Shown here piece by piece: positions 1-63,000 of a stretch of 63,000 bases of DNA. This DNA is from Candidatus Limnocylindria bacterium (GTDB lineage: Bacteria; Chloroflexota; Limnocylindria; P2-11E). The notes beneath the pieces are model-generated. The model had not been told where the DNA came from, made no database searches, and saw only the letters and a list, made by a program, of their open reading frames with translations. The position numbers and the translations under genes are program-made. The DNA is taken from NCBI GenBank assembly GCA_038200085.1, contig JBBPYG010000022.1, positions 1 through 63,000 of the forward strand, in the 5' to 3' direction. Every line of letters starts with the position of its first letter. Positions within the stretch are counted from its first letter, which is position 1.

Positions 1-39
1 ACAGACCGGGGGCCGCCGATTGCGGGCTGACATTCCCCG

Positions 40-804
40 GTGCCAGGAGCCTCGTCATCAGGGATCGGTCTTGCGGGCGTCCTCGCGCTGTGCGGGACGC
101 TCGTGTTCTGCGTGATCCTGCTCGTCCCGCTCGTCGCGCAGCGGACGGTGATCCCCGGTGGCGGCCAGCTCATGGCCGGCGCGGTCGCCGACGAATGGCG
201 CGTCGCCTCGGGCGCCTTCCCGCTCGCGCATCGGGCCGCGCGGTCCATCGCCCTCTCCCCGCCGGAAGCGCCCACGCCGCCGGCCCCGGTAGCCGCCGCG
301 GCGCCCGCGCCGCCCCCGGTCGCCGCCGCGGCGCCCGCGCCGCCCCCGGTCGCCGCCGAGGCGCCCGCGCCGGACCAACCCGTCCCGCCCACGCCGGACG
401 AACCCGTCCCGCCCACGCCGGACCCGCCCCGCGCGTCGCCCGCTGCGCGCGCGCTGCCGCCGCCACTGCCACCGACTGCGGTACCCACGCCCGCACCCGC
501 AGCCGCGCTCGCCGCAGCCGTGGGCGGAGGGACGCTCGTCCTCGCTTCCTGGTACGGGCCGGGTTTCTACGGGAACCGGACCGCGTGCGGACAGGTCTAC
601 ACGACGCAGATCCAGGGCGTGGCGAACCGCACGCTTGCCTGCGGCACCATCGTGACCCTGACCTACGGCGGGCGGACGGTGAGCGTGCCCGTGATCGACC
701 GAGGCCCTTACGTCGCGGGGCGGACCCTCGACCTATCGAACGCCACACGCCTGGCACTCGCTTGCCCCGACCTGTGCAGCCTTCTCATGCGAGTCGGCAA
801 CTAG
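40..804 (+). CDS. RlpA-like (double-psi beta-barrel) lytic transglycosylase with N-terminal membrane anchor and Pro/Ala-rich linker
   Basis: 254-aa ORF. Hydrophobic N-terminus GLAGVLALCGTLVFCVILLVPLV, long PAPPPVAAA / PVPPTPD linker, and C-terminal SWYGPGFYGNRTACGQ...VPVIDRGPY typical of RlpA/DPBB_1 domains. Confidence 0.75.
   Translation: MPGASSSGIGLAGVLALCGTLVFCVILLVPLVAQRTVIPGGGQLMAGAVADEWRVASGAFPLAHRAARSIALSPPEAPTPPAPVAAAAPAPPPVAAAAPAPPPVAAEAPAPDQPVPPTPDEPVPPTPDPPRASPAARALPPPLPPTAVPTPAPAAALAAAVGGGTLVLASWYGPGFYGNRTACGQVYTTQIQGVANRTLACGTIVTLTYGGRTVSVPVIDRGPYVAGRTLDLSNATRLALACPDLCSLLMRVGN
291..420 (+). repeat. In-frame tandem repeats inside the RlpA-like gene: a 30-nt unit x2.7 (291-372) and a 24-nt unit x2 (373-420)
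   Basis: Direct reading: gccgccgcggcgcccgcgccgcccccggt repeated at 291-320, 321-350 and partially 351-372. gac[ca/ga]acccgtcccgcccacgccg repeated at 373-396 and 397-420. They encode AAAPAPPPVA and (Q/E)PVPPTPD repeats. Confidence 0.8.
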
Positions 805-1122
805 CGCGCCTGACCCCCAGAGCGGACGCGGCAGAGGCTCGGCACTTCGATGGGCGGAGCGGCCCGCCGCCCCACGAAGCCGGCGGTCGCGAATGGCCCT
901 CCAGCGGGTTCTCACGCGACTGTCGTCGGCACTCACCGCGCCGTGTCCCCGGGGGCGCGCCCGAAGCGCACCGTCTCGGCCCTGTCACATCGCTCGGACC
1001 GCGCCCTTCTCTTGCGCTTCCCTGGCCTACCGAGCAGGCGCTTGGCCGTGCACATGCGCTAGTGCGTCAGCTTACCGCGTCGGCCTATGGCTCGTACGAC
1101 TGTCCACCGTTCGAGCTAACGC

Positions 1123-1138
1123 TGGTATGGAACTTGCA
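1123..1138 (+). promoter_or_regulatory. sigma54-like -24/-12 element (TGGTATGGAACTTGCA)
   Basis: GG (1124-1125) and GC (1136-1137) are separated by exactly 10 nt. It matches TGGCAC-N5-TTGCA at most positions and lies about 77 nt upstream of the KGG stress gene ATG. No rpoN or enhancer-binding protein is visible in the window. Confidence 0.25.
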
Positions 1139-1214
1139 ACCTCGCTCGGCGGAATCACGAGTTGGCTGCATCGAGTCACAGAGCGCTCGTTCGCGCGCGC
1201 AAAAGGAGACAGGG

Positions 1215-1553
1215 ATGCCGCGTAACAAGGGTGCCATGACCGTCGCCGAAGCTGGCCGACGCGGGGGAGCCACCACCGCCCAGCGCCATGGTCCGGAGTT
1301 CTACGAGCAGATCGGGAAGAAGGGCGGCAAGACGACCGCCGAGCGACACGGCTCCGACTTCTACGAGCAGATCGGCAAACAGGGCGGCCAGAAGGTCAAG
1401 GAGCTGTACGGTCCGCGCTTCTACGGCCGCATCGGCAAGATCGGCGGGGACGCCGTTTCCGAGAAGTACGGTCACGAGCACTTCGAGGAGATCGGCAAGA
1501 AGGGCGGCCAGAAGGTCGCCGAACTCATCGCAAGAGGCAGGCAGGCGACCTAA
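1215..1553 (+). CDS. KGG-repeat general stress protein (YciG/GsiB-like)
   Basis: Four to five repeats of HG.EFYE.IG.KGG.K (for example RHGPEFYEQIGKKGGKTT, RHGSDFYEQIGKQGGQKV). ATG at 1215 is preceded by AAAAGGAGA. It is in frame within the long 90..1553 shadow ORF. Confidence 0.85.
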   Translation: MPRNKGAMTVAEAGRRGGATTAQRHGPEFYEQIGKKGGKTTAERHGSDFYEQIGKQGGQKVKELYGPRFYGRIGKIGGDAVSEKYGHEHFEEIGKKGGQKVAELIARGRQAT

Positions 1554-1599
1554 ACTAGCGTTCGCGTAACTATTGTGACGAAATGACGTCTGCGGGCCG

Positions 1600-1627
1600 T
1601 TGACAACGTGTCGGCGGCTCGTATCGT
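1600..1627 (+). promoter_or_regulatory. Predicted sigma70-type promoter TTGACA-16 nt-TATCGT
   Basis: TTGACA at 1600-1605 and TATCGT at 1622-1627, upstream of the 1720 ORF. Same hexamer style as the lexA, dnaB and ilvC-like promoters in this window. Confidence 0.4.
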
Positions 1628-1644
1628 CGTCCCTTGTACTGGAA

Positions 1645-1671
1645 GGTACATATGCGCCCCGCATGTGTACC
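1645..1671 (+). promoter_or_regulatory. 12-nt imperfect inverted repeat (GGTACATATGCG ccc CGCATGTGTACC): operator or 5'-UTR hairpin
   Basis: Arms 1645-1656 and 1660-1671 with one mismatch, located about 20 nt downstream of the predicted -10 and 50 nt upstream of the ATG at 1720. Confidence 0.35.
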
Positions 1672-1719
1672 GCCGAGCGAACGCCGATCGCCGGGCGCGG
1701 GCGATGGCGGGGGAAGGGG

Positions 1720-2028
1720 ATGGCAGTGGACGAGCTTCCGCGCGTCGCTCTCGTTGCGGTCGAATGGGAGGACATCACCGCGTACGCCAGGACCGCGCTC
1801 CCTGACGATTTCGAGCCGTACCGGCTCATGAAGCTGACGTGTGGGCTCCTCTGGAAGGAGACCGACGACTACGTCGTCATCGTCGGGGATTACGACATCA
1901 GCAACGGCGGCAAGGAATACCGTCATAACGACTTCCACATCATCCCGCGCGGCGTGATCCGGGAGCTCTCCATCCTGCGGCCGGCGTACGACCGGACCAT
2001 CCCGCTCGAGGTCGTCTCGGCGCACTAG
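1720..2028 (+). CDS. Hypothetical protein (102 aa)
   Basis: ATG at 1720 preceded by GGGAAGGGG. Globular-looking composition (VEWEDITAYARTALPDDFEPYRLMKLTCGLLWKETDDYVVIVGDYD). No family recognised. Confidence 0.55.
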   Translation: MAVDELPRVALVAVEWEDITAYARTALPDDFEPYRLMKLTCGLLWKETDDYVVIVGDYDISNGGKEYRHNDFHIIPRGVIRELSILRPAYDRTIPLEVVSAH

Positions 2029-2291
2029 GCCGCGGCGCGACGGAAGCAGCCGGCGCCACTGCGGGGGACCCCGGTAGCGCGACGGTGGTGCTGGCGCGGG
2101 TTGGGGCCCGCCGCGCGTTCGACGTCGCGGATGCCCTTGCGAGGCGCGGAACGTTCGGGCGCGGGCGTGTCATCCCCGCCTCCCGCCCGTTCGTAAGAGT
2201 TAGCGAAGAGACGGAACAACCGGGCCGCTCTCTCGGTATCTATGGCATGTACGACACGCACGTCGTTGTCGTCGATGACTGGAGGCGCGTC

Positions 2292-2540
2292 ATGTCCCTT
2301 CGCGCTGAGCTCTACTGCTACTTCTGCGGCCACGGCATCGGCGAGGTGCTCGTGGCCACCACCGCACGCCGCCCGACGCCGGAGCAGTTGCGGGCCGCAT
2401 ACGCCGACCATGCCCAGAGACCGCTCTGGGACGAGAACGTCCAGCCGCTCTGCCCGCGATGCGGCGGCCAGATGTTCCTCGAGCGCTACGAGCACGAGGT
2501 CGTTCGTCGGGGAGACCGCCAGCTCAAGCGCGCGAGCTGA
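2292..2540 (+). CDS. Small zinc-ribbon protein (CxxC...CxxC), hypothetical
   Basis: ATG at 2292 preceded by GGAGG at 6-nt spacing. Contains YCYFCGH and LCPRCGG cysteine pairs. Confidence 0.5.
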   Translation: MSLRAELYCYFCGHGIGEVLVATTARRPTPEQLRAAYADHAQRPLWDENVQPLCPRCGGQMFLERYEHEVVRRGDRQLKRAS

Positions 2541-2572
2541 ATCCTCGCAAGGCCCCGCCGTTCTCCTGCGAC

Positions 2573-3109
2573 GTGAAGGCTCGCTTCGCGTTCGCGCTCG
2601 GAGCGGCGGCGGGGTGGCTCGCCGGCAACGCCGCGGGACGTTGCCCGCCCCCAGCCGGCCGCGCCGATCCCTTCACCGAGCGCCAGCGCGAGATCATGCG
2701 CGGCGTCGCTGCCGGGCTGACCACCAAGGAGCTCGCGCAGCGCGCCGGCGTGACGGAGGCCACGGTCCGCACCCACGTACGGCGGATCCGGGAACAGCTC
2801 GGCGCGCCGAATCGCGCGGCGGCGATCGCCCTCTTTGGCGACGGGACCGCTCAGGCCGCCGGGGAGCCCTCGAGGCCGAGGCGATCGGCCACGGCCGCCA
2901 GGGCGTTCACGACCTCCGTCACCAGGTCCTCGAACGGCATGCCGAGGTCCGCGGCCCCGCTCAGCATCATGTCCCGGCTCACGGCGCGCGCGAACGCCTT
3001 GTCCTTCATCTTCTTCCGCACCGCCGGGGCGTCGACGTCCGCCACGCGTTTCGACGGCCGCACCAGGGCGACGGCGGTCACGAAACCCGAGAGCTCGTCG
3101 ACCGCGTAG
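2573..3109 (+). CDS. LuxR/GerE-type HTH protein with an anomalous long tail
   Basis: TERQREIMRGVAAGLTTKELAQRAGVTEATVRTHVRRIREQLGAPNRAAAIAL is a textbook LuxR-family HTH. The start (GTG 2573) is uncertain. The frame has no stop until 3109, so about 86 codons run antisense to the HD gene. Confidence 0.5.
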   Translation: MKARFAFALGAAAGWLAGNAAGRCPPPAGRADPFTERQREIMRGVAAGLTTKELAQRAGVTEATVRTHVRRIREQLGAPNRAAAIALFGDGTAQAAGEPSRPRRSATAARAFTTSVTRSSNGMPRSAAPLSIMSRLTARANALSFIFFRTAGASTSATRFDGRTRATAVTKPESSSTA

Positions 3110-3414
3110 AGGGTCTTCTCCAGCGGCGTGACGCGCGGGATCCCGAGGTGATCGCCGTGCGACTGGATCGCGTGCACGATGTCGCCGGGCACGCCGGCCT
3201 GCTCGAGGATCGGCTTACCGTTCTGCGGGTGGCCGCCCGGATCGCGCTCGTAGTCGAAGTCATGGAGCAGGCCCGCGACCGCCCAGCTCTCCTCCTCGCC
3301 TCCGTACCGCCGCGAGAAATGGCGCATGCACGCCTCCACGGCGAGGCCGTGCTTGCGCAGGCTGTCGCTCCGCGTGTGCTCGCAGAGCAGCGCCCACGCC
3401 TCGTCGCGGGTCAC
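2851..3414 (-). CDS. HD-domain metal-dependent phosphohydrolase
   Basis: 187 aa with H...HD motif (AGLLHDFDYE), LRKHGLAVEA and IQSHGDHLG. Confidence 0.85.
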   Translation of the reverse strand: MTRDEAWALLCEHTRSDSLRKHGLAVEACMRHFSRRYGGEEESWAVAGLLHDFDYERDPGGHPQNGKPILEQAGVPGDIVHAIQSHGDHLGIPRVTPLEKTLYAVDELSGFVTAVALVRPSKRVADVDAPAVRKKMKDKAFARAVSRDMMLSGAADLGMPFEDLVTEVVNALAAVADRLGLEGSPAA

Positions 3415-3974
3415 GTGGCGACCACGAGCTCTTCGCGCGCGGCGACCCCGGTCTCCGAAAGCGCCGCGATGATCGTGCGGCAGAACGCGGGCAGATCATC
3501 CGGCCGGCGCGAGGTGATCAGGTTCCCGTCGCGCACGACCTCGCGATCCTCGAACAGGGCACCGGCGGCCACGAGGTCATCCCGGATCGAATGGAAACAG
3601 GTCAGGCGACGATCGCGCGCGATGCCCGCCGAGACGAGCATCCAGCCCGCGTGGCAGATCGCCGCGACGACCTTGCCCGCGGCGTCCGCCTCGCGCACCA
3701 GGCGCACCATTTCGGGGTCGCGCCGCATGTGATCGGGGGCGTATCCGCCGGGGATGATCACCGCGTCCACCTCGGCGGCGGCCACGTCCGCGCTCGCGCG
3801 CTCCGCGCGTGCCGGATAGCCGTGTTTGCTCGCGTACGTCTCTCCGCCCGCCGGTCCGACCAGGATCGTCCGCGCCCCGGCCTCACGCAGGCGGTACAGC
3901 GGATACCAGAGCTCGAGATCCTCGTAGAGCTTCTCGACGAGGAGCGCCACGGTGCGGCCACGAAGTTCGTCCAT
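3411..3974 (-). CDS. DJ-1/PfpI family protein (type 1 glutamine amidotransferase-like)
   Basis: VDAVIIPGGYAPDHMR...VAAICHAGWML nucleophile elbow (CH). ATGA overlap with the downstream HD gene. Confidence 0.9.
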   Translation of the reverse strand: MDELRGRTVALLVEKLYEDLELWYPLYRLREAGARTILVGPAGGETYASKHGYPARAERASADVAAAEVDAVIIPGGYAPDHMRRDPEMVRLVREADAAGKVVAAICHAGWMLVSAGIARDRRLTCFHSIRDDLVAAGALFEDREVVRDGNLITSRRPDDLPAFCRTIIAALSETGVAAREELVVAT

Positions 3975-4030
3975 CAGCGGTGCACCTCCACGCCTCTAAT
4001 CGTATCGACCCCGGTGTACCCTCGGAATGA

Positions 4031-4342
4031 GTGATCGAACTGACCGCGGCGGCTGCCGCGAAGCTGCACGAGCTGCGTGACCCGGCGGGCGGGCAGCAGG
4101 TGCTGCGGCTCTGGGTCGCGGGGAAGACTTGCTGCGGTTACTCGTATGGACTCGCCTTCGACGAGTCGGCCGAGCCCGGGGACACGGTCGTGGAGCGTGA
4201 GGGCATCCCCGTCGCGGTGGACCCGCGCAGCCTGCCGCTGGTGAAGGACGCGACCATCGATTTCGTCGACGCGCTGATGGGCGCGGGCTTCACCGTCCGC
4301 GACGCGGCCGCCGGCGGCGGCTGCGCCTGCGGCCGACGGTAG
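4031..4342 (+). CDS. HesB/IscA/ErpA-family iron-sulfur cluster insertion protein
   Basis: 103 aa. LRLWVAGKTCCGYSYGLAFDE and C-terminal GGGCACG cysteine motif. Confidence 0.9.
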   Translation: MIELTAAAAAKLHELRDPAGGQQVLRLWVAGKTCCGYSYGLAFDESAEPGDTVVEREGIPVAVDPRSLPLVKDATIDFVDALMGAGFTVRDAAAGGGCACGRR

Positions 4343-4461
4343 ACAGGCCGCCGCGACGCGGTGACCGGCTGCGGCTGCCTCGGCGTCGTCGCGGCCGTCG
4401 TCGCCCTGATCGTCTTCTTCCTGCGCGGCTCCACCGACACCGGTGCGCCGATCGAGCAGGG

Positions 4462-5145
4462 GTGACGCTCCCCCGTTCCGCGGCGCACCTCCAGCTGGTG
4501 ACCTCGCGCGTCGCGGAGCTGACCCTTGCGATCGGCGCCGCCGCCCGCGGCGGCATCGACAGCGTCCAGGTCCGTGATCGCGCCGCGACGCCGGCCGAGC
4601 TCTGCGCGATCGCGCGTGACGCCGCGGCTGCGTGCGGCGGACGCGCGGGCGTCTTCGTGAACGGCCGCGCCGACGTCGCGCGCGCCGCGGGCGCGAGTGG
4701 GGCGCATCTGCCCTCGTTCGGCACAGCGGTGGCCGCGGCGCGCGACGTGCTGGCTCCTGCCCAGCAGGTCGGGGTGTCCGTGCATTCCGTGGAGGAGGCG
4801 ATCGTCGCCCTTCGGGAGGGCGCGGACTACCTCCTCTTCGGCCATGTCTATCCGAGCGGCTCACACCCGGGGGTGCCGGGGCGCGGCCTCGGTCTCCTCC
4901 GGGACGTGGTCGAGGCCGCCGACGTTCCGGTCCTCGCGATCGGTGGCATCGACGCCGGCCGGGTCGCCGAGACGATGGCAACGGGCTGCGCGGGCGTCGC
5001 CGTGATCAGCGCCATTCTCGGCCGCGACGACCCGGAGCTCGCGGCGCGTTCGCTCCGCGCCGCGCTCGACGCCTGCGGCGAACCTGCGCACGCCTTCCGC
5101 GCGGCCGCGACGTTCGTTCCCCGTTGCGAGACACTGGGACCGTGA
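4462..5145 (+). CDS. thiE: Thiamine-phosphate synthase
   Basis: VQVRDR...VFVNGRADVARAAGASGAHL...YLLFGHVYPS.SH...LAIGGI...GVAVISAI are TMP-synthase motifs. GTGA overlap with the thiS-thiG start. Confidence 0.85.
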   Translation: MTLPRSAAHLQLVTSRVAELTLAIGAAARGGIDSVQVRDRAATPAELCAIARDAAAACGGRAGVFVNGRADVARAAGASGAHLPSFGTAVAAARDVLAPAQQVGVSVHSVEEAIVALREGADYLLFGHVYPSGSHPGVPGRGLGLLRDVVEAADVPVLAIGGIDAGRVAETMATGCAGVAVISAILGRDDPELAARSLRAALDACGEPAHAFRAAATFVPRCETLGP

Positions 5146-6137
5146 CCATCACGCTGAACGGCGATGTCCGGACCATCGCGCTCGAGACGACCGTCCAGAC
5201 GCTCCTCGACCGCGAGGGTCTTCCGCGGTCCGGCGTCGCCGTCGCGGTGAATGGCGATGTGGTGTCGCGCGAGCGCTGGGCCGAGACACCGGTCGGCGAG
5301 GGCGACGAGGTAGAGGTGATCAGGATCATCCAGGGAGGTGCCGACGACGACGGCGACGTTCTCGTCATCGGCGGCGTGCGCTTCACCTCGCGGCTCTTCA
5401 CCGGAACGGGGAAGTTCCAGAGCGGCGCGCTCGCGGGCGCCGCGCTCGCGGCCTCGGGCACGGAGCTCGTCACCGTCGCGATCCGGTACGTCGACCTCGA
5501 CCACCCCCGCGCGAGCGGCGTGCTCGACGGGGTCGACCTCGAGCGATACCGCCTGCTGCCGAACACCGCCGGCGCGACGAACGCCGACCACGCCGTTAAG
5601 ATGGCGCGGCTGGCGCGCGCCGCGACCGGCACGGACTTCATCAAGCTCGAGGTCATCGGCGACAAGCAGTACCTCTGGCCAGACAACGCCGAGACGATCG
5701 TCGCGACCAGGCAGCTGGTGCGCGAGGGCTTCACCGTCCTGCCGTATGTGAGCGCGGACCTCGTCACTGCGCTGCGCCTCGAGGAAGCCGGTGCCGCAAC
5801 CGTCATGCCGCTGGCATCGCCGATCGGCTCGGGGCAGGGCTACAACGACTGGGTCGGCATCGAGCGCATCATCGGCCGCGTCTCGGTGCCCGTCGTCGTC
5901 GACGCCGGCATCGGCGTGCCGAGCGAGGCGGCGATGGCGATGGAGCTCGGCGCGTCGGCCGTCCTCGTGAACACTGCGATCGCGCGCGCGAAGGATCCGG
6001 TCGCCATGGCGCACGCGATGAAGCTCGCGGTCATCGCGGGCCGGACGGCGTTCCTAGCCGGTCGCATGCCGCGGCGGACGGACGCGGAGCCATCGAGCCC
6101 GCAGCACGGAGTGCCGACGGCCCCGACCGCCGCCTGA
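5142..6137 (+). CDS. thiG: ThiS-ThiG fusion (sulfur carrier plus thiazole synthase) in one reading frame
   Basis: N-terminal 66 aa [10 protein letters not shown]...[11 protein letters not shown] is ThiS ending in GG. The linker ADDDGD runs directly into ThiG ([20 protein letters not shown]...IKLEVIGD...[13 protein letters not shown]...VVVDAGIG) with no stop between them. Confidence 0.9.
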
Positions 6138-6182
6138 GGTCCTCCTCCGGGTGATGGGTCGGGGCGCCTGGCCCGCCTCCCG

Positions 6183-7352
6183 GTGATGGGGCGCGGCGTC
6201 GCCGGCGATCTGCCGGCGAAGGCCGACGTCGCGATCCTCGGCGCGGGTGTCATCGGGTGCGCGATCGCGGACGCTCTCGCGGGACGCGGGCTGTCTGTCG
6301 TCGCGCTCGACCCCACGGGCATCGGCGCGGCGGCCTCGGCGGGCGCGGCGGGTCTGCTCGCGCCGCTGGTGGAGGCGCCCGGGCCTGGGCCGTTCCTGAC
6401 CCTCGCGCTCGCCTCGCTCGAGCGCTTCCCAAAGCTCGAAGCGGAGCTGAACGGAGAGACCGGGATCGACGTTGGTTGGCGCGAGCGCGCGACGCTGCGC
6501 GTGGCCGAGACCGAGGAGGAGAAGTCCGAGCTTCAGGCCCGCGTCGAGTGGCAGCGGGCCGCGGGACTGCACGTCGAGTGGCTGGAGCCGCCGGCGATGC
6601 GCGATGCCGAGCCCCTGCTCGGCGATCGCATGCTCGGCGCGCTGCGATCCGCGCGCGACGGCGTCGTCACGAGCGGACGGCTGACCGCGGCGCTCGCGGC
6701 GCGCGCGAGGATGCGCGGCGCCGTCTTCGTCGTCGCGGGAGGGGAGGTCGCCGCTTCCCGTTCGCGCGACCGCGTCGACCGCATCGTCGTGGCGGGCGCG
6801 TCCCTGCTCGCGGGCGAGGTCGTGATCGCCGCAGGTCCGTGGAGCGCCGCGGTAGCCCGGGCGCTGGCGGTCGGCCCTCTCCCCGTTCGCCCGGTCAAGG
6901 GCCAGCTGGCGATCGCGGAGGTTCGGCGCGCGCCGGAGCACTCGATCTTCGGCGCGGGCGGCTACGTCGCCGGCAAGGCCGATGGCGTTCTCGTCGCCGG
7001 CGCCACTGTTGAGGAGCGCGGCTTCGATCTGACGATCGGCGACCGCGCGCATGATGCGATCGTCGCGCGCGCCGTCCGTCTGGTGCCGTCGCTCCACCCC
7101 GCCGCGTTCACGCTGCGCTGGGCCGGCCTCCGGCCCGCGCTTCCCGATCTCCTGCCCGCGCTCGGTCGGACGGACCGCGCGCGCAACGTGCTCGTTGCGA
7201 CGGGCCACTTTCGCAACGGCATCCTCCTCGCGCCGATCACCGCGGAGGCGATCGCAGCAGCGATCACGGGCGAGCCCTTCTCGCCGGACCTCGGGCCGTT
7301 CTCACCCGACCGTTTCTCGAGCGACGATGCGCCGGTGCTCGAGCGGTTCTAG
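6183..7352 (+). CDS. thiO: FAD-dependent glycine oxidase
   Basis: [18 protein letters not shown] dinucleotide fold, DAO-family length (389 aa), and position directly after thiS-thiG. Confidence 0.8.
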
Positions 7353-7418
7353 GTCAGGGCGCGCGGCGCGGGACGGGGTGCCGCAGCCCTGGCTCGCGCG
7401 GCAGGCTACGGCGCCGGG

Positions 7419-8849
7419 TCAGGATGCGGCGGGTGCCTCCGCGAGCGAAGGAACAAGATCCAGCGCGAGCTCGCGCTCCAGCATGGCGGCGACGCGCACC
7501 ACGAGCGCCTCACCGAAATACGGTCCGACGACCTGGAGCGATACGGGCAGGCCGCGGCGATCGAAGCCCGCGGGCAGCGCGAGCGATGGATGGCCGCTCA
7601 GGTTGAACGGCGCGCAGAAGCGCACGAGGATCTCGCGCTGCGATCGCCACCGCCCGGCGATGCGCGCGCCGTCGGCACCGATCGGGATCGCGGCCGCGGC
7701 GGTCGTCGGGACGATCAGCACGTCCGCCTGGCGCAGCGCCTCGTCGACTTGGGCCGCGAGCGCCGCGCGCGCCCGCTGTGCCTGGAGGTAGTCGACGGCG
7801 CTGATGCGTAGCCCCAGACGCAGGCGGGCGCGTACGTCCCTCGCGATCTCGCGCGCCCGCGGAGAGCGGATCTCGTCCTCGTGCGCCGCGCTCGATTCGG
7901 GCCGCGCGACGAGAAACTGCACCGCGCCCGACGTAGACGCGCCGGGGATGCTCGTCGGCACGCGCGTCATGCCGGCCGCCGCGCAGATCTCCCTCGCGCG
8001 CGACAGTGCGGCCCGGACAGCGGGATCGAGCGCGCTCGCGAAGTAGGCGTCCCCCGATGAGAACCGCAGACCGCGCACGCTCCGCCCGGCCGCGCGTTCG
8101 TAGCGCGAGGTGGGAGCATCGGAACTCGCCGGATCGAGCGCGTCGTACCCTGCGATCGCATCGAGCAGCGCGGCCGCGTCGCGGACCGTGCGCGCGAGAG
8201 GACCGACATGGTCGAGGCTCCATGCAAGTGCGACGACCCCGGCGCGGCTCACGCGGCCGTACGTCGGCTTGAGCCCGACGACGCCGCAGCACGCCGCGGG
8301 GATGCGCACCGAACCCGCGGTGTCCGTGCCGAGCGCGGCGGCAGCCATCCCGGAGCTCACGGCCGCCGCCGATCCGCCGCTCGATCCTCCCGGGATCCGC
8401 GCGGGGTCCCACGGATTGCGTGTCTGTCCGAACGTTGGGTTCACGTTGGTCGTGCCCGCCGCGAATTCGTGCAGGTTCGTGCGTCCCACGAACACCGCTC
8501 CGGTGGCGCGGAGGCGCGCCACGGCCGTCGCGTCAGCGCGCGCGATCGCGCGAAGACGCAGCGCGCTGCCCGCCGTGTTCGCCAGTCCCCGCTCATCGAA
8601 GATGTCCTTGATCGCGATCGGCACACCGAGCAGCGCCGCGGTGCTGCCCCGCGCGAGCCGCCGGTCCGCCGACCTCGCCGCCCTGCGCACCTCGGCGCGG
8701 TCGACACGCACGAACGCGTTCAGCCGCGGGTCGAGCGCCGCGATGCGATCGAGATGCGCGTCCGCGAGCTCGAGCGCGCCGATCTCCCGCCGCCGCAGCA
8801 TTCGGCGCAGCTGCGTGAGCGGCGCGAGCGTGAGTGTCCTGCCCTTCAC
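7419..8849 (-). CDS. Amidase-signature family amidase (GatA-like)
   Basis: GVPIAIKDIF...GGSSGGSAAAVSSGMAAAALGTDTAGSVRIPAACCGVVGLKPTYGRVS. Start set at GTG 8849 (476 aa). The longer ORF back to 9185 is Arg-rich and overlaps the upstream gene. Confidence 0.8.
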   Translation of the reverse strand: MKGRTLTLAPLTQLRRMLRRREIGALELADAHLDRIAALDPRLNAFVRVDRAEVRRAARSADRRLARGSTAALLGVPIAIKDIFDERGLANTAGSALRLRAIARADATAVARLRATGAVFVGRTNLHEFAAGTTNVNPTFGQTRNPWDPARIPGGSSGGSAAAVSSGMAAAALGTDTAGSVRIPAACCGVVGLKPTYGRVSRAGVVALAWSLDHVGPLARTVRDAAALLDAIAGYDALDPASSDAPTSRYERAAGRSVRGLRFSSGDAYFASALDPAVRAALSRAREICAAAGMTRVPTSIPGASTSGAVQFLVARPESSAAHEDEIRSPRAREIARDVRARLRLGLRISAVDYLQAQRARAALAAQVDEALRQADVLIVPTTAAAAIPIGADGARIAGRWRSQREILVRFCAPFNLSGHPSLALPAGFDRRGLPVSLQVVGPYFGEALVVRVAAMLERELALDLVPSLAEAPAAS

Positions 8850-9141
8850 CGCAGGGTGCGCCGCGCGCCCGCCGCCCGGCTGGAGCCCACCACGAAACGC
8901 GTCGCAGGCTCGAACGATCCGAGGCGCGGCCGCATGCCGGCGATCGTCGCGCGCGCCGAGGGGAGGTCTTCGAAACGCGGGGAGGCGTTCGCGTTGGCGG
9001 TGCGCGGCCTCTCCGCGCGACGCGCGACTCCGCCGCGTCCTTTCGCGCTCGGACGAGCGACCCCGCCGCGTTCGCTCGGGCGCCGAAGAGCGAGTACGCC
9101 GCCCGCGCTCGCGCGCCGAGACTGCGGGCGGCCGCCGCGGC

Positions 9142-10722
9142 TCATGCGCCCGCCACCGGCGCGAGCGCGCGACCCGGCAGGGCACCGGTGTGCTCGCCGT
9201 CGCGCAGCACCGGTGTGCCGTTGACGACGACGTGCGCGACGCCCGACGCGTAGCGATGCGGATCCTCGAAGCTGGCGTGGTCCTGGATCGTCCGCGGGTC
9301 GAAGACGACGACGTCCGCGAAGTGCCCCCGGACGAGCCGTCCGCGCCGGTCCAGCCGCAGGTTGGAGGCGGGCAGCGAGGTCAGCCTCCGGATCGCCTCC
9401 GGGAGCGCGACGACGGCCTCATCCCGAACGTACCTTGCGAGCAGCCGCGCGAAGTTTCCGTAGGCGCGCGGATGGATGCTCGAGCGCAGGAAGTCGCCCT
9501 CCGGCGCGAGCGAGGCGCCATCCGACCCGAAGCTCATCCACGGCAGCGCGACCTCCCTGCGCACGTTGTCCTCGGACATCGAAAAGAACACGGAAGTGAT
9601 GCGGCTCGCGTCCTCGGCGAGCAGATCCATGACCGTCTCGGCCGGATCCCGGCCCCGCTCGGCGGCGATCTCGCTGATCGTCCTGCCGATCAGCGGCCGG
9701 AGCCGCGGCTCGCGGAAGCTGACCGGCCGCACGGCATCCCACCGTCCCGACGCGACGGCCGATATCTCGCCGCGGATCCGCGCGCGGGTCGCGGGCTCCT
9801 GCAGGCGCGCCACCAGCTCGCGGTGCCCGCCTTCGTGCGCCCACGCCGGGATCACCGAATCGAGCCCCGTTGAAGACGCGGCGTACGTGTACATGTCCGC
9901 CGTGATGCGCAGGCCCGACTCGCGCGCCGCGTCGACGCGCGCGATCGCGTCGCCGATCTTCGGCCAGTTGGCGGGACCGGATTGCTTCAGGTGGTAGATC
10001 TCGGCGGGCACCGCGGCCGCGCGTGCGATCGTCACGAGCTCGTCGATGGCCTCGAGCAGGCGGCTGCCCTCGCTCCGCATGTGCGAGATGTACATGCCGC
10101 CGAACTCCGCCACGGCGCGCGACATCTCGACGAGCTCCGATGTGTCCGCGTACGTCGCCGGCGCGTAGATCAGCGCCGTCGCGAGGCCGAGCGCACCCTG
10201 CGTCATCGCCTCGCGGACCAGGGCGCGCATGCGCTCGAGCTCGTCGCTGGACGGTGGGCGGTCCGCGTGGCCGACAACGTTGATGCGGACGTTCGTGGCG
10301 CTCACGAAGGACGCGACGTTCGTCGAGATCCCGCGGCGAACCATCTCCGCGAGCTGTCCCGCGAGCGTCGACCAGGTGATGTCGTAGCGGATGTCGACCT
10401 GCTGCTCGAGGGCGTCGCGGCGCATGGCGTCGTTCAGAGGACCCATGAGCCAGCCCTCGCCGAAGACCTCGAGCGTGACGCCCTGCCTGATGTCGCTCTG
10501 CGAACGGCCGTCGACCATGAGGGCGCCGTTGGCGTGGCTCAGCATGTTGATGAACCCGGGGGCGACCGCAAGCCCTGTCGCATCGATCTCGGCCGCCCCG
10601 CGCTCGGTCACGCGGCCGACCTCGGCGATCGCATCGGCGCGGACCGCGACGTCGCCGACGAACGGTTCCCCGCCGCCACCGTCGTGGATCGTGCCGCCGC
10701 GGATCACGAGGTCGTACGTCAC
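9142..10722 (-). CDS. N-acyl-D-amino-acid deacylase (D-aminoacylase), amidohydrolase superfamily
   Basis: MTYDLVIRGGTIHDG...APGFINMLSH...GVTLEVFGEG...GMYISHMRSEG...YHLK are characteristic D-aminoacylase blocks. Confidence 0.85.
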   Translation of the reverse strand: MTYDLVIRGGTIHDGGGGEPFVGDVAVRADAIAEVGRVTERGAAEIDATGLAVAPGFINMLSHANGALMVDGRSQSDIRQGVTLEVFGEGWLMGPLNDAMRRDALEQQVDIRYDITWSTLAGQLAEMVRRGISTNVASFVSATNVRINVVGHADRPPSSDELERMRALVREAMTQGALGLATALIYAPATYADTSELVEMSRAVAEFGGMYISHMRSEGSRLLEAIDELVTIARAAAVPAEIYHLKQSGPANWPKIGDAIARVDAARESGLRITADMYTYAASSTGLDSVIPAWAHEGGHRELVARLQEPATRARIRGEISAVASGRWDAVRPVSFREPRLRPLIGRTISEIAAERGRDPAETVMDLLAEDASRITSVFFSMSEDNVRREVALPWMSFGSDGASLAPEGDFLRSSIHPRAYGNFARLLARYVRDEAVVALPEAIRRLTSLPASNLRLDRRGRLVRGHFADVVVFDPRTIQDHASFEDPHRYASGVAHVVVNGTPVLRDGEHTGALPGRALAPVAGA

Positions 10723-10751
10723 CAGCGCGTCACGCGTGCAGAATATGCGGC

Positions 10752-11384
10752 GTGAGGATCGCGCTCTTCGGGGCGACCGGCTCGCTGGGTGGCGAGGTCC
10801 TTCGGCTCGCGCTCGAGCGCGGACTCCACGTGCGCGCGCTCACGCGATCTCCAGAGGGCGTCGGCATCAGGAGCGAGCGACTCGTGGTGGTGGCGGGCGA
10901 CGCGCGCGACGCGCAGGCCGTCGCGAGCACCATCCAAGGCTCGGACGCGGTGATCAGCTGCCTCGGGCCGCGCGCGAACACGTCGCAGGCGGCGGACGAG
11001 ATGGTCGATGCCGCGCGAGCGATCCTGGACGCGATGAGCACCGAGCGGGTCGCACGGCTCATCCTCATCGCCGGTGGCGCGGTCGACGCTCCGGGGGACC
11101 GCAAGGGTGTCCAGGGACGCGTCACCTCCGCACTCGTTCGGCGGCTCGCCCGCTGGATCGTGGCCGCGAAGCAGCGCGAATTCGACCTCGTGCGATCGAG
11201 CGGTCTCGACTGGACAGCGGTGCGCCCACCCCGCGTCACGAAGGGCTCGGGCACGGGCCGTTACCGCGTCGGGCTGGAGCGCCTACCGGGCTCGAAGATC
11301 GCGAGCGCCGATGTCGCGCGCTTCATGCTCGACGCGCTGGACGACCCCAAGCTGATCCGCCAGGCGCCGTTCGTCTCCGCGTGA
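10752..11384 (+). CDS. NAD(P)H-binding SDR-like oxidoreductase (NmrA/BVR-B-like)
   Basis: MRIALFGATGSLGGEVL Rossmann motif, 210 aa. Confidence 0.8.
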   Translation: MRIALFGATGSLGGEVLRLALERGLHVRALTRSPEGVGIRSERLVVVAGDARDAQAVASTIQGSDAVISCLGPRANTSQAADEMVDAARAILDAMSTERVARLILIAGGAVDAPGDRKGVQGRVTSALVRRLARWIVAAKQREFDLVRSSGLDWTAVRPPRVTKGSGTGRYRVGLERLPGSKIASADVARFMLDALDDPKLIRQAPFVSA

Positions 11385-11388
11385 TCGC

Positions 11389-12651
11389 CTATCGGTCGAG
11401 GATGTCGTCGTACGCCAGGCGCAGGCGCCGCACTCCCTCGTCGATGTCGGCAAGCGACGCCGACGCGTACGAGAAGCGCAGCGAGGATCCGAGGTCGCGC
11501 TCGATCGCGAACGCGTCGCCCGGCACGAACGCGACGCCGCGCGCGAGTCCCGCGTCGAGGAGACGGCGCGCCGAAGGACCGTCGGGCAGCTCGACCCACA
11601 GGTAGAAACCGCCGTCGGGGTCGTTCCACCGGACGGCGACGTCGCCGAAGTGCTCCGCCAGAGCTTCGCGAGCGCGGGCCTGCTTCGGTCGATACAGCGC
11701 GCGCAGCGCCTCGACGTGCACGGCGAAGTCGCGGTCGCGATGGAAGGCGACGACGAGCCGCTGACTCAGCGACGACGTGCACGAGTCCATCGTCTGCTTC
11801 GCCGCGGCCATGCGCTTCACCGTGGCGCGGTCGCTGATCGCCCAGCCAACGCGCACGCCGGGAAGGAACGTCTTCGAGAACGAGCCGATGTTCACGACGC
11901 CGTCGCGCGCGATCGCGGCGATCGGCGGGAGGTCGTCCCCTCGGTACCGCAGCTCGCGGTACGGATCGTCCTCGATCACGATGGATCCGTGTTCGGCGGC
12001 GAGCTCGACCAGCGCGTCCCGGCGCGCGCGCGACAGCGTGACGCCGCTCGGGTTCTGGAAGTTCGGCACGACGAAGAAGACCTTGGGGCTCGCCCCGCTC
12101 TCGGCGATCAGGCGTGATGCGGCGGCCACGTCGAGGCCGTCGGTGTCGACCGGCACCTCGAGCACGCGCGCCCCGTGGTTGCGCAGCGCCGCGAGGACGT
12201 TCGCGAATCCGGGCGACTCCACGACGGCCATGTCGCCCGGCCTGATGAAGAGCCTGATGGCGATGTCGATGGCCTGGAGTCCTCCGGCCGTCACGATCAC
12301 GTCCTCCGCCGATGCCTGGATGCCGCGGCGCCGCGCGGCGTCCGCGATGATGTCGCGCAGCTCGTCGTCGCCTTCGGTGATCCCGTAGCCGAGCGCGCTC
12401 CGGCCGTCGCGCTCGAGCACGGTCGCCGCGAGCTCATCGGCATGCGCGAGATCGAGCGCCTCGCGCGCCGGAGACCCGACAGCGAACGAGATGGTCCCTT
12501 CGCCGGCCCGCGCGACGATCGCGATGGTCTCGTCGATGAACGATCCGTGGATGACGCGCGCGGCGCGTTCGAGACGCGTGCCTTCGGCGGTCGTGCCGTC
12601 CGTCACCGCCGCGCCCCGCGAGGGGGCTGGCGCGCGCGAGGCCACGCTCAT
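11389..12651 (-). CDS. PLP-dependent aminotransferase (class I/II, 2-aminoadipate/AvtA-like)
   Basis: NFQNPSG, IEDDPYRELRY, and GSFSKTFLPGVRVGW (PLP lysine). Start set at ATG 12651, which forms an ATGA overlap with the upstream small ORF. Confidence 0.85.
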   Translation of the reverse strand: MSVASRAPAPSRGAAVTDGTTAEGTRLERAARVIHGSFIDETIAIVARAGEGTISFAVGSPAREALDLAHADELAATVLERDGRSALGYGITEGDDELRDIIADAARRRGIQASAEDVIVTAGGLQAIDIAIRLFIRPGDMAVVESPGFANVLAALRNHGARVLEVPVDTDGLDVAAASRLIAESGASPKVFFVVPNFQNPSGVTLSRARRDALVELAAEHGSIVIEDDPYRELRYRGDDLPPIAAIARDGVVNIGSFSKTFLPGVRVGWAISDRATVKRMAAAKQTMDSCTSSLSQRLVVAFHRDRDFAVHVEALRALYRPKQARAREALAEHFGDVAVRWNDPDGGFYLWVELPDGPSARRLLDAGLARGVAFVPGDAFAIERDLGSSLRFSYASASLADIDEGVRRLRLAYDDILDR

Positions 12652-12845
12652 ACCCACAGCGGCAGGTCGAGCTGCGGCCCGCGATAGGACTCGACCGCGA
12701 TCGCCATCAGCGCGAGATCGTGTATCTCGGACTGGTCGTTGGCGTAGGTGAGGACCCGGGCGTGGGCATCGACCAGGGCGCCCTCCCCGAGCGGTAGGCC
12801 CAGCCGGACCAGCCGCGAGGCGAAGCGGTCCATCGCCTCATCCAT
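12648..12845 (-). CDS. Small hypothetical protein (65 aa), coupled on both sides
   Basis: ATG 12845 overlaps the ilvC-like stop (TGATG), and its stop overlaps the aminotransferase start (ATGA). No family recognised. Confidence 0.45.
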   Translation of the reverse strand: MDEAMDRFASRLVRLGLPLGEGALVDAHARVLTYANDQSEIHDLALMAIAVESYRGPQLDLPLWV

Positions 12846-13450
12846 CACGACGCCCATCCCTTCGCGACCTTGGGCCACTCTGTCTCCACCTCTTCGGCGA
12901 ACGTGGTCCGCTTCACGCCGGCGCGCGTGCATCCGATGGCCTGCGCGTAAGCGAGCGCGGTCGCCTCGGCCCGGCCCGTCGCGTCCTGGTGGACGGCGAG
13001 CAGCGCGGGCACCCCGCGGCCTTCACGGAACAGCGCCCGCACGCGATCGCCCGGGGCGCACGGCACGACCATCGCGACGTCGATCTCGGCGGGCGGGCGA
13101 AGCCGCCCCGAATGCACCGACGAGCCGTGGGCGACCAGCAGCGTCCGTCCGCGGCCCAGGTGCGGCCCGATCCCGCGTTCGTAGACCGTCTGATGCTCCT
13201 CGTCCGGAACGAGCAGCACGACGAGGTCGGCGTAGCGCGCGGCGTCGGCCACCTCGCGGACCTCGACGCCGTCGATTTGAGCACGCGTCCACCCGGAGCT
13301 CCCGCTCCGGAGCCCGACCACGACCGGAAGGCCGTTGTCGCGGAGGTTCAGGGCCTGGGCCTGTCCCTGGCTGCCGTAGCCGATCACTGCGATGGTCTTC
13401 CCGCGGAGCATCCCGGGGTCCGCGTGACTGTCGCCGTAGATCGTGGCCAT
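12845..13450 (-). CDS. Ketol-acid reductoisomerase N-terminal (Rossmann) domain only; truncated IlvC-like
   Basis: LRGKTIAVIGYGSQGQAQALNLRDNG...VVLLVPDEEH...LLVAHG...VVPCAPG...GVPALLAVHQD...TTFAEEVE aligns with class I KARI up to the domain boundary. It then ends (201 aa versus about 335 aa), with no knotted C-domain in any frame downstream. Confidence 0.75.
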   Translation of the reverse strand: MATIYGDSHADPGMLRGKTIAVIGYGSQGQAQALNLRDNGLPVVVGLRSGSSGWTRAQIDGVEVREVADAARYADLVVLLVPDEEHQTVYERGIGPHLGRGRTLLVAHGSSVHSGRLRPPAEIDVAMVVPCAPGDRVRALFREGRGVPALLAVHQDATGRAEATALAYAQAIGCTRAGVKRTTFAEEVETEWPKVAKGWAS

Positions 13451-13489
13451 GGCCCTGTCCTCCCTCGAGCGTGGTCCGCCGGAAACAGA

Positions 13490-13515
13490 GAAGCCTCCCC
13501 TTGGAGGGAGGCTTC
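13490..13515 (-). terminator. 10-bp GC-rich hairpin followed by UCUGUUUCC on the minus strand (attenuator/terminator)
   Basis: Arms 13490-13499 and 13506-13515 are perfectly complementary (gaagcctccc / gggaggcttc) with a 6-nt loop. It lies between the leader ORF and the ilvC-like start. Confidence 0.5.
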
Positions 13516-13543
13516 GTTCGCTGCGTTCGCCGGTCGGAAGTCG

Positions 13544-13618
13544 CTAACCTCCCGCGCATCTCCCCGTCCCGAGCGGCGGGACGATGGCGATCAGCGAGAG
13601 CGGCAAGCGGCTCTTCAC
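13544..13618 (-). CDS. Candidate 24-aa leader peptide MKSRLPLSLIAIVPPLGTGRCAGG
   Basis: Hand-translated GTG 13618 to TAG 13544. It starts 9 nt after a TATGGT -10 box. Leu/Ile/Val cluster LSLIAIV. Its last codons contain GGGAGG, which can pair with the left arm of the downstream terminator. Confidence 0.4.
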   Translation of the reverse strand: MKSRLPLSLIAIVPPLGTGRCAGG

Positions 13619-13627
13619 GTGTCGCGG

Positions 13628-13656
13628 ACCATACGTGAGCGCCGAGGGGCAGTCAA
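13628..13656 (-). promoter_or_regulatory. Predicted promoter TTGACT-17 nt-TATGGT (minus strand)
   Basis: Plus-strand agtcaa at 13651-13656 and accata at 13628-13633, with a spacer of exactly 17 nt. Confidence 0.45.
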
Positions 13657-13670
13657 GGAAGGACTTGGAC

Positions 13671-14747
13671 CTAGCGCGCCGAAGCGAGCGCCATCCGCGT
13701 CGCCGGGCCGTATGCGCCGGTCGGCGTGATCGCGCGATCGGCCTGGAAACGCTTCACCGCGTCCCGGGTCACGGGGCCGAAGTAGCCGGTGGGGCCATCC
13801 ATGTAACCGCTCCGCGCTAGCAGGGTCTGGAGGCGCGTCACGTCGCTCGATCGGCTCCCGAGCGTCAGCCCGCTTCCCGGTGAGCGGACGGGCGCGGCCG
13901 CGAGCGAGGTCCCCAGCGCCGCCGCGGTCTGCGGTCCGTAGAACCCGGTCGCAGGCAGCCCGAGGCTGCGCTGGTAGGCGCGCACCGCGGCGACCGTGCG
14001 CGGTCCGAACCGGCCTTCGCCCTGCGTGACCTCCCTCGGCTCGAGAAGCCCGAGGTAGACGAGGTCCCATTGCAGCAGCGTCACGGAGGGTCCCGAGTCC
14101 CCGGCCGAGAGCCCGGCAGCCGGGCGGCACCCGGCCGCGTTGCAGACGGTCGGCACGTCCTGCCCCGTCGAGGTGACGGATGCCGCCGCACCGCCGGCGC
14201 ACGACGACACGAGCGACATGTAGCGGGACCAGTCCCACGTCGGACCCGGGTCCGAGTGGTCGGTGTTCGGCAGCTCGCTGTGCCCGACGATGTGTGAGCG
14301 GTCGATCGGGATGCCGTAGCGCCGCGCGATAGCGCAGACGAGAGACGCGGATGCGCGGTACTGCGCGTCGGTGTACCCGATCCCGTGGAGCGGGTCGAAC
14401 TCATGCTCGATGCCGATCCCCGTCCGGTTGTATCCCCGCGCGTGAAACGCGGTGTCGGCCTCGGCCACCTGCTGCGTGATCTGCCCATCGCTCGCGCGGA
14501 TCACGTAGTGCGCGCTCGCCCGCGCGCGCTTATCGCCGAACCACGAGATCGCGCCTGCGTACGATCCGGCGGTCGCGTGGATGACGATGTACGTGACGTC
14601 CGCGCCTCCGCGGCCCGCGTCGAAGTTCTGGCTGGCCGCCGCGACCCAGCGGACCGGGGGGTAGTAACTGGGCGGCGCCGCAGCAGCGGGCTGCGCGAGC
14701 GCGAGCAGTGCCGCAGCGACCATGATGGAAAGGAAAAGCAGACGCAC
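13671..14747 (-). CDS. Secreted N-acetylmuramoyl-L-alanine amidase (Amidase_2/PGRP) with two peptidoglycan-binding repeats
   Basis: Signal peptide MRLLFLSIMVAAALLALAQPAAA. YIVIHATAG...HYVI...GIGIEHE...IVGHSE...DPGP amidase_2 motifs. Two C-terminal PG_binding_1-like repeats (V..LQ..L..LG...G.FGP.T..AV..FQ). Confidence 0.85.
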   Translation of the reverse strand: MRLLFLSIMVAAALLALAQPAAAAPPSYYPPVRWVAAASQNFDAGRGGADVTYIVIHATAGSYAGAISWFGDKRARASAHYVIRASDGQITQQVAEADTAFHARGYNRTGIGIEHEFDPLHGIGYTDAQYRASASLVCAIARRYGIPIDRSHIVGHSELPNTDHSDPGPTWDWSRYMSLVSSCAGGAAASVTSTGQDVPTVCNAAGCRPAAGLSAGDSGPSVTLLQWDLVYLGLLEPREVTQGEGRFGPRTVAAVRAYQRSLGLPATGFYGPQTAAALGTSLAAAPVRSPGSGLTLGSRSSDVTRLQTLLARSGYMDGPTGYFGPVTRDAVKRFQADRAITPTGAYGPATRMALASAR

Positions 14748-14881
14748 GGAGGCGAATCACCGTACATGACGCCGACCCCGCGCCACAATGCCGCGAAGGT
14801 ACCGGCCAGTACGCGCGCGCGGCACGCTGACGCTTGTGTGCGTGCGCGTGCGACAGCGCCCTCAGTTCAGCGCTGAGGGCC

Positions 14882-15752
14882 ATGTTCGAGGGATTCGGGT
14901 CGACGGACGTAGACACCGGAGAGGCCGTGATCCGCGTGCGGCACGGCGGGAGCGGCCCGCCGTTGCTGCTCCTCCACGGCAGTCCGCAGACGCACGTCAT
15001 GTGGCACGCGATCGCCCCGCGACTCGCGAGCGAATTCACGGTCGTGGCGGCGGACCTCCGCGGTTACGGCGACAGCAGCAAGCCGCCGACGACGGCGGAC
15101 CACGAGCCGTACTCCAAGCGCGCGATGGCGCGCGACCAGGTCGCCGTGATGCGGCACCTGGGTTTCGAGCGTTTCTTCGTCGCCGGTCACGACCGTGGCG
15201 CGCGCTGCGCGTACCGCATGGCGCTCGATCAACCCGACCGCGTCCGGAAGCTTGCGGTGCTCGACGTCGTTCCGACGGGCGAGGCTTTCCGCCGCGCCGA
15301 CATGGCGTTCGCGCTCCGGTACTGGCACTGGTTCTTCCTCGCCCAGCCGTACGACATGCCCGAGCGGCTGATCGGTGCTGATCCCGACTGGTATCTCCTC
15401 CGACGCGACGACAAGCGGGACATATGGTCCGAGGAAGCGGCGCGCGAGTACCTGCGCTGCTTCCGGGACCCGCGCACGATCCACGCGATGTGCGAGGACT
15501 ATCGCGCCGGAGCGACCTATGACTACGCGCTCGACGAAGCGGACCGCGGCAAGCGGCGGATCGCGTGTCCCGTGCTGGTGCTGTGGAGCGGCCGGCGTGA
15601 GCTCGAGAAGCTCTACGACGTCCTCGGCGTATGGCGCGACTGGGCCGGCGACGTGCGCGGAGGGGCGATCGACTGCGGGGCACTACCTCGCCGAGGAGGC
15701 GCCGGACGAGACGTACGCGGAGCTGCGCGCCTTCTTCGCCGGCAGCGCCTGA
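14882..15752 (+). pseudogene. Haloacetate-dehalogenase/epoxide-hydrolase-like alpha/beta hydrolase, interrupted by a +1 frameshift in a G4 run (15677-15680)
   Basis: PPLLLLHGSPQTH, FVAGHDRGARCAY (nucleophile Asp), YWHWFF. After AIDCG the conserved end GHYLAEEAPDETYAELRAFFAGSA (catalytic His) continues in the frame of ORF 15375..15752. Confidence 0.75.
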
Positions 15753-15955
15753 GGTCGCACCGCAAGGCCACCTGCGCGTGAGGCCGTCCGCGGCTTCAGG
15801 GGTCTGTGGACGGCCGCCTCCCACGCCCGGCGACCGACCCGTTCGACCGCAGCTACAGGCGCATCGGCGGAACGTCGCGACGCCACTCGAGCGCTCTATC
15901 GTTCCGTTCATCGGGCCCGCGCCGCATCGGTGCCGCGCCCGGCAGGGAGGTCCTC

Positions 15956-16411
15956 ATGGCGACGCTTGCGGCGGGCGATCCCGCTCCGCGTTTCACTCTG
16001 ACCGACGACTCCGGCAACGTCGTGGACTCCGAGTCCATGCGCGGAAGGCGCTACGTCCTGTACTTCTATCCCGCCGACGACACGACGGGCTGCACCAAGG
16101 AGGCCTGCCAGTTCAACGACGATCTCGGCGAGTTCGACCGCGCCGAGGTGCCGGTGATCGGCGTTTCGCGCGACGACGCTCGCTCGCACCAGGCGTTCCG
16201 CGCGAAGTACGGTCTGCGGTTCCCGCTGACCACGGATGCCGACGGGTCCGTCCACGCCAAGTTCGGCGCGCGGGGCGAGCGGCCCGGCCGCGGCGAAGGC
16301 GTCATCCGTTCGACGTTCCTGATCGGCGCCGACGGGCGGATCGAACGCGCGTGGTCCGGCGTCAAGGCGGACGGCCACGCGAAGGACGTCCTCGCGGCGA
16401 TCGCCGCTTGA
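15956..16411 (+). CDS. bcp: Thioredoxin-dependent peroxiredoxin Bcp
   Basis: YVLYFYPADDTTGCTKEACQF peroxidatic Cys motif. ATG 15956 is preceded by GGCAGGGAGG. Confidence 0.9.
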   Translation: MATLAAGDPAPRFTLTDDSGNVVDSESMRGRRYVLYFYPADDTTGCTKEACQFNDDLGEFDRAEVPVIGVSRDDARSHQAFRAKYGLRFPLTTDADGSVHAKFGARGERPGRGEGVIRSTFLIGADGRIERAWSGVKADGHAKDVLAAIAA

Positions 16412-16698
16412 ACGTCGCCGGATCCGTGACGGCGCTCGCTGCCGCCGCGGGACTGGCGGCCGGGATCGCGGTGACCCGCCGCCTTCACGACGACCCGGAC
16501 GCCGGGCGCTGGGGCCGGCGGCTCGGCCGCACGCGATTCCGCTACGCGAACCTCCCCGTCGGGGGGACGGTGGCGCTCGCCGTGTCGAGGTTCATGCCGG
16601 GCGCGCTCGCGCGACCGGTCGTGGCGCTGGGCCTGGGTGCCCTGCTGGGTGCTGTCGGTTGGGGGCTCGTCGACCCTCTTCCGCCTCCGCCGCGCTGA
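16408..16698 (+). CDS. Possible small membrane protein (96 aa), TTG start overlapping the bcp stop
   Basis: TTGA overlap. Two hydrophobic stretches (ALAAAAGLAAGIAV, VVALGLGALLGAVGWGLV). Weak support only. Confidence 0.3.
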   Translation: MNVAGSVTALAAAAGLAAGIAVTRRLHDDPDAGRWGRRLGRTRFRYANLPVGGTVALAVSRFMPGALARPVVALGLGALLGAVGWGLVDPLPPPPR

Positions 16699-16750
16699 TC
16701 GCGGCACGCGGTCCGCGGATGGCCGGGCGCGGCAACCAACATCGCGCTGC

Positions 16751-16786
16751 GCGACCGAGGCACCGGTCCGCGTGACCGCCGGTCGC
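16751..16786. terminator. Compound GC-rich hairpin between convergent genes
   Basis: gcgaccg (16751-16757) pairs with cggtcgc (16780-16786). An inner pair cggtc/gaccg sits at 16764-16768 and 16774-16778. Confidence 0.3.
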
Positions 16787-16823
16787 GTCTCGCGTTGCCG
16801 GGGCGACCGCGCGTCGGCATTCC

Positions 16824-17345
16824 CTACCGCAGGCTGCTCCAGTTCAGGATGATCAGCGCCGTTCGGACGACAGCGATGATCGGTGGGTAGGGCAGGGAAA
16901 AGCCGATGCAGAACACCGCGCCGACGGGAACCAGTGCCAAGGCGAGAATGCCGCCGCTCTGGTGGCTGTTCCACAGAAGCCAGCCGGCGATCCCTTCGAG
17001 AACGCAGACGACCAGGAAAGCGCAGAGAAGCGGGATCGACGTCATGATCCCGAACCGCTCGAAGTAGCCGCCGCCGTAAGCGGGAAAGCCGAACAGCAGC
17101 GGCACCCCGCCACCGCTCATCGGGCTCCTGATGGCCGGGATGTTGGGCAGGCCGAAGCCGATCGCGGTGAGCAGACACAGCGCCGCGGCCACCTGGATCG
17201 AAGGGTTCAGCGAGCGACGCGCACCGGCGGTCCCGACCGGGATCGGCACCGGACATGTGTACTCTCGATGGCGTCCGGGTAGAAGGCGTGGACGAACTTG
17301 TCGCCCATGCCATACGGACCGCTTGACCGCGCGTCCATGCCACAT
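16824..17345 (-). CDS. Integral membrane protein, hypothetical (start uncertain)
   Basis: Four predicted hydrophobic helices (AAALCLLTAIGFGL, IPLLCAFLVVCVLEGIAGWLL, GILALALVPVGAVFCIGF, IIAVVRTALIIL). The N-terminal 30 aa are Arg-rich, so the true start may be near 17249. Confidence 0.45.
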   Translation of the reverse strand: MWHGRAVKRSVWHGRQVRPRLLPGRHREYTCPVPIPVGTAGARRSLNPSIQVAAALCLLTAIGFGLPNIPAIRSPMSGGGVPLLFGFPAYGGGYFERFGIMTSIPLLCAFLVVCVLEGIAGWLLWNSHQSGGILALALVPVGAVFCIGFSLPYPPIIAVVRTALIILNWSSLR

Positions 17346-17509
17346 GGGCGGGCTGGGCCGGGGCTGGGCGCGCTGCCTGCCCCACAGGTCGCTACAACGG
17401 CCCCAGGACGCGCGCCGTCGGCTCAGCGGATCGTCAATGACTACGGGCCTCCGCGGCGGACGACCGATCTTCGGCCGGCTCGGCGGCGTTCATCTTCGAC
17501 TTATGGGAC

Positions 17510-17740
17510 CTAGAACTCCTCCGCGTGCCCTTCGCGGCACATCGCGAAACTGCGGCGGCGGAAGTAGCCTCGTTGGTCTTCACGCATGAATCCGTGATAC
17601 GTCCGCGGCTGGTCGTCGAGCGGGCACACGGTGGTTTCCGCCATATTCCTGTCGATGTCGTTATTCCATTCGCTCCACCCGGCATCGGCCAGCTCCTGGA
17701 TCACGTCGTGGAAGTGTTGGATCTCTGGTGCGCTCTTCAC
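17510..17740 (-). CDS. Hypothetical protein (76 aa), third gene of the HIRAN cassette
   Basis: GTG 17740 forms a GTGA overlap with the stop of the preceding ORF. Protein-like composition (EIQHFHDVIQELADAGWSEWNNDIDRNMAETTVCPLDDQPRTYHGFMRED). Confidence 0.45.
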   Translation of the reverse strand: MKSAPEIQHFHDVIQELADAGWSEWNNDIDRNMAETTVCPLDDQPRTYHGFMREDQRGYFRRRSFAMCREGHAEEF

Positions 17741-17967
17741 TGGACCGCTCCGACCGGCGATCGGCCGGGCCGCCGTCGCAGCCGAGGCGACCGCGAGGGC
17801 GCTGCGCGGCCAGCGGTCGGGACGCGCTGCCACTCATGGTCGCCGTCTGCGCCACCGCGGCAGTGCGCCCAACGGCGGTCGAATATCGTGATCTCGCGTC
17901 CTGTCGGGACGAGCGGAGGCAGGTGATCCAAGCGAACGCACTCGAACTCGATCAGATCGCCGAACAT
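17737..17967 (-). CDS. Hypothetical protein (76 aa; alternative TTG start at 18009), second gene of the HIRAN cassette
   Basis: MFGDLIEFECVRLDHLPPLVPTGREITIFDRRWAHC. It begins 5-47 nt after the HIRAN stop. The C-terminal third is Arg/Pro-rich and less convincing. Confidence 0.4.
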   Translation of the reverse strand: MFGDLIEFECVRLDHLPPLVPTGREITIFDRRWAHCRGGADGDHEWQRVPTAGRAAPSRSPRLRRRPGRSPVGAVQ

Positions 17968-18013
17968 GCCGTCTGCTTCACGCCGTTCTGCTTGGAACGT
18001 CGCTGACAAGATC

Positions 18014-18508
18014 TCAGCTCGCCGACACCGTTTGAGTGGCTCGGCTGCTTCTTGGGCGCTTGTCGCGCCAGGGACGCGCGATCGTGGTCACCGTGCGGAC
18101 CGGGCCTGCGGCCGCCTCGAGGGCCGAAAGACACTCGTCAGGCGTTCCGAGGTCGAGCACGATGGAAAATATCGGGCCACTGCGGCCCTCGAGTCGGGGG
18201 GCGTCGAGTCGGCCGCCTTCGACGATCCTTGCGGCGCACCGCACCTCGCACCCGAGCTTGCGGATGCGCTCGGCCACCGCGCGGAACTCGATCGCGGTGC
18301 CGCGGTCGAGGTGCCCGACATGGACGCTGTCGATGACGATACAGACGGCGTTGCGGTCGTACGGGTTGTTGAGATCAGGGACGAGGACCGCCCGCCGGAC
18401 CATCGGCCCGTCGCGAGCGAGTCCCTCCAGCCCTTCCAGGTAGAAGGATTCGCCTGCCACCTCAGTATCCCGACCGCCTGGAAGATCGCGGGGTGTGGAA
18501 CTCTGCAT
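18014..18508 (-). CDS. HIRAN-domain protein
   Basis: VAGESFYLEGL...AVLVPDLNNPYDRNAVCIVIDSVHVGHLDRGTAIEF matches the bacterial HIRAN signature (VxGxxxY...ePdNpyDpnAv.V...vGyl.r). Strong RBS AAGGAGAA 5 nt before the ATG. Confidence 0.8.
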   Translation of the reverse strand: MQSSTPRDLPGGRDTEVAGESFYLEGLEGLARDGPMVRRAVLVPDLNNPYDRNAVCIVIDSVHVGHLDRGTAIEFRAVAERIRKLGCEVRCAARIVEGGRLDAPRLEGRSGPIFSIVLDLGTPDECLSALEAAAGPVRTVTTIARPWRDKRPRSSRATQTVSAS

Positions 18509-18641
18509 TCGGATTCTCCTTACGCGATGGCGCGCGCCGCTGCGCTGCGCGGCTGTGAAGTGCCAGGCCCAGCTCTCACAGGTCCGGACCTACGGCCGCG
18601 ACTTATGCACCCGAGAGCTAGGAGGCTTACAGTGCGGCCAA

Positions 18642-18875
18642 CTAAGGCCGGGCGGGCTTAGTCGGTCTACCCACCACTAATCCCGTCCGAGCCTTAGCTC
18701 CAAGATGCCGGGTCCGGTGAATGGCCCGGGTCTCCGCGGTAACTTCGCACCCGTCACGGTCGCAGACCCAAAGCATTCGGCCATCGATCTCGCGAATCGT
18801 CCACGAGTGCTCGCCGTGGAGCCTTGCGCGCTTCCAGACGCCATCGGGGACGGGCGTGACGGAGCGAAGAATCAT
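18642..18875 (-). CDS. Hypothetical protein (77 aa)
   Basis: ATG 18875 preceded by GAGGGGG. SWTIREIDGRMLWVCDRDGCEV. Has its own predicted promoter. Confidence 0.45.
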   Translation of the reverse strand: MILRSVTPVPDGVWKRARLHGEHSWTIREIDGRMLWVCDRDGCEVTAETRAIHRTRHLGAKARTGLVVGRPTKPARP

Positions 18876-18932
18876 CGAGGCTACCCCCTCGAGGTTCGGA
18901 GCTCGGCTCGTAACCGAGTCGCACCTTGGTTG

Positions 18933-18960
18933 AACGTAGACCTGGCAAGGAGAATGTCAA
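18933..18960 (-). promoter_or_regulatory. Predicted promoter TTGACA-16 nt-TACGTT (minus strand)
   Basis: Plus-strand tgtcaa at 18955-18960 and aacgta at 18933-18938. Confidence 0.35.
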
Positions 18961-19264
18961 GCAATCGAACACACGAACGGTGACTCTACAAAGACGGCGT
19001 CGGAGCGGCCTAGGAGAAGCGCTCGGCCACCGCCCTGACTCCTTCGTCACAGCAGACCGCTCGGTCGCGGGAGAGTGGAGACTCGCCGACGGTTGTCACG
19101 TCGGCGGCCCTTCGTTCCGGTGTCATAGCACCTCGGTCGCACCGACCGGCTGCAAGCTCGCGCCGATATCTCTCGTGATGGAGGCGGACGCGGCCGCGCC
19201 GCCCGCGGTAGACCATAGCGGGGTGTTATCCGCGCGATGCGACCGGATCGCGCCCTTTTCGTTC

Positions 19265-19278
19265 CGAACATTTGTTCG
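19265..19278. promoter_or_regulatory. LexA (SOS) box CGAACATTTGTTCG
   Basis: Perfect palindromic match to the Gram-positive/actinobacterial Cheo-type box CGAAC-N4-GTTCG. Located 49 nt upstream of the ubiX ATG, at the edge of the HIRAN islet. Confidence 0.65.
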
Positions 19279-19326
19279 CTAGGAAAGGCACACGCTTATG
19301 CGGAATGCTAGGGTCGTCGGCCTGCG

Positions 19327-19917
19327 ATGGCTGGGTTGAGCGCGAAGCCCATCATCGTCGGGATCACCGGGGCATCCGGCGCGATCTACGGGATACGCGT
19401 CCTGGAAGTCCTTCGTGGGCATGAAGGGCTCGAGACCCACCTCATCGTGAGCTCCGGGGCGAAGCAGACGATCCGCTACGAGACCTCGCGCACGCTCGAG
19501 GACGTCCTCGCCCTCGCCGACGTGGTCCACGACGAGCGCGACCTCGCGGCGAAGCCCTCCAGCGGCTCGTTCCGGACGGTGGGCATGATCGTGGCCCCCT
19601 GCAGCATCCGCACGATGGCCGCCGTCGCCAACTCGCTCACCGACAACCTGATCACGCGCGCCGCAGACGTGCACCTCAAGGAGCGCCGGAGGCTGGTCCT
19701 CATCGTCCGCGAAACGCCGTTGCACGCCGGCCATCTCAAGCAGCTGTATGAGCTCTCGCTCTACGGCGCCGTGATCCTCCCGCCCGTGCCGGCCTTCTAC
19801 CATCTCCCCAAGACGATCGAGGACATCGTCGACCAGACCGTGGGCAAAGCGCTCGACCAGCTCGGCATCGAGCACGATCTCTTCCGCCGCTGGTCCGGTC
19901 CCCCGAAACAGGATTAG
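19327..19917 (+). CDS. ubiX: Flavin prenyltransferase UbiX (prFMN synthase)
   Basis: IIVGITGASGAIYG...MIVAPCSIRTMAAVANSLTDNLITRAADV.LKERR.LVL..RETPL. Confidence 0.95.
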   Translation: MAGLSAKPIIVGITGASGAIYGIRVLEVLRGHEGLETHLIVSSGAKQTIRYETSRTLEDVLALADVVHDERDLAAKPSSGSFRTVGMIVAPCSIRTMAAVANSLTDNLITRAADVHLKERRRLVLIVRETPLHAGHLKQLYELSLYGAVILPPVPAFYHLPKTIEDIVDQTVGKALDQLGIEHDLFRRWSGPPKQD

Positions 19918-20384
19918 TGGCGGCGACGCCGGAGCTTCCGGAGACCCTTCGGGGACTCCTCGACGGCACCGATCTCGCGGCGAAGGCGGGGGAGACCTTC
20001 CTCCTGTCCACGATCTCCGAAGAGGGCTGGCCGCATCTCGCCCTGCTGAGCGTCGGAGAGGTGTATGCGCCCGGGTCGCGGGAGATCCGCCTCGCACTCT
20101 GGCCGGACAGCACCATCACGGGGAACCTCACCCGCAACGGCCGGGCCAGCCTGACGCTGGTCAGCGGCGGTGCCGCGTACCACGTGCGCCTCGCTTCCAC
20201 GCGCGGGCCCGATCTCGTCCTGCGCCCGGTCCCGCTTGCGGGGTTCGCCGCGACCGTGTGCGCCATCCGGGTGGACGCCGTCGGCTACGCCGAGCTGACC
20301 AGCGGGGTCCGCTTCCGTCTGCGCGACCCCGGCCCGGTGCTGGAGCGCTGGGCGGCGACGGTAGCTGCGCTCCGTACAGGCTAG
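19917..20384 (+). CDS. Pyridoxamine 5'-phosphate oxidase-like FMN-binding split-barrel protein
   Basis: 155 aa. FLLSTISEEGWPHLALLSVGEV pattern. GTG start overlaps the ubiX TAG by 1 nt. Confidence 0.65.
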   Translation: MAATPELPETLRGLLDGTDLAAKAGETFLLSTISEEGWPHLALLSVGEVYAPGSREIRLALWPDSTITGNLTRNGRASLTLVSGGAAYHVRLASTRGPDLVLRPVPLAGFAATVCAIRVDAVGYAELTSGVRFRLRDPGPVLERWAATVAALRTG

Positions 20385-20425
20385 TATGCGAGGTACTACA
20401 TAGCAGACGCCGAGGAGGGGACGCG

Positions 20426-21088
20426 ATGGCCAGTGCCCGGAAGGTCCAAGAGGCGAGCCCTGAGCCCATCACCAAAGACATCGTCAGGGAGGGCGAGAAG
20501 CCCTCCTTCATCCCGTATCCGAAGATCGGCGACAAGCTCGAGCACGTGCCGATCCACGTGCGCCCCGACCTTCTCTACTACGTCTCGCGAATGGGGTTCC
20601 TGCCGTACACGATCAAGCTCTACATGCACGTCCCCTGGATCGCGGAGTTCCTCTTCAAGCTGAACAACGCGGTCATGCGCGACGAAAGGAACGGTCTCTC
20701 CGAGCACTTGAAGTACCGGCTCTCGATGGTCGCAAGCCGCGACAACGAGTGCACCTACTGCACCGCGCATCACGCGCTCACGTTCAAGAGGCGCTGGTCG
20801 TACAGCGACACCGATATCGAGCACCTGCTGAAGATGGACCAGCCGGGCGACGAGCGTGAGGCCGTGGGGATGGAGTTCGTCCACCAGGCCAGCCTCGACG
20901 CTGCCGGCGTCACCGACGACCTACGGCAGCGCCTGGCGAAGCACTTCACGCCGCAGGAGTGCATGGAGATCGTCCTCGTTGCGGGCTTCTGGAAGATGTA
21001 CAACACCATGCACACGGCGATGGGGATCCCGCTCGAGGACCCGGTCGAGCCCGATGCGCACTGGGTCGGGGTTGATCCTTCGCAGTGA
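20426..21088 (+). CDS. Carboxymuconolactone decarboxylase (AhpD-like) family protein
   Basis: RDNECTYCTAHH CxxC motif on an all-helical protein. ATG 20426 preceded by GAGGAGGGG. Confidence 0.8.
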   Translation: MASARKVQEASPEPITKDIVREGEKPSFIPYPKIGDKLEHVPIHVRPDLLYYVSRMGFLPYTIKLYMHVPWIAEFLFKLNNAVMRDERNGLSEHLKYRLSMVASRDNECTYCTAHHALTFKRRWSYSDTDIEHLLKMDQPGDEREAVGMEFVHQASLDAAGVTDDLRQRLAKHFTPQECMEIVLVAGFWKMYNTMHTAMGIPLEDPVEPDAHWVGVDPSQ

Positions 21089-22350
21089 TCGCGCATCGCG
21101 ACAATGGACATTCGGGGAAGGCTTTCGTGCGTGAGCTACCGCGTCGCTTCGTGCCCTTCGTCGCGTTTGCGCTTGTCTTCGCGGCCTGCCAGAGCGGCGG
21201 CACCGCTGGTCCCGCGGCGACCACTGGCCAGGCGGTGTCCACGGCGACGGCCGCCCCCGCGCCCAAGGCGGCGGTCAAGCTTGGCGTCCTCATCGATCTC
21301 TCGGGCCGGTTCATCTCGTTCGGCAAGGACATCCGCGAATCGACCGCGCTCGCCGCCGAGGAGATCAACAAGGCGGGCGGCGTGAACGGGTCGAAGATCG
21401 AGTTCGTCGTCATTGACTCGGCGGGCGATCCGGAGAAGGCCGTCGTCGGATATCGCGAGCTGAGCGACAAAGGCGTCTTCGCGGTCCTCGGACCGATCTC
21501 TTCGGGTGAGGCCGAGGTCGCTTACGCGCAGGCGTCGCGCCTCGAGACGCCGATCCTAACCGGTACCGCGAACAAGGAAGGCATCACAGAGATCGGCAAG
21601 GGCTGGGCCTTCCGCGACACCGCGTCGAACACCGACCTCTACAAGGTGGCACTGCTGGCTTGGGCGAAGAAGTACAGCGTGAAGACCGCGGTCCTCGTAT
21701 TCGACGCCCAGGAGCCGGTCAGCTCGGCCGCCGCGAAGACGGCCGTTCCAGCGGTCGCGAAGGCTGTCGGGATCACGATCGTGAACAACGATGCGCCGAT
21801 CACCTTCAACCGCGGCCAGACGGACTTCACGAGCGTGGTCCAGCGGATCAAGGGCACGCCGGCAGATGGCCTGATCATCGTGACCGCCCCCGCGGAGGCG
21901 GGCCTCATCGCGCGGGAGCTCGCGCGCCAGGGCGAGACCCGTCCGATCGTCGGCCACCCCGCGCAGAACTCGAGCACCTTCTACGAGCAGGGCGGCGTCC
22001 AGATCAACAAGTGGGTCCTGCCCTCGATCTTCGACCCTGACCGGAACGACCCGGCGGTGAAGTCGTACGTCGCCGAGATGAAGCAGCGTGACAAGGAGCC
22101 CCCCACGGTGCCTGAAGCGGCAAACTATTACGACATCGTGAAGATGGTCGCGAAGGTCCTGACCGACGCGAAGATCGACGGCGGTACCGACGTGAAGAGA
22201 GCGCGCGCCGATCTGAAGAACGGGCTCTTTGCGCTCAAGGACTACCCGGGTATCGGCGGGAAGATCACCTTCACCGCGACCGGGGACGCCGACAAGACCG
22301 TGTACTTGTTCGTCGTCAACGGAGGCAAGATCGAGGCGCTCGGCAACTAG
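21085..22350 (+). CDS. Liv-type ABC transporter substrate-binding lipoprotein (Peripla_BP_6)
   Basis: Signal peptide plus lipobox FVAFALVFAAC. KLGVLIDLSG...INKAGGVNGSKIEFVVIDSAGDPEKAV. GTGA overlap with the upstream gene. Confidence 0.85.
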   Translation: MIAHRDNGHSGKAFVRELPRRFVPFVAFALVFAACQSGGTAGPAATTGQAVSTATAAPAPKAAVKLGVLIDLSGRFISFGKDIRESTALAAEEINKAGGVNGSKIEFVVIDSAGDPEKAVVGYRELSDKGVFAVLGPISSGEAEVAYAQASRLETPILTGTANKEGITEIGKGWAFRDTASNTDLYKVALLAWAKKYSVKTAVLVFDAQEPVSSAAAKTAVPAVAKAVGITIVNNDAPITFNRGQTDFTSVVQRIKGTPADGLIIVTAPAEAGLIARELARQGETRPIVGHPAQNSSTFYEQGGVQINKWVLPSIFDPDRNDPAVKSYVAEMKQRDKEPPTVPEAANYYDIVKMVAKVLTDAKIDGGTDVKRARADLKNGLFALKDYPGIGGKITFTATGDADKTVYLFVVNGGKIEALGN

Positions 22351-22368
22351 CAGCCGACGCAGGTCGAG

Positions 22369-23238
22369 ATGACGGAGATCGCGCAGACCCTGCTGAATGG
22401 GCTGCTGCTGGGGGCGAACTACGCCCTTTTGGCCCTCAGCTACACGCTGGTCTTCGGCGTGCTCCGCCTGCTCACCCTCGCGCACGGCCAGATCTTCATG
22501 GCCGCCGGGTTGGTCGCGCTCGTCGCGGCCGATCGGCAGGGACAGCCGCTCATCGTCACCGGGCTCGTCGCGATCGTCGTCGGAGCGTCGCTCGGCGTGG
22601 CCACCGATCTCCTGGCCTTCCGCCCGGTCGGGCTCGGGCGACCGATCGCGGCGGCGGTCGCGACCATCGGCTTCGCGCTGGTCATCGAGAACACCGCCCT
22701 CCAGCTCCGCGGCTCCTCGACCGCGGTCGGGCTGCGTGAGCCGCTGCCGGCGCCGGACCTCGTGCTCGGGCCTTTCCTGTTGTCGACGGTCCAGCTGTTC
22801 ATCCTGGCCATCGCCGCCGTCGTGATGGTCGGGACGAACGCCTTTGTCGACCGGAGCCGCTGGGGCATGGCCATGCGCGCGCTCGCCGAATCGCCCCGGC
22901 TGCTTCCACTCCTGGGCATCCCGGTGGGACGGATCACCGTCCTCACACTCGCGATCTCGGGCGCCCTGGCGGGCCTCGCCTCGTTCCTTGTCGCGCTGCG
23001 AAACGGATCCGTGAGCCCGCTCGCGGGCACCGACATCGGTCTCGTCGGCTTGGCGATCATGACGATCGGCGGCCTCGGAAGTCTTCCCGGCGCGATGGTC
23101 GCCGGCATCGGTCTCGGGATCGTGGAGGCGTTCGCCAGCTCGATCGGCGTGGGCACGTTCCAGTCGGCTATCCCGTGGCTCCTGCTCGTCCTGATCCTCC
23201 TCGTGCGCCCGCACGGGATCCTCGGGAAGCCGGAGTGA
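22369..23238 (+). CDS. Branched-chain-type ABC transporter permease (LivH family)
   Basis: LLNGLLLGANYALLALSYTLVFGVLRLLTLAHGQIFM, polytopic, 289 aa. Confidence 0.9.
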   Translation: MTEIAQTLLNGLLLGANYALLALSYTLVFGVLRLLTLAHGQIFMAAGLVALVAADRQGQPLIVTGLVAIVVGASLGVATDLLAFRPVGLGRPIAAAVATIGFALVIENTALQLRGSSTAVGLREPLPAPDLVLGPFLLSTVQLFILAIAAVVMVGTNAFVDRSRWGMAMRALAESPRLLPLLGIPVGRITVLTLAISGALAGLASFLVALRNGSVSPLAGTDIGLVGLAIMTIGGLGSLPGAMVAGIGLGIVEAFASSIGVGTFQSAIPWLLLVLILLVRPHGILGKPE

Positions 23239-24887
23239 TCGACGTCTTCCAGAACGACGCGTTCCGCTTCTTCCTACTTTTCAACATGCTCGTCGCGCTC
23301 GGCATGTATGTCGTGTACTCGACCGGCCAGCTGTCGCTCGGACAAGCGGGCTTCGCCGCGGTCGGCGCGTACGCGGGTAGCTACGTCGACGTGAAGCTCG
23401 GCTGGCCGCTCGTGCCCGTGCTGCTCGCTGCGGCAGCAGCCGCGGCGCTGGTGGCGATTCCCGTCGCGTTCGGCGCGAACCGGGTCCGCGGACTCTACCT
23501 CCTCATGGGCACGCTCGCGGTCACCGAGGTCGTGCGCGTCTCGCTGTCCAACCTCGACGCGGTCGGCGGCATCCAGGGCATCCACGGCATGGAGCCCTCC
23601 GGCGTGCTCGAGATGGCCGTGGTCCTCGCGCTGGCGATCGTCGGCGTCGCGTGGCTCATGTCGAGCCCTCTGGGACTGGAGATGCGCGCGATCTTCGATG
23701 ACGAGGATGCCGCCGCAGCGGCAGGCGTGAGCACACGCACGGTCAAGATCATCGCGGTCGTCGCGGGCGCCGCGCTGACCGGGATCGCAGGCGCGCTCTT
23801 CGCGCGGTACCTCTCGTTCATCCGACCCGACCTGTTCGGCATCGGCCTCTCGTTCTCGATCGCCCTCTACGTCCTGATCGGCGGCGTGCACTCCCTCGCC
23901 GGACCACTGGTCGGTGCGTTCCTGATCACCTACTTGCTCGAGGTGCTCAACCGCATGCAGCAGTTCGGCCTTCCGCCGGTGCTGGACTTCGCGTCGCCCT
24001 GGCGCTTCGCGATCTATGGCGGCCTGGTCATGGCCGTCATGGCTGTGCGTCCCGAGGGTCTGCTGACGCGCGGCGCGGTGCGCTCGCTCCAGGCACCGCT
24101 CCGCCGGAGGCTACGCCGGCTGCGCACGTCGGCTCACGCGGCGGCCATTCCGGCGCGGCGCTGGACAGCCGGGGAGGGCTCCGCGCTCGAGGTCGTCGGC
24201 GTCGGTCACCGGTTCGGCGGGCTGGTCGCGCTCGAGGACGTTGCGTTCACGATCCGACCCGCCGAGATCGTCGCGCTGCTGGGGGCGAACGGAGCGGGAA
24301 AGACGACGCTGATCAACGTGGTCGCGGGACGCCTGCCACTCCAACGCGGCAGTCTCCGGCTTGCCCGCACTTCGCTCGGGCGGTTGCCCGCGCACCGGCG
24401 GACGCGCCTTGGGGTCAGCCGCACCTTCCAGTCGGTGCGCGTGTTCGGCCACCTCACCGTTGGCGAGAACGTCCGCCTCGGCCTGCGCGCGGCCCGAGAT
24501 CGGGCGCGCCTCCCGCTGGAGTGGCTCATCGAGCTCGCCGGCGCGCCGCCGGAGGCGCTCGCCCGCGACCTCACGCTCGTGGGGCAGCGGCGGGTGGAGA
24601 TCGCGCGGGCGGTCGCCTCGTCACCGCTCGTGCTGCTGCTCGATGAGCCGTCCGCCGGGATGAACGAGCGCGAGCGAGGCGAGCTCGCGCAGCTCATCCG
24701 CGCGCTCCGGGACCTCGGCATCGCGGTGGTGCTCGTCGACCACAACGTCGATCTCGCGCTGGGCATCGCGGACCGGATCGTCGTCCTCGACTTCGGCCTC
24801 GTCATAGCCGAGGGTGTCCCCGATGCGATCCGGCGCGATGAGCGCGTTCGCGCCGCCTACCTCGGGACAATGGGGCGGTCCGCGTGA
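23235..24887 (+). CDS. Fused LivM-type permease and LivG-type ATPase
   Basis: The N-terminal roughly 300 aa are polytopic (QLSLGQAGFAAVGAYAGSY). The C-terminal half has Walker A GANGAGKTT, signature, and Walker B LLLDEPSAGMN. One frame, with a GTGA overlap to livH. Confidence 0.85.
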   Translation: MIDVFQNDAFRFFLLFNMLVALGMYVVYSTGQLSLGQAGFAAVGAYAGSYVDVKLGWPLVPVLLAAAAAAALVAIPVAFGANRVRGLYLLMGTLAVTEVVRVSLSNLDAVGGIQGIHGMEPSGVLEMAVVLALAIVGVAWLMSSPLGLEMRAIFDDEDAAAAAGVSTRTVKIIAVVAGAALTGIAGALFARYLSFIRPDLFGIGLSFSIALYVLIGGVHSLAGPLVGAFLITYLLEVLNRMQQFGLPPVLDFASPWRFAIYGGLVMAVMAVRPEGLLTRGAVRSLQAPLRRRLRRLRTSAHAAAIPARRWTAGEGSALEVVGVGHRFGGLVALEDVAFTIRPAEIVALLGANGAGKTTLINVVAGRLPLQRGSLRLARTSLGRLPAHRRTRLGVSRTFQSVRVFGHLTVGENVRLGLRAARDRARLPLEWLIELAGAPPEALARDLTLVGQRRVEIARAVASSPLVLLLDEPSAGMNERERGELAQLIRALRDLGIAVVLVDHNVDLALGIADRIVVLDFGLVIAEGVPDAIRRDERVRAAYLGTMGRSA

Positions 24888-25594
24888 GTCTCGAGGTGCA
24901 GGGTCTCATCGTCCGCTACGGCCGCCTGGTCGCGGTCCGTGGCGTCTCGCTCACGATCGCGTCGGGTGAGACACACGTCATCCTCGGACGCAACGGCGCG
25001 GGGAAGTCCTCCGTCCTCGGCGCGATCGCCGGTCTGGCGCGTCCAGCCGAGGGACGGGTCCGTTGGCACGGCGAGGACATCACGGCGTGGCCGGCCCACC
25101 GCCGCGTGGCCGCGGGCATCGCGCTCGTTCCCGAGGGGCGCGGCGTGTTCGTGACGCTCACCGTCGCCGAGAATCTCCGCCTTGGCGGATTCGGCCTCCC
25201 TGCGGCGACACGTCGCGAGCGTGTCGACGAGGCGCTCGCGCTCTTTCCGTTCCTGCGCGGGCGGCTCGCGGCTCCCGCGGGCACGCTCTCCGGCGGTCAG
25301 CAGCAGATGCTCGGGGTGGCACGTGCGCTCATCGGACAGCCACGCCTGCTGGTCCTCGACGAGCCGTCGCTCGGGCTCGCGCCGGTGGTCGTCGACGAGT
25401 TCTACGGTCAGCTCGCGCGGCTGCGTGAGCGCGGCGTGACCATTCTGCTCGTCGAGCAGCATGTCGAGCGCGCGCTACGGCTCGCCGACGTCGCGCACGT
25501 CCTGAACCTCGGCGAGCTCGTCGTGAGCGGTCCGCCAGACGATGTGTCCCGCGATCCACGCCTGGAGATCGCGTACCTGGGGGTGAAGCCATGA
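24884..25594 (+). CDS. LivF-type ABC transporter ATP-binding protein
   Basis: GRNGAGKSS, LSGGQQQML, LLVLDEPSLGLAP. Confidence 0.9.
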   Translation: MSLEVQGLIVRYGRLVAVRGVSLTIASGETHVILGRNGAGKSSVLGAIAGLARPAEGRVRWHGEDITAWPAHRRVAAGIALVPEGRGVFVTLTVAENLRLGGFGLPAATRRERVDEALALFPFLRGRLAAPAGTLSGGQQQMLGVARALIGQPRLLVLDEPSLGLAPVVVDEFYGQLARLRERGVTILLVEQHVERALRLADVAHVLNLGELVVSGPPDDVSRDPRLEIAYLGVKP

Positions 25595-26256
25595 ACTTCC
25601 GCCTCGAGCCGGACGGCCGAGAGCTTGAGTTCAGTCCGGAGGTCGTGATCATCGCCGGGTACACCGGCCGCGATCAGAATGCGGTGAAGGCGCATATCCG
25701 CGAGCTGGAGGAGCAGGGCGTGCAGCCGCCGCCATCGGTGCCGGCGTACTTCGTCGTTCCCGCGGAGCTCCTCACCCAGGCTGACGTGCTCGAGACGCCA
25801 TCGCCACGCTCGTCCGGCGAAGCCGAGTTCGCGCTCCTTATGGACGGGGACACCGGCTACGTGACGATCGCGTCCGACCATACCGACCGCGCCGCCGAGC
25901 AGCTCGACGTCCAGCTGTCCAAGCAGGCCTGCCCGAAAGTCCTCGGCCGGTCGGCCTGGCGCCTCGATGATGTCGTGGAGCGCTGGGATCGCCTGGTGCT
26001 GCGCGGCTGGACCGGCGATGGGCCGCTCGACCTGTATCAGGAGGGCGAGCTCGCGGCGCTCCTGCCACCTCGCCTTCTCCTCGAGATGCTCCCCTGGCGG
26101 CGGCGCGCGGCACGCTTCGTCGTCCTCGGCGGGACGCTACCGGCGATCGGGGGCCTGCGCGTAGCCGCGCGCTTCCGTGCCGAGATCGCCGATCCGACGA
26201 CCGGGCGTGCGCTGTCCCTCGAATACTGCGTCGAGGTCCTCGAGCCGCTCGCGTGA
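25591..26256 (+). CDS. DUF2848-like protein
   Basis: IAGYTGRD..AV.AHIRELEEQGV.PP.SVP.YF, SGEAEF, SDHTDR and SKQACPK blocks, as recalled for DUF2848. ATGA overlap with livF. Confidence 0.6.
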   Translation: MNFRLEPDGRELEFSPEVVIIAGYTGRDQNAVKAHIRELEEQGVQPPPSVPAYFVVPAELLTQADVLETPSPRSSGEAEFALLMDGDTGYVTIASDHTDRAAEQLDVQLSKQACPKVLGRSAWRLDDVVERWDRLVLRGWTGDGPLDLYQEGELAALLPPRLLLEMLPWRRRAARFVVLGGTLPAIGGLRVAARFRAEIADPTTGRALSLEYCVEVLEPLA

Positions 26257-26281
26257 TCGCGCCGGACCGACGCCTCGGCGC

Positions 26282-26998
26282 TCAGCGCCGCCGGGCTGGT
26301 CTCGGCGTCCTTGCGGCGACCGAGTGCGGTGTCACCCCGGCGGCGTCGGCCGTCTGCGCGGTGTGATTGCGGACCGCCTCGACCGCGCGGTCGGCGTCGC
26401 CGGCGGCGATGCGCTCGAGCACCTCGCGGTGCTCGGCGAGGACGGCGCGCACGCGCTGCGGCCGGCTGATCGCGAGCGAGCCGGAGAGCCACATGATCCC
26501 GCGAAGCGTCTTGAGGAGCTCGCTGGTGCGCTCGAGGCCGAGGAGTGTCGGCATCGCGAGGTGGAACTCCTCGTCCGTCTCGAGGAAGGCGTTCGAATCT
26601 CCCACAAGCGTGGCCTGACGGTCGAGGATCTTACGGAGCGAGCGCACGTCGCCGGGGCTCGCCTCGGACGCGAGGCGCCGCACGACGTAAGACTCGATGA
26701 GGCCGCGGAGCTCGAAGACCTCGCGCATCTGCGCCTCGGAGATCGTGCGCAGCCGGAAGCCGCGCTGCGGAACGATCTCGATGATCCCCTCGCGCGAAAG
26801 CTCGATGAGCGCCTCGCGCACGGGCGTGCGCGAGATATGCAGCTCCTCGGCGATCTGGACCTCGGAGTAGAAGGTGCCCGCGCCGAGCACGCCGGTCCGG
26901 ATGGACGTGCGGAGAGCGGCATAGGCCCGCCGCGCGAGCGTCTCTGAGCGGGCGATCGAGACCAGGCGCGGGCGCATCATCTTCAAGACAGGCGGCAT
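26282..26998 (-). CDS. GntR-family (FadR/FCD subfamily) transcriptional regulator
   Basis: EVQIAEELHISRTPVREALIELSREGIIEIVPQRGFRL winged HTH plus an all-helical FCD-like C-domain. Confidence 0.9.
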   Translation of the reverse strand: MPPVLKMMRPRLVSIARSETLARRAYAALRTSIRTGVLGAGTFYSEVQIAEELHISRTPVREALIELSREGIIEIVPQRGFRLRTISEAQMREVFELRGLIESYVVRRLASEASPGDVRSLRKILDRQATLVGDSNAFLETDEEFHLAMPTLLGLERTSELLKTLRGIMWLSGSLAISRPQRVRAVLAEHREVLERIAAGDADRAVEAVRNHTAQTADAAGVTPHSVAARTPRPARRR

Positions 26999-27023
26999 CT
27001 CGATGGGGCACAGCCTACCCGAA

Positions 27024-27038
27024 CTGGTATGCTACATT
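27024..27038. promoter_or_regulatory. Candidate GntR operator CTGGTATGCTACATT (GTA-N3-TAC core)
   Basis: Sits in the 50-nt divergent region between the GntR gene and the UbiD gene. It is repeated at 13/15 identity at 29441-29455. Confidence 0.4.
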
Positions 27039-27048
27039 CAACCTTCTA

Positions 27049-28455
27049 ATGGGGGCACCGAGCATGACCACCCTGGCGGCGTCGACCGACCTCCGTAGCT
27101 TCCTCGATCGCCACCGCGCGCACCTCCTTTGGATCAAGAAGCCGGTGCCGCTGTCAGCGGTCGGCGCGCTCACCGCGCAGGCCGACAAGACCATTGTTTT
27201 CCAGAACATCGAGGGTCACTCGATACCAGTCATCGATCAGCTCTTCGTAGACCGTGCCGCGCAGGCGCGCGTGCTTGGGTGCGCGCCGAGCGACGTCCTG
27301 CAGACGATGCACCGCGCCCTGCGGCGCGGGCCGAAACCGCTGCGCGTCGTCCCGGACGCGCCCTGCAAGGAGCGCAAGATCCTCGGCGACGACGTCGACC
27401 TGAGCGCGCTCCCGATCGTCGTTCACACCGACAAGGATCCCTATCCGTACACGACGAGCTTCGTGGTGCACCGGAACCCCAAGACCGAGATGTTCAACGC
27501 GATGTTCCCGCGCTGTGGCGTGCTCTCGCGGAACGAGATGGTCGCGTCGTTCGTCACGCCGACCGCGGTGCGCATCCTAGGCGAGCACCGTCAGGCTGGA
27601 ACGCCGATGCCCCAGAGCATCGTCATCGGCGTACATCCAGCCTGGGAGCTTGCCGCGGCCTACAACTACACGCACGAGGAGTGGTGGGAGCTCGAGCTGT
27701 TCGAGTCGCTCACTGGCGAGGTCGGCGAGCTCGTGAAGTGTGAGACGAACGACCTGCTCGTCCCCGCGGACGCGAACATCGTCATCGAGGGCTTTGTCGA
27801 TCCGGTGGCCACCGCGCAGGACGGCCCGTCGCCGGGTCCGACCATGCTCTTCACGCCGTGGGCGAGCCAACAGCCGGTCTTCCGCGTCACGGCGATCACC
27901 ATGCGCATGGACCCGATCTACAGGAACCACTTGATGACCCCGTTCACCGACCACCAGGAGCTGCCGCGGCTCTGGCAGGAGGCGATCCTCTACGAGCGGA
28001 TCAAGGGCATGGGCATCCGCCTGATCGATCTGGCATATCCGCAGGGCGGCGCCGCGATGTGCCTGGTCATGCAGATCGATCCGACGCAGGAGGGTCAGGC
28101 GACGGATGCGATCCTCGCCGCCATGGGCTCGTTCATGAACACGAAGTTCGTCATCGCGGTCGACCCGGACGTGGACATCTACGACTACCGCGACGTCATG
28201 TACGCGCTGTCCACCCGCGTCGATCCCGCGCGCGATGTGATCATCGTCCCGAACACGCGAGGGTGGATGTTCGACCCGCGGGCGAAACCGGAGATCGGGG
28301 CCATGCCGAACTCGGCAGAGACGCGCTACCCGGCGGTCGCGTCGCGGTGGGGGATCAACGCCACCAAGCCGCCGCGATACCGCGCGGAGCGCAAGGACTA
28401 CGAGCGCGCCTGGCCGATCGGGATGCGCGAGCTGCGCCTGGAGGATTACCTCTGA
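27049..28455 (+). CDS. UbiD-family prFMN-dependent (de)carboxylase
   Basis: 468 aa. FQNIEG, PYTTSFVVHRNPKT, VIGVHPA, IVIEGFV, FVIAVDPDVDIYDYRDVMYALSTRVDPARD. Confidence 0.9.
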   Translation: MGAPSMTTLAASTDLRSFLDRHRAHLLWIKKPVPLSAVGALTAQADKTIVFQNIEGHSIPVIDQLFVDRAAQARVLGCAPSDVLQTMHRALRRGPKPLRVVPDAPCKERKILGDDVDLSALPIVVHTDKDPYPYTTSFVVHRNPKTEMFNAMFPRCGVLSRNEMVASFVTPTAVRILGEHRQAGTPMPQSIVIGVHPAWELAAAYNYTHEEWWELELFESLTGEVGELVKCETNDLLVPADANIVIEGFVDPVATAQDGPSPGPTMLFTPWASQQPVFRVTAITMRMDPIYRNHLMTPFTDHQELPRLWQEAILYERIKGMGIRLIDLAYPQGGAAMCLVMQIDPTQEGQATDAILAAMGSFMNTKFVIAVDPDVDIYDYRDVMYALSTRVDPARDVIIVPNTRGWMFDPRAKPEIGAMPNSAETRYPAVASRWGINATKPPRYRAERKDYERAWPIGMRELRLEDYL

Positions 28456-28772
28456 GCCGCGTCGTTGAGGGCGGCACGTCCGCGCTCCGCGACGCGCTCG
28501 CTGACGGCGACCGCGTGCTCGTCGAGTTCTGGGCGCCCTGGTGCACGCAGTGCGGGCCGATGGCGAACGTCGTGGAGCGGCTCGCGGACGAGCTGCCCGA
28601 GGACGTTCGTGTGCTCAAGCTCAACGTCGAAGAGCACGGCGACGCCGCGCGCGAGCACGGCGTCCGGAGCCTGCCGTCGCTCCTCTACTTCGAGGGGGGC
28701 GCGGCGAAGGCGCGGATCGTAGGGTTCAAGCGGCTGCCGCTCGTCCTCCAGGAGCTGCGGCCGCATCTCTAG
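28452..28772 (+). CDS. Thioredoxin-like protein (WCTQC active site), predicted CTG start
   Basis: VLVEFWAPWCTQCGPM...SLPSLLYF thioredoxin fold. No ATG/GTG/TTG lies upstream of beta-2. CTG 28452 sits 6 nt after GGAGGA and overlaps the ubiD-like stop (CTGA). The minimal alternative is GTG 28515. Confidence 0.65.
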   Translation: MSRVVEGGTSALRDALADGDRVLVEFWAPWCTQCGPMANVVERLADELPEDVRVLKLNVEEHGDAAREHGVRSLPSLLYFEGGAAKARIVGFKRLPLVLQELRPHL

Positions 28773-29080
28773 GCGGTGACGTCTTCGGTCACCACGGTCT
28801 GGTGACGGATCGTCCCATCGAACGCTGGGAACTGGTCGCGGTCGCGCCTCGCCTCCGCGCGCGGCTCCGAGGCGAGTGCCAGGTCGAGGTGTTCGAGCGA
28901 GCCGAAGCGCATCTCCACGAGCATGTACAGGACGCTTTCGCGGGTCCCGGTGTGGATGCGGATCGCGCGGAGGTTCGGGAGGCGGCGGAGGATCGGGACG
29001 TGCTGCTCGCGGTAGTAGCGGTCGAACGCCGCTTTATCCCGCGGCTTGCCCTCGTACAGAACGAGGTACGCGACGGTCAC
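28769..29080 (-). CDS. EthD-domain protein
   Basis: 103 aa VTVAYLVLYEGKPRDKAAFDRYYREQHVPILRRLPNLR, a dimeric alpha-beta-barrel/EthD pattern. GTGA overlap with the cupin gene. Confidence 0.65.
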   Translation of the reverse strand: MTVAYLVLYEGKPRDKAAFDRYYREQHVPILRRLPNLRAIRIHTGTRESVLYMLVEMRFGSLEHLDLALASEPRAEARRDRDQFPAFDGTIRHQTVVTEDVTA

Positions 29081-29418
29081 TTTTTGAAGCCGTAGCGCGT
29101 CTCGAACATCACGACGCCGTTCGTGGAGCGCCACGGGCCATGCGGCATTCCCGGTGGGCGGCAGGCGTAGAAGCCGCCGTGGAAGGTCTGCCGCAGCCGC
29201 AGGTCGGTGAGGTCGCCGTGCACGATGTAGATCTCCTCCCAGAAGTCGTGCGCGAGGACGCCGAGCGGCGAGGTGTCGGTTCCCGGCTCGAAGCGGACGA
29301 CGCGGCTGTAGTCGCTCGTGTCGGGGTCGCGGGCGAGGATGATCTCGCGCATGCCGGGCACGCCGGCGTCCTGCCATACGCCCTCGGGGTAGTGGAACTC
29401 GAGCTCCGGCTTCGTCAT
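29077..29418 (-). CDS. Cupin-domain protein
   Basis: 113 aa. FEPGTDTSPLGVLAHDFWEEIYIVHGDL...PPGMPHGP cupin motifs. Confidence 0.7.
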   Translation of the reverse strand: MTKPELEFHYPEGVWQDAGVPGMREIILARDPDTSDYSRVVRFEPGTDTSPLGVLAHDFWEEIYIVHGDLTDLRLRQTFHGGFYACRPPGMPHGPWRSTNGVVMFETRYGFKK

Positions 29419-29440
29419 CGGCGCCTCTCCCTCGTTGCGG

Positions 29441-29455
29441 CTGGTATGTTACATA
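29441..29455. promoter_or_regulatory. Second copy of the candidate GntR operator, CTGGTATGTTACATA
   Basis: Located in the divergent cupin/OYE intergenic region, 13/15 identical to 27024-27038. A split, weaker relative (CTAGTATGC...CTACATA) lies at 20381-20402 upstream of the CMD-ABC operon. Confidence 0.4.
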
Positions 29456-29571
29456 GTAGCCTTCCCCCCAAAAGAGAAGGCCGGCGGAGGAGAGTGGACG
29501 TGGCTGGGACGCGGGAAGCGCGTGAGGTCGAGGCCCAGGGACTCGCCGAGCCAGGGGCGCACCGCGAGGCG

Positions 29572-30678
29572 ATGGCCTACTACCGCGAATGCACGCTTTT
29601 CACGCCGCTCGCGCTGCGCTCGGTCACGACGCGCAACCGAGTGATGCTCTCGCCGATGTGCCAGTACTCAGCGCACGACGGGATGGCGAACGATTGGCAC
29701 TTCGCGCACATCGGCGCGCGCGCCGTCGGCGGCGTCGGCATCGCGATGATGGAGGCTTCCGCCGTCGAGCCGCGCGGCCGGATCACCGCCTGGGACCTCG
29801 GGATCTGGTCCGACCCTCACGGCGAGGCGCTCGCGCGGATCGCGGCGTTCGCCCTGGCGCAGGGCGCGCTCCCCGGGATCCAACTGGCTCACGCCGGCCG
29901 GAAGGCCAGCGTGATGCGGCCATGGGAGGGACGCCGGCCGCTCGAGCTGGGCGATGGCGGCTGGGCGATCGTCGCGCCATCACCACTCCCGTACGCATCG
30001 CGGCACCAGGTACCTCACGCGCTCCAAGAGGGGGAGATCGCCGAAGTCGTGCGCGCCTTCGCAGCAGGGGCGCGCCGCGCGCGGGAGGCGGGCTTCCGGG
30101 TCATCGAGATCCACGCGGCGCACGGCTACCTCATCCACGAGTTCCTGTCGCCGCTCACGAATCAGCGGACCGACCGCTACGGCGGTGACTTCGCGGGCCG
30201 CGCTCGTCTGCTCCTCGAAGTCGTCGCCGCGGTGCGCCGCGAATGGTCGGCGGATCTACCGCTCTTCGTGCGGATCTCGGGGACGGACTGGATCGCGGAT
30301 CGCCCCTCGTGGACGGTCGACGATTCGGTGCGGCTGGCGCTGCTCCTCGGCGAGGAGGGAGTTGACGTCGTCGACTGCTCCTCGGGTGGCCTCGTGGCTG
30401 AACAGCGCATGCCGGTGCACCCGGGTTACCAGGTGCCCATCGCCGAGCGCGTGAAGCGCGAGGCGGGCGTGCGCAGCGCCGCCGTCGGACTCATCGCCGA
30501 GCCCGAGGTGGCCGAGGAGATCGTGTCGAACGGGCGGGCCGACCTCGTGGTGCTCGCGCGCGCCCTGCTCGACGATCCGCATTGGACCCTGCACGCGGCG
30601 CGGAAGCTGCGCGCGAAGGTCAGCTGGCCGCTGCAGTACGAGCGCGCGAGCGGAGTCGTGGATCCCTCACGGACCTAG
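29572..30678 (+). CDS. namA: Old Yellow Enzyme family NADPH:flavin oxidoreductase
   Basis: RNRVMLSPMCQYS...IQLAHAGRKAS...VIEIHAAHGYLIHEFLSPLTNQRTDRYGG...FVRISGTDW. Confidence 0.9.
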   Translation: MAYYRECTLFTPLALRSVTTRNRVMLSPMCQYSAHDGMANDWHFAHIGARAVGGVGIAMMEASAVEPRGRITAWDLGIWSDPHGEALARIAAFALAQGALPGIQLAHAGRKASVMRPWEGRRPLELGDGGWAIVAPSPLPYASRHQVPHALQEGEIAEVVRAFAAGARRAREAGFRVIEIHAAHGYLIHEFLSPLTNQRTDRYGGDFAGRARLLLEVVAAVRREWSADLPLFVRISGTDWIADRPSWTVDDSVRLALLLGEEGVDVVDCSSGGLVAEQRMPVHPGYQVPIAERVKREAGVRSAAVGLIAEPEVAEEIVSNGRADLVVLARALLDDPHWTLHAARKLRAKVSWPLQYERASGVVDPSRT

Positions 30679-30686
30679 ACCAAGGA

Positions 30687-30712
30687 GAGGAGGCGGCCTG
30701 CGCCGCCTCCTC
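30687..30712 (+). terminator. 11-bp perfect GC hairpin (gaggaggcggc ctgc gccgcctcctc) after the OYE gene
   Basis: Starts 9 nt after the OYE stop. There is no strong U-tract, which is plausible for a GC-rich genome. Confidence 0.55.
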
Positions 30713-30723
30713 CGTCCGCCCTC

Positions 30724-31121
30724 ATGCTTGCGCGTGCGGCGGCGCTCTATCACGAAGGACTGACGCGTTCGGCTGACACCGGCGACGAATTCGTCTTCGC
30801 CGAGCTCGCCGACGGAACTGAGACGTCGCCGGCGCGCTCGGTGACGTGACGAGCGCAACGACGCTCTGGTCGGCGTCGCAACGGCTGATGTCGCTGCACG
30901 AGGAGCTGCCGTGGGATCCGCAGGAGACTCACCGGGGCCTCGCCACGGCGCGGGCGGCTCTGGGTCCCGCTGCATTCGAAGAAGCCTCGCGGGTGGGACG
31001 AACCTTGACCTTGCAGCAGGTGATCGCGCACGCGGGCGAAGTCAAGGGTCGAGCCGCGGCCCGGGACGGGGGTCGCTTCCGCGCTGATATGGGTCGTTCC
31101 GGAGGGTCAGACTTCCGCTGA
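30724..31121 (+). pseudogene. Frameshifted 3' remnant of a large TPR/LuxR- or SARP-type regulator
   Basis: AAALYHEGL...FAELA in one frame, then LWSASQRLMSLHEELPWDPQETHRGLATARAALGPAAFEEASRVGRTLTLQQVIAHA in another. This is the typical extreme C-terminus of such regulators. There is no 5' part. Confidence 0.35.
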
Positions 31122-31359
31122 CTCGACGCGCCTTGAACGCGGCATCGCTCTCGTCGAGGAGCAGCGTCGGCCCCTCCGCGTCGACCGCGCAGGACCTCGC
31201 TGCCACGTGGGCGAGGGCCCGACCGGAGCGACTGAAGGAACTCATCGCTGAGCTTTCGAGACCATTCGCATCGGCGGTGGACGCATCGTGGCGGTGAAAC
31301 CGCGGCCGGCGGTGATGCTGCTCGTGGCCGTGACGATCGGTGCGACCCAAGGCAAAGAC

Positions 31360-31436
31360 TGGCGGTCCCGACCGGATTCGAACCGGCGATCTCGTCCTTG
31401 ACAGGGACGTATGCTAGGCCGCTGCACCACGGGACC
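31360..31436 (-). tRNA. tRNA-Asp (anticodon GUC), CCA encoded
   Basis: GGTCCCGTGGTGCAGCGGCCTAGCATACGTCCCTGTCAAGGACGAGATCGCCGGTTCGAATCCGGTCGGGACCGCCA folds as a cloverleaf: 7-bp acceptor, anticodon loop CTGTCAA, GTTCGAATC T-loop. Confidence 0.95.
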
Positions 31437-31564
31437 GGGTGCTCCTCTGGTCCTACCGGACCGGCGGAGTCCGCGTCATTCTGCCAGAGCAGCGGCCAAA
31501 AAGAAGCGGCGAGTGCGCTTCCTTTCACTCGCCGCTCCGCCGGTATGGCCGATGTCAGGGCGCC

Positions 31565-31852
31565 CTACGTCGCGATCGCCCCCGTCAGCTGGCGCATGCG
31601 GTTGGTGACCTCGCCCGCGATGCGGCTTGTGCGCGCCAGTCCCACCAGGGTGAAGTCGATGCCGGCCGCGGACAGCTCCTCGTACCCGAGGCCCTTGTAA
31701 AGGCGGTTCCCGGCCACGTAGCACATCTCGTCATAGAGTTTTGGCCAGCCGACGCCCCGCCGCTCGAAACAGAACGCGATGAACTCGATCGCTACCGTGC
31801 CCGCACGCTCGCTCGTCAAACCTTCGTCCCCCCCGCCGCGAAGGCGAATCAT
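31565..31852 (-). CDS. Hypothetical protein (95 aa)
   Basis: Globular composition (IEFIAFCFERRGVGWPKLYDEMCYVAGNRLYKGLGYEELSAAGIDFTL). No family recognised. Confidence 0.5.
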   Translation of the reverse strand: MIRLRGGGDEGLTSERAGTVAIEFIAFCFERRGVGWPKLYDEMCYVAGNRLYKGLGYEELSAAGIDFTLVGLARTSRIAGEVTNRMRQLTGAIAT

Positions 31853-31958
31853 TCGGGCGATGGCGCGTCATGGGCAAGGTCGTTTGTCCACCACCTTCTC
31901 CACAGGTTCATCCACCCGTCGGCGAGAGCTGTCCACACGTTTTCCACGGTGTTGTCCA

Positions 31959-33161
31959 CTAGCGTGTCCGGCGGTCCGACAACCGTCGCCTGATGCGCGC
32001 TTCGCGGGCGGTCGCGCGTCCCAGCGCGTCGGCGCCGAAGCGGGAGCGCACGGCGTCGAGGGCGGCGTTCAGGCGCGAGGTGCGCGCCTGCTCGAAGAGC
32101 CCGAGCTGCGTTCCCGCCACGAGCCCTGAAACGCTCACCCCGATCAGGCGCACCGGGCTCACTCGGCCGGCCGCGCGGTCGGCCGCGAGGACGTCCCGAA
32201 GGAGCGTGCGGGCGGTGCGATGGATCTCCACCGCGTCCGCGGTCGGCTCGGCCAGCGTGCGCTGGCGGGTCCGCGTCTCGAACGGCGCGACCCGGAGCTT
32301 CAGCGTGACCGTGTGCCCGCGCACCCCGGCGTCGCGCAGCCGCCGGGCGGTCCGCTCCGCCAGGCCGAGGAGCGTCGCCTCGATGAATGCCGCGTCGCCG
32401 GTGTTGCGCTCGAAGGTGTACTCGTGCCCGACCGACTTCGCCGCCTCCTCCGGCGTGACGGCCGAATCGTCGATCCCCCTGGCCCGGTCCCGGATCGCCC
32501 GGCCGTGCTGGCCGAACCGCGCCTCGAGCTGGGCCGCGTCCGTCGCGGCGAGGTCCCCGATCGTGCGCAGCCCCCAGTCCTCTAGCACCTCGCGGGTCTT
32601 CGGCCCGACGCCCCAGAGGCGCGCGAGCGGCAGTGGTGCGAGGAAGGCCGCCTCTCCACCGGCGGGCACGACCACGAGCCCGTCCGGCTTCTCGAGGTCC
32701 GACCCGATCTTCGCGCAGAGCTTGTTCGCGGCGACTCCGACGGATAACACCAGGCCCAGCTCCGTGCGAACCCGGGCTTTGAGCGCCCGCGCGATCGCCA
32801 CAGCGCCGCCGAACAGGTGCAGGGTCGCGGTCACGTCGAGGAACGCCTCGTCGAGCGAGATCGGCTGCACCAGCGGCGTGTACTGGCCGAAGAGCGCCAT
32901 CACCGCATCCGACGCTCCGCGGTAACTCTCGTGGTCGCCCGGCACGAAGATGCCGTCCGGGCAGAGCCGACCCGCCATCGCGAGCGGCATCGCCGAGCGA
33001 ACGCCGAAGGCTCGCGCCTCGTACGAGGCGGCACTGACGACGCCACGCTCTCCCGGCGCGCCGCCGACGATGACCGGCCTGCCGCGGTACTCGGGATGAT
33101 CGCGCTGCTCGACCGACGCGTAGAAGGCGTCCAGGTCGCAGTGCAGGATCGCGCGAGTCAT
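31959..33161 (-). CDS. dinB: DNA polymerase IV (Y-family translesion polymerase)
   Basis: ILHCDLDAFYASVEQRD...ISLDEAFLDVT...SVGVA.NK..AK..SD..KPDG. ATGA overlap with the upstream alkZ-like gene. Confidence 0.95.
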   Translation of the reverse strand: MTRAILHCDLDAFYASVEQRDHPEYRGRPVIVGGAPGERGVVSAASYEARAFGVRSAMPLAMAGRLCPDGIFVPGDHESYRGASDAVMALFGQYTPLVQPISLDEAFLDVTATLHLFGGAVAIARALKARVRTELGLVLSVGVAANKLCAKIGSDLEKPDGLVVVPAGGEAAFLAPLPLARLWGVGPKTREVLEDWGLRTIGDLAATDAAQLEARFGQHGRAIRDRARGIDDSAVTPEEAAKSVGHEYTFERNTGDAAFIEATLLGLAERTARRLRDAGVRGHTVTLKLRVAPFETRTRQRTLAEPTADAVEIHRTARTLLRDVLAADRAAGRVSPVRLIGVSVSGLVAGTQLGLFEQARTSRLNAALDAVRSRFGADALGRATAREARIRRRLSDRRTR

Positions 33162-34291
33162 CGCGGAAGATCGACCGCGTGGTCGCGGGCGTCGGGCTCG
33201 ACGAAGCGCACCAGCCGCTCGCCCTCTTCCACGAGCGTCGCCCGATACGCGCGCGCGACGCCGTCGAAGGGTGAGAGCACCAGCCGCGCCCGGCGTGCCT
33301 TCTGCCGCAGGATCTCCCACGTGCCGGCGACCATCCCGTCCACGAGGAAGGTCGGCCGGATGTCGCCGTTCGTGCCGATGAGGAGTCCGCGGTAAGGCTC
33401 GGGCAGCATGCGATCCCGCGCGGTGGGGGCGTACGCGAGCAGGGTGCTGTCCCACTTCGGCAGATACCGCGGAGGCGCCGGCTCACCGGGATCCGGCCGC
33501 GGCGCCGATGCGAGGTCGTACAGCGTCGTGCCGCGCTCGTCCTCGAAGATACACAGCCGGGGCGCGAGCGCGTCGAGCGCCGGGGCCAGCGCCCGCCCCA
33601 GCCGGATGCCGCTCCACGACGCGATGTCCGCGCGCGACGCCGGCCCGAAGGCGCCGAGGTACCGCTCGACGACGGCCGCCACCGCCTCGTCCGCCGCGGG
33701 CAGCGCGAACCGCCCGAGCCACGCGCGCGCGTCGACGTAGCGGCCGCTCCCGAAGTACCGCCAGGTGCCGCTCGGAGGGGCGCTCAGCACCCAGCCGTGC
33801 AGGTCGGCGATCATCCACAGGGCGTAGCGCCCCTCGAGCAGATCCTCCGGCGCCAGCCCATCGAGTGCCGCCCGTATCTCCGTCCACGAGCGCGGCTCAT
33901 GCGCCTGCGCCAACACCCGTTCTCGGATGTCGCCGATGTCGACGCCGGCGGCGTTTTCAGCGATCGCCGCCGGCACCCGGCGTCCGGCCGTAGTCGCGAC
34001 GGCGTAGTTCGGGTACTCGCGTGCCGTCACGAGGTGCAGAGTCAGGCGCATCAGCGTGGCCTTCACCACGGTCCGTTGCTCGAGCTCGCGCTGAAGGTCG
34101 TCGATCGCGAAACGTTCGAGCCGGCTCCACAGCGCAAGGTAGGGGGAGGGCGACCACTGCGCCTGGATCCCCGCGAGGCGGTCGATCGCGGTCAGGACGT
34201 CGAGCGGCTCGCGCCGCAGAAGGAATTGTCGCGCGAGGAGCGCACGGTTCAGCGCGCGACGCGAGAGCACCGGGCGATCCGGCCGCGCCAC
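33158..34291 (-). CDS. Winged-helix HTH_42/DUF1006 protein, AlkZ/YcaQ-like interstrand-crosslink DNA glycosylase
   Basis: LSRRALNRALLARQFLL...LAGIQAQ (Q-Phi-Q motif of the AlkZ-like clade), 377 aa. Starts 1 nt after the lexA stop. Confidence 0.75.
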   Translation of the reverse strand: MARPDRPVLSRRALNRALLARQFLLRREPLDVLTAIDRLAGIQAQWSPSPYLALWSRLERFAIDDLQRELEQRTVVKATLMRLTLHLVTAREYPNYAVATTAGRRVPAAIAENAAGVDIGDIRERVLAQAHEPRSWTEIRAALDGLAPEDLLEGRYALWMIADLHGWVLSAPPSGTWRYFGSGRYVDARAWLGRFALPAADEAVAAVVERYLGAFGPASRADIASWSGIRLGRALAPALDALAPRLCIFEDERGTTLYDLASAPRPDPGEPAPPRYLPKWDSTLLAYAPTARDRMLPEPYRGLLIGTNGDIRPTFLVDGMVAGTWEILRQKARRARLVLSPFDGVARAYRATLVEEGERLVRFVEPDARDHAVDLPR

Positions 34292-34292
34292 G

Positions 34293-34898
34293 CTATGACA
34301 GGCGGCGGATGACCCCGATGACCTTGCCCTGGATCCGCACGTCGCGAGCGTAGATCGGCTCCATCGATCCGTTCGCCGGCTGGAGGCGAACGCGCTCGCG
34401 CTCGCGGTACAGGCGCTTGAGGGTCGCGGTGTTGTCCTCGAGGAGCGCGACGACGATATCGCCGTCGCGCGCGGTGTCCTGCTGCTGGATCACGACGTAG
34501 TCGCCGTCGTCGATGTGGTCCTCGATCATCGACTTGCCTCGCACTCGAAGGACGAATGTCTCCCGTCCCGCCGCGAGTTCCCCTGGCACGGATAACGTCT
34601 CGCTTTGATCCTCGTACGCGTAGATCGGCTGGCCCGCGGCGATCTCTCCGATGATCGGAGCGATCACGGCGCGCCCACCGAGCGGCGCCGGCAGCGTCAG
34701 CGCGCGCGACCGTGTGGCCTCCTTCTGGAGGCGCCCCTCGCGCTCGAGCTTGGTCAGGTGGTGGTGAACGGCCGACGTCGAGGCGAGGCCGACCGCCTCG
34801 GCGATCTCCCGGACGCTCGGCGGGTACCCCCGGTCCTCGACCGTCTCGCGGATGAACTCGAGGATGCGCTCACCGCGCTGCTGGTCCTGCTTCGTCAC
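34293..34898 (-). CDS. lexA: LexA repressor
   Basis: YPPSVREIAEAVGLASTSAVHHHL.KLE..G HTH, AAGQP cleavage site, and VRGKSM...VALL.D..ATLKR (Ser/Lys dyad). GTG start. Confidence 0.95.
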   Translation of the reverse strand: MTKQDQQRGERILEFIRETVEDRGYPPSVREIAEAVGLASTSAVHHHLTKLEREGRLQKEATRSRALTLPAPLGGRAVIAPIIGEIAAGQPIYAYEDQSETLSVPGELAAGRETFVLRVRGKSMIEDHIDDGDYVVIQQQDTARDGDIVVALLEDNTATLKRLYRERERVRLQPANGSMEPIYARDVRIQGKVIGVIRRLS

Positions 34899-34904
34899 CC
34901 CGCG

Positions 34905-34933
34905 ACCATACCGAACGTCTGTTCACCTGTCAA
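34905..34933 (-). promoter_or_regulatory. lexA promoter TTGACA-17 nt-TATGGT with a LexA box (CGAACGTCTGTTCA, 34912-34925) in the spacer; the start codon lies 6 nt after the -10
   Basis: Plus-strand tgtcaa at 34928-34933 and accata at 34905-34910. GAAC-N4-GTTC at 34913-34924. Predicted leaderless or near-leaderless transcript. Confidence 0.7.
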
Positions 34934-34944
34934 GGACCCGCGCG

Positions 34945-35841
34945 ATGCGGTCACGGGCCGTCAAGGCCGGCTGGCACATGACGGCGAACGCCTCGGTCTG
35001 GCTTCGTCGTCGCGGACCAGCCGGCGGTCCATCCAAGGGGCACCATACGGCGGTCCATACACTCGCGGCGGTGCCGGTCGACGCCGAGACGCTCCGCGCG
35101 ACCGCGATCGACTACGGCGTCCGAACGCTCTGGGCCGCTGCCGTCGCGGTGATCGCCATCGCCGTCGCGCGCGCGATCCGGGCCACGACCATCGGGACGC
35201 TCGGGCGCCGCCGCGCGCCGCCGAACGCGACGGTGCTGCTCGGCAACCTCGCGCAGCTCGGCATCCTTCTGCTCGGGGCGCTCGTGGTCCTGGCGATCTA
35301 CACCCAGGGCGCCTTCGGCTGGATCCTGACGTCCTTCAGCGTCCTCGGGATCGTGATCGGGCTCTCGCTGCAGGACATCCTCAAGAACTTCTTCGCCGGC
35401 ATCTGGATCTTGGTGGAGCATCCGTTCCGGATCGGCGATACGATTGAGATCTCTGGCTACGCCGGCGCGGTGGAGGAGATCTCCTTCCGGACGACCCAGC
35501 TGCGCACGCCGGACGGCCGCGAGGTCATCGTCCCCAACGGCGACCTCATGACGAAGCCGGTCGTGAACCTGACGCGCTTCCCCGCCCGGCGCACGTCGCT
35601 CGTCCTCGAGCTGCCGCCCGGGCACGCCCGCGATGGGATCGACCGCGCCGTGCGCGACGCCCTTGCGAGCGTGCCGGCCATCGCCGCGGACCCGTCGCCG
35701 AGCGTCGAGCTGCGCGCAGTGACCGCCGGCATCGCCCGCTACGTCGTGTCCTTCTGGGCCGCCGACCTCGAGAGCGCGCTCGCCGCCGGCCTCGCCGCCG
35801 TGGGCGCGCGCTTCCCCGAGGCCGAGGTGCATGGTGCGTAG
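34945..35841 (+). CDS. MscS-family mechanosensitive channel
   Basis: LQDILKNFFAGIWILVEHPFRIGDTIEISGYAGAVEEISFRTTQLRTPDGREVIVPNG. The start is uncertain (34945 or 34978). Confidence 0.8.
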   Translation: MRSRAVKAGWHMTANASVWLRRRGPAGGPSKGHHTAVHTLAAVPVDAETLRATAIDYGVRTLWAAAVAVIAIAVARAIRATTIGTLGRRRAPPNATVLLGNLAQLGILLLGALVVLAIYTQGAFGWILTSFSVLGIVIGLSLQDILKNFFAGIWILVEHPFRIGDTIEISGYAGAVEEISFRTTQLRTPDGREVIVPNGDLMTKPVVNLTRFPARRTSLVLELPPGHARDGIDRAVRDALASVPAIAADPSPSVELRAVTAGIARYVVSFWAADLESALAAGLAAVGARFPEAEVHGA

Positions 35842-36325
35842 CTTGCGAGGGATGCGGGACGTGTCCGTCGGCATCGAGGCGGTCCGCAGGCTGCCGGGAT
35901 ACGCGCGCCTGGTGTGGGGGCTCCTGCGAGACGGCCGGATCCCGCCGCCGCAGAAGATGATCCTGGTCGGAGTGGTCGGCTACCTCCTCATGCCATTCGA
36001 CATCATCCCCGACTTCATCCCCGTCCTCGGCCAGCTCGATGACCTCGCCGTCGTCCTGCTCGCGCTCGACCTCTTCATTCGCGTGGCCCCCCGAGAGGTC
36101 GTCGCCGAGCACCTCGCGCGGATCTCGCGCGACGAGGACGACATGCGTCACGACATGGAGCAGGTGCAGCGGCTGCTCGGCGAACGCTTCGTCGGCATTC
36201 GGAATAATCTGGACCGCATCCTGCAGCGTGAGCGCGCGCGGCTCGGCGGGACCGATGCCGCTTCCGCGCTCGAGCGATGGCAGGAGCGCGGCGCGAAGGG
36301 CGAAGACCGAAAGGGGAGGACATGA
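35831..36325 (+). CDS. DUF1232 (YkvA-like) membrane protein
   Basis: YLLMPFDIIPDFIPVLGQLDDLAVVLLAL signature. Confidence 0.8.
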   Translation: MVRSLRGMRDVSVGIEAVRRLPGYARLVWGLLRDGRIPPPQKMILVGVVGYLLMPFDIIPDFIPVLGQLDDLAVVLLALDLFIRVAPREVVAEHLARISRDEDDMRHDMEQVQRLLGERFVGIRNNLDRILQRERARLGGTDAASALERWQERGAKGEDRKGRT

Positions 36326-36516
36326 AAGGCCGCGAATCAGGCGGTGGCGCCTTCGGCGTCATCAAGGCCATCCTCGCGATCATCGGCGCGCTCACGGTCA
36401 TGGGCATCCTCGCCGTCGCCGGGTCGGTCCTGGCGTGGGAGCTGGAGCTGCGCAAGAGCGAGCAGGACACCTCGCTGGAGCCGCCGCTGGAGCCGCCGAT
36501 GACGCCGACGGCCTGA
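36322..36516 (+). CDS. Small single-pass membrane protein (64 aa), hypothetical
   Basis: ATGA overlap with the DUF1232 stop. Transmembrane segment FGVIKAILAIIGALTVMGILAVAGSVLAW. Confidence 0.4.
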   Translation: MKGRESGGGAFGVIKAILAIIGALTVMGILAVAGSVLAWELELRKSEQDTSLEPPLEPPMTPTA

Positions 36517-36529
36517 GGGCCATAGCCCG

Positions 36530-36976
36530 GTGCGCGTGATCCTCAAGCGCGAGGTCACCGGGCTGGGGCGGCCGGGGGAGATCAAGGACGTCGCCGACGG
36601 CTATGCCCAGAACTTCCTCGTGCCGCGCGGTCTCGCCGTCGAGGCGAGCGCCGGCGAGCTGCGGCGGATCGCGCAGCAGCGCGCGAGCCAGAAGGCGAAG
36701 GACGAGCGGGCGCAGGTCGAGGCCCAGGGGCTCGCGAAGCGCCTCGAGGCGGTGACCCTCGTGTTCAAGCTGAAGGCAGGCGAGCAGGGCAAGACGTTCG
36801 GCTCGGTCACCACGAAGGACGTCGCGGAAGCGCTCCAGCGCGAGGCCAACGTCAGCGTCGACAAGACGAAGATCCACCTCGAGGAGCCGCTTCGCACGCT
36901 CGGGGTGCATCGCGTCGAGGTGCGCCTCGCGCCCGAGGTGCGCGCGCAGCTCACGGTGGCGGTCGAGCCGGCCTGA
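36530..36976 (+). CDS. rplI: 50S ribosomal protein L9
   Basis: MRVILKREVTGLGRPGEIKDVADGYAQNFLVPRGLA. Confidence 0.95.
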   Translation: MRVILKREVTGLGRPGEIKDVADGYAQNFLVPRGLAVEASAGELRRIAQQRASQKAKDERAQVEAQGLAKRLEAVTLVFKLKAGEQGKTFGSVTTKDVAEALQREANVSVDKTKIHLEEPLRTLGVHRVEVRLAPEVRAQLTVAVEPA

Positions 36977-36978
36977 CC

Positions 36979-38319
36979 TCAGGCTTCGTGCGTCTCGCCG
37001 AGGTCACGGAAACGCGTGAGCTCGGACTGGAAGTGCAGATCGATCTCCGCCGTCGGTCCGTTGCGGTGCTTGGCCAGCTTCAGCCGCACGACGCGGTCCT
37101 CGCGGTCCCGGTGGTCCTTCTGCCAGAGGAAGAGGACCAGGTCGGCATCCTGTTCGATCGACCCGCTGTCGCGGAGGTCGGACAGCGTCGGCTCTGGACC
37201 GCGCGTCTGGATCTGACGAGATAGCTGGGACAGCGCGACGATCGGCACCTCGAGCTCGCGCGCGATCGCCTTGAGTGACCTCGTGATCCGCGCGACCTCC
37301 TGCACGCGGTTCTCGTCATCGCCGACGCCCTCGATCAGCTGGAGGTAGTCGATGACGATGAGGTCGAGGCCGCGCTCCGTCTGGAGGCGCCGCGACTTCG
37401 CGAGGATGTCGGTCACGGTGAGGCGGCTCGACTCCTCGATGTAGATCGGCGCCTGCTGGAGCTGGCTCGAGGCGCCGCCGATCGACTTCATCTCCTCGAG
37501 CGACAGCCTGCCCCGCCGCAACCGGTTCCCGGGGATCTCGGCGGTCATCGACACCAGGCGCTGCACGACCTGCATTTCGCTCATCTCCATCGAGAAGACC
37601 GCGCACGTGCGGCCCTGGACCAGCCCTGCCTCCGCGACCATGCACAGCGCGAGGCTCGTCTTGCCGAGGCCCGGCCGGCCCGCCACAACGATGAGGTCCG
37701 AAGGCTGAAGTCCTCCGGTCTTCTGATCGAGGGTGTCGAGGCCGGTCCTGATGCCGAGCCCGCGATCCTCTACGCGCGCGCTGATCTGCTCGGCGTAGCG
37801 GTGCACCGCGACGTCGAGCGGCACGACGTCGCGGTGGAGCGATGACTCGCTGACGGCGAAGAGGAGATCGCCCGCGTCGCGCACCGCCCGCTCCGCGTCG
37901 TCGCGCGTCAGGGCCAGGCGGGCGATCTCGTTCGCCGCCCCGATGAGCCGGCGCAGGAGCGCGGTGCGCTCGACGATCGCGGCGTACGTCTCCGCGTGCG
38001 CGACGGTCGGGACGTACTGCATCAGGCCCACCAGGAACTGCGCGCCGCCGACGGCCTCGAGGTCGCCTCCCGCCGACAGCTCCGCCTGCACGCTCTGGAA
38101 GCCGATCGCCTCGCCGCGTCCGTCGAGGCGCTCGATCGCGCGGAGCACCGTGCGGTGGGCGTCGCGGGAGAGGTCCGCCGGCGCGACCCGCCCGCGCACG
38201 ATCTCCGCGTAGATGTGCGAGTCGATCAGCAGCGCCCCGAGCAGCGACGCCTCGGCCTCGGGGTTCTCCGGCGGCGGCCGCGGCTCCCGGCGGTCGCGTG
38301 CGCCCACATCGAGGGTCAC
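36979..38319 (-). CDS. dnaB: Replicative DNA helicase DnaB, downstream copy of a tandem pair
   Basis: PENPEAEASLLGALLID, GLQPSDLIVVAGRPGLGKTSLAL, LIVIDYLQLI, SLKAIARELEVPIVALSQLSR, SGSIEQDADLV. GTG 38319 overlaps the stop of the upstream copy (GTGA). Confidence 0.9.
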   Translation of the reverse strand: MTLDVGARDRREPRPPPENPEAEASLLGALLIDSHIYAEIVRGRVAPADLSRDAHRTVLRAIERLDGRGEAIGFQSVQAELSAGGDLEAVGGAQFLVGLMQYVPTVAHAETYAAIVERTALLRRLIGAANEIARLALTRDDAERAVRDAGDLLFAVSESSLHRDVVPLDVAVHRYAEQISARVEDRGLGIRTGLDTLDQKTGGLQPSDLIVVAGRPGLGKTSLALCMVAEAGLVQGRTCAVFSMEMSEMQVVQRLVSMTAEIPGNRLRRGRLSLEEMKSIGGASSQLQQAPIYIEESSRLTVTDILAKSRRLQTERGLDLIVIDYLQLIEGVGDDENRVQEVARITRSLKAIARELEVPIVALSQLSRQIQTRGPEPTLSDLRDSGSIEQDADLVLFLWQKDHRDREDRVVRLKLAKHRNGPTAEIDLHFQSELTRFRDLGETHEA

Positions 38320-39641
38320 AGCGGGATGCCCTCGTCGCTCGCACGGCTGAAGAAGCGCGCCTGCTCGCTCTCGAAGAACAGCTCGAACCGGCCCGTCGGC
38401 CCGTTCCGGTTCTTGGCGACGCTGCCGTGGACCGGCTTCGGCGCGCCCGCCGGCGTCTCGTCCTTGTCGCGCCACAGCATCAGCACGACGTCGGCGTCCT
38501 GCTCGATCGCACCCGACTCGCGCAGCGTGGAGAGCTTCGGCTCAGCCCCAATGTCGCCGGCGGCGCGCGATAGCTGCGAGAGCGCGATGACGACGACGTT
38601 CAGCTCGCGCGCGAGCGACTTGAGGTTGCGAGTGATCGTCGCGATCTCCTGCACGCGGTTCTCCTCGTGCTCGCCGGTCCGCATCAGCTGCAGGTAGTCG
38701 ACGACTATCACGCCGAGGGGACGGTCCGGCCGGCTGGCGCGGCGCGCCTTGGTGCGCAGCTCCATGATCGAGATGCCGGGCGTGTCGTCGAGCAGCACTG
38801 GCAGCCCCATGAGCGCGGCGGCGGCGTCCGTGTCGACGACGTTCTGCGTCCGCATCGCCAGAAGATCGGTGCCGCTGTTCTGCGCGAGGAAGCGCGCCAC
38901 GATCTGTTTCGCGTCCATCTCGAGGGAGAAGACCAGCGTGTTCGTCCCGCGCCTCGCGATGTGATACGCCATCGCCAGGCCGAGGCTCGTCTTCCCGACG
39001 GCCGGGCGCGCGCCGATCACTACCAGGTCCCCGGCGGTGAAGCCCTCGGTGTACGCGTCGATCTCGGGGAAGCCGCTCGCGATGCCGCTGACCTCGAAGG
39101 GGTGCTCCATGCGCTCGGTCAGGTGCTCGTAGTGCTGGTCGAGCGCGCGCCGGATATGTCGCAGCTGGCTCGCGAAGGCTTCGTCGCGGAGCGCGAAGAT
39201 CCGCTGCTCGGCGCGGTCGAGCGTCAGCGCCATGTCGGTCGGCTCGTCGTACGCGTCGGCAGCGATCGCCGTAGCGGCGGCGAGCAGCCGCCGCAGGAGG
39301 GACCGGCCGCGCACCGCGCGGGCGTGGCGTTCGATCTCGACAGCCGTTGGCACGGCATCGACGAGCTCGCGCAGGTAGGCGGCGCCGCCGACGCGGTCGA
39401 GCTCCTCGCGGCGCGCGAGCTCGACCTGGATCGTCAGAGGGTCGATGCGCTCCCTGCGCTCTAGCAGCGCCTGCGCCGCGGCGTAGATCCGCTGGTGGCG
39501 GGCCTCGTAGAAGTCGTCGACGCGCAGCAGGTCGGCGACGCGGAAGATCGCGTCGCGGTCGATCAGCAGCCCGCCGACGACGTGCCGCTCCGCTGCGGGG
39601 TCGTGGGGCGAGGCGCGCTCGGCCGCGGTCTCCAGCGTCAT
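38316..39641 (-). CDS. dnaB: DnaB-family replicative helicase paralog, upstream copy of the tandem pair
   Basis: PHDPAAERHVVGGLLID, GFTAGDLVVIGARPAVGKTSLGL, VIVVDYLQLM, LKSLARELNVVVIALSQLSR, SGAIEQDADVV. Confidence 0.9.
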   Translation of the reverse strand: MTLETAAERASPHDPAAERHVVGGLLIDRDAIFRVADLLRVDDFYEARHQRIYAAAQALLERRERIDPLTIQVELARREELDRVGGAAYLRELVDAVPTAVEIERHARAVRGRSLLRRLLAAATAIAADAYDEPTDMALTLDRAEQRIFALRDEAFASQLRHIRRALDQHYEHLTERMEHPFEVSGIASGFPEIDAYTEGFTAGDLVVIGARPAVGKTSLGLAMAYHIARRGTNTLVFSLEMDAKQIVARFLAQNSGTDLLAMRTQNVVDTDAAAALMGLPVLLDDTPGISIMELRTKARRASRPDRPLGVIVVDYLQLMRTGEHEENRVQEIATITRNLKSLARELNVVVIALSQLSRAAGDIGAEPKLSTLRESGAIEQDADVVLMLWRDKDETPAGAPKPVHGSVAKNRNGPTGRFELFFESEQARFFSRASDEGIPL

Positions 39642-39647
39642 GGAGCT

Positions 39648-39676
39648 GATTTAGAACACCCGTTCGACCGTGTCAA
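39648..39676 (-). promoter_or_regulatory. dnaB-pair promoter TTGACA-17 nt-TAAATC with a LexA box (minus-strand CGAACGGGTGTTCT, 39653-39666) in the spacer; the ATG lies 6 nt after the -10
   Basis: Plus-strand tgtcaa at 39671-39676 and gattta at 39648-39653. GAAC at 39654-39657 and GTTC at 39662-39665. Same architecture as the lexA promoter. Confidence 0.6.
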
Positions 39677-39927
39677 GACCTTCCCCCAAACATGCGGGCA
39701 TTCCCGGCAGCAGCCGACCGCTGCGACTTTCCTCGGCCGGGAACGCTAGGCGGGGGCGGCGCCGAATGCAGCAGACTTGCCTACAGCGGGTTGGCAGACA
39801 TACCCACAGGTTCCAGCGGTTCTCCCAGCGCCGTGCACCGTCGGTCCACCGCCGAAGCCTGGTGACGCCTCCCGCCGTCGATCCAGTGGCCCGGGCGCGC
39901 GAAAGAGATGATCCCTGGAGGTCCGAC

Positions 39928-40836
39928 GTGGCGCAGCGCTTTCTCGTGACCGGCGGTGCCGGCTTCGTCGGCAGCGCCGTCGTCGACCGCCTTCGCGCCG
40001 GCGGAGCCGAGGTGCAGGTCGTCGATGATCTCGTCACCGGCGACCGCGCGAACCTCGCCCCCGGCGTCGTCCTCCACGCAGTCGATATCGCCGACGCGGC
40101 GGCACTCGCGGGCGCGCTGGAGGGCGAGCGCTTCGACGCGGTCGTTCACTGCGCGGCGCGGACGAAGGTCGTGCAGTCCGTGGCCCAACCCGAGCTGTAC
40201 CGGCGCGTGCTCGTCGACGGCACACGGAACGTCGTCGAGGTCGCGCGGCGCGCGAACGCGTCGGCCTTCGTCAACTTCTCGACGGGTGGGGCGCTGTACG
40301 GAGAAACGCCGAGTTGCGCGAGCGAGGACGCCCCCGCGCGGCCCGAGTCGCCGTATGGCGCGTTCAAGGAAGAGGCGGAGCGCATCGTCGCCGACTCCGG
40401 CCTGGTAGCGACCACGCTGCGCCCGGCGAACATCTACGGTCCACGGCAGCGCACGGACCTCGAGGGTGGCGTCATCGCGGTCTTCTTCGGCTGCTGGCGG
40501 AGGGGCGAGCCGTTGACGGTGTTCGGCGATGGGAGCGCGGAGCGTGACTACGTGTACGTGGGCGACGTCGCCGAAGCGGTGGCGGCCGCGATCGAGCGCG
40601 CGGCGTTGAGCACGTACAACGTCGGCACGGGGATCGCGACGTCGGTCGACCAGGTCATCGCCGCCATGACGTCGCTGCTGGGGCCGCCCGCCGGCGTGAC
40701 GCACGCGCCGTCGCGCGGCGGCGAGCTCCAGCGGTCGTGCCTCGACGCGTCGAAGGCGGCCCGCGATCTCGGCTGGAAGCCACGGACCTCGCTCGGCGAA
40801 GGACTGCGGCTCACCGCCGCCTCCACGAGGGCGTAG
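39928..40836 (+). CDS. NAD-dependent epimerase/dehydratase (UDP-glucose 4-epimerase-like SDR)
   Basis: FLVTGGAGFVGSAVV, SPYGAFK (YxxxK). GTG 39928 preceded by CTGGAGG. Confidence 0.85.
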   Translation: MAQRFLVTGGAGFVGSAVVDRLRAGGAEVQVVDDLVTGDRANLAPGVVLHAVDIADAAALAGALEGERFDAVVHCAARTKVVQSVAQPELYRRVLVDGTRNVVEVARRANASAFVNFSTGGALYGETPSCASEDAPARPESPYGAFKEEAERIVADSGLVATTLRPANIYGPRQRTDLEGGVIAVFFGCWRRGEPLTVFGDGSAERDYVYVGDVAEAVAAAIERAALSTYNVGTGIATSVDQVIAAMTSLLGPPAGVTHAPSRGGELQRSCLDASKAARDLGWKPRTSLGEGLRLTAASTRA

Positions 40837-40869
40837 CCGACCGGCGGCCAGGCGCTAGCATCGCTCCAC

Positions 40870-42132
40870 GTGCCCGTGACCGCGATCGTCGGCGCGCAGT
40901 GGGGCGACGAAGGCAAGGGAAAGATCACCGACCTGCTCGCGCAGGACGCCGACCTCGTCATCCGTTTCCAGGGCGGCAACAACGCCGGGCACACCATCGT
41001 CAACCGGCACGGCACCTTCAAGCTTCACCTCGTTCCCTCGGGCATCTTCAATCCGAACGCGCTGTGCATCGACGGGCCGGGCATGGTCATCGACCTGGTC
41101 GCGCTCTGCGAGGAGCTCGCGCACCTGGAGTCGCGGGGCATCCCGACCGCCAACTTTCGCGTTTCCGACCGCGCGCACCTGCTGATGCCGTGGCACGTGG
41201 CGCTCGACAGGCTCGACGAGCGCGAGCGCGGCCGCCAAGCGCTCGGCACGACGGGCAAGGGCGTCGGGCCTGCGTACGCCGACAAGGTCGCGCGCCACGG
41301 CATCCAGGTGAGCGAGATCCGCGATGAGGCGCGTTTCCGCGCGCGGGTCGCGCACGAGCTCGTCACGAAGAACGCGATCCTCGAGCGCTTCGGCGACGCG
41401 CCGCTCGATCCCGAACGCGTCGCCGACGGGGTGCTGCGCGCGGCGGCCACGCTCGGCGACCGGATCGCGGACACGCTCGGGCTGGTCGAGCAGGCGCTGG
41501 CCCGCGACGCGAGGATCCTGCTCGAAGGCCAGCTCGGCGCCATGCGCGACCTCGACTGGGGGATCTACCCGTACGTCACCTCGTCCAATCCGCTCGCCGG
41601 AGGAGCCGCCGTCGGTGCCGGAGTGCCGCCGCGCGCGATCACGCGCGTCGTCGGCGTCGTGAAGGCCTACTCGACCGCCGTCGGCGAGGGCCCGATGCCG
41701 ACGGAGCTGTCGGGACCAGAGGCCGACGCGCTCCGCGAGCGCGCCGGCGAGTACGGCGCGACCACCGGCAGGCCGCGGCGTGTGGGCTGGTTCGACGCGG
41801 TCGCCCCGCGCCACGCCCACCGTCTGAACGCCTTCACCGAGCTTGCCGTGACGAAGCTCGACGTGCTGGACGTCTACGACGACATCCCGTTCTGCGCCGC
41901 GTACGAGGTCGACGGCGCGAGGACGACGGACATGCCGCCGACGGCGCTCCTCGAGCGCGCCCGCCCCTGCTACGAGCGCCTGCCAGGGTGGCACGAACCG
42001 ATCACCGACTTCGCCGATCGGGCCGCTCTCCCGCCCGCGGCCGCGGCCTACCTGCAGCGCATCGAGGAGACCGTCGGCGCGCCGATCGGCATGGTCGGCG
42101 TAGGGCCCGAGCGCGAGGCGACGCTGCTCTGA
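40870..42132 (+). CDS. purA: Adenylosuccinate synthase
   Basis: VGAQWGDEGKGKITD...FQGGNNAGHT...TTGKGVGPAY...GTTGRPRR.GW. Confidence 0.95.
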   Translation: MPVTAIVGAQWGDEGKGKITDLLAQDADLVIRFQGGNNAGHTIVNRHGTFKLHLVPSGIFNPNALCIDGPGMVIDLVALCEELAHLESRGIPTANFRVSDRAHLLMPWHVALDRLDERERGRQALGTTGKGVGPAYADKVARHGIQVSEIRDEARFRARVAHELVTKNAILERFGDAPLDPERVADGVLRAAATLGDRIADTLGLVEQALARDARILLEGQLGAMRDLDWGIYPYVTSSNPLAGGAAVGAGVPPRAITRVVGVVKAYSTAVGEGPMPTELSGPEADALRERAGEYGATTGRPRRVGWFDAVAPRHAHRLNAFTELAVTKLDVLDVYDDIPFCAAYEVDGARTTDMPPTALLERARPCYERLPGWHEPITDFADRAALPPAAAAYLQRIEETVGAPIGMVGVGPEREATLL

Positions 42133-42186
42133 AAGCAGTCGCGCCGCGAGGCCCTTCGCGGGTACACTCGAGGAGGTGAGGCGCCT

Positions 42187-43308
42187 GTGAGGGAGGACCG
42201 CATCGTCCGCGAAGGCCTCACCTTCGACGACGTCCTCCTCATTCCCGCCCGAAGCGACGTTCTCCCCACCGAGGTCTCCACCAGGTCGCGTCTCACGCGC
42301 GAGATCTCGCTCGATGTGCCGATCGTCTCCGCCGCGATGGATACGGTGACCGAGGCCGAGATGGCCATCGCGCTCGCGAAGCTCGGCGGCATCGGCGTCA
42401 TCCACCGCAATCTCTCCATCGCCGATCAGGTCGCGCAGTGCGACAGCGTCAAGGCCGCCGGCGTGCCCGTGGCTGCCGCGATCGGCGTTGCCGGCGACGC
42501 CGATGAGCGCGCCGCGGCGCTGGTCGCGGCGGGGGTGGATCTCATCGTCGTCGACACCGCGCACGGCCACTCCGTCAGCGTCATCCGCATGGTCGAGAAG
42601 GTGAAGGCACGGCACCGCGTGCAGGTCATGGCGGGGAACGTGGCGACGGCTGAGGCCACGCTCGAGCTCGTCGCCGCGGGCGCCGACGCGGTGAAGGTCG
42701 GCATGGGTCCCGGGGCGATCTGCACGACACGCATCGTCGCCGGCACGGGCATGCCGCAGATCAGCGCGGTGCTCGAATGCGCGGAGGCCGCGGCGAAGGA
42801 CGACGTTCCCATCTGCGCGGACGGCGGGATCCAGTACTCGGGCGACATCGCGAAGGCGATCGGCGCCGGGGCGTCCAGCGTCATGCTCGGCGGACTGTTC
42901 GCGGGCGTGGACGAGGCGCCGGGCGACGTCATCCAGACGTCGCAGGGCCGCTTCAAGGCGTACCGCGGCATGGGATCGCTCGGCGCGATGAAGGTCCGCA
43001 GCGGCAGCCGCGACAGGTACGGTCAGTCCGACGTCGGCGAGTTCAGCAAGCTCGTTCCGGAGGGGGTCGAGGGCAGCGTGCGCGCCGCGGGGCCGCTCGC
43101 GCCGCTGGTCCACCAGCTCGTCGGGGGCCTTCGCGCGGGCATGGGCTACTCGGGCGCGCGCACGATCGACGAACTGCGCACGAGCGCGCGCTTCGTGCGC
43201 ATCTCGAGGGCGGGGCTGCGCGAGTCGCACCCGCACGACATCCGCATCACCGAGGACGCGCCGAACTACAGCCTCGCGAAAGCGCGGTCAGGGCAGGGCG
43301 GCGAGTGA
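42187..43308 (+). CDS. guaB: IMP dehydrogenase lacking the CBS/Bateman subdomain
   Basis: [28 protein letters not shown] is followed after about 20 aa by VAAAIGV...[21 protein letters not shown] (catalytic Cys), [18 protein letters not shown]. 373 aa versus the usual roughly 490. Confidence 0.9.
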
Positions 43309-43335
43309 GCGGAACGCCGGGCGGGCGACCCTAGC

Positions 43336-44949
43336 GTGGCAGGCGCCGGGCTGCCCCGACCTACGACGGCCGGGGCGGGACCCGGTGCGCCGCCCAGGAC
43401 GACGCGCGAGACGATCGCGATCCTCGACTACGGGTCGCAGTACACGCAGCTCATCGCGCGCCGCGTGCGCGAGTCGCGCGTCTATTGCGAGATCTTTCCG
43501 CACGACGTGACCGCGCCCGAGCTGCGCGAGCGGGGCGTCGCGGGCGTGATCCTCTCCGGCGGACCCGCGAGTGTCTACGCCGCCGCGGCGCCGCGGATCG
43601 ACCCGGCGATCCTTTCGGGCGAATTCCGCGTTCTCGGCATCTGCTACGGGATGCAGCTGATGACCCTCACGCTCGGAGGCGAGGTCGGCGCCGAGGGGAC
43701 GAGCGAATTTGGCCCAGCCGCGCTCGAGATCACCGATCCGTCCGGGCTGTTCGAGGGCCTCGGGGCGAGCGAACGCGCGTGGATGAGCCACGGCGACTCG
43801 GTCCGGGCGCTGCCCGCGGGTTTCCACGCCACCGCGCGGACGTCGCGCCTCCCGATCGCGGCGATGAGCGATGGCGAGCGCCGCTTCGGGTTGCTGTTCC
43901 ACCCGGAGGTCGTGCATACCCCGCGCGGCGCGGAGGTGATCCGCAACTTCCTGTTCCGCGTCTGCGGTTGCGCCGGCGACTGGACGCCGGCCGCGTTCGT
44001 CGACGAGGCGGTCGAGGAGCTGCGCCGCACCATGGGCGACCGGCACGCGATCTGCGCCCTCTCCGGCGGCGTCGATTCCGCGGTGGCCGCGGCACTTGTC
44101 GCGCGCGCCATCGGGGACCGCCTCACGTGCGTCTTCATCGACACTGGTCTGCTGCGCGAGGGTGAGGGGGCGCAGGTCGTCGCGACGTTCGGCCCGCGCC
44201 TGCGCCTCGTCGCGGTCGACGCGTCCGAGCGGTTCCTCAGCAAGCTCGCGGGCGAGGCCGACCCGGAGCGCAAGCGCGCGATCATCGGCGAGGAGTTCGT
44301 GCGCTGCTTCGAGGAGGCCGCGCTGCGTCACCTGCCGGCCGATGCCTCGAACGGGCGATCTCTAATGGTGCAGGGGACGATCTATCCCGACGTCATCGAG
44401 TCGCGCTCGCGCGAATCGATGACGAGCGTGCGCATCAAGACGCACCACAACGTGGGCGGGCTGCCTGAAGTCATGGCGCTCACGGTCGTCGAGCCCCTGC
44501 GCCGCCTGTTCAAGGACGAGGTGCGGCGCGTCGGCGCGGAGCTCGGCATCCCCGAGGACATCCTGTGGCGGCATCCGTTCCCCGGCCCCGGCCTGGCCGT
44601 GCGCGTCGTCGGACCGGTGGACCGACCCTCGCTCGATGCCCTGCGGCGCTGCGACGCGATCTTCCTCGAGGAGCTGCGCGCCGCGGGCCTGTACCGCGAC
44701 ATCGCGCAGGCGTTCGCCGTGCTGACGCCCGTGCGCAGCGTCGGCGTGATGGGCGACGGGCGCACGTACGGATCCCTCGCGGCGCTGCGCGCGGTGACCA
44801 CCGAGGACTTCATGACGGCGGACTGGGCGCGGCTTCCGTACGATCTGCTCGCGCGGGTGTCCGCGCGCATCGTCAACGAGGTGCCCGAGGTGAACCGCGT
44901 CGTGTACGACATCTCGAGCAAGCCGCCGGCGACGATCGAATGGGAGTGA
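43336..44949 (+). CDS. guaA: GMP synthase (glutamine-hydrolysing)
   Basis: ILDYGSQYTQLIARRVRE, GICYGMQL, CALSGGVDSAVAA, HHNVGGLP, and C-terminal PPATIEWE. The N-terminal extension from GTG 43336 is uncertain. Confidence 0.95.
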   Translation: MAGAGLPRPTTAGAGPGAPPRTTRETIAILDYGSQYTQLIARRVRESRVYCEIFPHDVTAPELRERGVAGVILSGGPASVYAAAAPRIDPAILSGEFRVLGICYGMQLMTLTLGGEVGAEGTSEFGPAALEITDPSGLFEGLGASERAWMSHGDSVRALPAGFHATARTSRLPIAAMSDGERRFGLLFHPEVVHTPRGAEVIRNFLFRVCGCAGDWTPAAFVDEAVEELRRTMGDRHAICALSGGVDSAVAAALVARAIGDRLTCVFIDTGLLREGEGAQVVATFGPRLRLVAVDASERFLSKLAGEADPERKRAIIGEEFVRCFEEAALRHLPADASNGRSLMVQGTIYPDVIESRSRESMTSVRIKTHHNVGGLPEVMALTVVEPLRRLFKDEVRRVGAELGIPEDILWRHPFPGPGLAVRVVGPVDRPSLDALRRCDAIFLEELRAAGLYRDIAQAFAVLTPVRSVGVMGDGRTYGSLAALRAVTTEDFMTADWARLPYDLLARVSARIVNEVPEVNRVVYDISSKPPATIEWE

Positions 44950-45067
44950 GCCGCGTGAGTTGGCGCTCTCCTCGGCACGGCGTGGCGCGCGCGAGGCGAG
45001 CGGACGGATCGCCGCGAACGTCCGGACCCCATGGCCCCGCGGCGCGCGAGCGGCGAACGGACCAGGC

Positions 45068-46426
45068 GTGAAACGGCTGCTCGGACGCGACAAGGTATTC
45101 GACCTCATCCGCGAGCAGCGCGCTGCGCGCAGCCCGGGCCGCGGCGCGGGCGCGCCGGGGCTCAACTGCCTCGTCGTTGGCGGCGACGGGCGCGCGTACG
45201 CGATCGCGTGGCGCCTCGCGCGCGACGCGAGCGTCACGACGATCGACGCGGTCCCGGGCAACGGCGGCATGGCGCTCTTCGCGCGCGTGCTCGACATCCC
45301 CGCGGACGGCGATGCGCTCGAGCAGCACGTCGCCTCCGCGCGCATCGACCTCGCGATCGTGGGGCCCGACGACCTCGTCGCGGCGGGACTTGGCGACCGC
45401 CTGCGGCGCGCCGGGATCGCGGTCGTGGCCCCCTCGCGCGACGCCGCGAAGATCGAGTGGAGCAAGCGCTTCGCGAAGGAGCTGATGGACGAGGCGGGGG
45501 TGCCGACCGCCGCCTGGACCGCGTACCCAGGCGTCGCGGCCGCGCGCGAAGCGCTCGAAGGGCGCGACGGACCCGTCGTGGTGAAGGCGGACGGCCTCGC
45601 GCGCGGCAAGGGCGTCGTCGTCGCCGGCGACCGCGCGGCGGCGCTCGCCGCGCTCGATGCCAGCGAACTCCAGCACGGCGCGGTCCTCCTCGAGGAGCCG
45701 CTCGCCGGCGAGGAGGCGTCATTGCAGACGCTCGTCGACGGCGAGACCGTCGTCGCGCTTCCGCCCGCGCGCGACCACAAGCGCGCCGGCGACGGCGACA
45801 CCGGCCCGAACACCGGAGGCATGGGCGCCGTCTCCCCGACGTCGGTCTTGCCCGACGACGAGGCGCGCGACGTGGCCGAGGCGACGGTGGCGCCCGTCGC
45901 GCGGGCGCTCGCCCGCCGCGGCACACCGTATCGCGGGGTGCTGTACGCGGGGCTGATGCGCACCGCTGGCGGCTTCGCCGTGCTCGAGTACAACGCGCGG
46001 TTCGGCGATCCCGAGGCGGAGGTGGTACTCCCGCGCGTCGAAGGCGACTTCGCCGGCCTGATGCGGGCGCTCGGCGACGGCAGGCTCGCTGAGCACGTCG
46101 CGGCCTCTCCGCCGCGATTCAGCGAGCGCGCGTACGTCGACGTGGTCGTGTGCGCGGAGGGCTATCCCGGGACCCCGCGCACCGGCGATCGCGTGCTGGG
46201 CCTCGAGGACCTTCCCGACGGCGTGTACGCGTTCCACGGCGCGACGCGCCGCACGCCTGATGGCACCGTCGCGACGACCGGAGGGCGCGCGGTGCACGTC
46301 GTCGCGGGTGGCGAGAGTGTCGGCGCCGCGCGGATCCTCGCCTACGAAGCGGCCGCGCGCATCCGCTTTCCGGGGGCCTTCTACCGGCATGACATCGCCG
46401 CGCGGGAAGCGGTGCCGGTCTCGTGA
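45068..46426 (+). CDS. purD: Phosphoribosylamine-glycine ligase
   Basis: VVGGDGRAYAIAW...PGNGG...VVKADGLARGKGV...DHKR.GDGD.GPNTGGMG...YAGLM. Start (GTG 45068) uncertain. Confidence 0.9.
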   Translation: MKRLLGRDKVFDLIREQRAARSPGRGAGAPGLNCLVVGGDGRAYAIAWRLARDASVTTIDAVPGNGGMALFARVLDIPADGDALEQHVASARIDLAIVGPDDLVAAGLGDRLRRAGIAVVAPSRDAAKIEWSKRFAKELMDEAGVPTAAWTAYPGVAAAREALEGRDGPVVVKADGLARGKGVVVAGDRAAALAALDASELQHGAVLLEEPLAGEEASLQTLVDGETVVALPPARDHKRAGDGDTGPNTGGMGAVSPTSVLPDDEARDVAEATVAPVARALARRGTPYRGVLYAGLMRTAGGFAVLEYNARFGDPEAEVVLPRVEGDFAGLMRALGDGRLAEHVAASPPRFSERAYVDVVVCAEGYPGTPRTGDRVLGLEDLPDGVYAFHGATRRTPDGTVATTGGRAVHVVAGGESVGAARILAYEAAARIRFPGAFYRHDIAAREAVPVS

Positions 46427-46571
46427 CGCCGCTGGCCGTGAGCATCGAGGCAGCAATGTGCTGTTTCATCACGCGATCCCGCGATCGATGGCTGTCTGAT
46501 GAGCGCAGGTCGCGAGCGGAGGAAGTGATGTGTAGCTCGGAACGCGCGACCGCGCGAACGGTGAGCCGATC

Positions 46572-47051
46572 GTGAGCGCCCGTGTCGCCATCGTCATGGG
46601 GTCCGCATCGGACCGCGAGGTCATGCAGGTCGCCGCGCAGACGCTCGACGGACTGGGCGTCGAGACCGATGTGCGCGTGCTCTCCGCCCATCGCACGCCC
46701 GACGCGCTGCACGCGTGGGCGCGGGGACTCGAGGGGAAAGGCGTCAAGGTCGTCATAGCCGGGGCCGGCGGCGCCGCGCACCTCGCCGGCGCGGTCGCTG
46801 CCGTCACGACGCTCCCCGTGATCGGCGTTCCCCTGGCATCCCCGAACGCGATCGCGGGCGGCCTCGACGCGCTGCTCTCCACCGTGCAGATGCCGCGCGG
46901 CGTGCCCGTCGCCACGGTCGCGGTCGGGGAGTCAGGCGCCGCGAACGCGGGCATCCTCGCGGCGCAGATCCTCGCGACGGGCGATCCGGCGCTCGCCGAA
47001 CGCGTGTCGGCCCTGCGCGAATCGATGGCGGAGAAGGTCCTGCGCGGATGA
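46572..47051 (+). CDS. purE: N5-carboxyaminoimidazole ribonucleotide mutase (class I PurE)
   Basis: [10 protein letters not shown]...VLSAHRTP...[12 protein letters not shown]...PVIGVP. Confidence 0.95.
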
Positions 47052-48454
47052 CGCTGCACGACCGCTTCGACGCCGTCTCGCCTCTCGACTCGCGCTTCTA
47101 TGGCGGCGACGCGGAGCTGTACGCGGCGCTGCATCCGTACCTGTCCGAGGAAGGGGCGGTGGGCGCGATGGCGCGCGCGGAGAGCGCTCTGGCCCGCGCG
47201 CTCGCGCAGGAGGGCGTCGCGCCGCGCGAGGCCGCGGAGGCGATCGCGTCCGCCGCGCATGGGATCGGCGCCGCCGAGGTGTACGCGGAGGAGGCGCGCG
47301 TGGGCCACAACGTGCGCGCGCTGGTGAACCTCATCCGCGAGCGCGTGCCGGAGGACGCGCGGCGCTTCGTGCACCTGGGCGCGACCTCGATGGACATCGT
47401 CGACACCGCCAACGCCTGGCGGTACCGCGAGTGCGTCACCCGCGTGGTGCTGCCGCGGCTCGGCGTGCTCGCGGCGCGCCTCATCGCGCTCGCCGAGAAC
47501 GAGGCGGACACCGCTCAGGCCGGCCGCACCCACGGCCAGCACGCCGTGCCGATCACGTTCGGGTTCGCCGCCGCCGAGTACGTGAGCCGCCTCGGCGGAC
47601 GGATCGAGCGCGTGCGTGACGCCGCGGCGCGGCTGCGCGGGAAGCTGTCGGGCGCGGTCGGCGCGCACAACGCGGCCTCGCTGCTGGTGCCCGATCCGCG
47701 CGCGCTGGAGGTCCGCTACCTCGCCTCGCTTGGGCTCGAGCCCGGGCCGCACTCGACGCAGATCGTCGAGCCCGAGGCCTGGGCCGACCTCGCGCACGCG
47801 CACGTCACCTGCCTCGGCGTGATGGCGAACTTCGCCGACGACATGCGCCACCTGCAGCGGACGGAGATAGCGGAGATCGCGGAGGGGTTCGGCGCGCGCC
47901 AGGTCGGCTCATCGACGATGCCCCAGAAGCGCAACCCCGTCGCGTTCGAGAACGTGAAGTCGATCTGGAAGGCGTTCATGCCGCGCGTCGTCACGAACTA
48001 CATGGACCAGATCAGCGAGCACCAGCGCGACCTCACCAACTCGGCCTCGCAGCGATTCACGGGGGAGATCCTCGCGGCCACGGCGTACGCGGCGACGCGG
48101 CTGGCCGCGTCACTCGACGGCATCCGCGTCGACCGCGAGCGGATGGCCGCGAACCTTGCCCTTTCCCGGGGCGGCATCGCGGCCGAGGCGCTATACGTCC
48201 TGCTCGCGAAGCACGGGCACGCGGACGCGCACGAGGCCGTGCGGAGCCTGACGCTGGAGGCCGACCGCGCGGCCATGCCGCTCCTCGTCGTGGCCGCCCG
48301 CGACGGCGATGTCGGCGCGCTGGTGGCGAAGATGGCGCCCGGCGAGCGCGCGATGCTCGAGCGTCCCGAGGAGTACCGCGGCCTCGCGCCCGAGATCGCG
48401 CGCGAGGTCGCCGCGACCTGGCGCGCGCGACTCGCGGAGTTCCTGCCCGAATGA
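47048..48454 (+). CDS. purB: Adenylosuccinate lyase
   Basis: [46 protein letters not shown] overlap with purE. Confidence 0.95.
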
Positions 48455-48512
48455 CCACGAACACCCGCGGGTCCGGCGGCCCGGACCTGACGGCGGCGGA
48501 TGGGGAAGTGAC

Positions 48513-49400
48513 ATGACCGCGACGCTCGTACGTTCCCAGATCCCGGGCGCGGCGCTGTTCCGCGAAGGCAAGGTCCGCGAGGTGTACGAGGCCGGCGAAG
48601 AGGCGCTCGTGATCGTCGCGAGCGACAGGCTCTCCGCCTTTGACGTCGTCCTGCCGACGCCGATCCCCGACAAGGGGCGCGTCCTCACGCAGCTCTCGAA
48701 CTTCTGGTTCGGACGGACCGCGGGCGTCGTCCCGAATCACCTCGTGGAGACCGACCTCGCGCGTTTCCCCGAGCCTTTCGCCTCCCGGCCGGAACTCGAG
48801 GGGCGCGCGGTGCTGGTGCGGCGCTGCGACCGGGTCGACATCGAATGCGTGGCCCGCGGCTACCTCGCCGGATCCGGCTGGGCCGAGTACCGGCAGAGCG
48901 GCACGCTCGCCGGCGAGCCGCTGCCGCGCGGCCTCGAGGAGTCGGCGCAGCTCCGCGAGCCCGTCTTTACTCCCGCGACGAAGGCCGTCACCGGGCACGA
49001 CGAGAACATCTCCCGCGCGCAGCTGGCCGCGCTGGTGGGTCGCGGGCTTGCCGAACGGCTCGAGGAGGTCACGCTGGCTCTTTACCGCCACGCGCACGCG
49101 TACGCGCTCGGGCGCGGGCTCGTGCTGGCGGACACGAAGTTCGAGTTCGGCTTCGCGGGCGACGAGCTGCTGCTCATCGACGAGACGCTGACACCCGACT
49201 CCTCGCGGTACTGGGACTCGCGCACGTACCGCCCGGGCGCTTCCCCGCCGTCGTACGACAAGCAGTTCGTGCGCGATTTCCTCGTGCGGAGCGGCTGGGA
49301 CCGCGAGCCGCCGGGACCCGCCCTTCCGGAGGACGTGGTGGCCGGCACGAGCGAGCGCTATCGCGAGTGTTACCGGCTGCTCACCGGGTCCGCGCTCTGA
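48513..49400 (+). CDS. purC: SAICAR synthase
   Basis: GKVREVY...ASDRLSAFD...LADTKFEFG...LIDE.LTPDSSR.W. Confidence 0.95.
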   Translation: MTATLVRSQIPGAALFREGKVREVYEAGEEALVIVASDRLSAFDVVLPTPIPDKGRVLTQLSNFWFGRTAGVVPNHLVETDLARFPEPFASRPELEGRAVLVRRCDRVDIECVARGYLAGSGWAEYRQSGTLAGEPLPRGLEESAQLREPVFTPATKAVTGHDENISRAQLAALVGRGLAERLEEVTLALYRHAHAYALGRGLVLADTKFEFGFAGDELLLIDETLTPDSSRYWDSRTYRPGASPPSYDKQFVRDFLVRSGWDREPPGPALPEDVVAGTSERYRECYRLLTGSAL

Positions 49401-49497
49401 ACGCGCCGCGCGCGGACGGGATGGCGGGCGACACCGCGCGGTCCACGCGTAGCGCCCGCAAGGGCCAACGCCGGCAGGCGGCCGCGAGGCAGCTAGC

Positions 49498-49761
49498 GTG
49501 ACGGCCTTCGTGGCGACGATCCACGTCCGGCCGAAGGACGAGGTCCGCGATCCGCAAGGTGAGGCTGTGGCGGGCGCGCTGCGCGCGCTCGGGGTGCCGG
49601 TCGACGACGTGCGCACCGGCAAGGAGATCGTCGTGCGCTTCGATGCGGCCGACGAGACGGGCGCGCTCGAGGCGGCGCGCCGGATGGGGGACCAGCTCCT
49701 CGCCAACCCCGTGATCGAGCGCTTCGAGGTGCAGCTGGGCCGCGACGGGATGCGGTCGTGA
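49498..49761 (+). CDS. purS: FGAM synthase subunit PurS
   Basis: 87 aa. VRPKDEVRDPQGEAV..AL..LG, and LANPVIE. Confidence 0.9.
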   Translation: MTAFVATIHVRPKDEVRDPQGEAVAGALRALGVPVDDVRTGKEIVVRFDAADETGALEAARRMGDQLLANPVIERFEVQLGRDGMRS

Positions 49762-50468
49762 GGGCGGCCATCCTTCGCTACCCGGGGACGTGGAGCGAGC
49801 GTGACTTCGCGCACGCGCTCGGGGTCCTGGGGGTCCGATCCGAGATCGTGTGGCACGCCGACGCCGACCTCGCGGGCTTCGACGCGGCGATCGTGCCGGG
49901 CGGCTTCTCGTACGGCGACTACCTGCGGGCCGGCGCGATCGCGCGCATCTCGCCCGGCACCGCCGAGCTCCGGCGCTTCGCCGACGCCGGCGGGCTCGTG
50001 CTCGGCTCGTGCAATGGGTTCCAGATCCTGTGCGAGGCGGGGCTCCTGCCGGGAGCGCTCGTGCGCAATGCCGGTCTCGAGTTCCGGTGCGACTGGGTCG
50101 GGCTCCGCGTCGAGAGCGAGGCGACGCCGTTCACCCGCGGCCTTGGCGGCGAGATCCTCCGCATGCCGATCGCGCACGGCGAGGGTTGCTGGGTGGCCGA
50201 CGAGGAGACCATGGCGGCGCTCGAGCGCGCGGGGCAGGTCGTGTTCCGCTACGTCGACGCGCGGGGCGCCGCGACGCCCGAGGCGAACCCCAACGGGTCG
50301 CTCCGCAACATCGCAGGCGTGCGCAACGGCGCCGGGAACGTGGTCGGCCTCATGCCGCATCCCGAGCGCTGCTCGGAGGATCTCCTCGGCGGCTCCGACG
50401 GCGCGCGCGTGCTGGCCTGCCTAGCGAGCGTGCGTGGGGCTACTGCGCCGGTGCCCGTCGGTATATAA
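49758..50468 (+). CDS. purQ: FGAM synthase glutaminase subunit PurQ
   Basis: PGGFSYGDYLR.GAIA, GSCNGFQIL, NPNGS...IAG, MPHPER. Confidence 0.95.
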   Translation: MRAAILRYPGTWSERDFAHALGVLGVRSEIVWHADADLAGFDAAIVPGGFSYGDYLRAGAIARISPGTAELRRFADAGGLVLGSCNGFQILCEAGLLPGALVRNAGLEFRCDWVGLRVESEATPFTRGLGGEILRMPIAHGEGCWVADEETMAALERAGQVVFRYVDARGAATPEANPNGSLRNIAGVRNGAGNVVGLMPHPERCSEDLLGGSDGARVLACLASVRGATAPVPVGI

Positions 50469-50474
50469 AAGGGT

Positions 50475-51326
50475 ATGGACCTGTTCGAGAGGCAGGCGCA
50501 GCTGCAGAATCTCTTCCACGCGAACCCCGTCGACGCCGCCTACGCCCAGGGGACGCCGTCGGGGCGGCGGATCGCGGGCGCGTACGCCGACCTGGATGTC
50601 GCCCTCCTGCTGCTCGACAAGATCAAGGTGAACGAGTTCTTCGACTACCAGGTCTATTTCGTCAGCGAGCTCTCCAAAGCGCTCGATACCGAGGGTCTCG
50701 ACGTCGTGATCCTGAACCAGTCCTCGCTGCTCCAACGCGCCCAGGTCATCAAGAGCTGGTCGCTCCTGTACCAGCGCGACCGCAAGCGACGGGTGGAGTT
50801 CGAGGCGCGGGCGGTGCTCGAGTACCTCGAGTTCCAGAAGTACGACGAGGCGCAGTCGCGCGCGCTCGCCGAGCGGATGCGGACGGAGCGCTTCGCGATC
50901 GACGGCGACTACGTTCGCCGCCGCCTCGCCCGGCTCCGCGAATACGTCGTCCTGCTCACCGACCTGCGCGCGATCGACCGTGCGAAGTTCCGATCCGATC
51001 CCAAGTTGTACGGCCTCGCGCAGTGGTACCTCCAGCAGGCCGTCGAGCTGCTCTTCGGGACCGGGGCGTACCTCGTGATGGCGCTCGCGCTGCCGAAGCC
51101 CGAGGCCTACCACGACATCCTCGACTCGATCGCCCAGCGCGGGATCATCGAGAAGAGCCTCGGCTACCGCCTCGAGCACTTCGCGAACATGCGCAACCTT
51201 CTCGCGTACGACCGCGAGCAGACGGATATCGACGAGGTCTACGGGCACATCCAGTCGCGCGTGGCGGACATCGCGACCTTCGCCGAGCAGGTCGAGACGT
51301 TCCTGGGAGCGTCCGCCGACTCATGA
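50475..51326 (+). CDS. Fused minimal nucleotidyltransferase (MntA-like) and HEPN/DUF86 (HepT-like) protein
   Basis: N-terminal half: GT-x11-DLDVALLL plus LDVVILN (NTase G[ST]...DxD...D pattern). C-terminal half: YHDILDSIAQRGIIEKSLGYRLEHFANMRNLLAYDREQTDIDEVY resembles the DUF86 block ...gfRNilvHeY..id.e.vy, but with His replaced by Tyr. Starts 6 nt after the purQ stop and overlaps the purL start (ATGA). Confidence 0.7.
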   Translation: MDLFERQAQLQNLFHANPVDAAYAQGTPSGRRIAGAYADLDVALLLLDKIKVNEFFDYQVYFVSELSKALDTEGLDVVILNQSSLLQRAQVIKSWSLLYQRDRKRRVEFEARAVLEYLEFQKYDEAQSRALAERMRTERFAIDGDYVRRRLARLREYVVLLTDLRAIDRAKFRSDPKLYGLAQWYLQQAVELLFGTGAYLVMALALPKPEAYHDILDSIAQRGIIEKSLGYRLEHFANMRNLLAYDREQTDIDEVYGHIQSRVADIATFAEQVETFLGASADS

Positions 51327-53530
51327 GCCCGTTCCCGGTCGTGGCCGGGACGGAGGCGGCGCAGCCTAACCAGGACATCCCGCGCGAAGTGGGCCTCACC
51401 GACTTCGAGGCCGGCCGCGTCCGCGAATTGCTGGGCCGCGAACCGAACGCGCTCGAGTGGGCGATGTTCGGCGCGATGTGGAGCGAGCACTGCGCGTACA
51501 AGCACAGCAGGCGGCTCCTGCGGACCCTGCCCACCAGCGGCGCGCGCGTCGCCGTCGGTCCCGGCGAGAACGCCGGCGCCGTCGACGTCGGCGGCGGCCT
51601 GTTATGCGTGTTCAAGGCGGAGAGCCACAACCACCCTTCGGCGGTCGAGCCCTTCCAGGGGGCGGCGACCGGTGTGGGCGGGATCCTGCGCGACATCTTC
51701 GCGATGGGCGCGCGCCCCGTCGCGCTCCTGAACGCGCTCGCGTTCGGCGATCCAGCCGAGGGATCGACGCGGCGCGCGGTGCGCGGCGTCGTCGGCGGGA
51801 TCTCCTTCTACGGCAACTGCGTCGGCATCCCCGACGTCGGCGGACACGTGTCCTTCGCACCCGCGTACGGCGGCAACCCGCTGGTGAACGCGATGTGCGT
51901 CGGCCTCGTGCCCGCCGACGGGCTCGCCTCCGCGGCGACCGCGAGGCCCGGGAGCGCGGTGTACCTGGTCGGCAGCGACACCGGCCGCGACGGCATCGCC
52001 GGCGCATCGCTCCTCGCTTCCTTCGAGCTGGGCTCCGGCGACGACGCGAAGCGGCCGTCGGTCCAGGTCGGCGATCCGTTCGTCGAGAAGCTGCTTCTCG
52101 AGGCGTGCCTCGAGCTCATCGGCGCCGGCGCGGTCGAGGCTATCCAGGACCTCGGCGCGGCGGGACTCTGCTGTGCCACGAGCGAGCTTGCCGCGCGCAG
52201 CGGCACCGGGATGCGCATCGACCTCGCCGCGGTGCCGCGGCGCGCGCGCGGCATGGCGCCGTTCGAGGTGATGCTCTCGGAGTCGCAGGAGCGGATGCTC
52301 GTCGTCGCGAGGCCCGGCCGGGAGGACGAGATCGAGCGCGTCTTCGCGCGCTGGGAGCTGCACGCGGCGCGCATCGGGGAGATCACCGCGGACCAGACGC
52401 TCGACGTCCGCGACGGGGGGGCCGCCGTCGCCTCGCTGCCGCCCGCAAAGCTCGCCGACGGCGCGCCCGAGTACGACATCGACGCGCTCGCCGACTCGTA
52501 CCGCGCGGAGCGCCGCGATGCGGCCGACATGTTCCGGGCGGGGGTGCGCGCGGACGCCGACATGAACGAGGAGGTGCTCCGCGTGCTCGCGTCTCCCGAG
52601 GTCGCCTCCCGCCGAGTCCTGTATCGCACGTACGACCAGATGGTCGGCACGGACACCGTGGTGGGACCCGGCGCGGACGCGGCGATCCTGCGCATCAAGG
52701 GGCGCGCGGACGGGATCGCCGTCGCGATCGACGCGCAGCCGCGCGCGGCATCGCGCGACCCCTACGTCGGAGCGGTCGCCGCGGTCGCCGAGGCCACCCG
52801 GAACCTCGTGTGCGTCGGCGCCGAGCCGCTGGCGATCACCGACTGCCTGAACCTGGGCAACCCCGAGCGAGCCCGCGGCGCGTGGGAGCTGCGCGAGACG
52901 GTGGCCGGGATCGGCGCGGCCTGCCGCGCGCTCGGCGTCCCAGTGGTCTCCGGGAACGTGAGCCTGTACAACGCGACCGGCGGCATCGACATCCCACCGA
53001 CGGCGGTGATCGGTGCGGTGGGACACGTTCCGGACGTCGCCGGGTACCTTGGCGCCGCCGCCGTCCGCGCGGGTGACGAGGTGCTGCTCGCCGGCAGCGT
53101 CCCGGTCGACGACTGGCTCGACGAGATGGACCTCGGGCTCGAGGTCCGCCTCCAGCGGTTCGTGCTCGCCGCGCACCGCGCCGGGCTGGCCCGCGCCGCG
53201 CATGACCGCGCCGAGGGTGGCCTCGCCGCCGCACTCGCCGAGATGTGCATCCGTGCGGGGATCGGTGCCGCCGCGACGCTTCCCGCGGTGCGCGGCGCGA
53301 GCACGGCGACGGCGCTCTTCGCCGAGTCGCCCTCGGGCATCGTGCTCGCCGCCGCACCGGCCGACACCGAGCTCCTGCGCGGCCTCGCGGCGGAGCACGA
53401 CGTCCCGCTCCGGACGCTCGGCGCGTTCGGCGGCGACGCGTTCGCGCTTGGCCCCGTGACGCTGTCGCTGCGCGCGATCGCCGACGCCCACGCCGAGGGG
53501 CTCGAGCGCGCTCTCGGACGCATCGGGTGA
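51323..53530 (+). CDS. purL: FGAM synthase II (PurL)
   Basis: EWAMFGAMWSEHCAYKHS, ENAGAVD, KAESHNHPSAVEPFQGAATGVGGILRD, ESQERML. Confidence 0.95.
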   Translation: MSPFPVVAGTEAAQPNQDIPREVGLTDFEAGRVRELLGREPNALEWAMFGAMWSEHCAYKHSRRLLRTLPTSGARVAVGPGENAGAVDVGGGLLCVFKAESHNHPSAVEPFQGAATGVGGILRDIFAMGARPVALLNALAFGDPAEGSTRRAVRGVVGGISFYGNCVGIPDVGGHVSFAPAYGGNPLVNAMCVGLVPADGLASAATARPGSAVYLVGSDTGRDGIAGASLLASFELGSGDDAKRPSVQVGDPFVEKLLLEACLELIGAGAVEAIQDLGAAGLCCATSELAARSGTGMRIDLAAVPRRARGMAPFEVMLSESQERMLVVARPGREDEIERVFARWELHAARIGEITADQTLDVRDGGAAVASLPPAKLADGAPEYDIDALADSYRAERRDAADMFRAGVRADADMNEEVLRVLASPEVASRRVLYRTYDQMVGTDTVVGPGADAAILRIKGRADGIAVAIDAQPRAASRDPYVGAVAAVAEATRNLVCVGAEPLAITDCLNLGNPERARGAWELRETVAGIGAACRALGVPVVSGNVSLYNATGGIDIPPTAVIGAVGHVPDVAGYLGAAAVRAGDEVLLAGSVPVDDWLDEMDLGLEVRLQRFVLAAHRAGLARAAHDRAEGGLAAALAEMCIRAGIGAAATLPAVRGASTATALFAESPSGIVLAAAPADTELLRGLAAEHDVPLRTLGAFGGDAFALGPVTLSLRAIADAHAEGLERALGRIG

Positions 53531-53708
53531 GGCGCACCTCGCCTCGCACGAGCGACTCGGATGGCTGGACCCGTGGCCCATCTCACGCTCTTGCGGCGTT
53601 CGGCCTGGCCCGCGTCGCCTCCCCGACGCGACACTTCATCGTGGGCACGGAGGTCCCGACGCGAGGGGCCTCGAGAAGTCCGCGGTCGAACGAAGGCGTT
53701 AGCTAGCC

Positions 53709-55100
53709 GTGTGCGGGGTATGCGGAATCTGGTCGCCGGCCGCGACTGATCCGACCGACGCGGCGCGCATGGAGTTCTTCTCGCTCTATGCCCTCCAGCA
53801 CCGCGGCCAGGAGTCAGCCGGCATCGCCGCGACGGACGGCCGCGACATCCGCGTCGTGCGGCGCATGGGCCTCGTCGGCCAGGTGTTCGCCGAGCCCGAC
53901 CTCGTCGCGCTCGGTGGCCACGCGGCCATCGGGCACACCCGCTACTCGACGACCGGCTCGTCGCGCATCGACAACGCGCAGCCGATGGTGGTGAGGGGGG
54001 AGGGCCTCGGCGATCTCGCGATCGCGCACAACGGCAACTGCATCAACGCGAGGGAGCTCCGCGATCCGCTGCGCGCCGAGGGCGTCGAGTTCAGCACCTC
54101 GTCCGACACGGAGGTCGTCGCGCAGGCGATCGCGAACGCGGCCGGCGTGACCTGGGACGAGCGCCTCGCGCGCGCGCTGCCAAGACTCGCGGGAGCGTGG
54201 TCGCTCGTGCTGCTGACGCCCCGAGCGCTGTATGCGATCCGCGACCCGCTCGGCGTCAGGCCTCTGTGCCTCGGCCGCAAGGGCGACTCGTGGCTCGTCG
54301 CCAGCGAGACGTGCGCGCTCGACACCGTGGGCGCGACGTTCGTCCGCGACGTCGCGCCGGGCGAGGTCATCCGGATCGACGACCGAGGCCCCGAGAGCAT
54401 CCTCGACCTCGCTGCGCCCGCGCGTGGGCTGTGCCTGTTCGAGCACGTCTACCTCGCGTCGGCGTCGAGCACGCTCGGCGGCGTCTCGCTCTACGCGACG
54501 CGCGAGCGGATGGGCGAGGCGCTCGCGCTCGAGCATCCCGCCGACGCGGACGTCGTGATACCCGTCCCCGACAGCGCGATCCCCGCCGCCGTCGGATACG
54601 CGCGCACGTCCGGCATCCCGTTCCGCGAGGGGCTCATCAAGAACCGCTACATCGGCCGCACGTTCATCCAGCCGTCGCAGGAGCTGCGCGCGCACAACGT
54701 CGCGCTCAAGTACAACGCGCTGCGCGACGTCCTCGATGGCAAGCGCGTCGTCGTGGTCGACGACTCGATCGTGCGCGGATCGACCAGCGGGCCGATCGTG
54801 CAGCTGCTCCGCCGATCGGGAGCGCGCGAGGTCCACATGCGGGTGTGCTCGCCGCCGATCCGCCACGCGTGCTATTTCGGCGTCGACATGGCGCGGCGGG
54901 ACGAGCTGATCGCCTCGCACCTCGACGTCGCCGCGATCCGCGACCACGTCGGCGCCGACACGCTGGGCTACCTCTCGCTGGAGGGCCTCATCGGCGCCAC
55001 GGGTGGGAAGCCCGACGAGTTCTGCGGCGCGTGCTTCACCGGCGATTACCCGGTCCCCGTGCAGCTCGAGCTCGCGAAGGAGGTGCTCGAGCCCTCGTGA
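53709..55100 (+). CDS. purF: Amidophosphoribosyltransferase
   Basis: MCGVCGI (N-terminal Cys nucleophile), LQHRGQESAGIA, GHTRYSTTG, VVVVDDSIVRGST, and C-terminal cysteines (CYFGVD, CGACF). Confidence 0.95.
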   Translation: MCGVCGIWSPAATDPTDAARMEFFSLYALQHRGQESAGIAATDGRDIRVVRRMGLVGQVFAEPDLVALGGHAAIGHTRYSTTGSSRIDNAQPMVVRGEGLGDLAIAHNGNCINARELRDPLRAEGVEFSTSSDTEVVAQAIANAAGVTWDERLARALPRLAGAWSLVLLTPRALYAIRDPLGVRPLCLGRKGDSWLVASETCALDTVGATFVRDVAPGEVIRIDDRGPESILDLAAPARGLCLFEHVYLASASSTLGGVSLYATRERMGEALALEHPADADVVIPVPDSAIPAAVGYARTSGIPFREGLIKNRYIGRTFIQPSQELRAHNVALKYNALRDVLDGKRVVVVDDSIVRGSTSGPIVQLLRRSGAREVHMRVCSPPIRHACYFGVDMARRDELIASHLDVAAIRDHVGADTLGYLSLEGLIGATGGKPDEFCGACFTGDYPVPVQLELAKEVLEPS

Positions 55101-55194
55101 CCGGGCATGGAAATCCGTCCATGCGGATCCCAGACAGCACCGCAAGCACAGCGCGCGGATGGCCGGCGCTCGCACGCATGAAGGGCGCGCGCCC

Positions 55195-56229
55195 GTGACC
55201 ACCTACCGCGACGCGGGCGTCAACGTCGCCCGCGCGGAGGATGCGCTCTCTCGCGTTCGCGAGCGCATCGCGCGGACGAAGCGCCCCGAGGTGCTCGGCG
55301 ACATCGGCGCTTTCGGCGGCCTCTTCCACTTCCGGGGCTACCGCGATCCGGTGCTCGTCGCGACGACCGACGGCGTCGGCACCAAGCTCGAGCTCGCGCG
55401 GATCATGGACCGGCATGAGGTGCCGGGACGCGACCTCGTGAACCACTGCGTGAACGACGCCGCGGCGATGGGCGCGGAGCCGCTGTTCTTCCTCGACTAC
55501 TTCTCCACAGGACGCCTCGATCCAAGCGTCTTCGAGCGCGTCGTCGGCTCCATCGCCGATGCGTGCCGCGACCACGGCTGCGCGCTCCTGGGCGGCGAGA
55601 CCGCGGAGATGCCCGGCATGTACGCGGACGGGACGTACGACCTCGCGGGGTTCCTCGTCGGCGCGGTCGAGCGCGACGGAGTCCTGGATCCGGCGAACGT
55701 CGCGCCCGGCGACATCTGTATCGGCCTGCCGTCGTCCGGCCTACACACCAACGGGTATTCGCTGGCGCGCGCGATCGTCGCGCGCGTCGCCGACGCCGAG
55801 GAGAGCGGCGTGCGCGAGACGCTCGGCCGACATCGGGCGGAGCTCGGCGCATCGCTCGCCGACGCGCTCCTCGCCGGGCACCGGTCGTACCTCGCGTCGA
55901 TGCGTGCGCTGCGAGCGGCAGCACCGGTCCGCGCCGTCGCCCACCTCACCGGGGGCGGCTGGGAAGGCAACCTCCCGCGCGCTCTCGCACCGGGTCAGGG
56001 CGCCGCGATCTCGCGCGACGCGTGGCGCGTGCCACCGATCTTCAGCTGGCTCGCGCTAGAGGGCGGCGTGGAAGAGACCGACGCCTTCGACACCTGGAAC
56101 ATGGGCATCGGTCTCGTCGCGATCGTGCCGGCCGCGGCCGCGCCTGCGGCGCTCGCGGCGGCGCCGGATGCGATCCAGCTCGGTACCGTCGAGACCGCGC
56201 GCGGCGATCGCCGGGTGCGGTTCACATGA
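55195..56229 (+). CDS. purM: AIR synthase
   Basis: TYRDAGV, ATTDGVGTKL, DLVNHCVNDAAAMGAEPLFFLDY, GGETAEMPG, HLTGGG. Start is GTG 55195 (GAAGGG upstream) or ATG 55159. Confidence 0.9.
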   Translation: MTTYRDAGVNVARAEDALSRVRERIARTKRPEVLGDIGAFGGLFHFRGYRDPVLVATTDGVGTKLELARIMDRHEVPGRDLVNHCVNDAAAMGAEPLFFLDYFSTGRLDPSVFERVVGSIADACRDHGCALLGGETAEMPGMYADGTYDLAGFLVGAVERDGVLDPANVAPGDICIGLPSSGLHTNGYSLARAIVARVADAEESGVRETLGRHRAELGASLADALLAGHRSYLASMRALRAAAPVRAVAHLTGGGWEGNLPRALAPGQGAAISRDAWRVPPIFSWLALEGGVEETDAFDTWNMGIGLVAIVPAAAAPAALAAAPDAIQLGTVETARGDRRVRFT

Positions 56230-56346
56230 GATCCACAGCGCCGGCCCGGGCGGCCGAGTTCGCCCTCGACGATCGCCGGACCCGGTCCACGTGAGGCCCG
56301 CGGGCCGCGGCGGGCCGTCAGAGCTTCGGCGCGCCCGAATGTCCGC

Positions 56347-56955
56347 GTGATGCTGCGCGTCGGCGTCCTCGTGTCGGGCCGCGGGACGAACCTCCAGGCG
56401 ATCCTCGACGCGTGCGCGGACGGTCGCCTCGACGCGCAGGTGGTCCACGTCGCATCGAGCCACCCGGGAGCCCCCGCGCTCGAGCGCGCGGCGAACGCCG
56501 GCGTCCCGCACGCGGCGTACGAGATCGCGGCGTACGGGACCCGCGCGTCCGCGCAGCGCGCGATCGCCGACGCGCTCATCGAGGCGGGCGCGGAGCTCGT
56601 CGTCCTGGCCGGCTACAACTTCATCCTCGGGAACGACTTCTTCATACGCCTGCGCAACCTGCCGGTGATCAACACCCACGCCGCGCTCCTGCCGCTGTTC
56701 GGCGGCCCGGGCATGTACGGCATGCGCGTCCACGCCGCGGTGCTCGCATCGGGCGCGAGCGAGTCGGGCGCGACGGTCCACCGCGTGCACCCCGACACCG
56801 TCGACCTCGGTGAGGTCATCGTGCAGCGCCGCGTACCCGTGCTCCGCGGCGACGATCCGGAGACGCTCGCGGCGCGCGTGCTCGACGTCGAGCACGAGGC
56901 CGTCGTCGAGGCCGTACGGCGCTTCACCGTCGCGGCGGAGGTGCGGACCGGCTGA
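56347..56955 (+). CDS. purN: GAR formyltransferase
   Basis: VLVSGRGTNLQAILDA, VLAGY, INTHAALLP.F.G, GATVH.V....D.G. Confidence 0.9.
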   Translation: MMLRVGVLVSGRGTNLQAILDACADGRLDAQVVHVASSHPGAPALERAANAGVPHAAYEIAAYGTRASAQRAIADALIEAGAELVVLAGYNFILGNDFFIRLRNLPVINTHAALLPLFGGPGMYGMRVHAAVLASGASESGATVHRVHPDTVDLGEVIVQRRVPVLRGDDPETLAARVLDVEHEAVVEAVRRFTVAAEVRTG

Positions 56956-57030
56956 CCGGCGCCCCCGTTTCCCGTCCCAGAGACGCGCCCGCTGCGCGCC
57001 GGTGCTCGCGAGCCGCGCGCTCTCTAATCC

Positions 57031-58494
57031 GTGTCGATCAGTAGCATCTCGTCCATGGCCGACCCCATCGACGAACGTGCGCTCGTCGCGGATGCGCTGC
57101 ATTCGGCGCTGCGCACGGCCGAGGAGTACCTCGGCGGCATCGACGACGCCATCGTCCGAGCACGTGACGCCGATGCCGTCGCGGAGCCCTTCGCCGTACC
57201 GCTCCCCGAGCACGGGCTCGGGACGCTCCCGGCGCTCGAGCGCCTCGTCGAAGGGAGCGACGCGATCGTGCGCGCGTCCGGGCCGCGGTTCTTCGGCTTC
57301 GTCCAGGGCGGCGGCACGCCCGCGGCCCTCGCGGCCGACGTGCTCGCGTCGGTGTGGGACCAGAACGCCGGGCTGTGGGCCGGATCTCCGCTCGCGTCGC
57401 GGCTGGAAGCCGTCTCGATCGATTGGCTGAAGGATCTCTTCGGCCTGCCGAAGGAGTGGGGCGGCGTACTGACGACAGGCGCCACGATGGCGAACTTCGT
57501 CGGTCTCGCCGCGGCGCGCCGCTGGTGGGCCGAGCGCCACGGCGTCGACGTCGAGGAGGCGGGCCTCGCGGGCATGCCTCCCATGCCCATCCTGACAGGT
57601 GGGTACATCCACGTGAGCGCCGTGAAGGCGATCGCCATGCTCGGTCTCGGGCGCGCGAACATCCGCCGGTTCGCGAGCGACGCTGTCGGACGCCTCGATG
57701 TCGACGCGCTCGAGGCCGCGCTGCGCGGACTCGGCGGCGCGCCCGCGATCATCGTCGCGAACGCGGGCGAGGTGAACGCCGGCGATTTCGATCCCATCGC
57801 GCGCCTGGCTGACCTCGCGGAGCGCCACGGCGCGTGGCTCCACGTCGATGGCGCGTTCGGCCTGTTCGCGCGCGCCACTCCGCGCGCCAGCGCGCTCGCG
57901 GAAGGCGTCGAGCGCGCGCACTCGGTCATCGCCGACGGCCACAAGTGGCTGAACGTGCCGTACGACTGCGGCTTCGCATTCGTCCGCGACGCCGAGCGCC
58001 TCGAGCGCAGCTTCGGCGCGACGGCGGCCTACCTCGGCACTCCCGACCGGGCGCGCCCCGACCTCGCGTACCGCGGTCCCGAGATGTCGCGCCGCGCGCG
58101 CGGTTTCGCGGTGTGGGCGACGCTCGCGGCGTACGGACGCGACGGCTACCGCGCGATGATCGAGCGCCACCTCGCCCTCGCGCAGCGGCTCGCGCGGCAC
58201 ATCGACGCCGCGCCCGATCTCGAGCTGCTCGCCGAGGCGCGGCTCAACATCGTGTGCTTCCGCTACCGCCCGATCTCGGCGCACCCCAGCGAGCTGGACG
58301 CGCTCAACGAGCGCCTCGGCCGCGAGCTGCTCGCCGACGGACGCGTCTTTGTCGGGACCACCCGCTACGGCGGGCGCGTCGCCTTCCGCCCCGCGATCGT
58401 GAACTGGCGCACCACCGAAAACGACGTCGACCTCATCGTCGAGGTCGTTCGCGAGCTCGGCGGCGCGCTCTCCACGGCGGTGCCTTCCGCCTGA
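57031..58494 (+). CDS. Group II pyridoxal-dependent decarboxylase family protein
   Basis: TTGATMANFVGLAAAR, HVDGAFG, SVIADGHKWLNVPYDCG (PLP lysine). Confidence 0.85.
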   Translation: MSISSISSMADPIDERALVADALHSALRTAEEYLGGIDDAIVRARDADAVAEPFAVPLPEHGLGTLPALERLVEGSDAIVRASGPRFFGFVQGGGTPAALAADVLASVWDQNAGLWAGSPLASRLEAVSIDWLKDLFGLPKEWGGVLTTGATMANFVGLAAARRWWAERHGVDVEEAGLAGMPPMPILTGGYIHVSAVKAIAMLGLGRANIRRFASDAVGRLDVDALEAALRGLGGAPAIIVANAGEVNAGDFDPIARLADLAERHGAWLHVDGAFGLFARATPRASALAEGVERAHSVIADGHKWLNVPYDCGFAFVRDAERLERSFGATAAYLGTPDRARPDLAYRGPEMSRRARGFAVWATLAAYGRDGYRAMIERHLALAQRLARHIDAAPDLELLAEARLNIVCFRYRPISAHPSELDALNERLGRELLADGRVFVGTTRYGGRVAFRPAIVNWRTTENDVDLIVEVVRELGGALSTAVPSA

Positions 58495-58652
58495 TCCGGC
58501 GCTCGGTCCTGCAGGGGCGTGTCCCGGCGTTCGCAGCACCTTTCAATGACGAGTCTCCGAAGGCGTGCTGCCCGCCTCACCCGGCCTGGGCCACTTGGGC
58601 GACGCGGCGCTCACTTTCCAAGGCTCAAAACGCTGCGGCCCCCACGTCGGTC

Positions 58653-59189
58653 TTACACCCGGATGACCTCGAGCCCGACGGGTCCGTCGCCTTCGTACGT
58701 GACCCGCACGCCCTCGCAGTAGCCGAACGATGGCCCCGCGAAGACGGCTCCCAAGCGGGCCGCAAGCTGCGCCGCCGGCAGCTCGATGGCACCGCCGTGG
58801 GACGCGGCAAGGACGGTCCCATCGGCGCTGACCTTCGCGATCAACGAAGCCCACACGTCCAGCTGTTCGTCAGCGACCTGTCTCGCGACCGCGTCGCCCC
58901 GCACGAACGCGACCCAGTGAGGCATCTCGCCGAGGGCCACGTACTCGCCGCGTGCCATGACCGATCCGAGATCCGGCAGGAGCGCGGGGACGATCTCGTC
59001 GAGCCTTCCGGCGATAAGCCGCGCGGTCTGCCGCGCCCGCGCGACCGGCGTCGCGACGACCAGCTCGTATCTCGGGGCGGACCGGGAGAGCGCCTCTGCC
59101 ATGGCGCGGCCGTCCGCGGAGAGGCCGCTTCCCTCATCCGAACGGTCGGAGCGCTCGGCGTGACGCCGGATCTCGAAGGTCTTCGGCAT
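58653..59189 (-). CDS. Histidine phosphatase (phosphoglycerate mutase-like) family protein
   Basis: N-terminal IRRHAERS (RHG/RHA motif) and AASHGGAIE. Confidence 0.75.
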   Translation of the reverse strand: MPKTFEIRRHAERSDRSDEGSGLSADGRAMAEALSRSAPRYELVVATPVARARQTARLIAGRLDEIVPALLPDLGSVMARGEYVALGEMPHWVAFVRGDAVARQVADEQLDVWASLIAKVSADGTVLAASHGGAIELPAAQLAARLGAVFAGPSFGYCEGVRVTYEGDGPVGLEVIRV

Positions 59190-59256
59190 CCTGCGATGCT
59201 ACGGGCCACGGCTGCCCTGCCGGCCCACAGCCGACCCTTTGCTAATCTTCGGCGCG

Positions 59257-60318
59257 ATGCGCGTCCTCATCACCGGGATCACCGGTTTCGCCGGCAGCCA
59301 CCTCGCGGAGTACATCCTCGCCCACCACTCCGACGTCGCGATCTACGGCACATACCGCTGGCGATCGCGCATGGAGAACCTCGAGGACATCAAGCGGTCC
59401 GGCAAGCTCGACATCGTCGAGGGCCGCTTCTCGGACGGCGCGGGCCTGCGCGACGAGACGAAGATCGGCCGCGTGACGCTCCTCCACTGCGAGCTCACCG
59501 ACGCCGGTGCGGTCGAGAAGCTGATCGGGGCGGTCCAGCCGCAGCGGATCTACCATCTCGCGGCGCAGTCCTTCGTCCAGTCGTCGTTCGATGAGCCCGC
59601 CTCCACCCTGCACATCAACATCACCTCGCAGCTGAACATCCTCGAGGCGATCCGCCGCCATGACACGCAGATCCGGATGCACATCGCGGGGTCCAGCGAG
59701 GAGTACGGCCTCGTCCATCCCGACGAAGTGCCGATGAAGGAGACCAACCCGCTGCGCCCGCTCTCCCCGTACGCGGTCAGCAAGGTGACGCAGGACAAGC
59801 TTGCCTTCCAGTACTTCAAGTCGTACGGGCTGCACCTGGTCGTCACTCGCGGCTTCAATCACACCGGACCGAGGCGCGGGCTGATCTTCGTCACCAGCAC
59901 GTTCGCCAAGCAGATCGCCGAGATCGAGGCAGGGCTCCACGAGCCCATCCTCTACGTGGGTGACCTCACGCCCAAGCGCGACTGGACCGACGTGCGCGAC
60001 ATGGTCCGCGCGTACTGGATGTCGCTGGACACCGCGGAGCCGGGCGAGACGTACAACATCGGCAGCGGCCGCACCTGGTCGATCCGCGAGATGCTCGACA
60101 TCCTTCTGACCCATACCGACGCGAAGATCCGCACCCAGGAAGACCCCGCGCGCCTGCGCCCGAGCGACGTTCCGATCCTCTGGTCCGACTCCTCCCGTTT
60201 CCGGCGCATGACGGGCTGGGAGCCGCTGATCCCGTTCGATCAGACGCTCCGCGACCTCCTCGACTACTGGCGGGCGCGCGTACGCTCGGACAGCGAGCGA
60301 GTGCGGGCGGAGGTCTAG
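59257..60318 (+). CDS. GDP-mannose 4,6-dehydratase/GDP-6-deoxy-sugar reductase-like SDR
   Basis: MRVLITGITGFAGSHLAEYIL, HLAAQSFV, SPYAVSK (YxxxK), GFNHTGPRRG. Confidence 0.8.
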   Translation: MRVLITGITGFAGSHLAEYILAHHSDVAIYGTYRWRSRMENLEDIKRSGKLDIVEGRFSDGAGLRDETKIGRVTLLHCELTDAGAVEKLIGAVQPQRIYHLAAQSFVQSSFDEPASTLHINITSQLNILEAIRRHDTQIRMHIAGSSEEYGLVHPDEVPMKETNPLRPLSPYAVSKVTQDKLAFQYFKSYGLHLVVTRGFNHTGPRRGLIFVTSTFAKQIAEIEAGLHEPILYVGDLTPKRDWTDVRDMVRAYWMSLDTAEPGETYNIGSGRTWSIREMLDILLTHTDAKIRTQEDPARLRPSDVPILWSDSSRFRRMTGWEPLIPFDQTLRDLLDYWRARVRSDSERVRAEV

Positions 60319-60816
60319 ATGCCGGATATCGGCGCCATTTGGACGGGGTTCCTCAACAACGCGCTGGTGCAGTTCGCGGTGCGGTTCAGCCTGCTGTACG
60401 TCGTGGCGCTCTACCTCGCGATGGTCTTCTGGACCGTCCGCGACGCGCAGCAGCGGACCGAGAACGCGATCCTGCCGTACCTCGCCGGCCTCCTCGTGGT
60501 CGTCCTGAACGTGCTGGGCCTGTTCCTGTACCTGATCGTGCGGCCTCGCGAGACCCTGGGCGAGGGCTACGAGCGCCAGCTCGCGGAGGAGAGCCTCCTG
60601 GCGGAGGCGGAGCAGCGCGTCGTCTGCCCGACCTGCCACGAACGGGTCGCCGAGGAGTTCCTCCTCTGCCCCACGTGCCGCACGAGGCTGAAGCGCGTCT
60701 GCCCGTCGTGCGCAAAGCTGATCCGCCCCGAGTGGAACATCTGCCCGTACTGCGCCAAGGACTTCGACGAGCGCGACTGGACCGTCCACGCGGGAGGAAA
60801 GGTCAGAACGACCTAG
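60319..60816 (+). CDS. Membrane protein with a PLD-N-like N-terminal domain and a double zinc ribbon
   Basis: Two transmembrane segments, VFWTVRDAQQR, then CPTC...CPTC...CPSC...CPYC. Confidence 0.7.
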   Translation: MPDIGAIWTGFLNNALVQFAVRFSLLYVVALYLAMVFWTVRDAQQRTENAILPYLAGLLVVVLNVLGLFLYLIVRPRETLGEGYERQLAEESLLAEAEQRVVCPTCHERVAEEFLLCPTCRTRLKRVCPSCAKLIRPEWNICPYCAKDFDERDWTVHAGGKVRTT

Positions 60817-60894
60817 GTAACCCCTCGCCGCGGCTTCCCCTTCACGCTACTGTTACGCGGCGTTCGATCGCTCGCATGCGGGAAGGGACGGCGC

Positions 60895-61947
60895 CTGCTG
60901 CTCGACGGTCTGTTCGGCCTCGTCTCGCGGGACATCGGCATCGATCTCGGCACCGCGAACACGCTCGTGCATGTGCGCGGGCGTGGCATCGTCATCACGG
61001 AGCCGTCCGTCGTGGCCAAGGACACCCGCTCGGGCCAGGTGCTCGCGGTGGGGGCCGAGGCCAAGCGCATGGTCGGAAGGACGCCGGCCGGGATCGAGGC
61101 GATCAGACCGCTCAAGGACGGCGTCATCAGCGACTTCGACGTCACCGAATACATGCTTCGGCACTTCATCCGTCAGGTTCACGACCGGGCAGGCCTGTTC
61201 GGGCGGCCGCGGGTGGTCATCGGCATCCCCTCGGGCGTCACCGAGGTCGAAAAGCGCGCGGTGCTGGAGGCGGCCCTCAACGCCGGCGCGCGCTGGGCGC
61301 GGCTGGTCGAGGAGCCGATGGCCGCGGCGATCGGAGCGGGTCTGCCCGTGAACGAGCCGTCGGGCTCGATGATCGTCGACATCGGCGGCGGGACGACGGA
61401 GGTCGCGGTGACCTCGCTCGGCGGCATCGTCCTCTCGCGGTCGATGCGCATCGGCGGCGATGAGATGGACCAGGACATCGTCGCGTACGCGCGGCGCGAG
61501 TTCAATCTGCTCATGGGCGAGCGCACCGCCGAGGACGTCAAGATCGCGGTCGGCTCGGCCTGCCCGCTCGACGAAGAGGTGGCGACGCTGTTCCGCGGAC
61601 GCGATCTCTTGACGGGGCTGCCGCGGTCCGTCGAGGTGACGAGCGCGCAGGTGCGCGAGGCGCTCGAGCCGTCGGTGCAGCAGATCGTCGACGCCGTGAA
61701 GAACACGATCGAGGAGACGCCGCCCGAGCTCATCGCGGACGTCGTGGACCAGGGGATCTACCTCGCGGGCGGCGGCGCGCTGCTCCGTGGCCTCGACGTC
61801 CGCATCGTCGAGGCGACGCAGATGAGCGTGCGCATCGCGGAGGACCCGCTCACCTGCGTCGTGCGCGGGACCGGCATCATCCTCGACGCGCTGCCGGAGT
61901 ACACGCGAAGCCTGGTCACCGATACGTACGCGGCGTCGCCGCGGTAG
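60895..61947 (+). CDS. mreB: Rod-shape-determining protein MreB, predicted CTG start
   Basis: GLFGLVSRDIGIDLGTANTLVHV (phosphate-1 motif) is in frame upstream of the first canonical start (GTG 60967). The open frame 60817-60966 contains no ATG/GTG/TTG. CTG 60895 sits 6 nt after GGGAAGGGA. The rest (MIVDIGGGTTEVAV, YLAGGGALLRGLD) is canonical MreB. Confidence 0.85.
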   Translation: MLLDGLFGLVSRDIGIDLGTANTLVHVRGRGIVITEPSVVAKDTRSGQVLAVGAEAKRMVGRTPAGIEAIRPLKDGVISDFDVTEYMLRHFIRQVHDRAGLFGRPRVVIGIPSGVTEVEKRAVLEAALNAGARWARLVEEPMAAAIGAGLPVNEPSGSMIVDIGGGTTEVAVTSLGGIVLSRSMRIGGDEMDQDIVAYARREFNLLMGERTAEDVKIAVGSACPLDEEVATLFRGRDLLTGLPRSVEVTSAQVREALEPSVQQIVDAVKNTIEETPPELIADVVDQGIYLAGGGALLRGLDVRIVEATQMSVRIAEDPLTCVVRGTGIILDALPEYTRSLVTDTYAASPR

Positions 61948-61950
61948 GGC

Positions 61951-62820
61951 GTGGCGACGCTCGGGCGCACCAGGATGAGCCTCGCCCGCGGTGGGAACCT
62001 CGCCGGCACGCGCCGCGCTCCGCTGCGGCCCTTCCTCGTCCTGTTCGCGGTGTCGATCCTCCTGGTGGTCATGCGCGACGCCGCTCCGGTCCGCGCGTTC
62101 GCCGCCGGCGCGACCGCGATCCTGGCTCCGGCGGCGCGAATGGTCGCGGACGGTGGCGCCGCGGCATCGCGCGCGTTCGGCGTCATCACCGAGATCGACC
62201 GGCTGCGCGCCGACAACGCGCGTCTGCGCACCGACAACGACCGGCTCGCGCTCGACAACGTCCGTCTGCGCGAGCAGGCGGTGGCCGCGCAGCAGGCGGC
62301 GAGGCTCGACGCAGCGGCCCGCGGCCTGCCATTCGAGTCGGTGCCCGCGGCCGTCATCGCGCGCGACCCGTCAGGCGTGCGCAGCGCCATCGTGCTGTCG
62401 GCCGGCAGCGACCAGGGCATCAAGACGGGACACATCGTGGTCGGCGACACCGGCGTGGTCGGCCGCATCGGCGAGGTGGGCAGCAACTTCAGCAAGGTGC
62501 TTCTCATCACCGATTCAGGCTCGACCGTCTCGGCGCTGGCGCAGGGCTCGCGCGCCAGTGGGATCGTGCGAGGGCAGTACGGCGACACGCTGCTGTTGGA
62601 CTGGGTGCTCCAGAGCGACCCGGTCAAGGTCGGCGACGTCGTGATCACGGCGGGGCTGGCCCTCGGCACCGACCTGCGTTCGTACTACCCCAAGGGCCTC
62701 GTCATCGGGACCGTGACCGCGGTCGAGAAGGCGGAGAACGCGGCGTATCAGAGGGCGGTGGTCGCTCCAGCGGTGGATCTGCGCCACCTCGAGAGCGCGC
62801 TTGTCGTGAAGACGTACTAA
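61951..62820 (+). CDS. mreC: Rod-shape-determining protein MreC
   Basis: N-terminal TM segment, coiled-coil LRADNARLRTDNDRLALDNVRLREQ, VVGRIGEV......VLLITD, PKGLVIGTV. Confidence 0.9.
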   Translation: MATLGRTRMSLARGGNLAGTRRAPLRPFLVLFAVSILLVVMRDAAPVRAFAAGATAILAPAARMVADGGAAASRAFGVITEIDRLRADNARLRTDNDRLALDNVRLREQAVAAQQAARLDAAARGLPFESVPAAVIARDPSGVRSAIVLSAGSDQGIKTGHIVVGDTGVVGRIGEVGSNFSKVLLITDSGSTVSALAQGSRASGIVRGQYGDTLLLDWVLQSDPVKVGDVVITAGLALGTDLRSYYPKGLVIGTVTAVEKAENAAYQRAVVAPAVDLRHLESALVVKTY

Positions 62821-63000
62821 GCCTGCCCATTGCTGAATATCGCGATCGCGAGCACCGTGAACGACGTCGCAGCACGTGGGGGGCGCCCGCCCGGCGTGCG
62901 AACGAGGTTGGCCTTGCCGGTGCCGGCTGGTAGCGTGGCAGGATCGCCTACCCAAGATCGCGGCACGCGCCGCTGACAGCTCGCGCGAAAAGCGTGACCG

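What the first reader, a model, noticed from the sequence alone, without database searches (positions are those of the whole stretch)
36979..39641. Two diverged, translationally coupled dnaB genes in tandem on the chromosome
Two full-length DnaB-family helicase genes lie head to tail: 38316-39641 (441 aa) and 36979-38319 (446 aa). The downstream GTG (38319-38317) overlaps the upstream TGA (38318-38316), forming GTGA. Both keep the N-terminal DnaB domain, Walker A (GARPAVGKTS / GRPGLGKTS), Walker B (VVDYLQLM / VIDYLQLI), the SQLSR block and SG.IEQDAD. Yet they are strongly diverged from each other, so this is not a recent duplication or an assembly artefact. Bacteria normally carry one chromosomal dnaB, and extra copies usually ride on phages or plasmids. 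Here the flanks are core genes (rplI, purA) and no mobile-element genes are adjacent. A stoichiometrically coupled pair suggests a hetero-oligomeric helicase, or a helicase plus a DnaB-derived loader or regulator.
Basis: partly seen in the sequence, partly recalled or inferred. Interest (0 to 1): 0.7.

Follow-up and report, generated by a model that had tools for sequence, protein, structure and literature searches.

The report
Conserved coupled pair of DnaB helicases
A whole lineage of soil Chloroflexota (class Limnocylindria) has replaced its single replicative-helicase gene with two diverged, overlapping and LexA-controlled dnaB genes that are always kept together, which suggests but does not prove a two-subunit bacterial replicative helicase.

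Summary
Two full-length DnaB genes lie head to tail on the minus strand: dnaB1 at 38316-39641 and dnaB2 at 36979-38319. They share a GTGA stop/start overlap and are 36% identical.

Both pass the NCBIfam DnaB equivalog cut-off and keep every ATPase, arginine-finger and DNA-loop residue. dN/dS in the closest pairs is about 0.03-0.07.

This is not an artefact or a mobile element. The pair, the 4-nt overlap and the flanking genes recur in 23 of 23 intact pairs from Candidatus Limnocylindria genomes, including one deeper branch.

A related lineage has a single dnaB in the same lexA/rplI neighbourhood. That gene is 44-46% identical to both copies.

Divergence is reciprocal. DnaB1 keeps a canonical N-terminal head but has a 6-7-residue deletion that halves the loader-docking helix. 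DnaB2 keeps the canonical C-terminal domain but has a diverged N-terminal head.

A perfect LexA box sits in the dnaB1 promoter in 24 of 24 loci.

Best reading, at about 50% confidence: the two proteins form a hetero-hexameric replicative helicase. Not tested: physical interaction, a third dnaB elsewhere in the genome, and loader genes.

The parts
38316..39641 (-). dnaB1, 441 aa. DnaB-family helicase with a canonical N-terminal head but a shortened docking helix in the C-terminal domain.
   Evidence: ORF. Pfam DnaB and DnaB_C. TIGR00665 score 424.8 against a cut-off of 385. Best PDB match is Geobacillus DnaB 2r6a, E = 1e-92. AF2 model has pLDDT 85 and its top Foldseek hits are DnaB structures. 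Orthologues are 72-81% identical in Limnocylindria MAGs.
36979..38319 (-). dnaB2, 446 aa. DnaB-family helicase with a canonical C-terminal domain but a diverged N-terminal head (DFY changed to DLS).
   Evidence: ORF. Pfam, where the DnaB N-terminal domain scores 72.7 bits against 103 for DnaB1, and DnaB_C scores 296.8 against 255.6. TIGR00665 score 436.5. PDB match to 2vye/2r6a, E = 6e-92. AF2 model pLDDT 85.6. Orthologues are 72-77% identical.
38316..38319 (-). GTGA overlap: the dnaB2 start codon overlaps the dnaB1 stop codon, the geometry expected for translational coupling.
   Evidence: Sequence. The 4-nt overlap is conserved in 23 of 23 intact pairs and also in the deeper branch L114.
39654..39665 (-). 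LexA (Cheo-type) operator GAACGGGTGTTC, 13-24 nt upstream of the dnaB1 ATG, inside the promoter spacer.
   Evidence: The window has 3 perfect GAAC-N4-GTTC sites against 0.61 expected, and one of them lies 15 nt upstream of lexA itself. A perfect box lies upstream of dnaB1 in 24 of 24 loci, with invariant arms and a variable N4. Of the 43 boxes in 22 pair loci (209 kb), 22 lie upstream of dnaB1 and 16 upstream of lexA. Four more sit at the locus edge where lexA would be expected, and one is elsewhere.
39648..39676 (-). Putative promoter: TTGACA (39676-39671), a 17-nt spacer holding the LexA box, then the -10-like TAAATC (39653-39648). Only 6 nt separate it from the ATG, so the mRNA may be leaderless or have a very short leader.
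   Evidence: Read directly from the sequence. The equivalent TAGACT/TAGAAT/TATACT follows the box in the orthologous loci. The strict consensus scan did not call a promoter here, so this is inference.
38811..38831 (-). Shortened docking/determinant helix (DH) of DnaB1, residues 271-277. A 6-7-residue deletion removes the position of the conserved aromatic residue (Trp273 in Geobacillus, Trp294 in E. coli).
   Evidence: HMMER places the gap at Geobacillus residues 273-278. The deletion is present in all DnaB1-type sequences, including the deep ones. AF2 gives a 7-residue helix (271-277) in DnaB1 and a 16-residue helix (274-289) in DnaB2. The helix at E. coli 291-302 / Geobacillus 272-284 is the loader-binding DH (PMC6391071; PMC9912922).
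38017..38265 (-). Diverged N-terminal globular head of DnaB2, roughly residues 19-101.
   Evidence: Identity of the N-terminal head to the single-copy relatives is 34% for DnaB2 and 49% for DnaB1. For the C-terminal domain it is 54% for DnaB2 and 50% for DnaB1.
36530..36976 (+). rplI (ribosomal protein L9), convergent with dnaB2 and 2 nt from its stop codon. Serves as a positional marker of the ancestral rplI-dnaB locus.
   Evidence: Pfam L9 N-terminal and C-terminal domains. rplI is adjacent in 26 pair loci and in the single-copy loci.
34293..34924 (-). lexA (34293-34898) with its own GAACGTCTGTTC operator (34913-34924). The likely regulator of the dnaB1-dnaB2 operon.
   Evidence: Pfam LexA_DNA_bind and Peptidase_S24. 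Box. The box lies 26-33 nt upstream of lexA in all 16 pair loci that include lexA.

Best explanation
dnaB1 and dnaB2 are the two products of an old tandem duplication of the housekeeping replicative-helicase gene at the ancestral rplI/lexA-linked locus. The duplication happened in one lineage of Candidatus Limnocylindria (Chloroflexota).

The two genes are transcribed as one LexA-repressible operon from a promoter whose spacer holds a LexA box. They are translated in a coupled manner through the 4-nt stop/start overlap, which should give roughly equal amounts of each protein.

Both proteins are catalytically complete DnaB subunits. I infer that they co-assemble into one hetero-hexameric ring, most simply an alternating (DnaB1-DnaB2)3. 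That arrangement matches the trimer-of-dimers N-terminal collar that every DnaB homohexamer already has.

In this model each paralogue has specialised. DnaB1 keeps the canonical N-terminal head, which belongs to the primase-binding collar, but has lost half of the docking helix that loaders bind together with the neighbour's linker helix. DnaB2 keeps the canonical C-terminal domain and docking helix, but its N-terminal head has diverged. A ring of this kind would carry three canonical and three altered linker-helix/docking-helix modules instead of six identical ones.

Shown here: gene structure, conservation, strict co-occurrence, intact motifs, purifying selection, reciprocal domain divergence, the LexA box, and a single-copy gene in the same neighbourhood in a related lineage. 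Inferred: co-transcription, coupled translation, LexA repression, co-assembly, subunit order and stoichiometry, and the consequence for loaders.
For: (1) Both proteins are bona fide DnaBs. They pass the TIGR00665 equivalog cut-off and match full-length DnaB crystal structures.

(2) In a 111-sequence alignment the core catalytic residues are invariant in both paralogues: the P-loop glycine, the catalytic Glu (Geobacillus E241), Walker B Asp, the SQLSR Gln, the DNA-loop Gly, and the Lys/Arg finger K410/R412. Walker A K217/T218 and R374 are at least 90% conserved there and invariant within the two paralogues.

(3) The pair, the 4-nt overlap and the synteny (epimerase | dnaB1-dnaB2 | rplI, DUF1232, mscS, lexA, alkZ, dinB) recur in 23 of 23 intact pairs. 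Two further pairs carry an intein in dnaB1. The sample includes GTDB species representatives and a deep branch, L114, where DnaB1 is 59% and DnaB2 53% identical to the window proteins. No locus with enough flank has only one copy.

(4) Both copies are equally and strongly constrained. dN/dS is 0.03-0.07 in the closest pairs, and within-clade identity is 77% for both.

(5) Single-copy dnaB genes, one cluster labelled Candidatus Limnocylindrales, lie beside lexA, DUF1232, rplI and dinB. They are 44-46% identical to both DnaB1 and DnaB2, while DnaB1 and DnaB2 are only 36% identical to each other. Each of these loci holds its own rplI and lexA, so they come from other organisms.

(6) Divergence is reciprocal. 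N-terminal head identity to the single-copy type is 49% for DnaB1 and 34% for DnaB2. C-terminal domain identity is 50% for DnaB1 and 54% for DnaB2. DnaB1 alone has the docking-helix deletion.

(7) Neither copy is phage-like. The best phage match is 40% identity or less, and both score far below the phage_DnaB and SPI-7 model cut-offs.

(8) None of 58 more distant DnaB loci fetched in the same scan has a second dnaB within 5 kb.

(9) The docking-helix/linker-helix module is the common loader-binding and inter-subunit element (PMC6391071; PMC9912922).
Against: There is no direct evidence that the two proteins touch. No multimer prediction or co-evolution analysis was possible.

Adjacent paralogous ring ATPases do not always co-assemble. 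From my own knowledge, PilT and PilU are an example. A 4-nt overlap is also common between adjacent operon genes in general.

In one metagenomic contig of the deep branch (the P0419 contig) an 81-aa ORF separates the two genes, so tight coupling is not universal.

The neighbour-joining tree recovers each paralogue clade at 100% bootstrap but does not recover DnaB1 and DnaB2 as sisters (1%). Deep nodes are unresolved. In-situ duplication therefore rests on synteny and on two shared derived residues, not on the tree.

Both copies keep all residues needed to work as homohexamers.

I could not search whole genomes for a third dnaB or for loaders.
Confidence: 0.5

Rival explanations
1. The operon encodes two separate homohexameric helicases with divided labour. 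One would act in DnaA- and loader-dependent initiation at oriC. The other would act in damage-induced replication restart or repair. They would be co-regulated by LexA but would not co-assemble.
For: Both copies keep every catalytic, arginine-finger and DNA-loop residue and a complete domain architecture, so each could form a working ring. The operon carries a conserved LexA operator and sits among SOS-type genes (lexA, dinB, alkZ), which fits a damage-response role. In one contig the genes are separated by a small ORF. Extra DnaB copies on plasmids and in phytoplasma mobile units exist as stand-alone genes (papers listed).
Against: The two genes always co-occur and the stop/start overlap is conserved in 23 of 23 pairs. 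No lineage was seen that kept only one copy. The reciprocal, complementary divergence means neither copy alone looks fully canonical. The single dnaB of the related lineage is also tied to a LexA-box region, so LexA linkage does not mark an accessory copy.
Confidence: 0.3
2. One paralogue is the translocating helicase. The other is a DnaB-derived accessory factor, such as a ring-opener, loader or regulator, that binds the helicase but does not itself act as the fork helicase. It might replace DciA or DnaC/I.
For: The loader-binding docking helix is half deleted in DnaB1, and the primase-collar head is diverged in DnaB2. No loader gene was seen among the window ORFs scanned with Pfam. Loader content is not uniform in Chloroflexi: one dnaC/I domestication event is reported there (PMC5109545).
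Against: Walker A and B, the catalytic Glu, the Gln sensor, the Arg finger and the DNA-binding loop are conserved in both copies across the clade. dN/dS and within-clade identity are equal for the two. A non-translocating factor would be expected to lose some of these. Only part of a 63-kb window was scanned, so the absence of a loader means little.
Confidence: 0.1
3. The pair is an SOS-inducible accessory system, and a third, canonical housekeeping dnaB lies elsewhere in these genomes. One copy might have been acquired horizontally and inserted beside the other.
For: A LexA operator lies in the promoter. The tree does not recover DnaB1 and DnaB2 as sisters, and each is as far from the other (36%) as from DnaBs of other phyla (about 39%). 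Whole genomes could not be searched.
Against: The pair occupies the classical rplI-linked dnaB position. The related lineage has one dnaB in the same gene neighbourhood. In the metagenome scan, hits 59% or more identical to the single-copy type that had enough flank carried their own lexA, and many their own rplI. Hits at 53-55% come from loci of 40-60% GC, against 66-71% GC for the pair loci. No plausible vertically inherited third copy appeared. Neither copy resembles phage, plasmid or island DnaBs. Inteins, typical of replicative DnaB, occur in both paralogues.
Confidence: 0.08

Closest known systems
Bacterial replicative helicase DnaB (TIGR00665; Geobacillus stearothermophilus 2R6A/4ESV, E. 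coli, Vibrio cholerae)
   Same: Both proteins share its domain architecture (N-terminal domain, linker helix, RecA-like C-terminal domain) and all its catalytic motifs. Each is about 38-40% identical to Geobacillus DnaB. The genes sit next to rplI, and inteins occur at the classical RE|SG site.
   Different: There are two diverged paralogues instead of one gene, and they are coupled by a stop/start overlap. DnaB1 lacks half of the docking helix. DnaB2 has a diverged N-terminal head. The operon lies behind a LexA operator.
Eukaryotic MCM2-7, and the multiple MCM paralogues of some archaea
   Same: They show how a replicative ring helicase can evolve from a homohexamer into a hetero-oligomer of specialised paralogues that keep their ATPase sites (my own knowledge).
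   Different: They belong to a different superfamily (AAA+, not RecA-like) and have the opposite polarity. MCM2-7 has six distinct subunits rather than two. Hetero-assembly is proven for MCM2-7 and only inferred here.
ClpP1/ClpP2 and F1/V1-ATPase alpha3beta3-type paralogue pairs
   Same: These are operon-encoded paralogues of a ring-forming protein that became obligate partners. In alpha3beta3, RecA-fold subunits alternate around the ring (my own knowledge).
   Different: In alpha3beta3 one subunit has lost catalysis, whereas here both keep it. No assembly data exist for the DnaB pair.
Extra dnaB copies on phages, plasmids, genomic islands and phytoplasma mobile units (TIGR03600 phage_DnaB, NF040583 SPI-7-type; pQBR plasmids; phytoplasma dnaB1/dnaB2)
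   Same: They give more than one DnaB-family gene per genome.
   Different: Those copies travel with mobile elements and are not coupled to the chromosomal gene. Here both copies lie in a conserved core locus. Both score far below the phage and SPI-7 cut-offs and have no phage relative above 40% identity.
DNA-damage-inducible dnaB of Mycobacterium tuberculosis
   Same: It is a replicative-helicase gene induced by DNA damage and associated with an SOS box (PMC8151990).
   Different: It is a single gene, and that paper reports partial PafBC dependence. Here a perfect Cheo-type box lies within the promoter spacer of a two-gene operon, with the same geometry as at lexA itself.

Membership tests
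DnaB replicative helicase family (TIGR00665 / PF00772 + PF03796) | N-terminal DnaB domain, linker and RecA-like C-terminal domain, scoring above the curated equivalog cut-off | tested here: met
   Both proteins score 424.8 and 436.5 bits against a cut-off of 385.25. Pfam finds both domains in both proteins. The DnaB1 AF2 model's top Foldseek hits are DnaB structures, with 38-39% identity for the Geobacillus entries.
DnaB replicative helicase family | Walker A Lys/Thr, catalytic Glu, Walker B Asp, Gln sensor (SQLSR), DNA-binding loop (RESG), and trans-acting Lys/Arg finger | tested here: met
   All are invariant in the 12-sequence alignment of both paralogues. In the 111-sequence alignments they are invariant or at least 90% conserved. 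They align to Geobacillus K216/T217, E241, D320-region, Q362-region and K418/R420.
DnaB replicative helicase family | Forms a hexameric ring with 5'-3' helicase activity and is essential for replication | not testable with these tools
   This needs biochemistry or genetics. No cultured Limnocylindria were used here.
DnaB replicative helicase family | Full-length docking (determinant) helix that pairs with the neighbour's linker helix and binds loaders | tested here: inconclusive
   DnaB2 has a 16-residue helix. DnaB1 has only 7 residues and lacks the conserved aromatic position. The functional consequence is unknown.
Phage, plasmid or island DnaB (TIGR03600 phage_DnaB; NF040583 SPI-7 type) | Score above the model cut-off, a mobile-element neighbourhood, and close phage relatives | tested here: not met
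   Scores are 339.6/329.7 against a cut-off of 498.65, and 303.7/294.2 against 655. The best phage identity is 40% or less. The flanks are core genes and are syntenic in more than 25 genomes.
Hetero-oligomeric ring helicase built from paralogues (works like MCM2-7 or alpha3beta3) | Paralogues are co-expressed and strictly co-inherited | tested here: met
   The genes are in tandem with a 4-nt overlap in 23 of 23 intact pairs. A single upstream promoter/operator region is present. No locus holds only one copy.
Hetero-oligomeric ring helicase built from paralogues | Physical co-assembly in a defined stoichiometry | not testable with these tools
   Only single-chain structure prediction was available. 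No interaction data exist.
Hetero-oligomeric ring helicase built from paralogues | Complementary specialisation of the subunits | tested here: met
   Domain divergence is reciprocal relative to the single-copy relatives: N-terminal head 49% against 34%, C-terminal domain 50% against 54%. The docking-helix deletion occurs only in DnaB1.
LexA (SOS) regulon member | LexA operator in the promoter, conserved across species and matching the operator at lexA itself | tested here: met
   A perfect GAAC-N4-GTTC lies upstream of dnaB1 in 24 of 24 loci. It lies upstream of lexA in all 16 pair loci that include lexA, at the same distance from the start codon. Only 1 of 43 boxes lies away from both genes and from the locus edges where lexA is expected.
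LexA (SOS) regulon member | LexA binding and damage-induced de-repression | not testable with these tools
   This needs EMSA, reporter assays or transcriptomics.
DnaB-derived non-catalytic loader or regulator | Loss of ATPase or DNA-translocation residues in one copy | tested here: not met
   No such loss is seen in either copy.

The most novel reading that the evidence does not exclude
Limnocylindria use an obligate hetero-hexameric (DnaB1-DnaB2)3 replicative helicase. This would be the first bacterial counterpart of the homo- to hetero-hexamer transition seen in MCM2-7. The built-in trimer-of-dimers asymmetry of DnaB would have been fixed genetically. Only three of the six linker-helix/docking-helix modules would remain canonical loader sites. 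The whole helicase would be under direct LexA control.
Probability: 0.4. Interest if true: 0.85.

Novelty: new variant of a known kind. Interest (0 to 1): 0.66.

Why it matters
Every studied bacterial replicative helicase is a homohexamer of one DnaB. Its two alternating N-terminal conformations and its six identical loader-binding modules are central to current models of loading and primase coupling.

A lineage that has kept two specialised, co-translated DnaB subunits for a long time would be a natural experiment. It would show which protomer positions need which functions. It would also give a bacterial example of how hetero-oligomeric replicative helicases such as MCM2-7 can arise by duplication and reciprocal degeneration.

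The idea can be tested directly by co-expressing two genes.

There are two practical consequences. The replicative helicase of an abundant soil and freshwater class appears to be wired into the SOS regulon. And dnaB is not a single-copy gene in this lineage.

Tried and rejected
1. Assembly artefact or recent duplication. Rejected: the copies are 36% identical, and the same pair occurs in more than 25 independent assemblies.

2. Mobile-element or phage origin. Rejected on flanks, synteny, model scores and phage searches.

3. A degenerate or pseudogene copy. Rejected: motifs are invariant and dN/dS is 0.03-0.07 for both.

4. Neighbour-joining tree with 200 bootstraps to show DnaB1 and DnaB2 are sisters. 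Inconclusive: each clade has 100% support, the sister grouping 1%, and deep DnaB nodes are unresolved. A first run was also confounded because P0251 was included twice. The search for shared derived residues gave only two, E371 and W394, both also common in the single-copy type.

5. P0242, which looked like a 65%-identical DnaB1 relative with a C-terminal extension. It appears to be a chimeric gene call or assembly and was dropped.

6. Strict sigma-70 and terminator scan of 36400-40200. It found no promoter and one terminator-like hit inside dnaB1, at the chance level. The promoter proposed here comes from reading the sequence and comparing loci.

7. Literature searches for tandem or paired chromosomal dnaB, Limnocylindria with DnaB, and dnaB1/dnaB2. 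They returned only plasmid (pQBR) and phytoplasma cases and work on two helicase rings loaded at oriC.

9. A frameshift fusion of the two ORFs was considered. The loci share no slippery sequence at the junction. This was not pursued further.


Full report
**Observation**

Two ORFs lie head to tail on the minus strand of the window. dnaB1 spans 38316-39641 (ATG start, 441 aa). dnaB2 spans 36979-38319 (446 aa). Its GTG start (38319-38317) overlaps the dnaB1 TGA stop (38318-38316), giving GTGA.

Both proteins contain the Pfam DnaB N-terminal and DnaB_C domains. Both exceed the curated cut-off of the NCBIfam DnaB equivalog TIGR00665, at 424.8 and 436.5 bits against 385.25. Both fall far below the phage_DnaB and SPI-7-type cut-offs. 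They are 36% identical to each other. Each matches Geobacillus DnaB (2R6A/2VYE) equally well, with E about 1e-92.

The flanks are core genes. rplI (36530-36976, plus strand) is convergent with dnaB2 and lies 2 nt from its stop. DUF1232, mscS, lexA, alkZ and dinB follow on that side. On the other side are a divergent NAD-dependent epimerase, purA, an IMPDH-family gene (guaB-like), guaA and a long purine-biosynthesis cluster.

**Whose genome, and is the pair conserved?**

The best hits of both proteins are MAG proteins labelled Candidatus Limnocylindria or Chloroflexota. DnaB1 hits are 72-81% identical and DnaB2 hits 72-77%. Contigs that encode DnaB1 orthologues always carry a DnaB2 orthologue immediately downstream, in the same gene neighbourhood.

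A scan of GTDB species-representative genomes with DnaB2 returned 25 Limnocylindria-type loci. Three of them are deposited under obviously wrong bin labels. Every locus with enough upstream sequence has dnaB1 directly upstream.

In 23 of 23 intact pairs the dnaB2 start overlaps the dnaB1 stop by 4 nt. The overlap is ATGA in most loci, GTGA in several and TTGA once. This fixes the dnaB2 start codon and shows that the coupling geometry is under selection or at least very stable. Two further loci have the same arrangement with an intein in dnaB1.

The divergent epimerase and the convergent rplI flank the pair in 27 and 26 loci respectively. A deeper branch, in which DnaB1 is 57-59% and DnaB2 about 53% identical to the window proteins, has the same arrangement and the same overlap (L114, GCA_030157145.1). 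One JGI contig of that branch has an 81-aa ORF between the two genes.

**Origin of the pair**

A profile search of 1.84 billion cluster representatives found the DnaB1 and DnaB2 clusters and their deep relatives. It also found P0243, a cluster that is about equally similar to both, at 45% and 44%. P0243 is labelled Candidatus Limnocylindrales.

Metagenomic loci encoding P0243-like proteins at 59-92% identity contain one dnaB within the fetched flanks of up to 5 kb. That gene lies beside lexA, DUF1232, rplI and dinB, the same neighbourhood as the pair. The arrangement is either box-lexA->dnaB or lexA<-box->DUF1232-rplI-dnaB. These loci carry their own rplI and lexA, only 44-60% identical to those of the window. 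They therefore belong to other organisms and represent the same chromosomal position.

Mean identities across groups are as follows:
- DnaB1 to DnaB2: 36%
- DnaB1 or DnaB2 to the single-copy type: 45-46%
- DnaB1 or DnaB2 to DnaBs of other lineages: 39%
- Single-copy type to other lineages: 47%

The simplest reading is a tandem duplication of the resident gene in one Limnocylindria lineage, followed by fast divergence of both copies and then stasis.

The tree does not prove this. Neighbour joining gives 100% support for each paralogue clade but does not join them, and deep DnaB nodes are unresolved. Only two shared derived residues were found, and both also occur in the single-copy type.

Hits 53-55% identical to the single-copy type come from loci of 40-60% G+C, against 66-71% for the pair loci. 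They are therefore not hidden third copies of the pair-bearing lineage. None of the 58 more distant DnaB loci from the same scan has a second dnaB within the fetched flanks. Neither copy resembles any phage DnaB above 40% identity.

**State of the two proteins**

In a 12-sequence alignment of both paralogues, every catalytic residue is invariant: Walker A GKT/S, the catalytic Glu, the Walker B Asp, the SQLSR Gln, the RESG DNA-binding loop and the trans-acting Lys/Arg finger. In the 111-sequence alignments with other Chloroflexota DnaBs they are invariant or at least 90% conserved.

dN/dS between the closest species pairs is 0.03-0.07 for both genes. Within-clade identity is 77% for both. Inteins occur at the classical RE|SG site in some orthologues of both paralogues. 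Neither copy is decaying.

The divergence is reciprocal.
- DnaB1 keeps a canonical N-terminal head (49% identical to the single-copy type; Pfam 103 bits). Its C-terminal domain is the more diverged (50%).
- DnaB2 keeps the more canonical C-terminal domain (54%; Pfam DnaB_C 297 against 256 bits). Its N-terminal head has diverged (34%; 72.7 bits). The conserved DFY is replaced by DLS in all DnaB2 sequences.
- All DnaB1-type sequences carry a 6-7-residue deletion at Geobacillus residues 273-278.

AlphaFold2 models have pLDDT of 85 and 86. They give a 7-residue helix at this position in DnaB1 (residues 271-277) and a 16-residue helix in DnaB2 (274-289). This is the docking or determinant helix (E. 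coli 291-302, Geobacillus 272-284). Together with the linker helix of the neighbouring protomer, it forms the module bound by DnaC, lambda P and DciA. It normally carries a conserved Trp (PMC6391071; PMC9912922). The DnaB1 model's top Foldseek hits are DnaB structures.

**Regulation**

The 12-mer GAACGGGTGTTC lies at 39654-39665, 13-24 nt upstream of the dnaB1 ATG. It sits in the 17-nt spacer between a perfect TTGACA (39676-39671) and a -10-like TAAATC (39653-39648). Only 6 nt then precede the ATG.

The window has three perfect GAAC-N4-GTTC sites against 0.61 expected. One of them lies 15 nt upstream of lexA. A perfect box is present upstream of dnaB1 in 24 of 24 loci, with invariant arms and a variable centre. 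In 23 loci it lies 23-39 nt from the start codon and is followed by TAGACT, TAGAAT or a similar hexamer.

There are 43 perfect boxes in 22 pair loci (209 kb). Of these, 22 lie upstream of dnaB1 and 16 upstream of lexA at the same distance. Four more sit at the locus edge where lexA is expected, and one is elsewhere.

The operon is therefore very probably LexA-repressed and possibly leaderless. Both points are inferences from sequence. The single-copy relatives also tie dnaB to a LexA-box region. M. tuberculosis dnaB is damage-inducible as well (PMC8151990). LexA control therefore does not by itself mark the pair as accessory.

**Interpretation**

I favour a hetero-hexameric replicative helicase built from both subunits, most simply an alternating (DnaB1-DnaB2)3, with confidence of about 0.5. 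The reasons are strict co-inheritance, conserved coupling, equal constraint, full catalytic competence of both copies, and reciprocal loss of canonical features.

This fits the known trimer-of-dimers asymmetry of DnaB rings. It would leave three canonical and three altered linker-helix/docking-helix modules.

The rivals are:
- Two separate homohexamers with divided roles (0.3).
- A helicase plus a DnaB-derived accessory factor (0.1), weakened by the intact motifs in both copies.
- An SOS-inducible accessory pair with a third housekeeping dnaB elsewhere (0.08), weakened by the positional evidence but not excluded.

**What is known**

Literature searches found multiple dnaB copies only on plasmids and in phytoplasma mobile units. 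Nothing was found on coupled chromosomal pairs or on Limnocylindria.

Each protein is an ordinary member of the DnaB family. The conserved two-gene arrangement, with reciprocal specialisation and a LexA operator, is a new variant of that kind.

**Limits**

No interaction test, multimer model, maximum-likelihood tree or whole-genome scan for a third dnaB or for loaders could be run. These are listed as next steps.

Noticed in passing
window 39654-39665, 34913-34924, 19266-19277; loci L001-L027 and L114: The window has three perfect LexA-type boxes (GAAC-N4-GTTC) against 0.61 expected. They lie upstream of dnaB1, of lexA, and of a flavoprotein (UbiX-like) ORF at 19312-19917. The dnaB1 and lexA boxes are conserved at the same distance from the start codon in all orthologous loci, each followed by a -10-like hexamer and only about 6-8 nt before the start. 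This suggests leaderless SOS promoters.
   Followed up: yes
loci L035-L055 (single-copy dnaB): In the related single-dnaB lineage, lexA lies immediately upstream of dnaB on the same strand, with the LexA box in front of lexA. In L052 and L054 the box lies between divergent lexA and DUF1232-rplI-dnaB. The link between dnaB and LexA therefore seems to hold across the class.
   Followed up: partly
L008 and L015 (dnaB1); P0241, P0245, P0413 (DnaB2-type); P0025, P0063, P0078 and others (DnaB1-type): Inteins of about 140-420 residues interrupt some orthologues of both paralogues at the same RE|SG site in the DNA-binding loop motif.
   Followed up: partly
window 36976-36979; L001, L010 and others: rplI and dnaB2 converge with only 2 nt between their stop codons in the window, and with 0-4 nt of overlap in other loci. 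That leaves no room for a terminator, so convergent transcripts would overlap.
   Followed up: no
window 50469-51326: An ORF with a HepT-like ribonuclease (toxin) domain in its C-terminal half sits inside the otherwise contiguous purine-biosynthesis cluster (purA, IMPDH-family/guaB-like, guaA, purD, purB, purC, purQ ... purF, purM, purN; about 40870-56955).
   Followed up: no
L012 (DASPWX010000081.1), L013 (DATLPP010000110.1), L022 (DATJHW010000017.1): Contigs with the Limnocylindria-type dnaB pair and its synteny are deposited in MAGs labelled Bathyarchaeia archaeon, Candidatus Udaeobacter and Candidatus Saccharimonadales. These are probably binning contaminants.
   Followed up: no
P0242 (JGI, 576 aa): This protein is DnaB1-like for about 345 residues. 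It then switches to an unrelated-looking DnaB C-terminus plus a 118-residue tail. It is probably a chimeric assembly or gene call.
   Followed up: partly
JGI contig of P0419 (sample 3300067032; no DNA available): In this deep-branch contig an 81-aa ORF lies between dnaB1 and dnaB2, and its end abuts the dnaB2 start. This is the only exception seen to the direct 4-nt overlap.
   Followed up: no
window 19312-19917 and 26809-28455: A UbiX-like flavoprotein gene, preceded by the third LexA-type box, lies near a UbiD-family decarboxylase gene. A branched-chain amino-acid ABC transporter and a GntR regulator lie between them.
   Followed up: no

Follow-up and report, generated by a model that had tools for sequence, protein, structure and literature searches.

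The dnaB1-dnaB2 gene pair

The window, by which the whole 63-kb stretch of Limnocylindria (Chloroflexota) DNA under analysis is meant, carries on its minus strand two adjacent genes for full-length paralogues of the replicative DNA helicase, dnaB1 (38316..39641, 441 aa) and dnaB2 (36979..38319, 446 aa), each of which encodes the Pfam domains DnaB and DnaB_C and matches the model TIGR00665. Both proteins score above the TIGR00665 equivalog cut-off of 385.25 (DnaB1, 424.8; DnaB2, 436.5) and below the cut-off of 498.65 that applies to the phage_DnaB model (339.6 and 329.7, respectively), and both reach about 310 bits against the solved DnaB structures that match them best, 2r6a and 2vye, the score of DnaB1 with the DnaB chain 2r6a being 314 bits. 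The paralogues are 36% identical and have all catalytic motifs in common, Walker A, Walker B, SQLSR and LR(E/D)xG being invariant. The GTG start of dnaB2 overlaps the TGA stop of dnaB1 by four nucleotides (GTGA), and the two genes therefore form a translationally coupled operon; a 4-nt (A/G)TGA overlap is found in the window and in 44/44 related loci in which the limits of both genes were clear.

The rplI gene (36530-36976, plus strand) converges on dnaB2. This adjacency, together with the class-wide chromosomal synteny described below, suggests a housekeeping role, and on the basis of rplI adjacency and the equivalog scores the housekeeping helicase is very probably to be found in this pair. 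A search of the literature for duplicate or paralogous dnaB genes turned up no account of a chromosomal tandem DnaB pair, and the conserved pair of paralogues is a more unusual part of this locus than its LexA-type regulation.

Some DnaB1 orthologues are interrupted by inteins. These lie after DnaB1 residue 376 in the related loci L043, L046, L047, L049 and L052-L058, giving proteins of ~860 aa (642 aa in L054), and in L054 DnaB2 contains an intein as well. The protein database lists a Pfam intein-splicing domain for the intein-bearing DnaB1 orthologues; the copies in the window are without one.

Upstream of dnaB1, and divergent from it, lies a gene for an NAD-dependent epimerase (39928-40836, plus strand), which starts with GTG at 39928 behind GGAGG. 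The lexA operon, described below, lies on the far side of rplI, and the rest of the window is occupied mainly by genes for purine biosynthesis, transport and cell shape, with no further repair genes; an Rfam search of the window returned one tRNA only. Within the purine-biosynthesis run, which is otherwise unbroken, after purS and purQ-like genes, an ORF at 50475-51326 (plus strand) encodes a HepT-like ribonuclease domain, HepT being the toxin of the HepT/MNT-type pair.

Predicted promoter and operator elements upstream of dnaB1

Direct reading of the minus strand immediately upstream of dnaB1 reveals a -35 hexamer TTGACA (39671..39676), a 17-nt spacer, cggtcGAACgggtGTTC (39670-39654), a predicted -10 hexamer TAAATC (39648..39653), six nucleotides, agctcc (39647-39642), and the ATG (39639..39641), which is also the predicted 5' end of a leaderless mRNA. 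The spacer contains a match to GAAC-N4-GTTC, GAACGGGTGTTC on the minus strand at 39654..39665, that is predicted to be a LexA operator (an SOS box of the Gram-positive type). The initial annotation had recognized this succession of TTGACA, a 17-nt spacer with GAAC-N4-GTTC, TAAATC, 6 nt and ATG, and the reading bears it out; the spacer that it spelled out had the correct length in the description, while its letters included one surplus 't' after GTTC. The box is a perfect inverted repeat whose N4 has a purine as its first base and a pyrimidine as its last. It extends from -24 to -13 (the A of the ATG being +1) and thus overlaps the predicted core promoter, filling the end of the spacer and abutting the -10 hexamer, so that a bound LexA dimer would occlude the promoter.

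The -10 hexamer had been described as TAnnnT-like. This is right for the A at position 2 and wrong for position 6, which is C instead of T, leaving a loose resemblance. The imperfect -10 is a real weakness of the dnaB1 promoter in this genome. A generic sigma-70 promoter scan called the lexA promoter and did not call that of dnaB1 because its rule needs T at -10 position 6; this miss is not counted as absence of a promoter, since the orthologues clearly mark out the predicted -10 position. The start codon itself is fixed by an in-frame TAA at 39653-39651, 12 nt upstream of the ATG, and by the Pfam DnaB N-terminal domain, which begins at residue 11 of DnaB1; there is therefore no alternative dnaB1 start. 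No Shine-Dalgarno sequence or purine-rich tract was found in the sequence read upstream of the ATG.

The lexA operon

A gene for the repressor LexA (201 aa) lies at 34293..34898 on the minus strand. The protein contains a winged-helix DNA-binding domain (LexA_DNA_bind, PF01726) and an S24 peptidase domain (Peptidase_S24, PF00717), and scores 201.1 with TIGR00498, for which the cut-off is 110.95. The Ala88-Gly89 cleavage site, Ser123 and Lys161 are all present, and, judged from these features, the protein is a cleavable LexA equivalog. The downstream gene (33158-34291, minus strand; Pfam AlkZ-like) encodes an alkZ-like DNA glycosylase and is separated from lexA by 1 nt. It overlaps, as ATGA, with dinB (31959-33161, minus strand; Pfam IMS, IMS_C and IMS_HHH), which encodes a Y-family polymerase and is a canonical SOS gene. 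Thus, lexA-alkZ-dinB is one operon behind the lexA SOS box. In several related loci, two alkZ-like copies stand in tandem.

The lexA promoter (34905..34933, minus strand), established by direct reading and by the promoter scan, consists of TTGACA (34933-34928), the 17-nt spacer ggtGAACagacGTTCgg with the box GAACAGACGTTC (34924-34913), TATGGT (34910-34905), the six nucleotides cgcggg and the GTG (34898). Its layout is the same as that of the dnaB1 promoter, as had been pointed out in the initial annotation. Related lexA promoters repeat the pattern without exception (39/39): TTGACA, 3 nt, GAACAnnnGTTC, GG and T(T)Annnn, with the box in the spacer. In Gram-positive-type lineages, GAAC-N4-GTTC is established as the motif of LexA, and autoregulation of lexA by way of it is the rule (PMC3323433).

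Perfect boxes in the window

In the 63-kb window, GAACNNNNGTTC is matched perfectly exactly three times, at 19266, 34913 and 39654, and two of these sites occupy the same position in a promoter, in agreement with the manual count of the initial annotation. Shuffled versions of the window contain a mean of 0.61 perfect boxes. Boxes with one mismatch are not enriched in the window (19 found vs 18.5 expected). The probability that a perfect box falls by chance inside one given 17-nt spacer, calculated from base composition, is ~5e-5. A weight matrix made solely from the lexA boxes of other genomes was run over the 16-mers of both strands of the window, and its three best sites were the three perfect boxes, with scores of 22.9 (lexA), 22.5 (third box) and 12.0 (dnaB), the next best 16-mer scoring 9.2.

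The third perfect LexA-type box (19266..19277; motif scan and matrix score 22.5), which lies within CCGAACATTTGTTCGC, is found in different surroundings. It stands 22 nt inside a strain-specific segment: the near-identical strain contigs L061 and L062 match the window only from 19300 rightwards, and the ~3 kb to the left of the box (context 16400-19300) has lower GC and a poor codon-position bias. Searches of the adjacent minus-strand ORFs against Pfam and PHROGs gave nothing convincing, the only match being a sub-threshold one to HIRAN (18014-18508, minus strand; E = 0.0013). In a metagenome scan queried with UbiX, which is encoded next to the box, this box was not conserved at ubiX.

Conservation of the box across Limnocylindria

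A scan of species-representative genomes with DnaB1 yielded 59 loci, with 70-95% identity, nearly all of them labelled Chloroflexota or Ca. Limnocylindria; the DnaB1 homologue search returned only within-class orthologues among the 120 matches listed. In four of the loci (L013, L022, L025 and L040), the dnaB-lexA synteny is that of Limnocylindria in full and the deposited MAG is named Saccharimonadales, Udaeobacter or Bathyarchaeia; these contigs have probably been mis-binned.

Conservation of the box upstream of dnaB in relatives, which the initial annotation had named as a check on its proposal, proved to be complete: a perfect GAAC-N4-GTTC is located directly upstream of dnaB1 in 59/59 genomes (the window and all 58 loci with upstream DNA), a count of species that share ancestry and that therefore overstates the number of independent events. 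Around the invariant core, the sequence has turned over extensively. Among the 59 boxes, the N4 spacer exists in 27 versions and the flanks in 58, and in an alignment anchored on the box the information per position is 2.0 bits for the eight core bases, 0.54 bits for the N4 spacer, 0.81 bits for the six bases after the box and 0.23 bits for the upstream flank. This turnover of N4 and flanks argues against mere inheritance of the box. The distance from the box to the dnaB1 start is held as well, being 11-13 nt most often.

The boxes are also confined to two places. The 611 kb of related loci contain 97 perfect boxes where ~5 are expected from base composition; 58 of these are found at dnaB1 and 39 at lexA, and no perfect box was found away from the dnaB1 and lexA promoters in the 611 kb. 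These figures decide the case of a chance occurrence in a GC-rich genome. The window considered alone would lend this explanation some support, because 3/100 window shuffles also reach three perfect sites, but it is refuted by the presence of the box in every one of the orthologous promoters and by the lack of any off-target site in the related loci, and its probability is practically nil.

Symmetry within the spacer of the box bears on the identity of the protein that would bind it. N4 opens with a purine in 59/59 of the dnaB1 boxes and closes with a pyrimidine in 56/59, and the B. subtilis-type LexA consensus, CGAACRNRYGTTYC, has this purine...pyrimidine pattern inside its N4. A different helix-turn-helix dimer, encoded elsewhere, might instead bind the palindrome at both lexA and dnaB, and the flanks do differ by promoter class, with (T)A/C-GAAC...GTTC-TA at dnaB and nT/C-GAAC-ATCC-GTTC-GG at lexA. 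The TA that follows GTTC at dnaB is present there, however, because the -10 element overlaps the site, and the R...Y symmetry of N4 matches that of LexA boxes. The motif is moreover found in all 39 of the lexA promoters, and autoregulation of LexA through this motif is the Gram-positive rule (PMC3323433). Binding by a regulator other than LexA is accordingly considered very improbable.

Gene order is retained along with the box. The arrangement in which the epimerase gene diverges from dnaB1-dnaB2, which converges with rplI and is followed by lexA-alkZ, is kept in all related loci. The epimerase gene is thus a conserved divergent neighbour throughout, and synteny cannot separate it from dnaB1 as the target of a LexA that binds to this site to control the epimerase gene or both genes. 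Position is more informative: the box lies most often 11-13 nt from the dnaB1 start, between the -35 and -10 elements of that gene, and ~260 nt from the start of the epimerase gene, which has its own Shine-Dalgarno sequence, and the remaining intergenic sequence is poorly conserved. There is thus only a very slight chance that the epimerase gene is a target, and dnaB1 is the preferred one.

An apparent GC-rich hairpin was also observed ~20-55 nt upstream of the dnaB box in L021, L022, L025, L029, L031 and L053-L057. Its putative stem varies between species in a compensatory manner (for example, CCGCCGCG...CGGCGG(AGG) vs CCTCCCGG...CCGGGAGG).

Promoter strength and probable leaderless transcription

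Comparison of the 59 orthologous dnaB1 promoters indicates that the elements flanking the box vary in strength in an inverse manner. The -35 element is TTGACA in 19/59, all 19 of which are without T at -10 position 6, as in the window; a TAnnnT -10 is present in 35/59, and these are without a good -35. No promoter has both TTGACA and TAnnnT, the split (TTGACA only : TAnnnT only : neither : both) being 19 : 35 : 5 : 0. Such an inverse relation is the compensation expected of functional promoter elements, as these are predicted to be, with the qualification that the two states largely follow clades. The dinucleotide TA follows GTTC directly in 56/59, and the commonest hexamers at this position are TAGACT, TAACTA, TAACTG and TAGAAT.

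The gap between the -10 element and the start codon is 4-7 nt in 37/51 orthologues. The leaderless layout is not universal, as dnaB1 is preceded by a leader of 25-40 nt with GGAGG in ~8 related species. Within the window, TANNNT is rare (111 occurrences in 126 kb, counting both strands) and yet at least nine genuine genes, lexA, mscS and purA among them, have it 5-8 nt ahead of their start codons; start codons with this arrangement include those at 4031, 34898, 35071, 35852, 40870, 57055, 59189 and 59257. Leaderless promoters therefore appear to be a general habit in this genome, and a leaderless dnaB1-dnaB2 transcript is likely here.

DnaA-box-like elements

Sequences resembling DnaA boxes were observed on both sides of the dnaB-lexA-dinB segment. 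At 31884-31960, the 107-bp gap that separates the stop of dinB from the start of a 95-aa ORF (31565-31852, minus strand; no match to any family) is filled by six DnaA-box-like 9-mers in the same orientation (TTGTCCACC, TTCTCCACA, TCATCCACC, CTGTCCACA, TTTTCCACG and TTGTCCACT), most of them spaced at 11-12 bp. One to three near-consensus DnaA boxes lie past dinB in 7/8 related loci that reach this far, the exception being L034.

The second group is found in the intergenic region between dnaB1 and the epimerase gene, where L002-L059 have DnaA-box-like sites at a distance of 120-185 nt from the dnaB LexA box, on its upstream side. Sites with at most one mismatch to TTGTCCACA number 134 in 607 kb, and 72 of them fall in this intergenic region, which makes up 2.5% of the sequence; at least one such site is present in the gap in 51/58 loci. 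The counterpart in the window, TGTGGGTAT (39800-39808), is weak, having degenerated to two mismatches. Through this cluster, DnaA may control dnaB or the epimerase gene. A role of these arrays as oriC was considered and set aside: the 286-bp dnaB1-epimerase gap has 66% GC without an AT-rich stretch and there is no GC-skew switch, while the array past dinB fills its 107-bp gap and leaves no space for an unwinding element.

Proposed mechanism of regulation

The evidence presented above is best explained if the dnaB1 box is a LexA operator by which dnaB1-dnaB2 is directly repressed and, upon DNA damage, derepressed, the transcript being most likely leaderless; we consider this highly probable. 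Direct repression of the dnaB pair by LexA had been proposed in the initial annotation, and comparison of genomes now lends it strong support through the invariance of the box (59/59), its exclusivity to two promoters in 611 kb, the rank of the dnaB site (third) with a matrix built from lexA boxes and the presence of a LexA that is predicted to be cleavable. What the analysis shows directly is the anatomy of the site, its invariance and exclusivity, an intact LexA and the structure of the operons; that LexA binds and represses the promoter, that damage induces the pair, where transcription starts and what purpose this serves are inferred in the following model.

In the proposed circuit, the LexA protein encoded 4.7 kb away would bind to the 12-bp palindrome at 39654-39665, and the dimer positioned at -24 to -13 would block RNA polymerase. 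DNA damage would lead to RecA-stimulated self-cleavage of LexA (Ala88-Gly89, with Ser123/Lys161) and to release of the dnaB1 promoter. More bicistronic dnaB1-dnaB2 mRNA would then be made, most likely with its 5' end at the ATG or one or two bases from it, and dnaB2 would be translated from this mRNA via coupling through the GTGA overlap. Repression of an essential helicase would be workable only if it is partial, and the lower score of the dnaB operator (12.0 vs 22.9 for that of lexA) would fit leaky basal expression of a pair to which the housekeeping helicase very probably belongs. The purpose of derepression would presumably be to supply extra helicase for reloading the replisome at collapsed forks after damage.

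The same lower score, and the presumed essentiality of the helicase, can also be read to mean that LexA binds to the site with little damage-inducible effect on dnaB, either as a constant brake or because the site is weak or serves for titration. ChIP-seq of M. tuberculosis provides examples of LexA sites bound without apparent regulation, and an ambiguous peak at dnaB (PMC3381160). On the other hand, eight core bases that are invariant in 59 species at a promoter-occluding position imply selection for binding, and the LexA protein here appears to be cleavable. Binding with so little consequence is thus regarded as improbable, and damage-inducible control of dnaB1-dnaB2 by LexA is the preferred interpretation.

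A broader reading, which is put forward tentatively and is rather unlikely to hold, is that Limnocylindria run replication, or at least post-damage reloading of the replisome, with two obligatorily co-expressed, diverged and catalytically intact DnaB proteins, and that supply of the pair is a core SOS output conserved to the same extent as lexA autoregulation. The two proteins might assemble into one hexamer of mixed composition, or restart or loading might be the special task of one of the rings, and the circuit may be integrated with DnaA via the conserved arrays of DnaA boxes on either side of the dnaB-lexA-dinB segment.

More generally, Limnocylindria very probably have a class-wide tie of helicase supply to the DNA-damage response, as suggested by the distribution of the box. 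If so, selection would have made the supply of helicase a core output of the damage response in these soil and freshwater bacteria, an abundant class that is uncultured, and the locus would offer a testable case of how bacteria couple reloading of the replisome to damage signalling.

Comparison with known SOS systems

SOS regulons are usually described as comprising genes for repair, mutagenesis and cell division. Helicase genes under LexA control are familiar from E. coli, in which uvrD, dinG and ruvAB are induced to process damaged forks; these encode helicases of the accessory or repair type and have the operator CTG-N10-CAG, unlike the box at the Limnocylindria dnaB pair. To our knowledge, dnaB does not belong to the LexA regulon of E. 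coli or B. subtilis. Within the phylum, the LexA protein of Dehalococcoides ethenogenes, a member of a different class, reportedly binds the Gram-positive motif, which places it in the same motif family as that of Limnocylindria, and its targets are said to be lexA and uvrA, not dnaB.

Close parallels in promoter architecture are the lexA genes of B. subtilis and M. tuberculosis with their Cheo box, which share with the Limnocylindria sites the GAAC-N4-GTTC repeat, the R...Y pattern in its spacer and the overlap with the core promoter. The LexA proteins of these species likewise have the Ala-Gly cleavage site and the Ser/Lys dyad. The Limnocylindria dnaB1 promoter differs from such autoregulated lexA promoters in that its target is a replicative helicase operon and not a repair or mutagenesis gene, and in that its mRNA is predicted to be leaderless.

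The placement of dnaB outside the classical SOS regulons by the initial annotation stands for E. coli and B. subtilis, but not for M. tuberculosis (PMC3381160, PMC8151990). In the latter species, a ChIP-seq study of LexA reports a LexA motif at the promoter of dnaB, where the stricter peak caller did not confirm the peak, and notes that dnaB is induced by DNA damage in a partly RecA-dependent manner (PMC3381160); a later study includes dnaB among the SOS-box promoters (PMC8151990). Control of dnaB by LexA is therefore not unprecedented, the M. tuberculosis case being weak and ambiguous. The M. tuberculosis gene (Rv0058) likewise has a LexA motif of the GAAC-N4-GTTC type at the promoter of the replicative helicase. 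It is, however, a single gene with a predicted motif, whereas in Limnocylindria two coupled paralogues stand behind a perfect box in the promoter spacer that is invariant throughout the class.

What the first reader, a model, noticed from the sequence alone, without database searches (positions are those of the whole stretch)
50475..51326. Fused MntA-HepT-like (nucleotidyltransferase-HEPN) gene wedged between purQ and purL
purS, purQ and purL are normally contiguous. Here a 283-aa ORF starts 6 nt after the purQ stop, and its stop overlaps the purL ATG (ATGA at 51323-51326), so it is fully embedded in the operon. Its N-terminal half has the minimal NTase pattern (G-T-x11-D-L-D, then LDVV). Its C-terminal half resembles DUF86/HepT HEPN domains. 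The sizes match an MntA plus HepT pair (type VII toxin-antitoxin) whose intervening stop has been lost. The HEPN R-x4-H-x-Y RNase motif reads R-N-L-L-A-Y-D-R, with His replaced by Tyr, which suggests an inactivated or repurposed toxin. By eye the gene has more A/T-ending codons than its neighbours (for example aag atc aag gtg aac gag ttc ttc gac tac cag gtc tat ttc). This could be a domesticated TA module acting on purine or nucleotide metabolism, or an addiction element stabilised by its essential context.
Basis: partly seen in the sequence, partly recalled or inferred. Interest (0 to 1): 0.65.

Follow-up and report, generated by a model that had tools for sequence, protein, structure and literature searches.

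The report
Domesticated toxin-antitoxin relic in purine operon
A gene descended from a fused MntA-HepT toxin-antitoxin module has lost its toxin chemistry and become a fixed, strongly conserved resident next to purQ in the purine-synthesis operon of a whole class of soil and freshwater bacteria (Limnocylindria), which suggests a new but still unproven housekeeping role.

Summary
The 283-aa ORF (50475-51326) is real. It starts 6 nt after purQ, and its stop overlaps the purL ATG. Its N-half is homologous to MntA nucleotidyltransferases and its C-half to HepT HEPN RNases, by HMMs, PDB sequence search and a pLDDT 85 model. It is not a working type VII toxin-antitoxin module. The RNase His is Tyr/Phe, the AMPylation-acceptor Tyr is Arg, and the NTase motif is G-T-x11-D-x-D, with independent catalytic-residue losses in about a third of relatives. 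The gene is not recent. Its GC3 equals that of its neighbours, which refutes the codon-usage claim. It sits directly after purQ in 66 of 67 Limnocylindria species loci and before purL in 64 of 73. It evolves as slowly as the Pur enzymes, or more slowly (dN/dS 0.024 against 0.08-0.18). A sister family in Ktedonobacteria keeps the NTase triad but also lacks the acceptor Tyr. In one subgroup it again follows a lone purQ. Fused MNT-HEPN modules (FhepTA, 2026) and the idea of domesticated MNT-HEPN fusions (2013) are already known. This purQ-linked, doubly degenerate family has apparently not been described. The most likely role is a non-toxic ligand-binding or regulatory accessory of PurQ/FGAM synthase, but that role is inferred, not shown.

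The parts
49498..49761 (+). purS (FGAM synthase subunit PurS), 87 aa; its stop overlaps the purQ start
   Evidence: Pfam PurS E=1.3e-23; NCBIfam TIGR00302 57.6 bits against a cut-off of 39
49758..50468 (+). purQ (FGAM synthase glutaminase subunit), 236 aa
   Evidence: NCBIfam PurQ equivalog 284 bits against a cut-off of 212; GATase_5
50455..50474 (+). AT-rich purQ 3' end plus the 6-nt spacer (GGTATATAAAAGGGT) just before the X start codon; probably a translation (re)initiation region
   Evidence: The sequence was read directly. Related AT-rich, rare-codon junctions (TATATAGATAGGT) recur in relatives although the PurQ tail residues differ. No sigma-70 consensus was found.
50475..50894 (+). X N-terminal half (residues 1-140): MntA-type minimal nucleotidyltransferase fold with a degenerate motif
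   Evidence: Polbeta E=4e-5 and MntA_antitoxin 44.8 bits. A family profile hits the solved MntA chain 5yep_A with E=8.5e-14. Foldseek TM is about 0.75 to MntA chains. The AF2 model shows alternating beta strands and alpha helices.
50550..50597 (+). NTase motif G26-T27-x11-D39-L40-D41 (canonical form G-S-x10-D-x-D)
   Evidence: Read directly. Variation across 186 full-length relatives: T27 is T/S/M/N/L; D39 becomes E in 16; D41 becomes S, G, Q or E in 23.
50700..50702 (+). D76, the third metal-binding Asp (equivalent to MntA D71)
   Evidence: Alignment; D becomes E in 12 of 186
50895..51323 (+). X C-terminal half (residues 141-283): HepT-type HEPN four-helix domain without RNase residues
   Evidence: PF01934 E=1.2e-15; PDB HepT chains E about 1e-26; Foldseek match to 7ae6_B with TM 0.92 and rmsd 1.6 A
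51192..51215 (+). Former RNase motif R240-N-L-L-A-Y245-D246-R247 (canonical form R-x4-H-x-Y)
   Evidence: Read directly. R240, N241, D246 and R247 are invariant; Y245 becomes F in 8. Mapping to Shewanella HepT: H102 to Y245, D103 to D246, Y104 to R247.
51323..51326 (+). ATGA overlap of the X stop and the purL start (translational coupling)
   Evidence: Read directly. The same 4-nt overlap occurs in 52 of 74 related loci.
51323..53530 (+). purL (small PurL, FGAM synthase subunit), 735 aa
   Evidence: NCBIfam PurL equivalog 846 bits against a cut-off of 648

Best explanation
X is a vertically inherited, domesticated descendant of a fused MntA-HepT (MNT-HEPN, type VII) toxin-antitoxin module. It no longer works as one. 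The HEPN half cannot cleave RNA by the canonical mechanism because it has no His. It cannot be neutralised by AMPylation because it has no acceptor Tyr. The NTase half has a weakened motif that several lineages have lost independently. The whole protein is nevertheless held under housekeeping-level purifying selection. It is expressed as part of the pur operon, translationally coupled to purQ upstream and usually to purL downstream. The most likely working model, which is inferred, is that X acts as a non-toxic ligand- or nucleotide-binding accessory or regulatory protein of PurQ/FGAM synthase, using the remodelled but invariant former HEPN cleft and the NTase pocket as binding surfaces rather than as a toxin-antidote pair. 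What is shown: homology, motif loss, fixation, synteny and selection. What is inferred: non-toxicity, ligand binding and a functional link to PurQ. My confidence that X is domesticated and not an active TA is about 0.85. My confidence that it acts on or with PurQ/FGAM synthase is about 0.35.
For: Homology of both halves is supported by HMMs, the PDB and the fold. The canonical His and the acceptor Tyr are absent in all 186 full-length relatives, whereas all 27 canonical fused representatives keep G-S, D-x-D and the Tyr of R-N-x3-H-x-Y, and 26 of 27 keep its His. In Shewanella, GS to AT or D39E/D41E abolish AMP transfer, and Y104 is the acceptor (PMC7641770). X has G-T. Only 126 of 186 relatives keep G-[ST], D, D, D, and the losses occurred in separate clades. 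The D41S clade (at least 12 species) shows no relaxation of the N-domain (identity 0.88 within the clade) and keeps purQ-X-purL. The gene is fixed: purQ lies immediately upstream in 66 of 67 loci, purL lies within 150 nt in 64 of 73, and 3 of 3 PurQ-seeded loci with a Limnocylindria-type PurQ carry X, against 0 of 77 distant ones. Selection is strong: dN/dS is 0.024 against 0.08-0.18 for the pur genes in the closest pair, and median identity is 74.5%, against PurQ 74.0 and PurL 67.7. GC3 is fully ameliorated. The purQ-X adjacency recurs in a Ktedonobacterales subgroup where purQ (a bona fide PurQ, 324 bits) is separated from purS and purL. Gene pairs conserved across deep divergence often encode interacting proteins (established knowledge, Dandekar et al. 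1998). Former cleft residues are invariant (R240, N241, D246, R247, Q183, W184, Y199, H213, E234). The precedent that MNT-fused HEPN domains lose their RNase residues and become substrate-binding or regulatory domains comes from PMC3710099. A HEPN-type domain is also fused to PurF in M. hungatei (PMC3261824).
Against: There is no direct evidence for ligand binding or for any interaction with PurQ, PurS or PurL. In Ktedonobacteraceae and in the P0131 lineage, the orthologue is stand-alone or next to unrelated genes, so its function need not concern purines. About two thirds of Limnocylindria members, and essentially all Ktedonobacterial members, keep a complete NTase triad, so catalysis may still matter in most lineages. 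Unrelated genes interrupt the X-purL junction in 8 loci, so coupling to purL is dispensable. Model coordinates could not be inspected, so whether the invariant residues cluster is unverified.
Confidence: 0.55

Rival explanations
1. X is still an active nucleotidyltransferase of the domesticated MNT-HEPN type, working like GlnE/GlnD or the aminoglycoside NTases. The HEPN half is its substrate-binding domain. It nucleotidylylates another target, for example PurQ or PurL or a small molecule, to regulate the glutamine-dependent FGAM step.
For: G26, D39, D41 and D76 are retained in the window protein and in 126 of 186 relatives. The triad is invariant in 118-119 of 119 Ktedonobacterial orthologues. 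D246, equivalent to HepT D103, which hydrogen-bonds the adenosine of ATP in the MntA-HepT complex, is invariant. The architecture and the domestication scenario are described in PMC3710099. X is adjacent to a glutamine amidotransferase gene in two classes.
Against: Natural D41S/G/Q, D39E, T27M/N/L, G26A and E110A substitutions occur in separate clades without any relaxation elsewhere in the protein. In MntA, S28T combined with G27A, or D39E/D41E, abolish transfer. The ATP-phosphate contact HepT R59 maps to Met202. The MntA model score is below the cut-off. There is no global fold match to two-domain ANT enzymes (TM 0.23-0.26).
Confidence: 0.25
2. X has a protein-level function unrelated to purine synthesis. 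Its position after purQ is a frozen accident of an ancient TA insertion, kept in place by operon compaction and translational coupling.
For: The pur cluster is a recurrent landing site for TA genes: RHH+PIN, RHH+DUF5615, a Phd/YefM-like gene, and HigB in an outgroup. Stand-alone orthologues in Ktedonobacteraceae keep their own conserved, non-purine neighbourhood. The ATGA overlap would make deletion costly for purL expression.
Against: The purQ-X pair persists in a Ktedonobacterales subgroup even though purS and purL are elsewhere. The purQ-X junction is essentially never broken (66 of 67), while the X-purL junction is broken in 8 of 73. Coupling alone would preserve an ORF but not 75% amino-acid identity.
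Confidence: 0.25
3. X is a functional single-chain type VII toxin-antitoxin, addiction or defence module (FhepTA-like) that stabilises itself by sitting inside an essential operon.
For: It has the same two-domain order and size as FhepTA (276 aa). Both halves are homologous to MntA and HepT. TA modules do insert into this operon in relatives.
Against: The R-x4-H His and the acceptor Tyr are absent in every member. There is no hit to defence-system models. X is not on a mobile element. It is fixed and syntenic across a class, with housekeeping-level dN/dS and host-like GC3.
Confidence: 0.03

Closest known systems
FhepTA, the fused MNT-HEPN toxin-antitoxin of Shewanella (SO_1440; Yao et al. 2026, PMC13000451)
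   Same: One polypeptide of about 280 aa, with an N-terminal MNT and a C-terminal HEPN joined by a short linker. Both halves are homologous to MntA and HepT.
   Different: FhepTA is carried on prophages or mobile elements. It keeps the NTase motif, R-phi-x3-H and the adjacent Tyr. It auto-oligoAMPylates, and its isolated HEPN domain is toxic. X is chromosomal, fixed in a class, lacks both the His and the Tyr, has G-T-x11-D-x-D, and is embedded in the pur operon.
Two-gene type VII HepT/MntA (SO_3166/SO_3165; PDB 5YEP, 7BXO; Aphanizomenon HEPN/MNT, 7AE2-7AE9)
   Same: These are the best sequence and fold matches for each half (E about 1e-26 and 1e-13; TM 0.92 and 0.75). D246 corresponds to HepT D103.
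   Different: They are separate genes. RX4HXY and GSX10DXD are defining motifs and are intact. The HepT R59 ATP contact is Met in X. They form TA hetero-oligomers, and their distribution is patchy.
Domesticated NTase+HEPN-like enzymes: GlnE/GlnD and the kanamycin/aminoglycoside nucleotidyltransferases (Anantharaman et al. 2013, PMC3710099)
   Same: An NTase domain is followed by a HEPN-derived helical domain that has lost its RNase residues. The proposed origin is domestication of an MNT-HEPN TA. GlnE/GlnD regulate a glutamine-handling enzyme.
   Different: Those enzymes keep a strictly conserved catalytic triad and have known substrates. X shows repeated natural loss of triad residues and has no global structural match to AadA or AAD(9) (TM about 0.25). 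Its substrate, if it has one, is unknown.
Ktedonobacteria orthologue family (P0127/P0270, P0313, P0329 and others)
   Same: About 42-48% identical over the full length, with the same N-terminal helix and the LDVVILNQASLL block. The acceptor Tyr is lost (Pro in 116 of 119). One subgroup lies directly after purQ.
   Different: The NTase triad is invariant. His at the R-x4-H position is kept in 83 of 119. Both NCBIfam models score above the cut-off. Most members are not linked to pur genes.
HEPN-type C-terminal domain on PurF of Methanospirillum hungatei (Brown et al. 2011, PMC3261824)
   Same: A HEPN-type domain physically associated with a glutamine amidotransferase of de novo purine synthesis, suggested by the authors to bind nucleotides.
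   Different: It is a fusion to PurF, not a separate gene next to PurQ. It has no NTase half, occurs in a single archaeal species, and is equally uncharacterised.

Membership tests
[quoted passage not shown] | A HEPN domain homologous to HepT (PF01934 / NF047751) | tested here: met
   PF01934 57.7 bits (cut-off 23.5); NF047751 60.3 bits (cut-off 60); PDB HepT E about 1e-26; TM 0.92
[quoted passage not shown] | An MNT domain homologous to MntA (NF047752 / PF18765) | tested here: inconclusive
   The hits are significant but below the curated cut-offs (44.8 bits against 60; 24.1 against 26.9). A family profile hits the solved MntA chain at E=8.5e-14, and TM is about 0.75.
[quoted passage not shown] | The RNase motif R-x4-H in HEPN | tested here: not met
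   X reads R240-N-L-L-A-Y245. Position 245 is Y in 178 and F in 8 of 186, and is never H.
[quoted passage not shown] | An acceptor Tyr two residues after the His (RX4HXY), the site of oligoAMPylation | tested here: not met
   Position 247 is R in 185 of 186. It is Y in 27 of 27 canonical fused representatives. Y104 is required in Shewanella.
[quoted passage not shown] | The G-S-x10-D-x-D adenylyltransferase motif | tested here: not met
   The window protein has G-T-x11-D-L-D. Only about 22% of relatives have G-S, and 32% lack at least one of G, [ST], D, D, D.
[quoted passage not shown] | Carriage on mobile elements, patchy distribution, and fast evolution typical of TA modules | tested here: not met
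   The position is the same in 66 of 67 species loci, dN/dS is at or below that of the pur genes, and GC3 equals the host's.
[quoted passage not shown] | Toxicity of the HEPN part, neutralised by AMPylation | not testable with these tools
   Requires expression and mass-spectrometry assays.
Domesticated NTase + inactive-HEPN regulatory or modifying enzymes (GlnE/GlnD, KNTase type) | An NTase domain fused N-terminally to a HEPN-derived helical domain that lacks RNase residues | tested here: met
   Domain order and loss of the His; the concept comes from PMC3710099.
Domesticated NTase + inactive-HEPN regulatory or modifying enzymes (GlnE/GlnD, KNTase type) | A conserved, intact NTase catalytic triad | tested here: inconclusive
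   The triad is intact in the window protein and in 126 of 186 relatives, but it has been lost independently in several clades with no relaxation elsewhere in the protein.
Domesticated NTase + inactive-HEPN regulatory or modifying enzymes (GlnE/GlnD, KNTase type) | Global two-domain structural similarity to solved ANT/AadA-type enzymes | tested here: not met
   Foldseek against 6xz0 and 5luh gives TM 0.23-0.26 and rmsd about 17 A.
Domesticated NTase + inactive-HEPN regulatory or modifying enzymes (GlnE/GlnD, KNTase type) | Demonstrated nucleotidyl transfer to a defined substrate | not testable with these tools
   Requires biochemistry.
FGAM synthase (PurS-PurQ-PurL) accessory component | Conserved operon adjacency and coupling with the complex genes | tested here: met
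   The purQ-X gap is 10 nt or less in most loci. The ATGA overlap with purL occurs in 52 of 74. The purQ-X pair also occurs in Ktedonobacterales.
FGAM synthase (PurS-PurQ-PurL) accessory component | Physical or kinetic interaction with PurQ, PurS or PurL | not testable with these tools
   No multimer prediction or assay was available.

The most novel reading that the evidence does not exclude
X is a previously unrecognised fourth component of the three-protein FGAM synthase system in Chloroflexota. On this reading it is a toxin-antitoxin-derived pseudoenzyme, or a weak NTase, that binds a purine nucleotide in its remodelled MNT-HEPN cleft and gates PurQ glutaminase activity or PurS-PurQ-PurL assembly. 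That would be a toxin-antitoxin module converted into a metabolic feedback sensor.
Probability: 0.25. Interest if true: 0.75.

Novelty: new variant of a known kind. Interest (0 to 1): 0.5.

Why it matters
Toxin-antitoxin modules are usually viewed as selfish or defensive accessory genes. This looks like a clean natural case in which one was captured, disarmed at both catalytic centres, and then kept for a very long time (class level, and probably across classes) under the same constraint as core purine-biosynthesis enzymes, next to the same partner gene, purQ. If the PurQ link is functional, it would add a new regulatory or assembly factor to a textbook pathway. It would also give a tractable example of a pseudoenzyme arising from a TA system. 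On a practical level, current annotation pipelines label these proteins as 'type VII toxin-antitoxin system HepT family RNase toxin'. That label is probably misleading for this family and would inflate TA counts in Chloroflexota genomes.

Tried and rejected
(1) The first AlphaFold run used 23 near-identical sequences and gave an unusable N-domain (pLDDT below 50). I replaced it with a model built from 53 diverse sequences. (2) I suspected a conserved GC hairpin plus AT tract upstream of X, as an attenuator or terminator. Folding 70-nt junctions from about 70 loci showed no consistent structure, so I dropped the idea. (3) I looked for an internal sigma-70 promoter or intrinsic terminator around X. 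The consensus scan of 48200-53800 found none. A leaderless-type -10 box (TATATA at -13 to -8) remains an untested visual impression. (4) I checked for an anti-phage defence system: there are no PADLOC hits. (5) I checked for a riboswitch or other RNA regulator of the operon. Rfam finds only a tRNA, far away in the window. (6) I tested the idea of a recent horizontal insertion. GC3 and synteny reject it. (7) I tested for an aminoglycoside-NTase-like two-domain fold and found only very weak matches. (8) I asked whether a conserved C-terminal Tyr of PurQ could be an AMPylation target. The tail residues are not conserved across junction types. (9) The PurQ-seeded metagenome scan returned mostly distant PurQs, so it served as an outgroup control and not as a dense Limnocylindria sample. 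(10) I considered that E110A and D41S might mark a single 'dead' clade. They occur in different clades.
Full report
OBSERVATION. purQ ends with TAA at 50466-50468, six bases before the ATG of X. The TGA of X overlaps the ATG of purL (ATGA, 51323-51326). The flanking genes are confirmed as purC, purS, purQ, purL, purF and purM, all above curated NCBIfam cut-offs. A purB-like gene upstream scores below its cut-off. One sub-claim fails. X does not have more A/T-ending codons than its neighbours. Its GC3 is 0.937, against 0.91-0.94 for the adjacent pur genes. Its lower total GC (0.661) comes entirely from second codon positions (0.359), which reflects amino-acid composition.

WHAT IT IS. The C-half (residues about 141-283) is a HepT-type HEPN domain: Pfam PF01934 E=1.2e-15, NCBIfam HepT_toxin 60.3 bits. 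The N-half is an MntA-type minimal nucleotidyltransferase, but it scores below the curated cut-offs (PF18765 24.1 bits, MntA_antitoxin 44.8 bits). A profile built from X and its relatives hits the solved Shewanella and Aphanizomenon HepT chains at E about 1e-26, and the solved MntA chains at E=8.5e-14. An AlphaFold model built on a diverse alignment (pLDDT 85.5) superposes on HEPN toxins at TM 0.92 and 1.6 A, and on MntA at TM about 0.75. There is no global similarity to two-domain aminoglycoside nucleotidyltransferases (TM about 0.25). No anti-phage defence model matches.

THE FUSION ITSELF IS NOT NEW. An exhaustive search of 1.8 billion cluster representatives found many fused proteins of 270-305 aa. 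The 27 I examined all keep F-G-S, S-D-V-D and the Tyr of R-N-x3-H-x-Y, and 26 of 27 keep its His. Such fused modules were described in 2026 as FhepTA. They are prophage-borne, they auto-oligoAMPylate the Tyr next to the RNase motif, and their isolated HEPN domain is toxic (PMC13000451).

X IS NOT A WORKING MEMBER OF THAT FAMILY. I compared 186 full-length relatives of X. The His position is Tyr in 178 and Phe in 8. The acceptor-Tyr position is Arg in 185. Mapping onto Shewanella HepT gives H102 to Y245, D103 to D246 (retained), Y104 to R247, and the ATP-phosphate contact R59 to Met202 (residue roles from PMC7641770). On the NTase side, the canonical G-S-x10-D-x-D has become G-T-x11-D-x-D. In Shewanella MntA, GS to AT or D39E/D41E each abolish AMP transfer. 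In the X family, D41 is S, G, Q or E in 23 sequences. D39 is E in 16-17. T27 is M, N or L in about a dozen. G26 is A or C in 4. E110 is A in 19. Only 126 of 186 keep G-[ST], D, D, D. These changes sit in different clades, so they arose independently. The D41S clade (at least 12 species) shows no relaxation of the rest of the N-domain and keeps the purQ-X-purL arrangement. By contrast, many non-catalytic blocks are invariant: EFFDYQVYFVSELSK, LDVVILNQxSLLQRA, DPKLYGLAQWYLQQAVELLFGTGAYLV and RNLLAYDREQTDID.

IT IS AN OLD, FIXED, STRONGLY CONSTRAINED GENE. The 120 best of 579 homologues are all 282-285 aa and 74-98% identical. Where they are named, most come from Candidatus Limnocylindria, a class of Chloroflexota. 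In one-genome-per-species GTDB contigs, 79 loci carry the gene. purQ lies immediately upstream in 66 of 67 loci with enough flank. purL lies within 150 nt downstream in 64 of 73. The purQ-X gap is 10 nt or less in most loci, and the ATGA overlap with purL occurs in 52 of 74. The one upstream exception, L068, has a Phd/YefM-like antitoxin gene there instead. Eight loci carry unrelated genes between X and purL, for example a 1010-aa AAA_16+GerE regulator on the opposite strand. As an independent sample, I seeded a metagenome scan with PurQ rather than X. All 3 loci with a Limnocylindria-type PurQ (72% identity or more) had X directly after purQ. None of the 77 loci with more distant PurQs had any X-like gene, and 27 of those had purL directly after purQ. 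Median amino-acid identity to the window is 74.5% for X, against 74.0 (PurQ), 67.7 (PurL), 68.8 (PurS), 71.7 (PurC) and 79.7 (PurF). Against the closest relative, dN/dS is 0.024 for X and 0.08-0.18 for the pur genes. Across about 2500 pairs, X (0.245) is indistinguishable from PurQ, PurL and PurF. These values rule out a pseudogene, a neutral hitchhiker and a typical fast-evolving TA module.

A SISTER FAMILY IN ANOTHER CLASS. The nearest full-length relatives outside the family (P0127, P0131; 36-48% identical) belong to Ktedonobacteria. They keep an invariant NTase triad and pass both the MntA and HepT NCBIfam cut-offs. The His is kept in 83 of 119. The acceptor Tyr is replaced by Pro in 116 of 119. 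So loss of the AMPylation acceptor is the shared derived character of both families. Their genomic contexts differ. In one Ktedonobacterales subgroup, X again lies 26-28 nt after a bona fide purQ (324 bits against a cut-off of 212; 60% identical to the window's PurQ), and that purQ stands alone, away from purS and purL. In Ktedonobacteraceae the gene is stand-alone within its own conserved neighbourhood. In the P0131 lineage it follows an unrelated gene.

ORIGIN. Relatives carry RHH+PIN (VapBC-type) and RHH+DUF5615 pairs between purC, purS and purQ. An unrelated outgroup carries a HigB toxin gene between purQ and purL. Intergenic sites in the pur cluster are therefore recurrent landing sites for TA modules. 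That makes an ancient MntA-HepT insertion after purQ a natural origin for X.

MECHANISM (INFERRED). The data show a former toxin-antidote pair whose own chemistry has been dismantled: there is no RNase His and no acceptor Tyr, the ATP contact is lost, and the NTase motif is eroding. Yet the protein, including the residues lining the former HEPN cleft, is tightly conserved, and it is co-expressed with purQ and purL. No consensus promoter or terminator lies inside 48200-53800. Anantharaman et al. (2013) argued that HEPN domains fused to MNTs typically lose their RNase residues and serve as substrate-binding or regulatory domains. They proposed that such domestication produced GlnE/GlnD-type regulators and the aminoglycoside nucleotidyltransferases (PMC3710099). 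Brown et al. (2011) noted a HEPN-type domain, possibly nucleotide-binding, fused to PurF in one methanogen (PMC3261824). My best reading is that X is a non-toxic ligand-binding or regulatory accessory of PurQ/FGAM synthase. My confidence is about 0.85 that it is domesticated and not an active TA, and about 0.35 that it acts on or with PurQ. The main rivals are as follows. (a) X is still an active NTase with a new substrate, in the manner of GlnE. The intact triad in most members, and in all Ktedonobacterial ones, supports this. The repeated natural losses argue against it. (b) X has a function unrelated to purines, and its position is a frozen accident. The stand-alone Ktedonobacterial orthologues support this. 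The persistence of purQ-X where purL and purS have moved away argues against it. (c) X is a working FhepTA-like TA. The motifs, distribution and selection reject this.

NOVELTY. Fused MNT-HEPN modules and the domestication concept are both known. I found no paper linking such a gene to purQ or purL, or describing this family, within the limits of the searchable library. I classify X as a new variant of a known kind. It is a class-wide, purQ-linked, doubly degenerate MNT-HEPN protein that public pipelines currently annotate as a HepT RNase toxin.

LIMITS. I could not inspect model coordinates or predict complexes, and I could not census complete genomes. All relatives are MAG or metagenome sequences. 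dS is near saturation for most pairs, so the pairwise medians are only comparative.

Noticed in passing
L005:3582-4285; L010:3382-4019; L029:2601-3220; L004:3474-4243: Related Limnocylindria genomes carry RHH+PIN (VapBC-type) or RHH+DUF5615 toxin-antitoxin pairs between purC, purS and purQ. The pur cluster of this class is a recurrent landing pad for TA modules.
   Followed up: yes
L136:1306-1825; L158:4812-5228: In unrelated, distant PurQ loci, a HigB toxin gene (with a small downstream ORF that had no Pfam match) or a PDDEXK_3 gene sits between purQ and purL. The purQ-purL junction therefore attracts small selfish genes in other phyla too.
   Followed up: partly
L068:2234-2587: This is the only Limnocylindria locus without purQ directly upstream of X. 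By sequence it has a Phd/YefM-like antitoxin ORF there instead (not checked with an HMM), and there is no purQ within 2.8 kb.
   Followed up: partly
L024:5849-8884 and L070:5849-8878 (minus strand); L020:5891-7117; L030:3336-4559: Unrelated genes are inserted between X and purL in 8 of 73 loci. One is a 1010-aa AAA_16+GerE (LuxR-type) regulator on the opposite strand. Another is a 407-aa protein that looks like a flavoprotein from its N-terminal sequence only. X-purL coupling is therefore dispensable, while purQ-X adjacency is not broken.
   Followed up: partly
window 50455-50474 (and -20 to -1 of X in L002-L079): The 3' end of purQ and the spacer are AT-rich and use rare codons in a 71% GC genome (GGTATATAAAAGGGT here; TATATAGATAGGT in many relatives). 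The encoded PurQ tail is not conserved. This points to a nucleotide-level signal, probably a translation (re)initiation region or possibly a leaderless-type -10 box. The consensus scan found no promoter, and no conserved hairpin was found.
   Followed up: partly
L030, L051, L066, L008, L049, L069 (record titles): Contigs whose X gene is 72-80% identical, flanked by Limnocylindria-like pur genes, sit in MAGs labelled Bathyarchaeia, Saccharimonadales, Acidiferrales, Gaiellaceae and Udaeobacter. They are most likely mis-binned Limnocylindria contigs.
   Followed up: no
window 47051-48451 (+): The purB-like adenylosuccinate-lyase-family gene upstream of purC scores 262.7 bits, below the TIGR00928 cut-off of 326.2. 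It is either a divergent PurB or a related lyase.
   Followed up: no
window 31363-31436 (-): This tRNA gene is the only Rfam match in the 63-kb window. No purine, ZTP or other riboswitch is associated with the pur cluster.
   Followed up: no
source names (for example P0032 and P0028): Public annotation calls members of this family 'type VII toxin-antitoxin system HepT family RNase toxin' or 'HepT-like ribonuclease domain-containing protein', although the RNase His and the acceptor Tyr are absent. This is probably a systematic over-annotation of TA toxins in Chloroflexota.
   Followed up: partly
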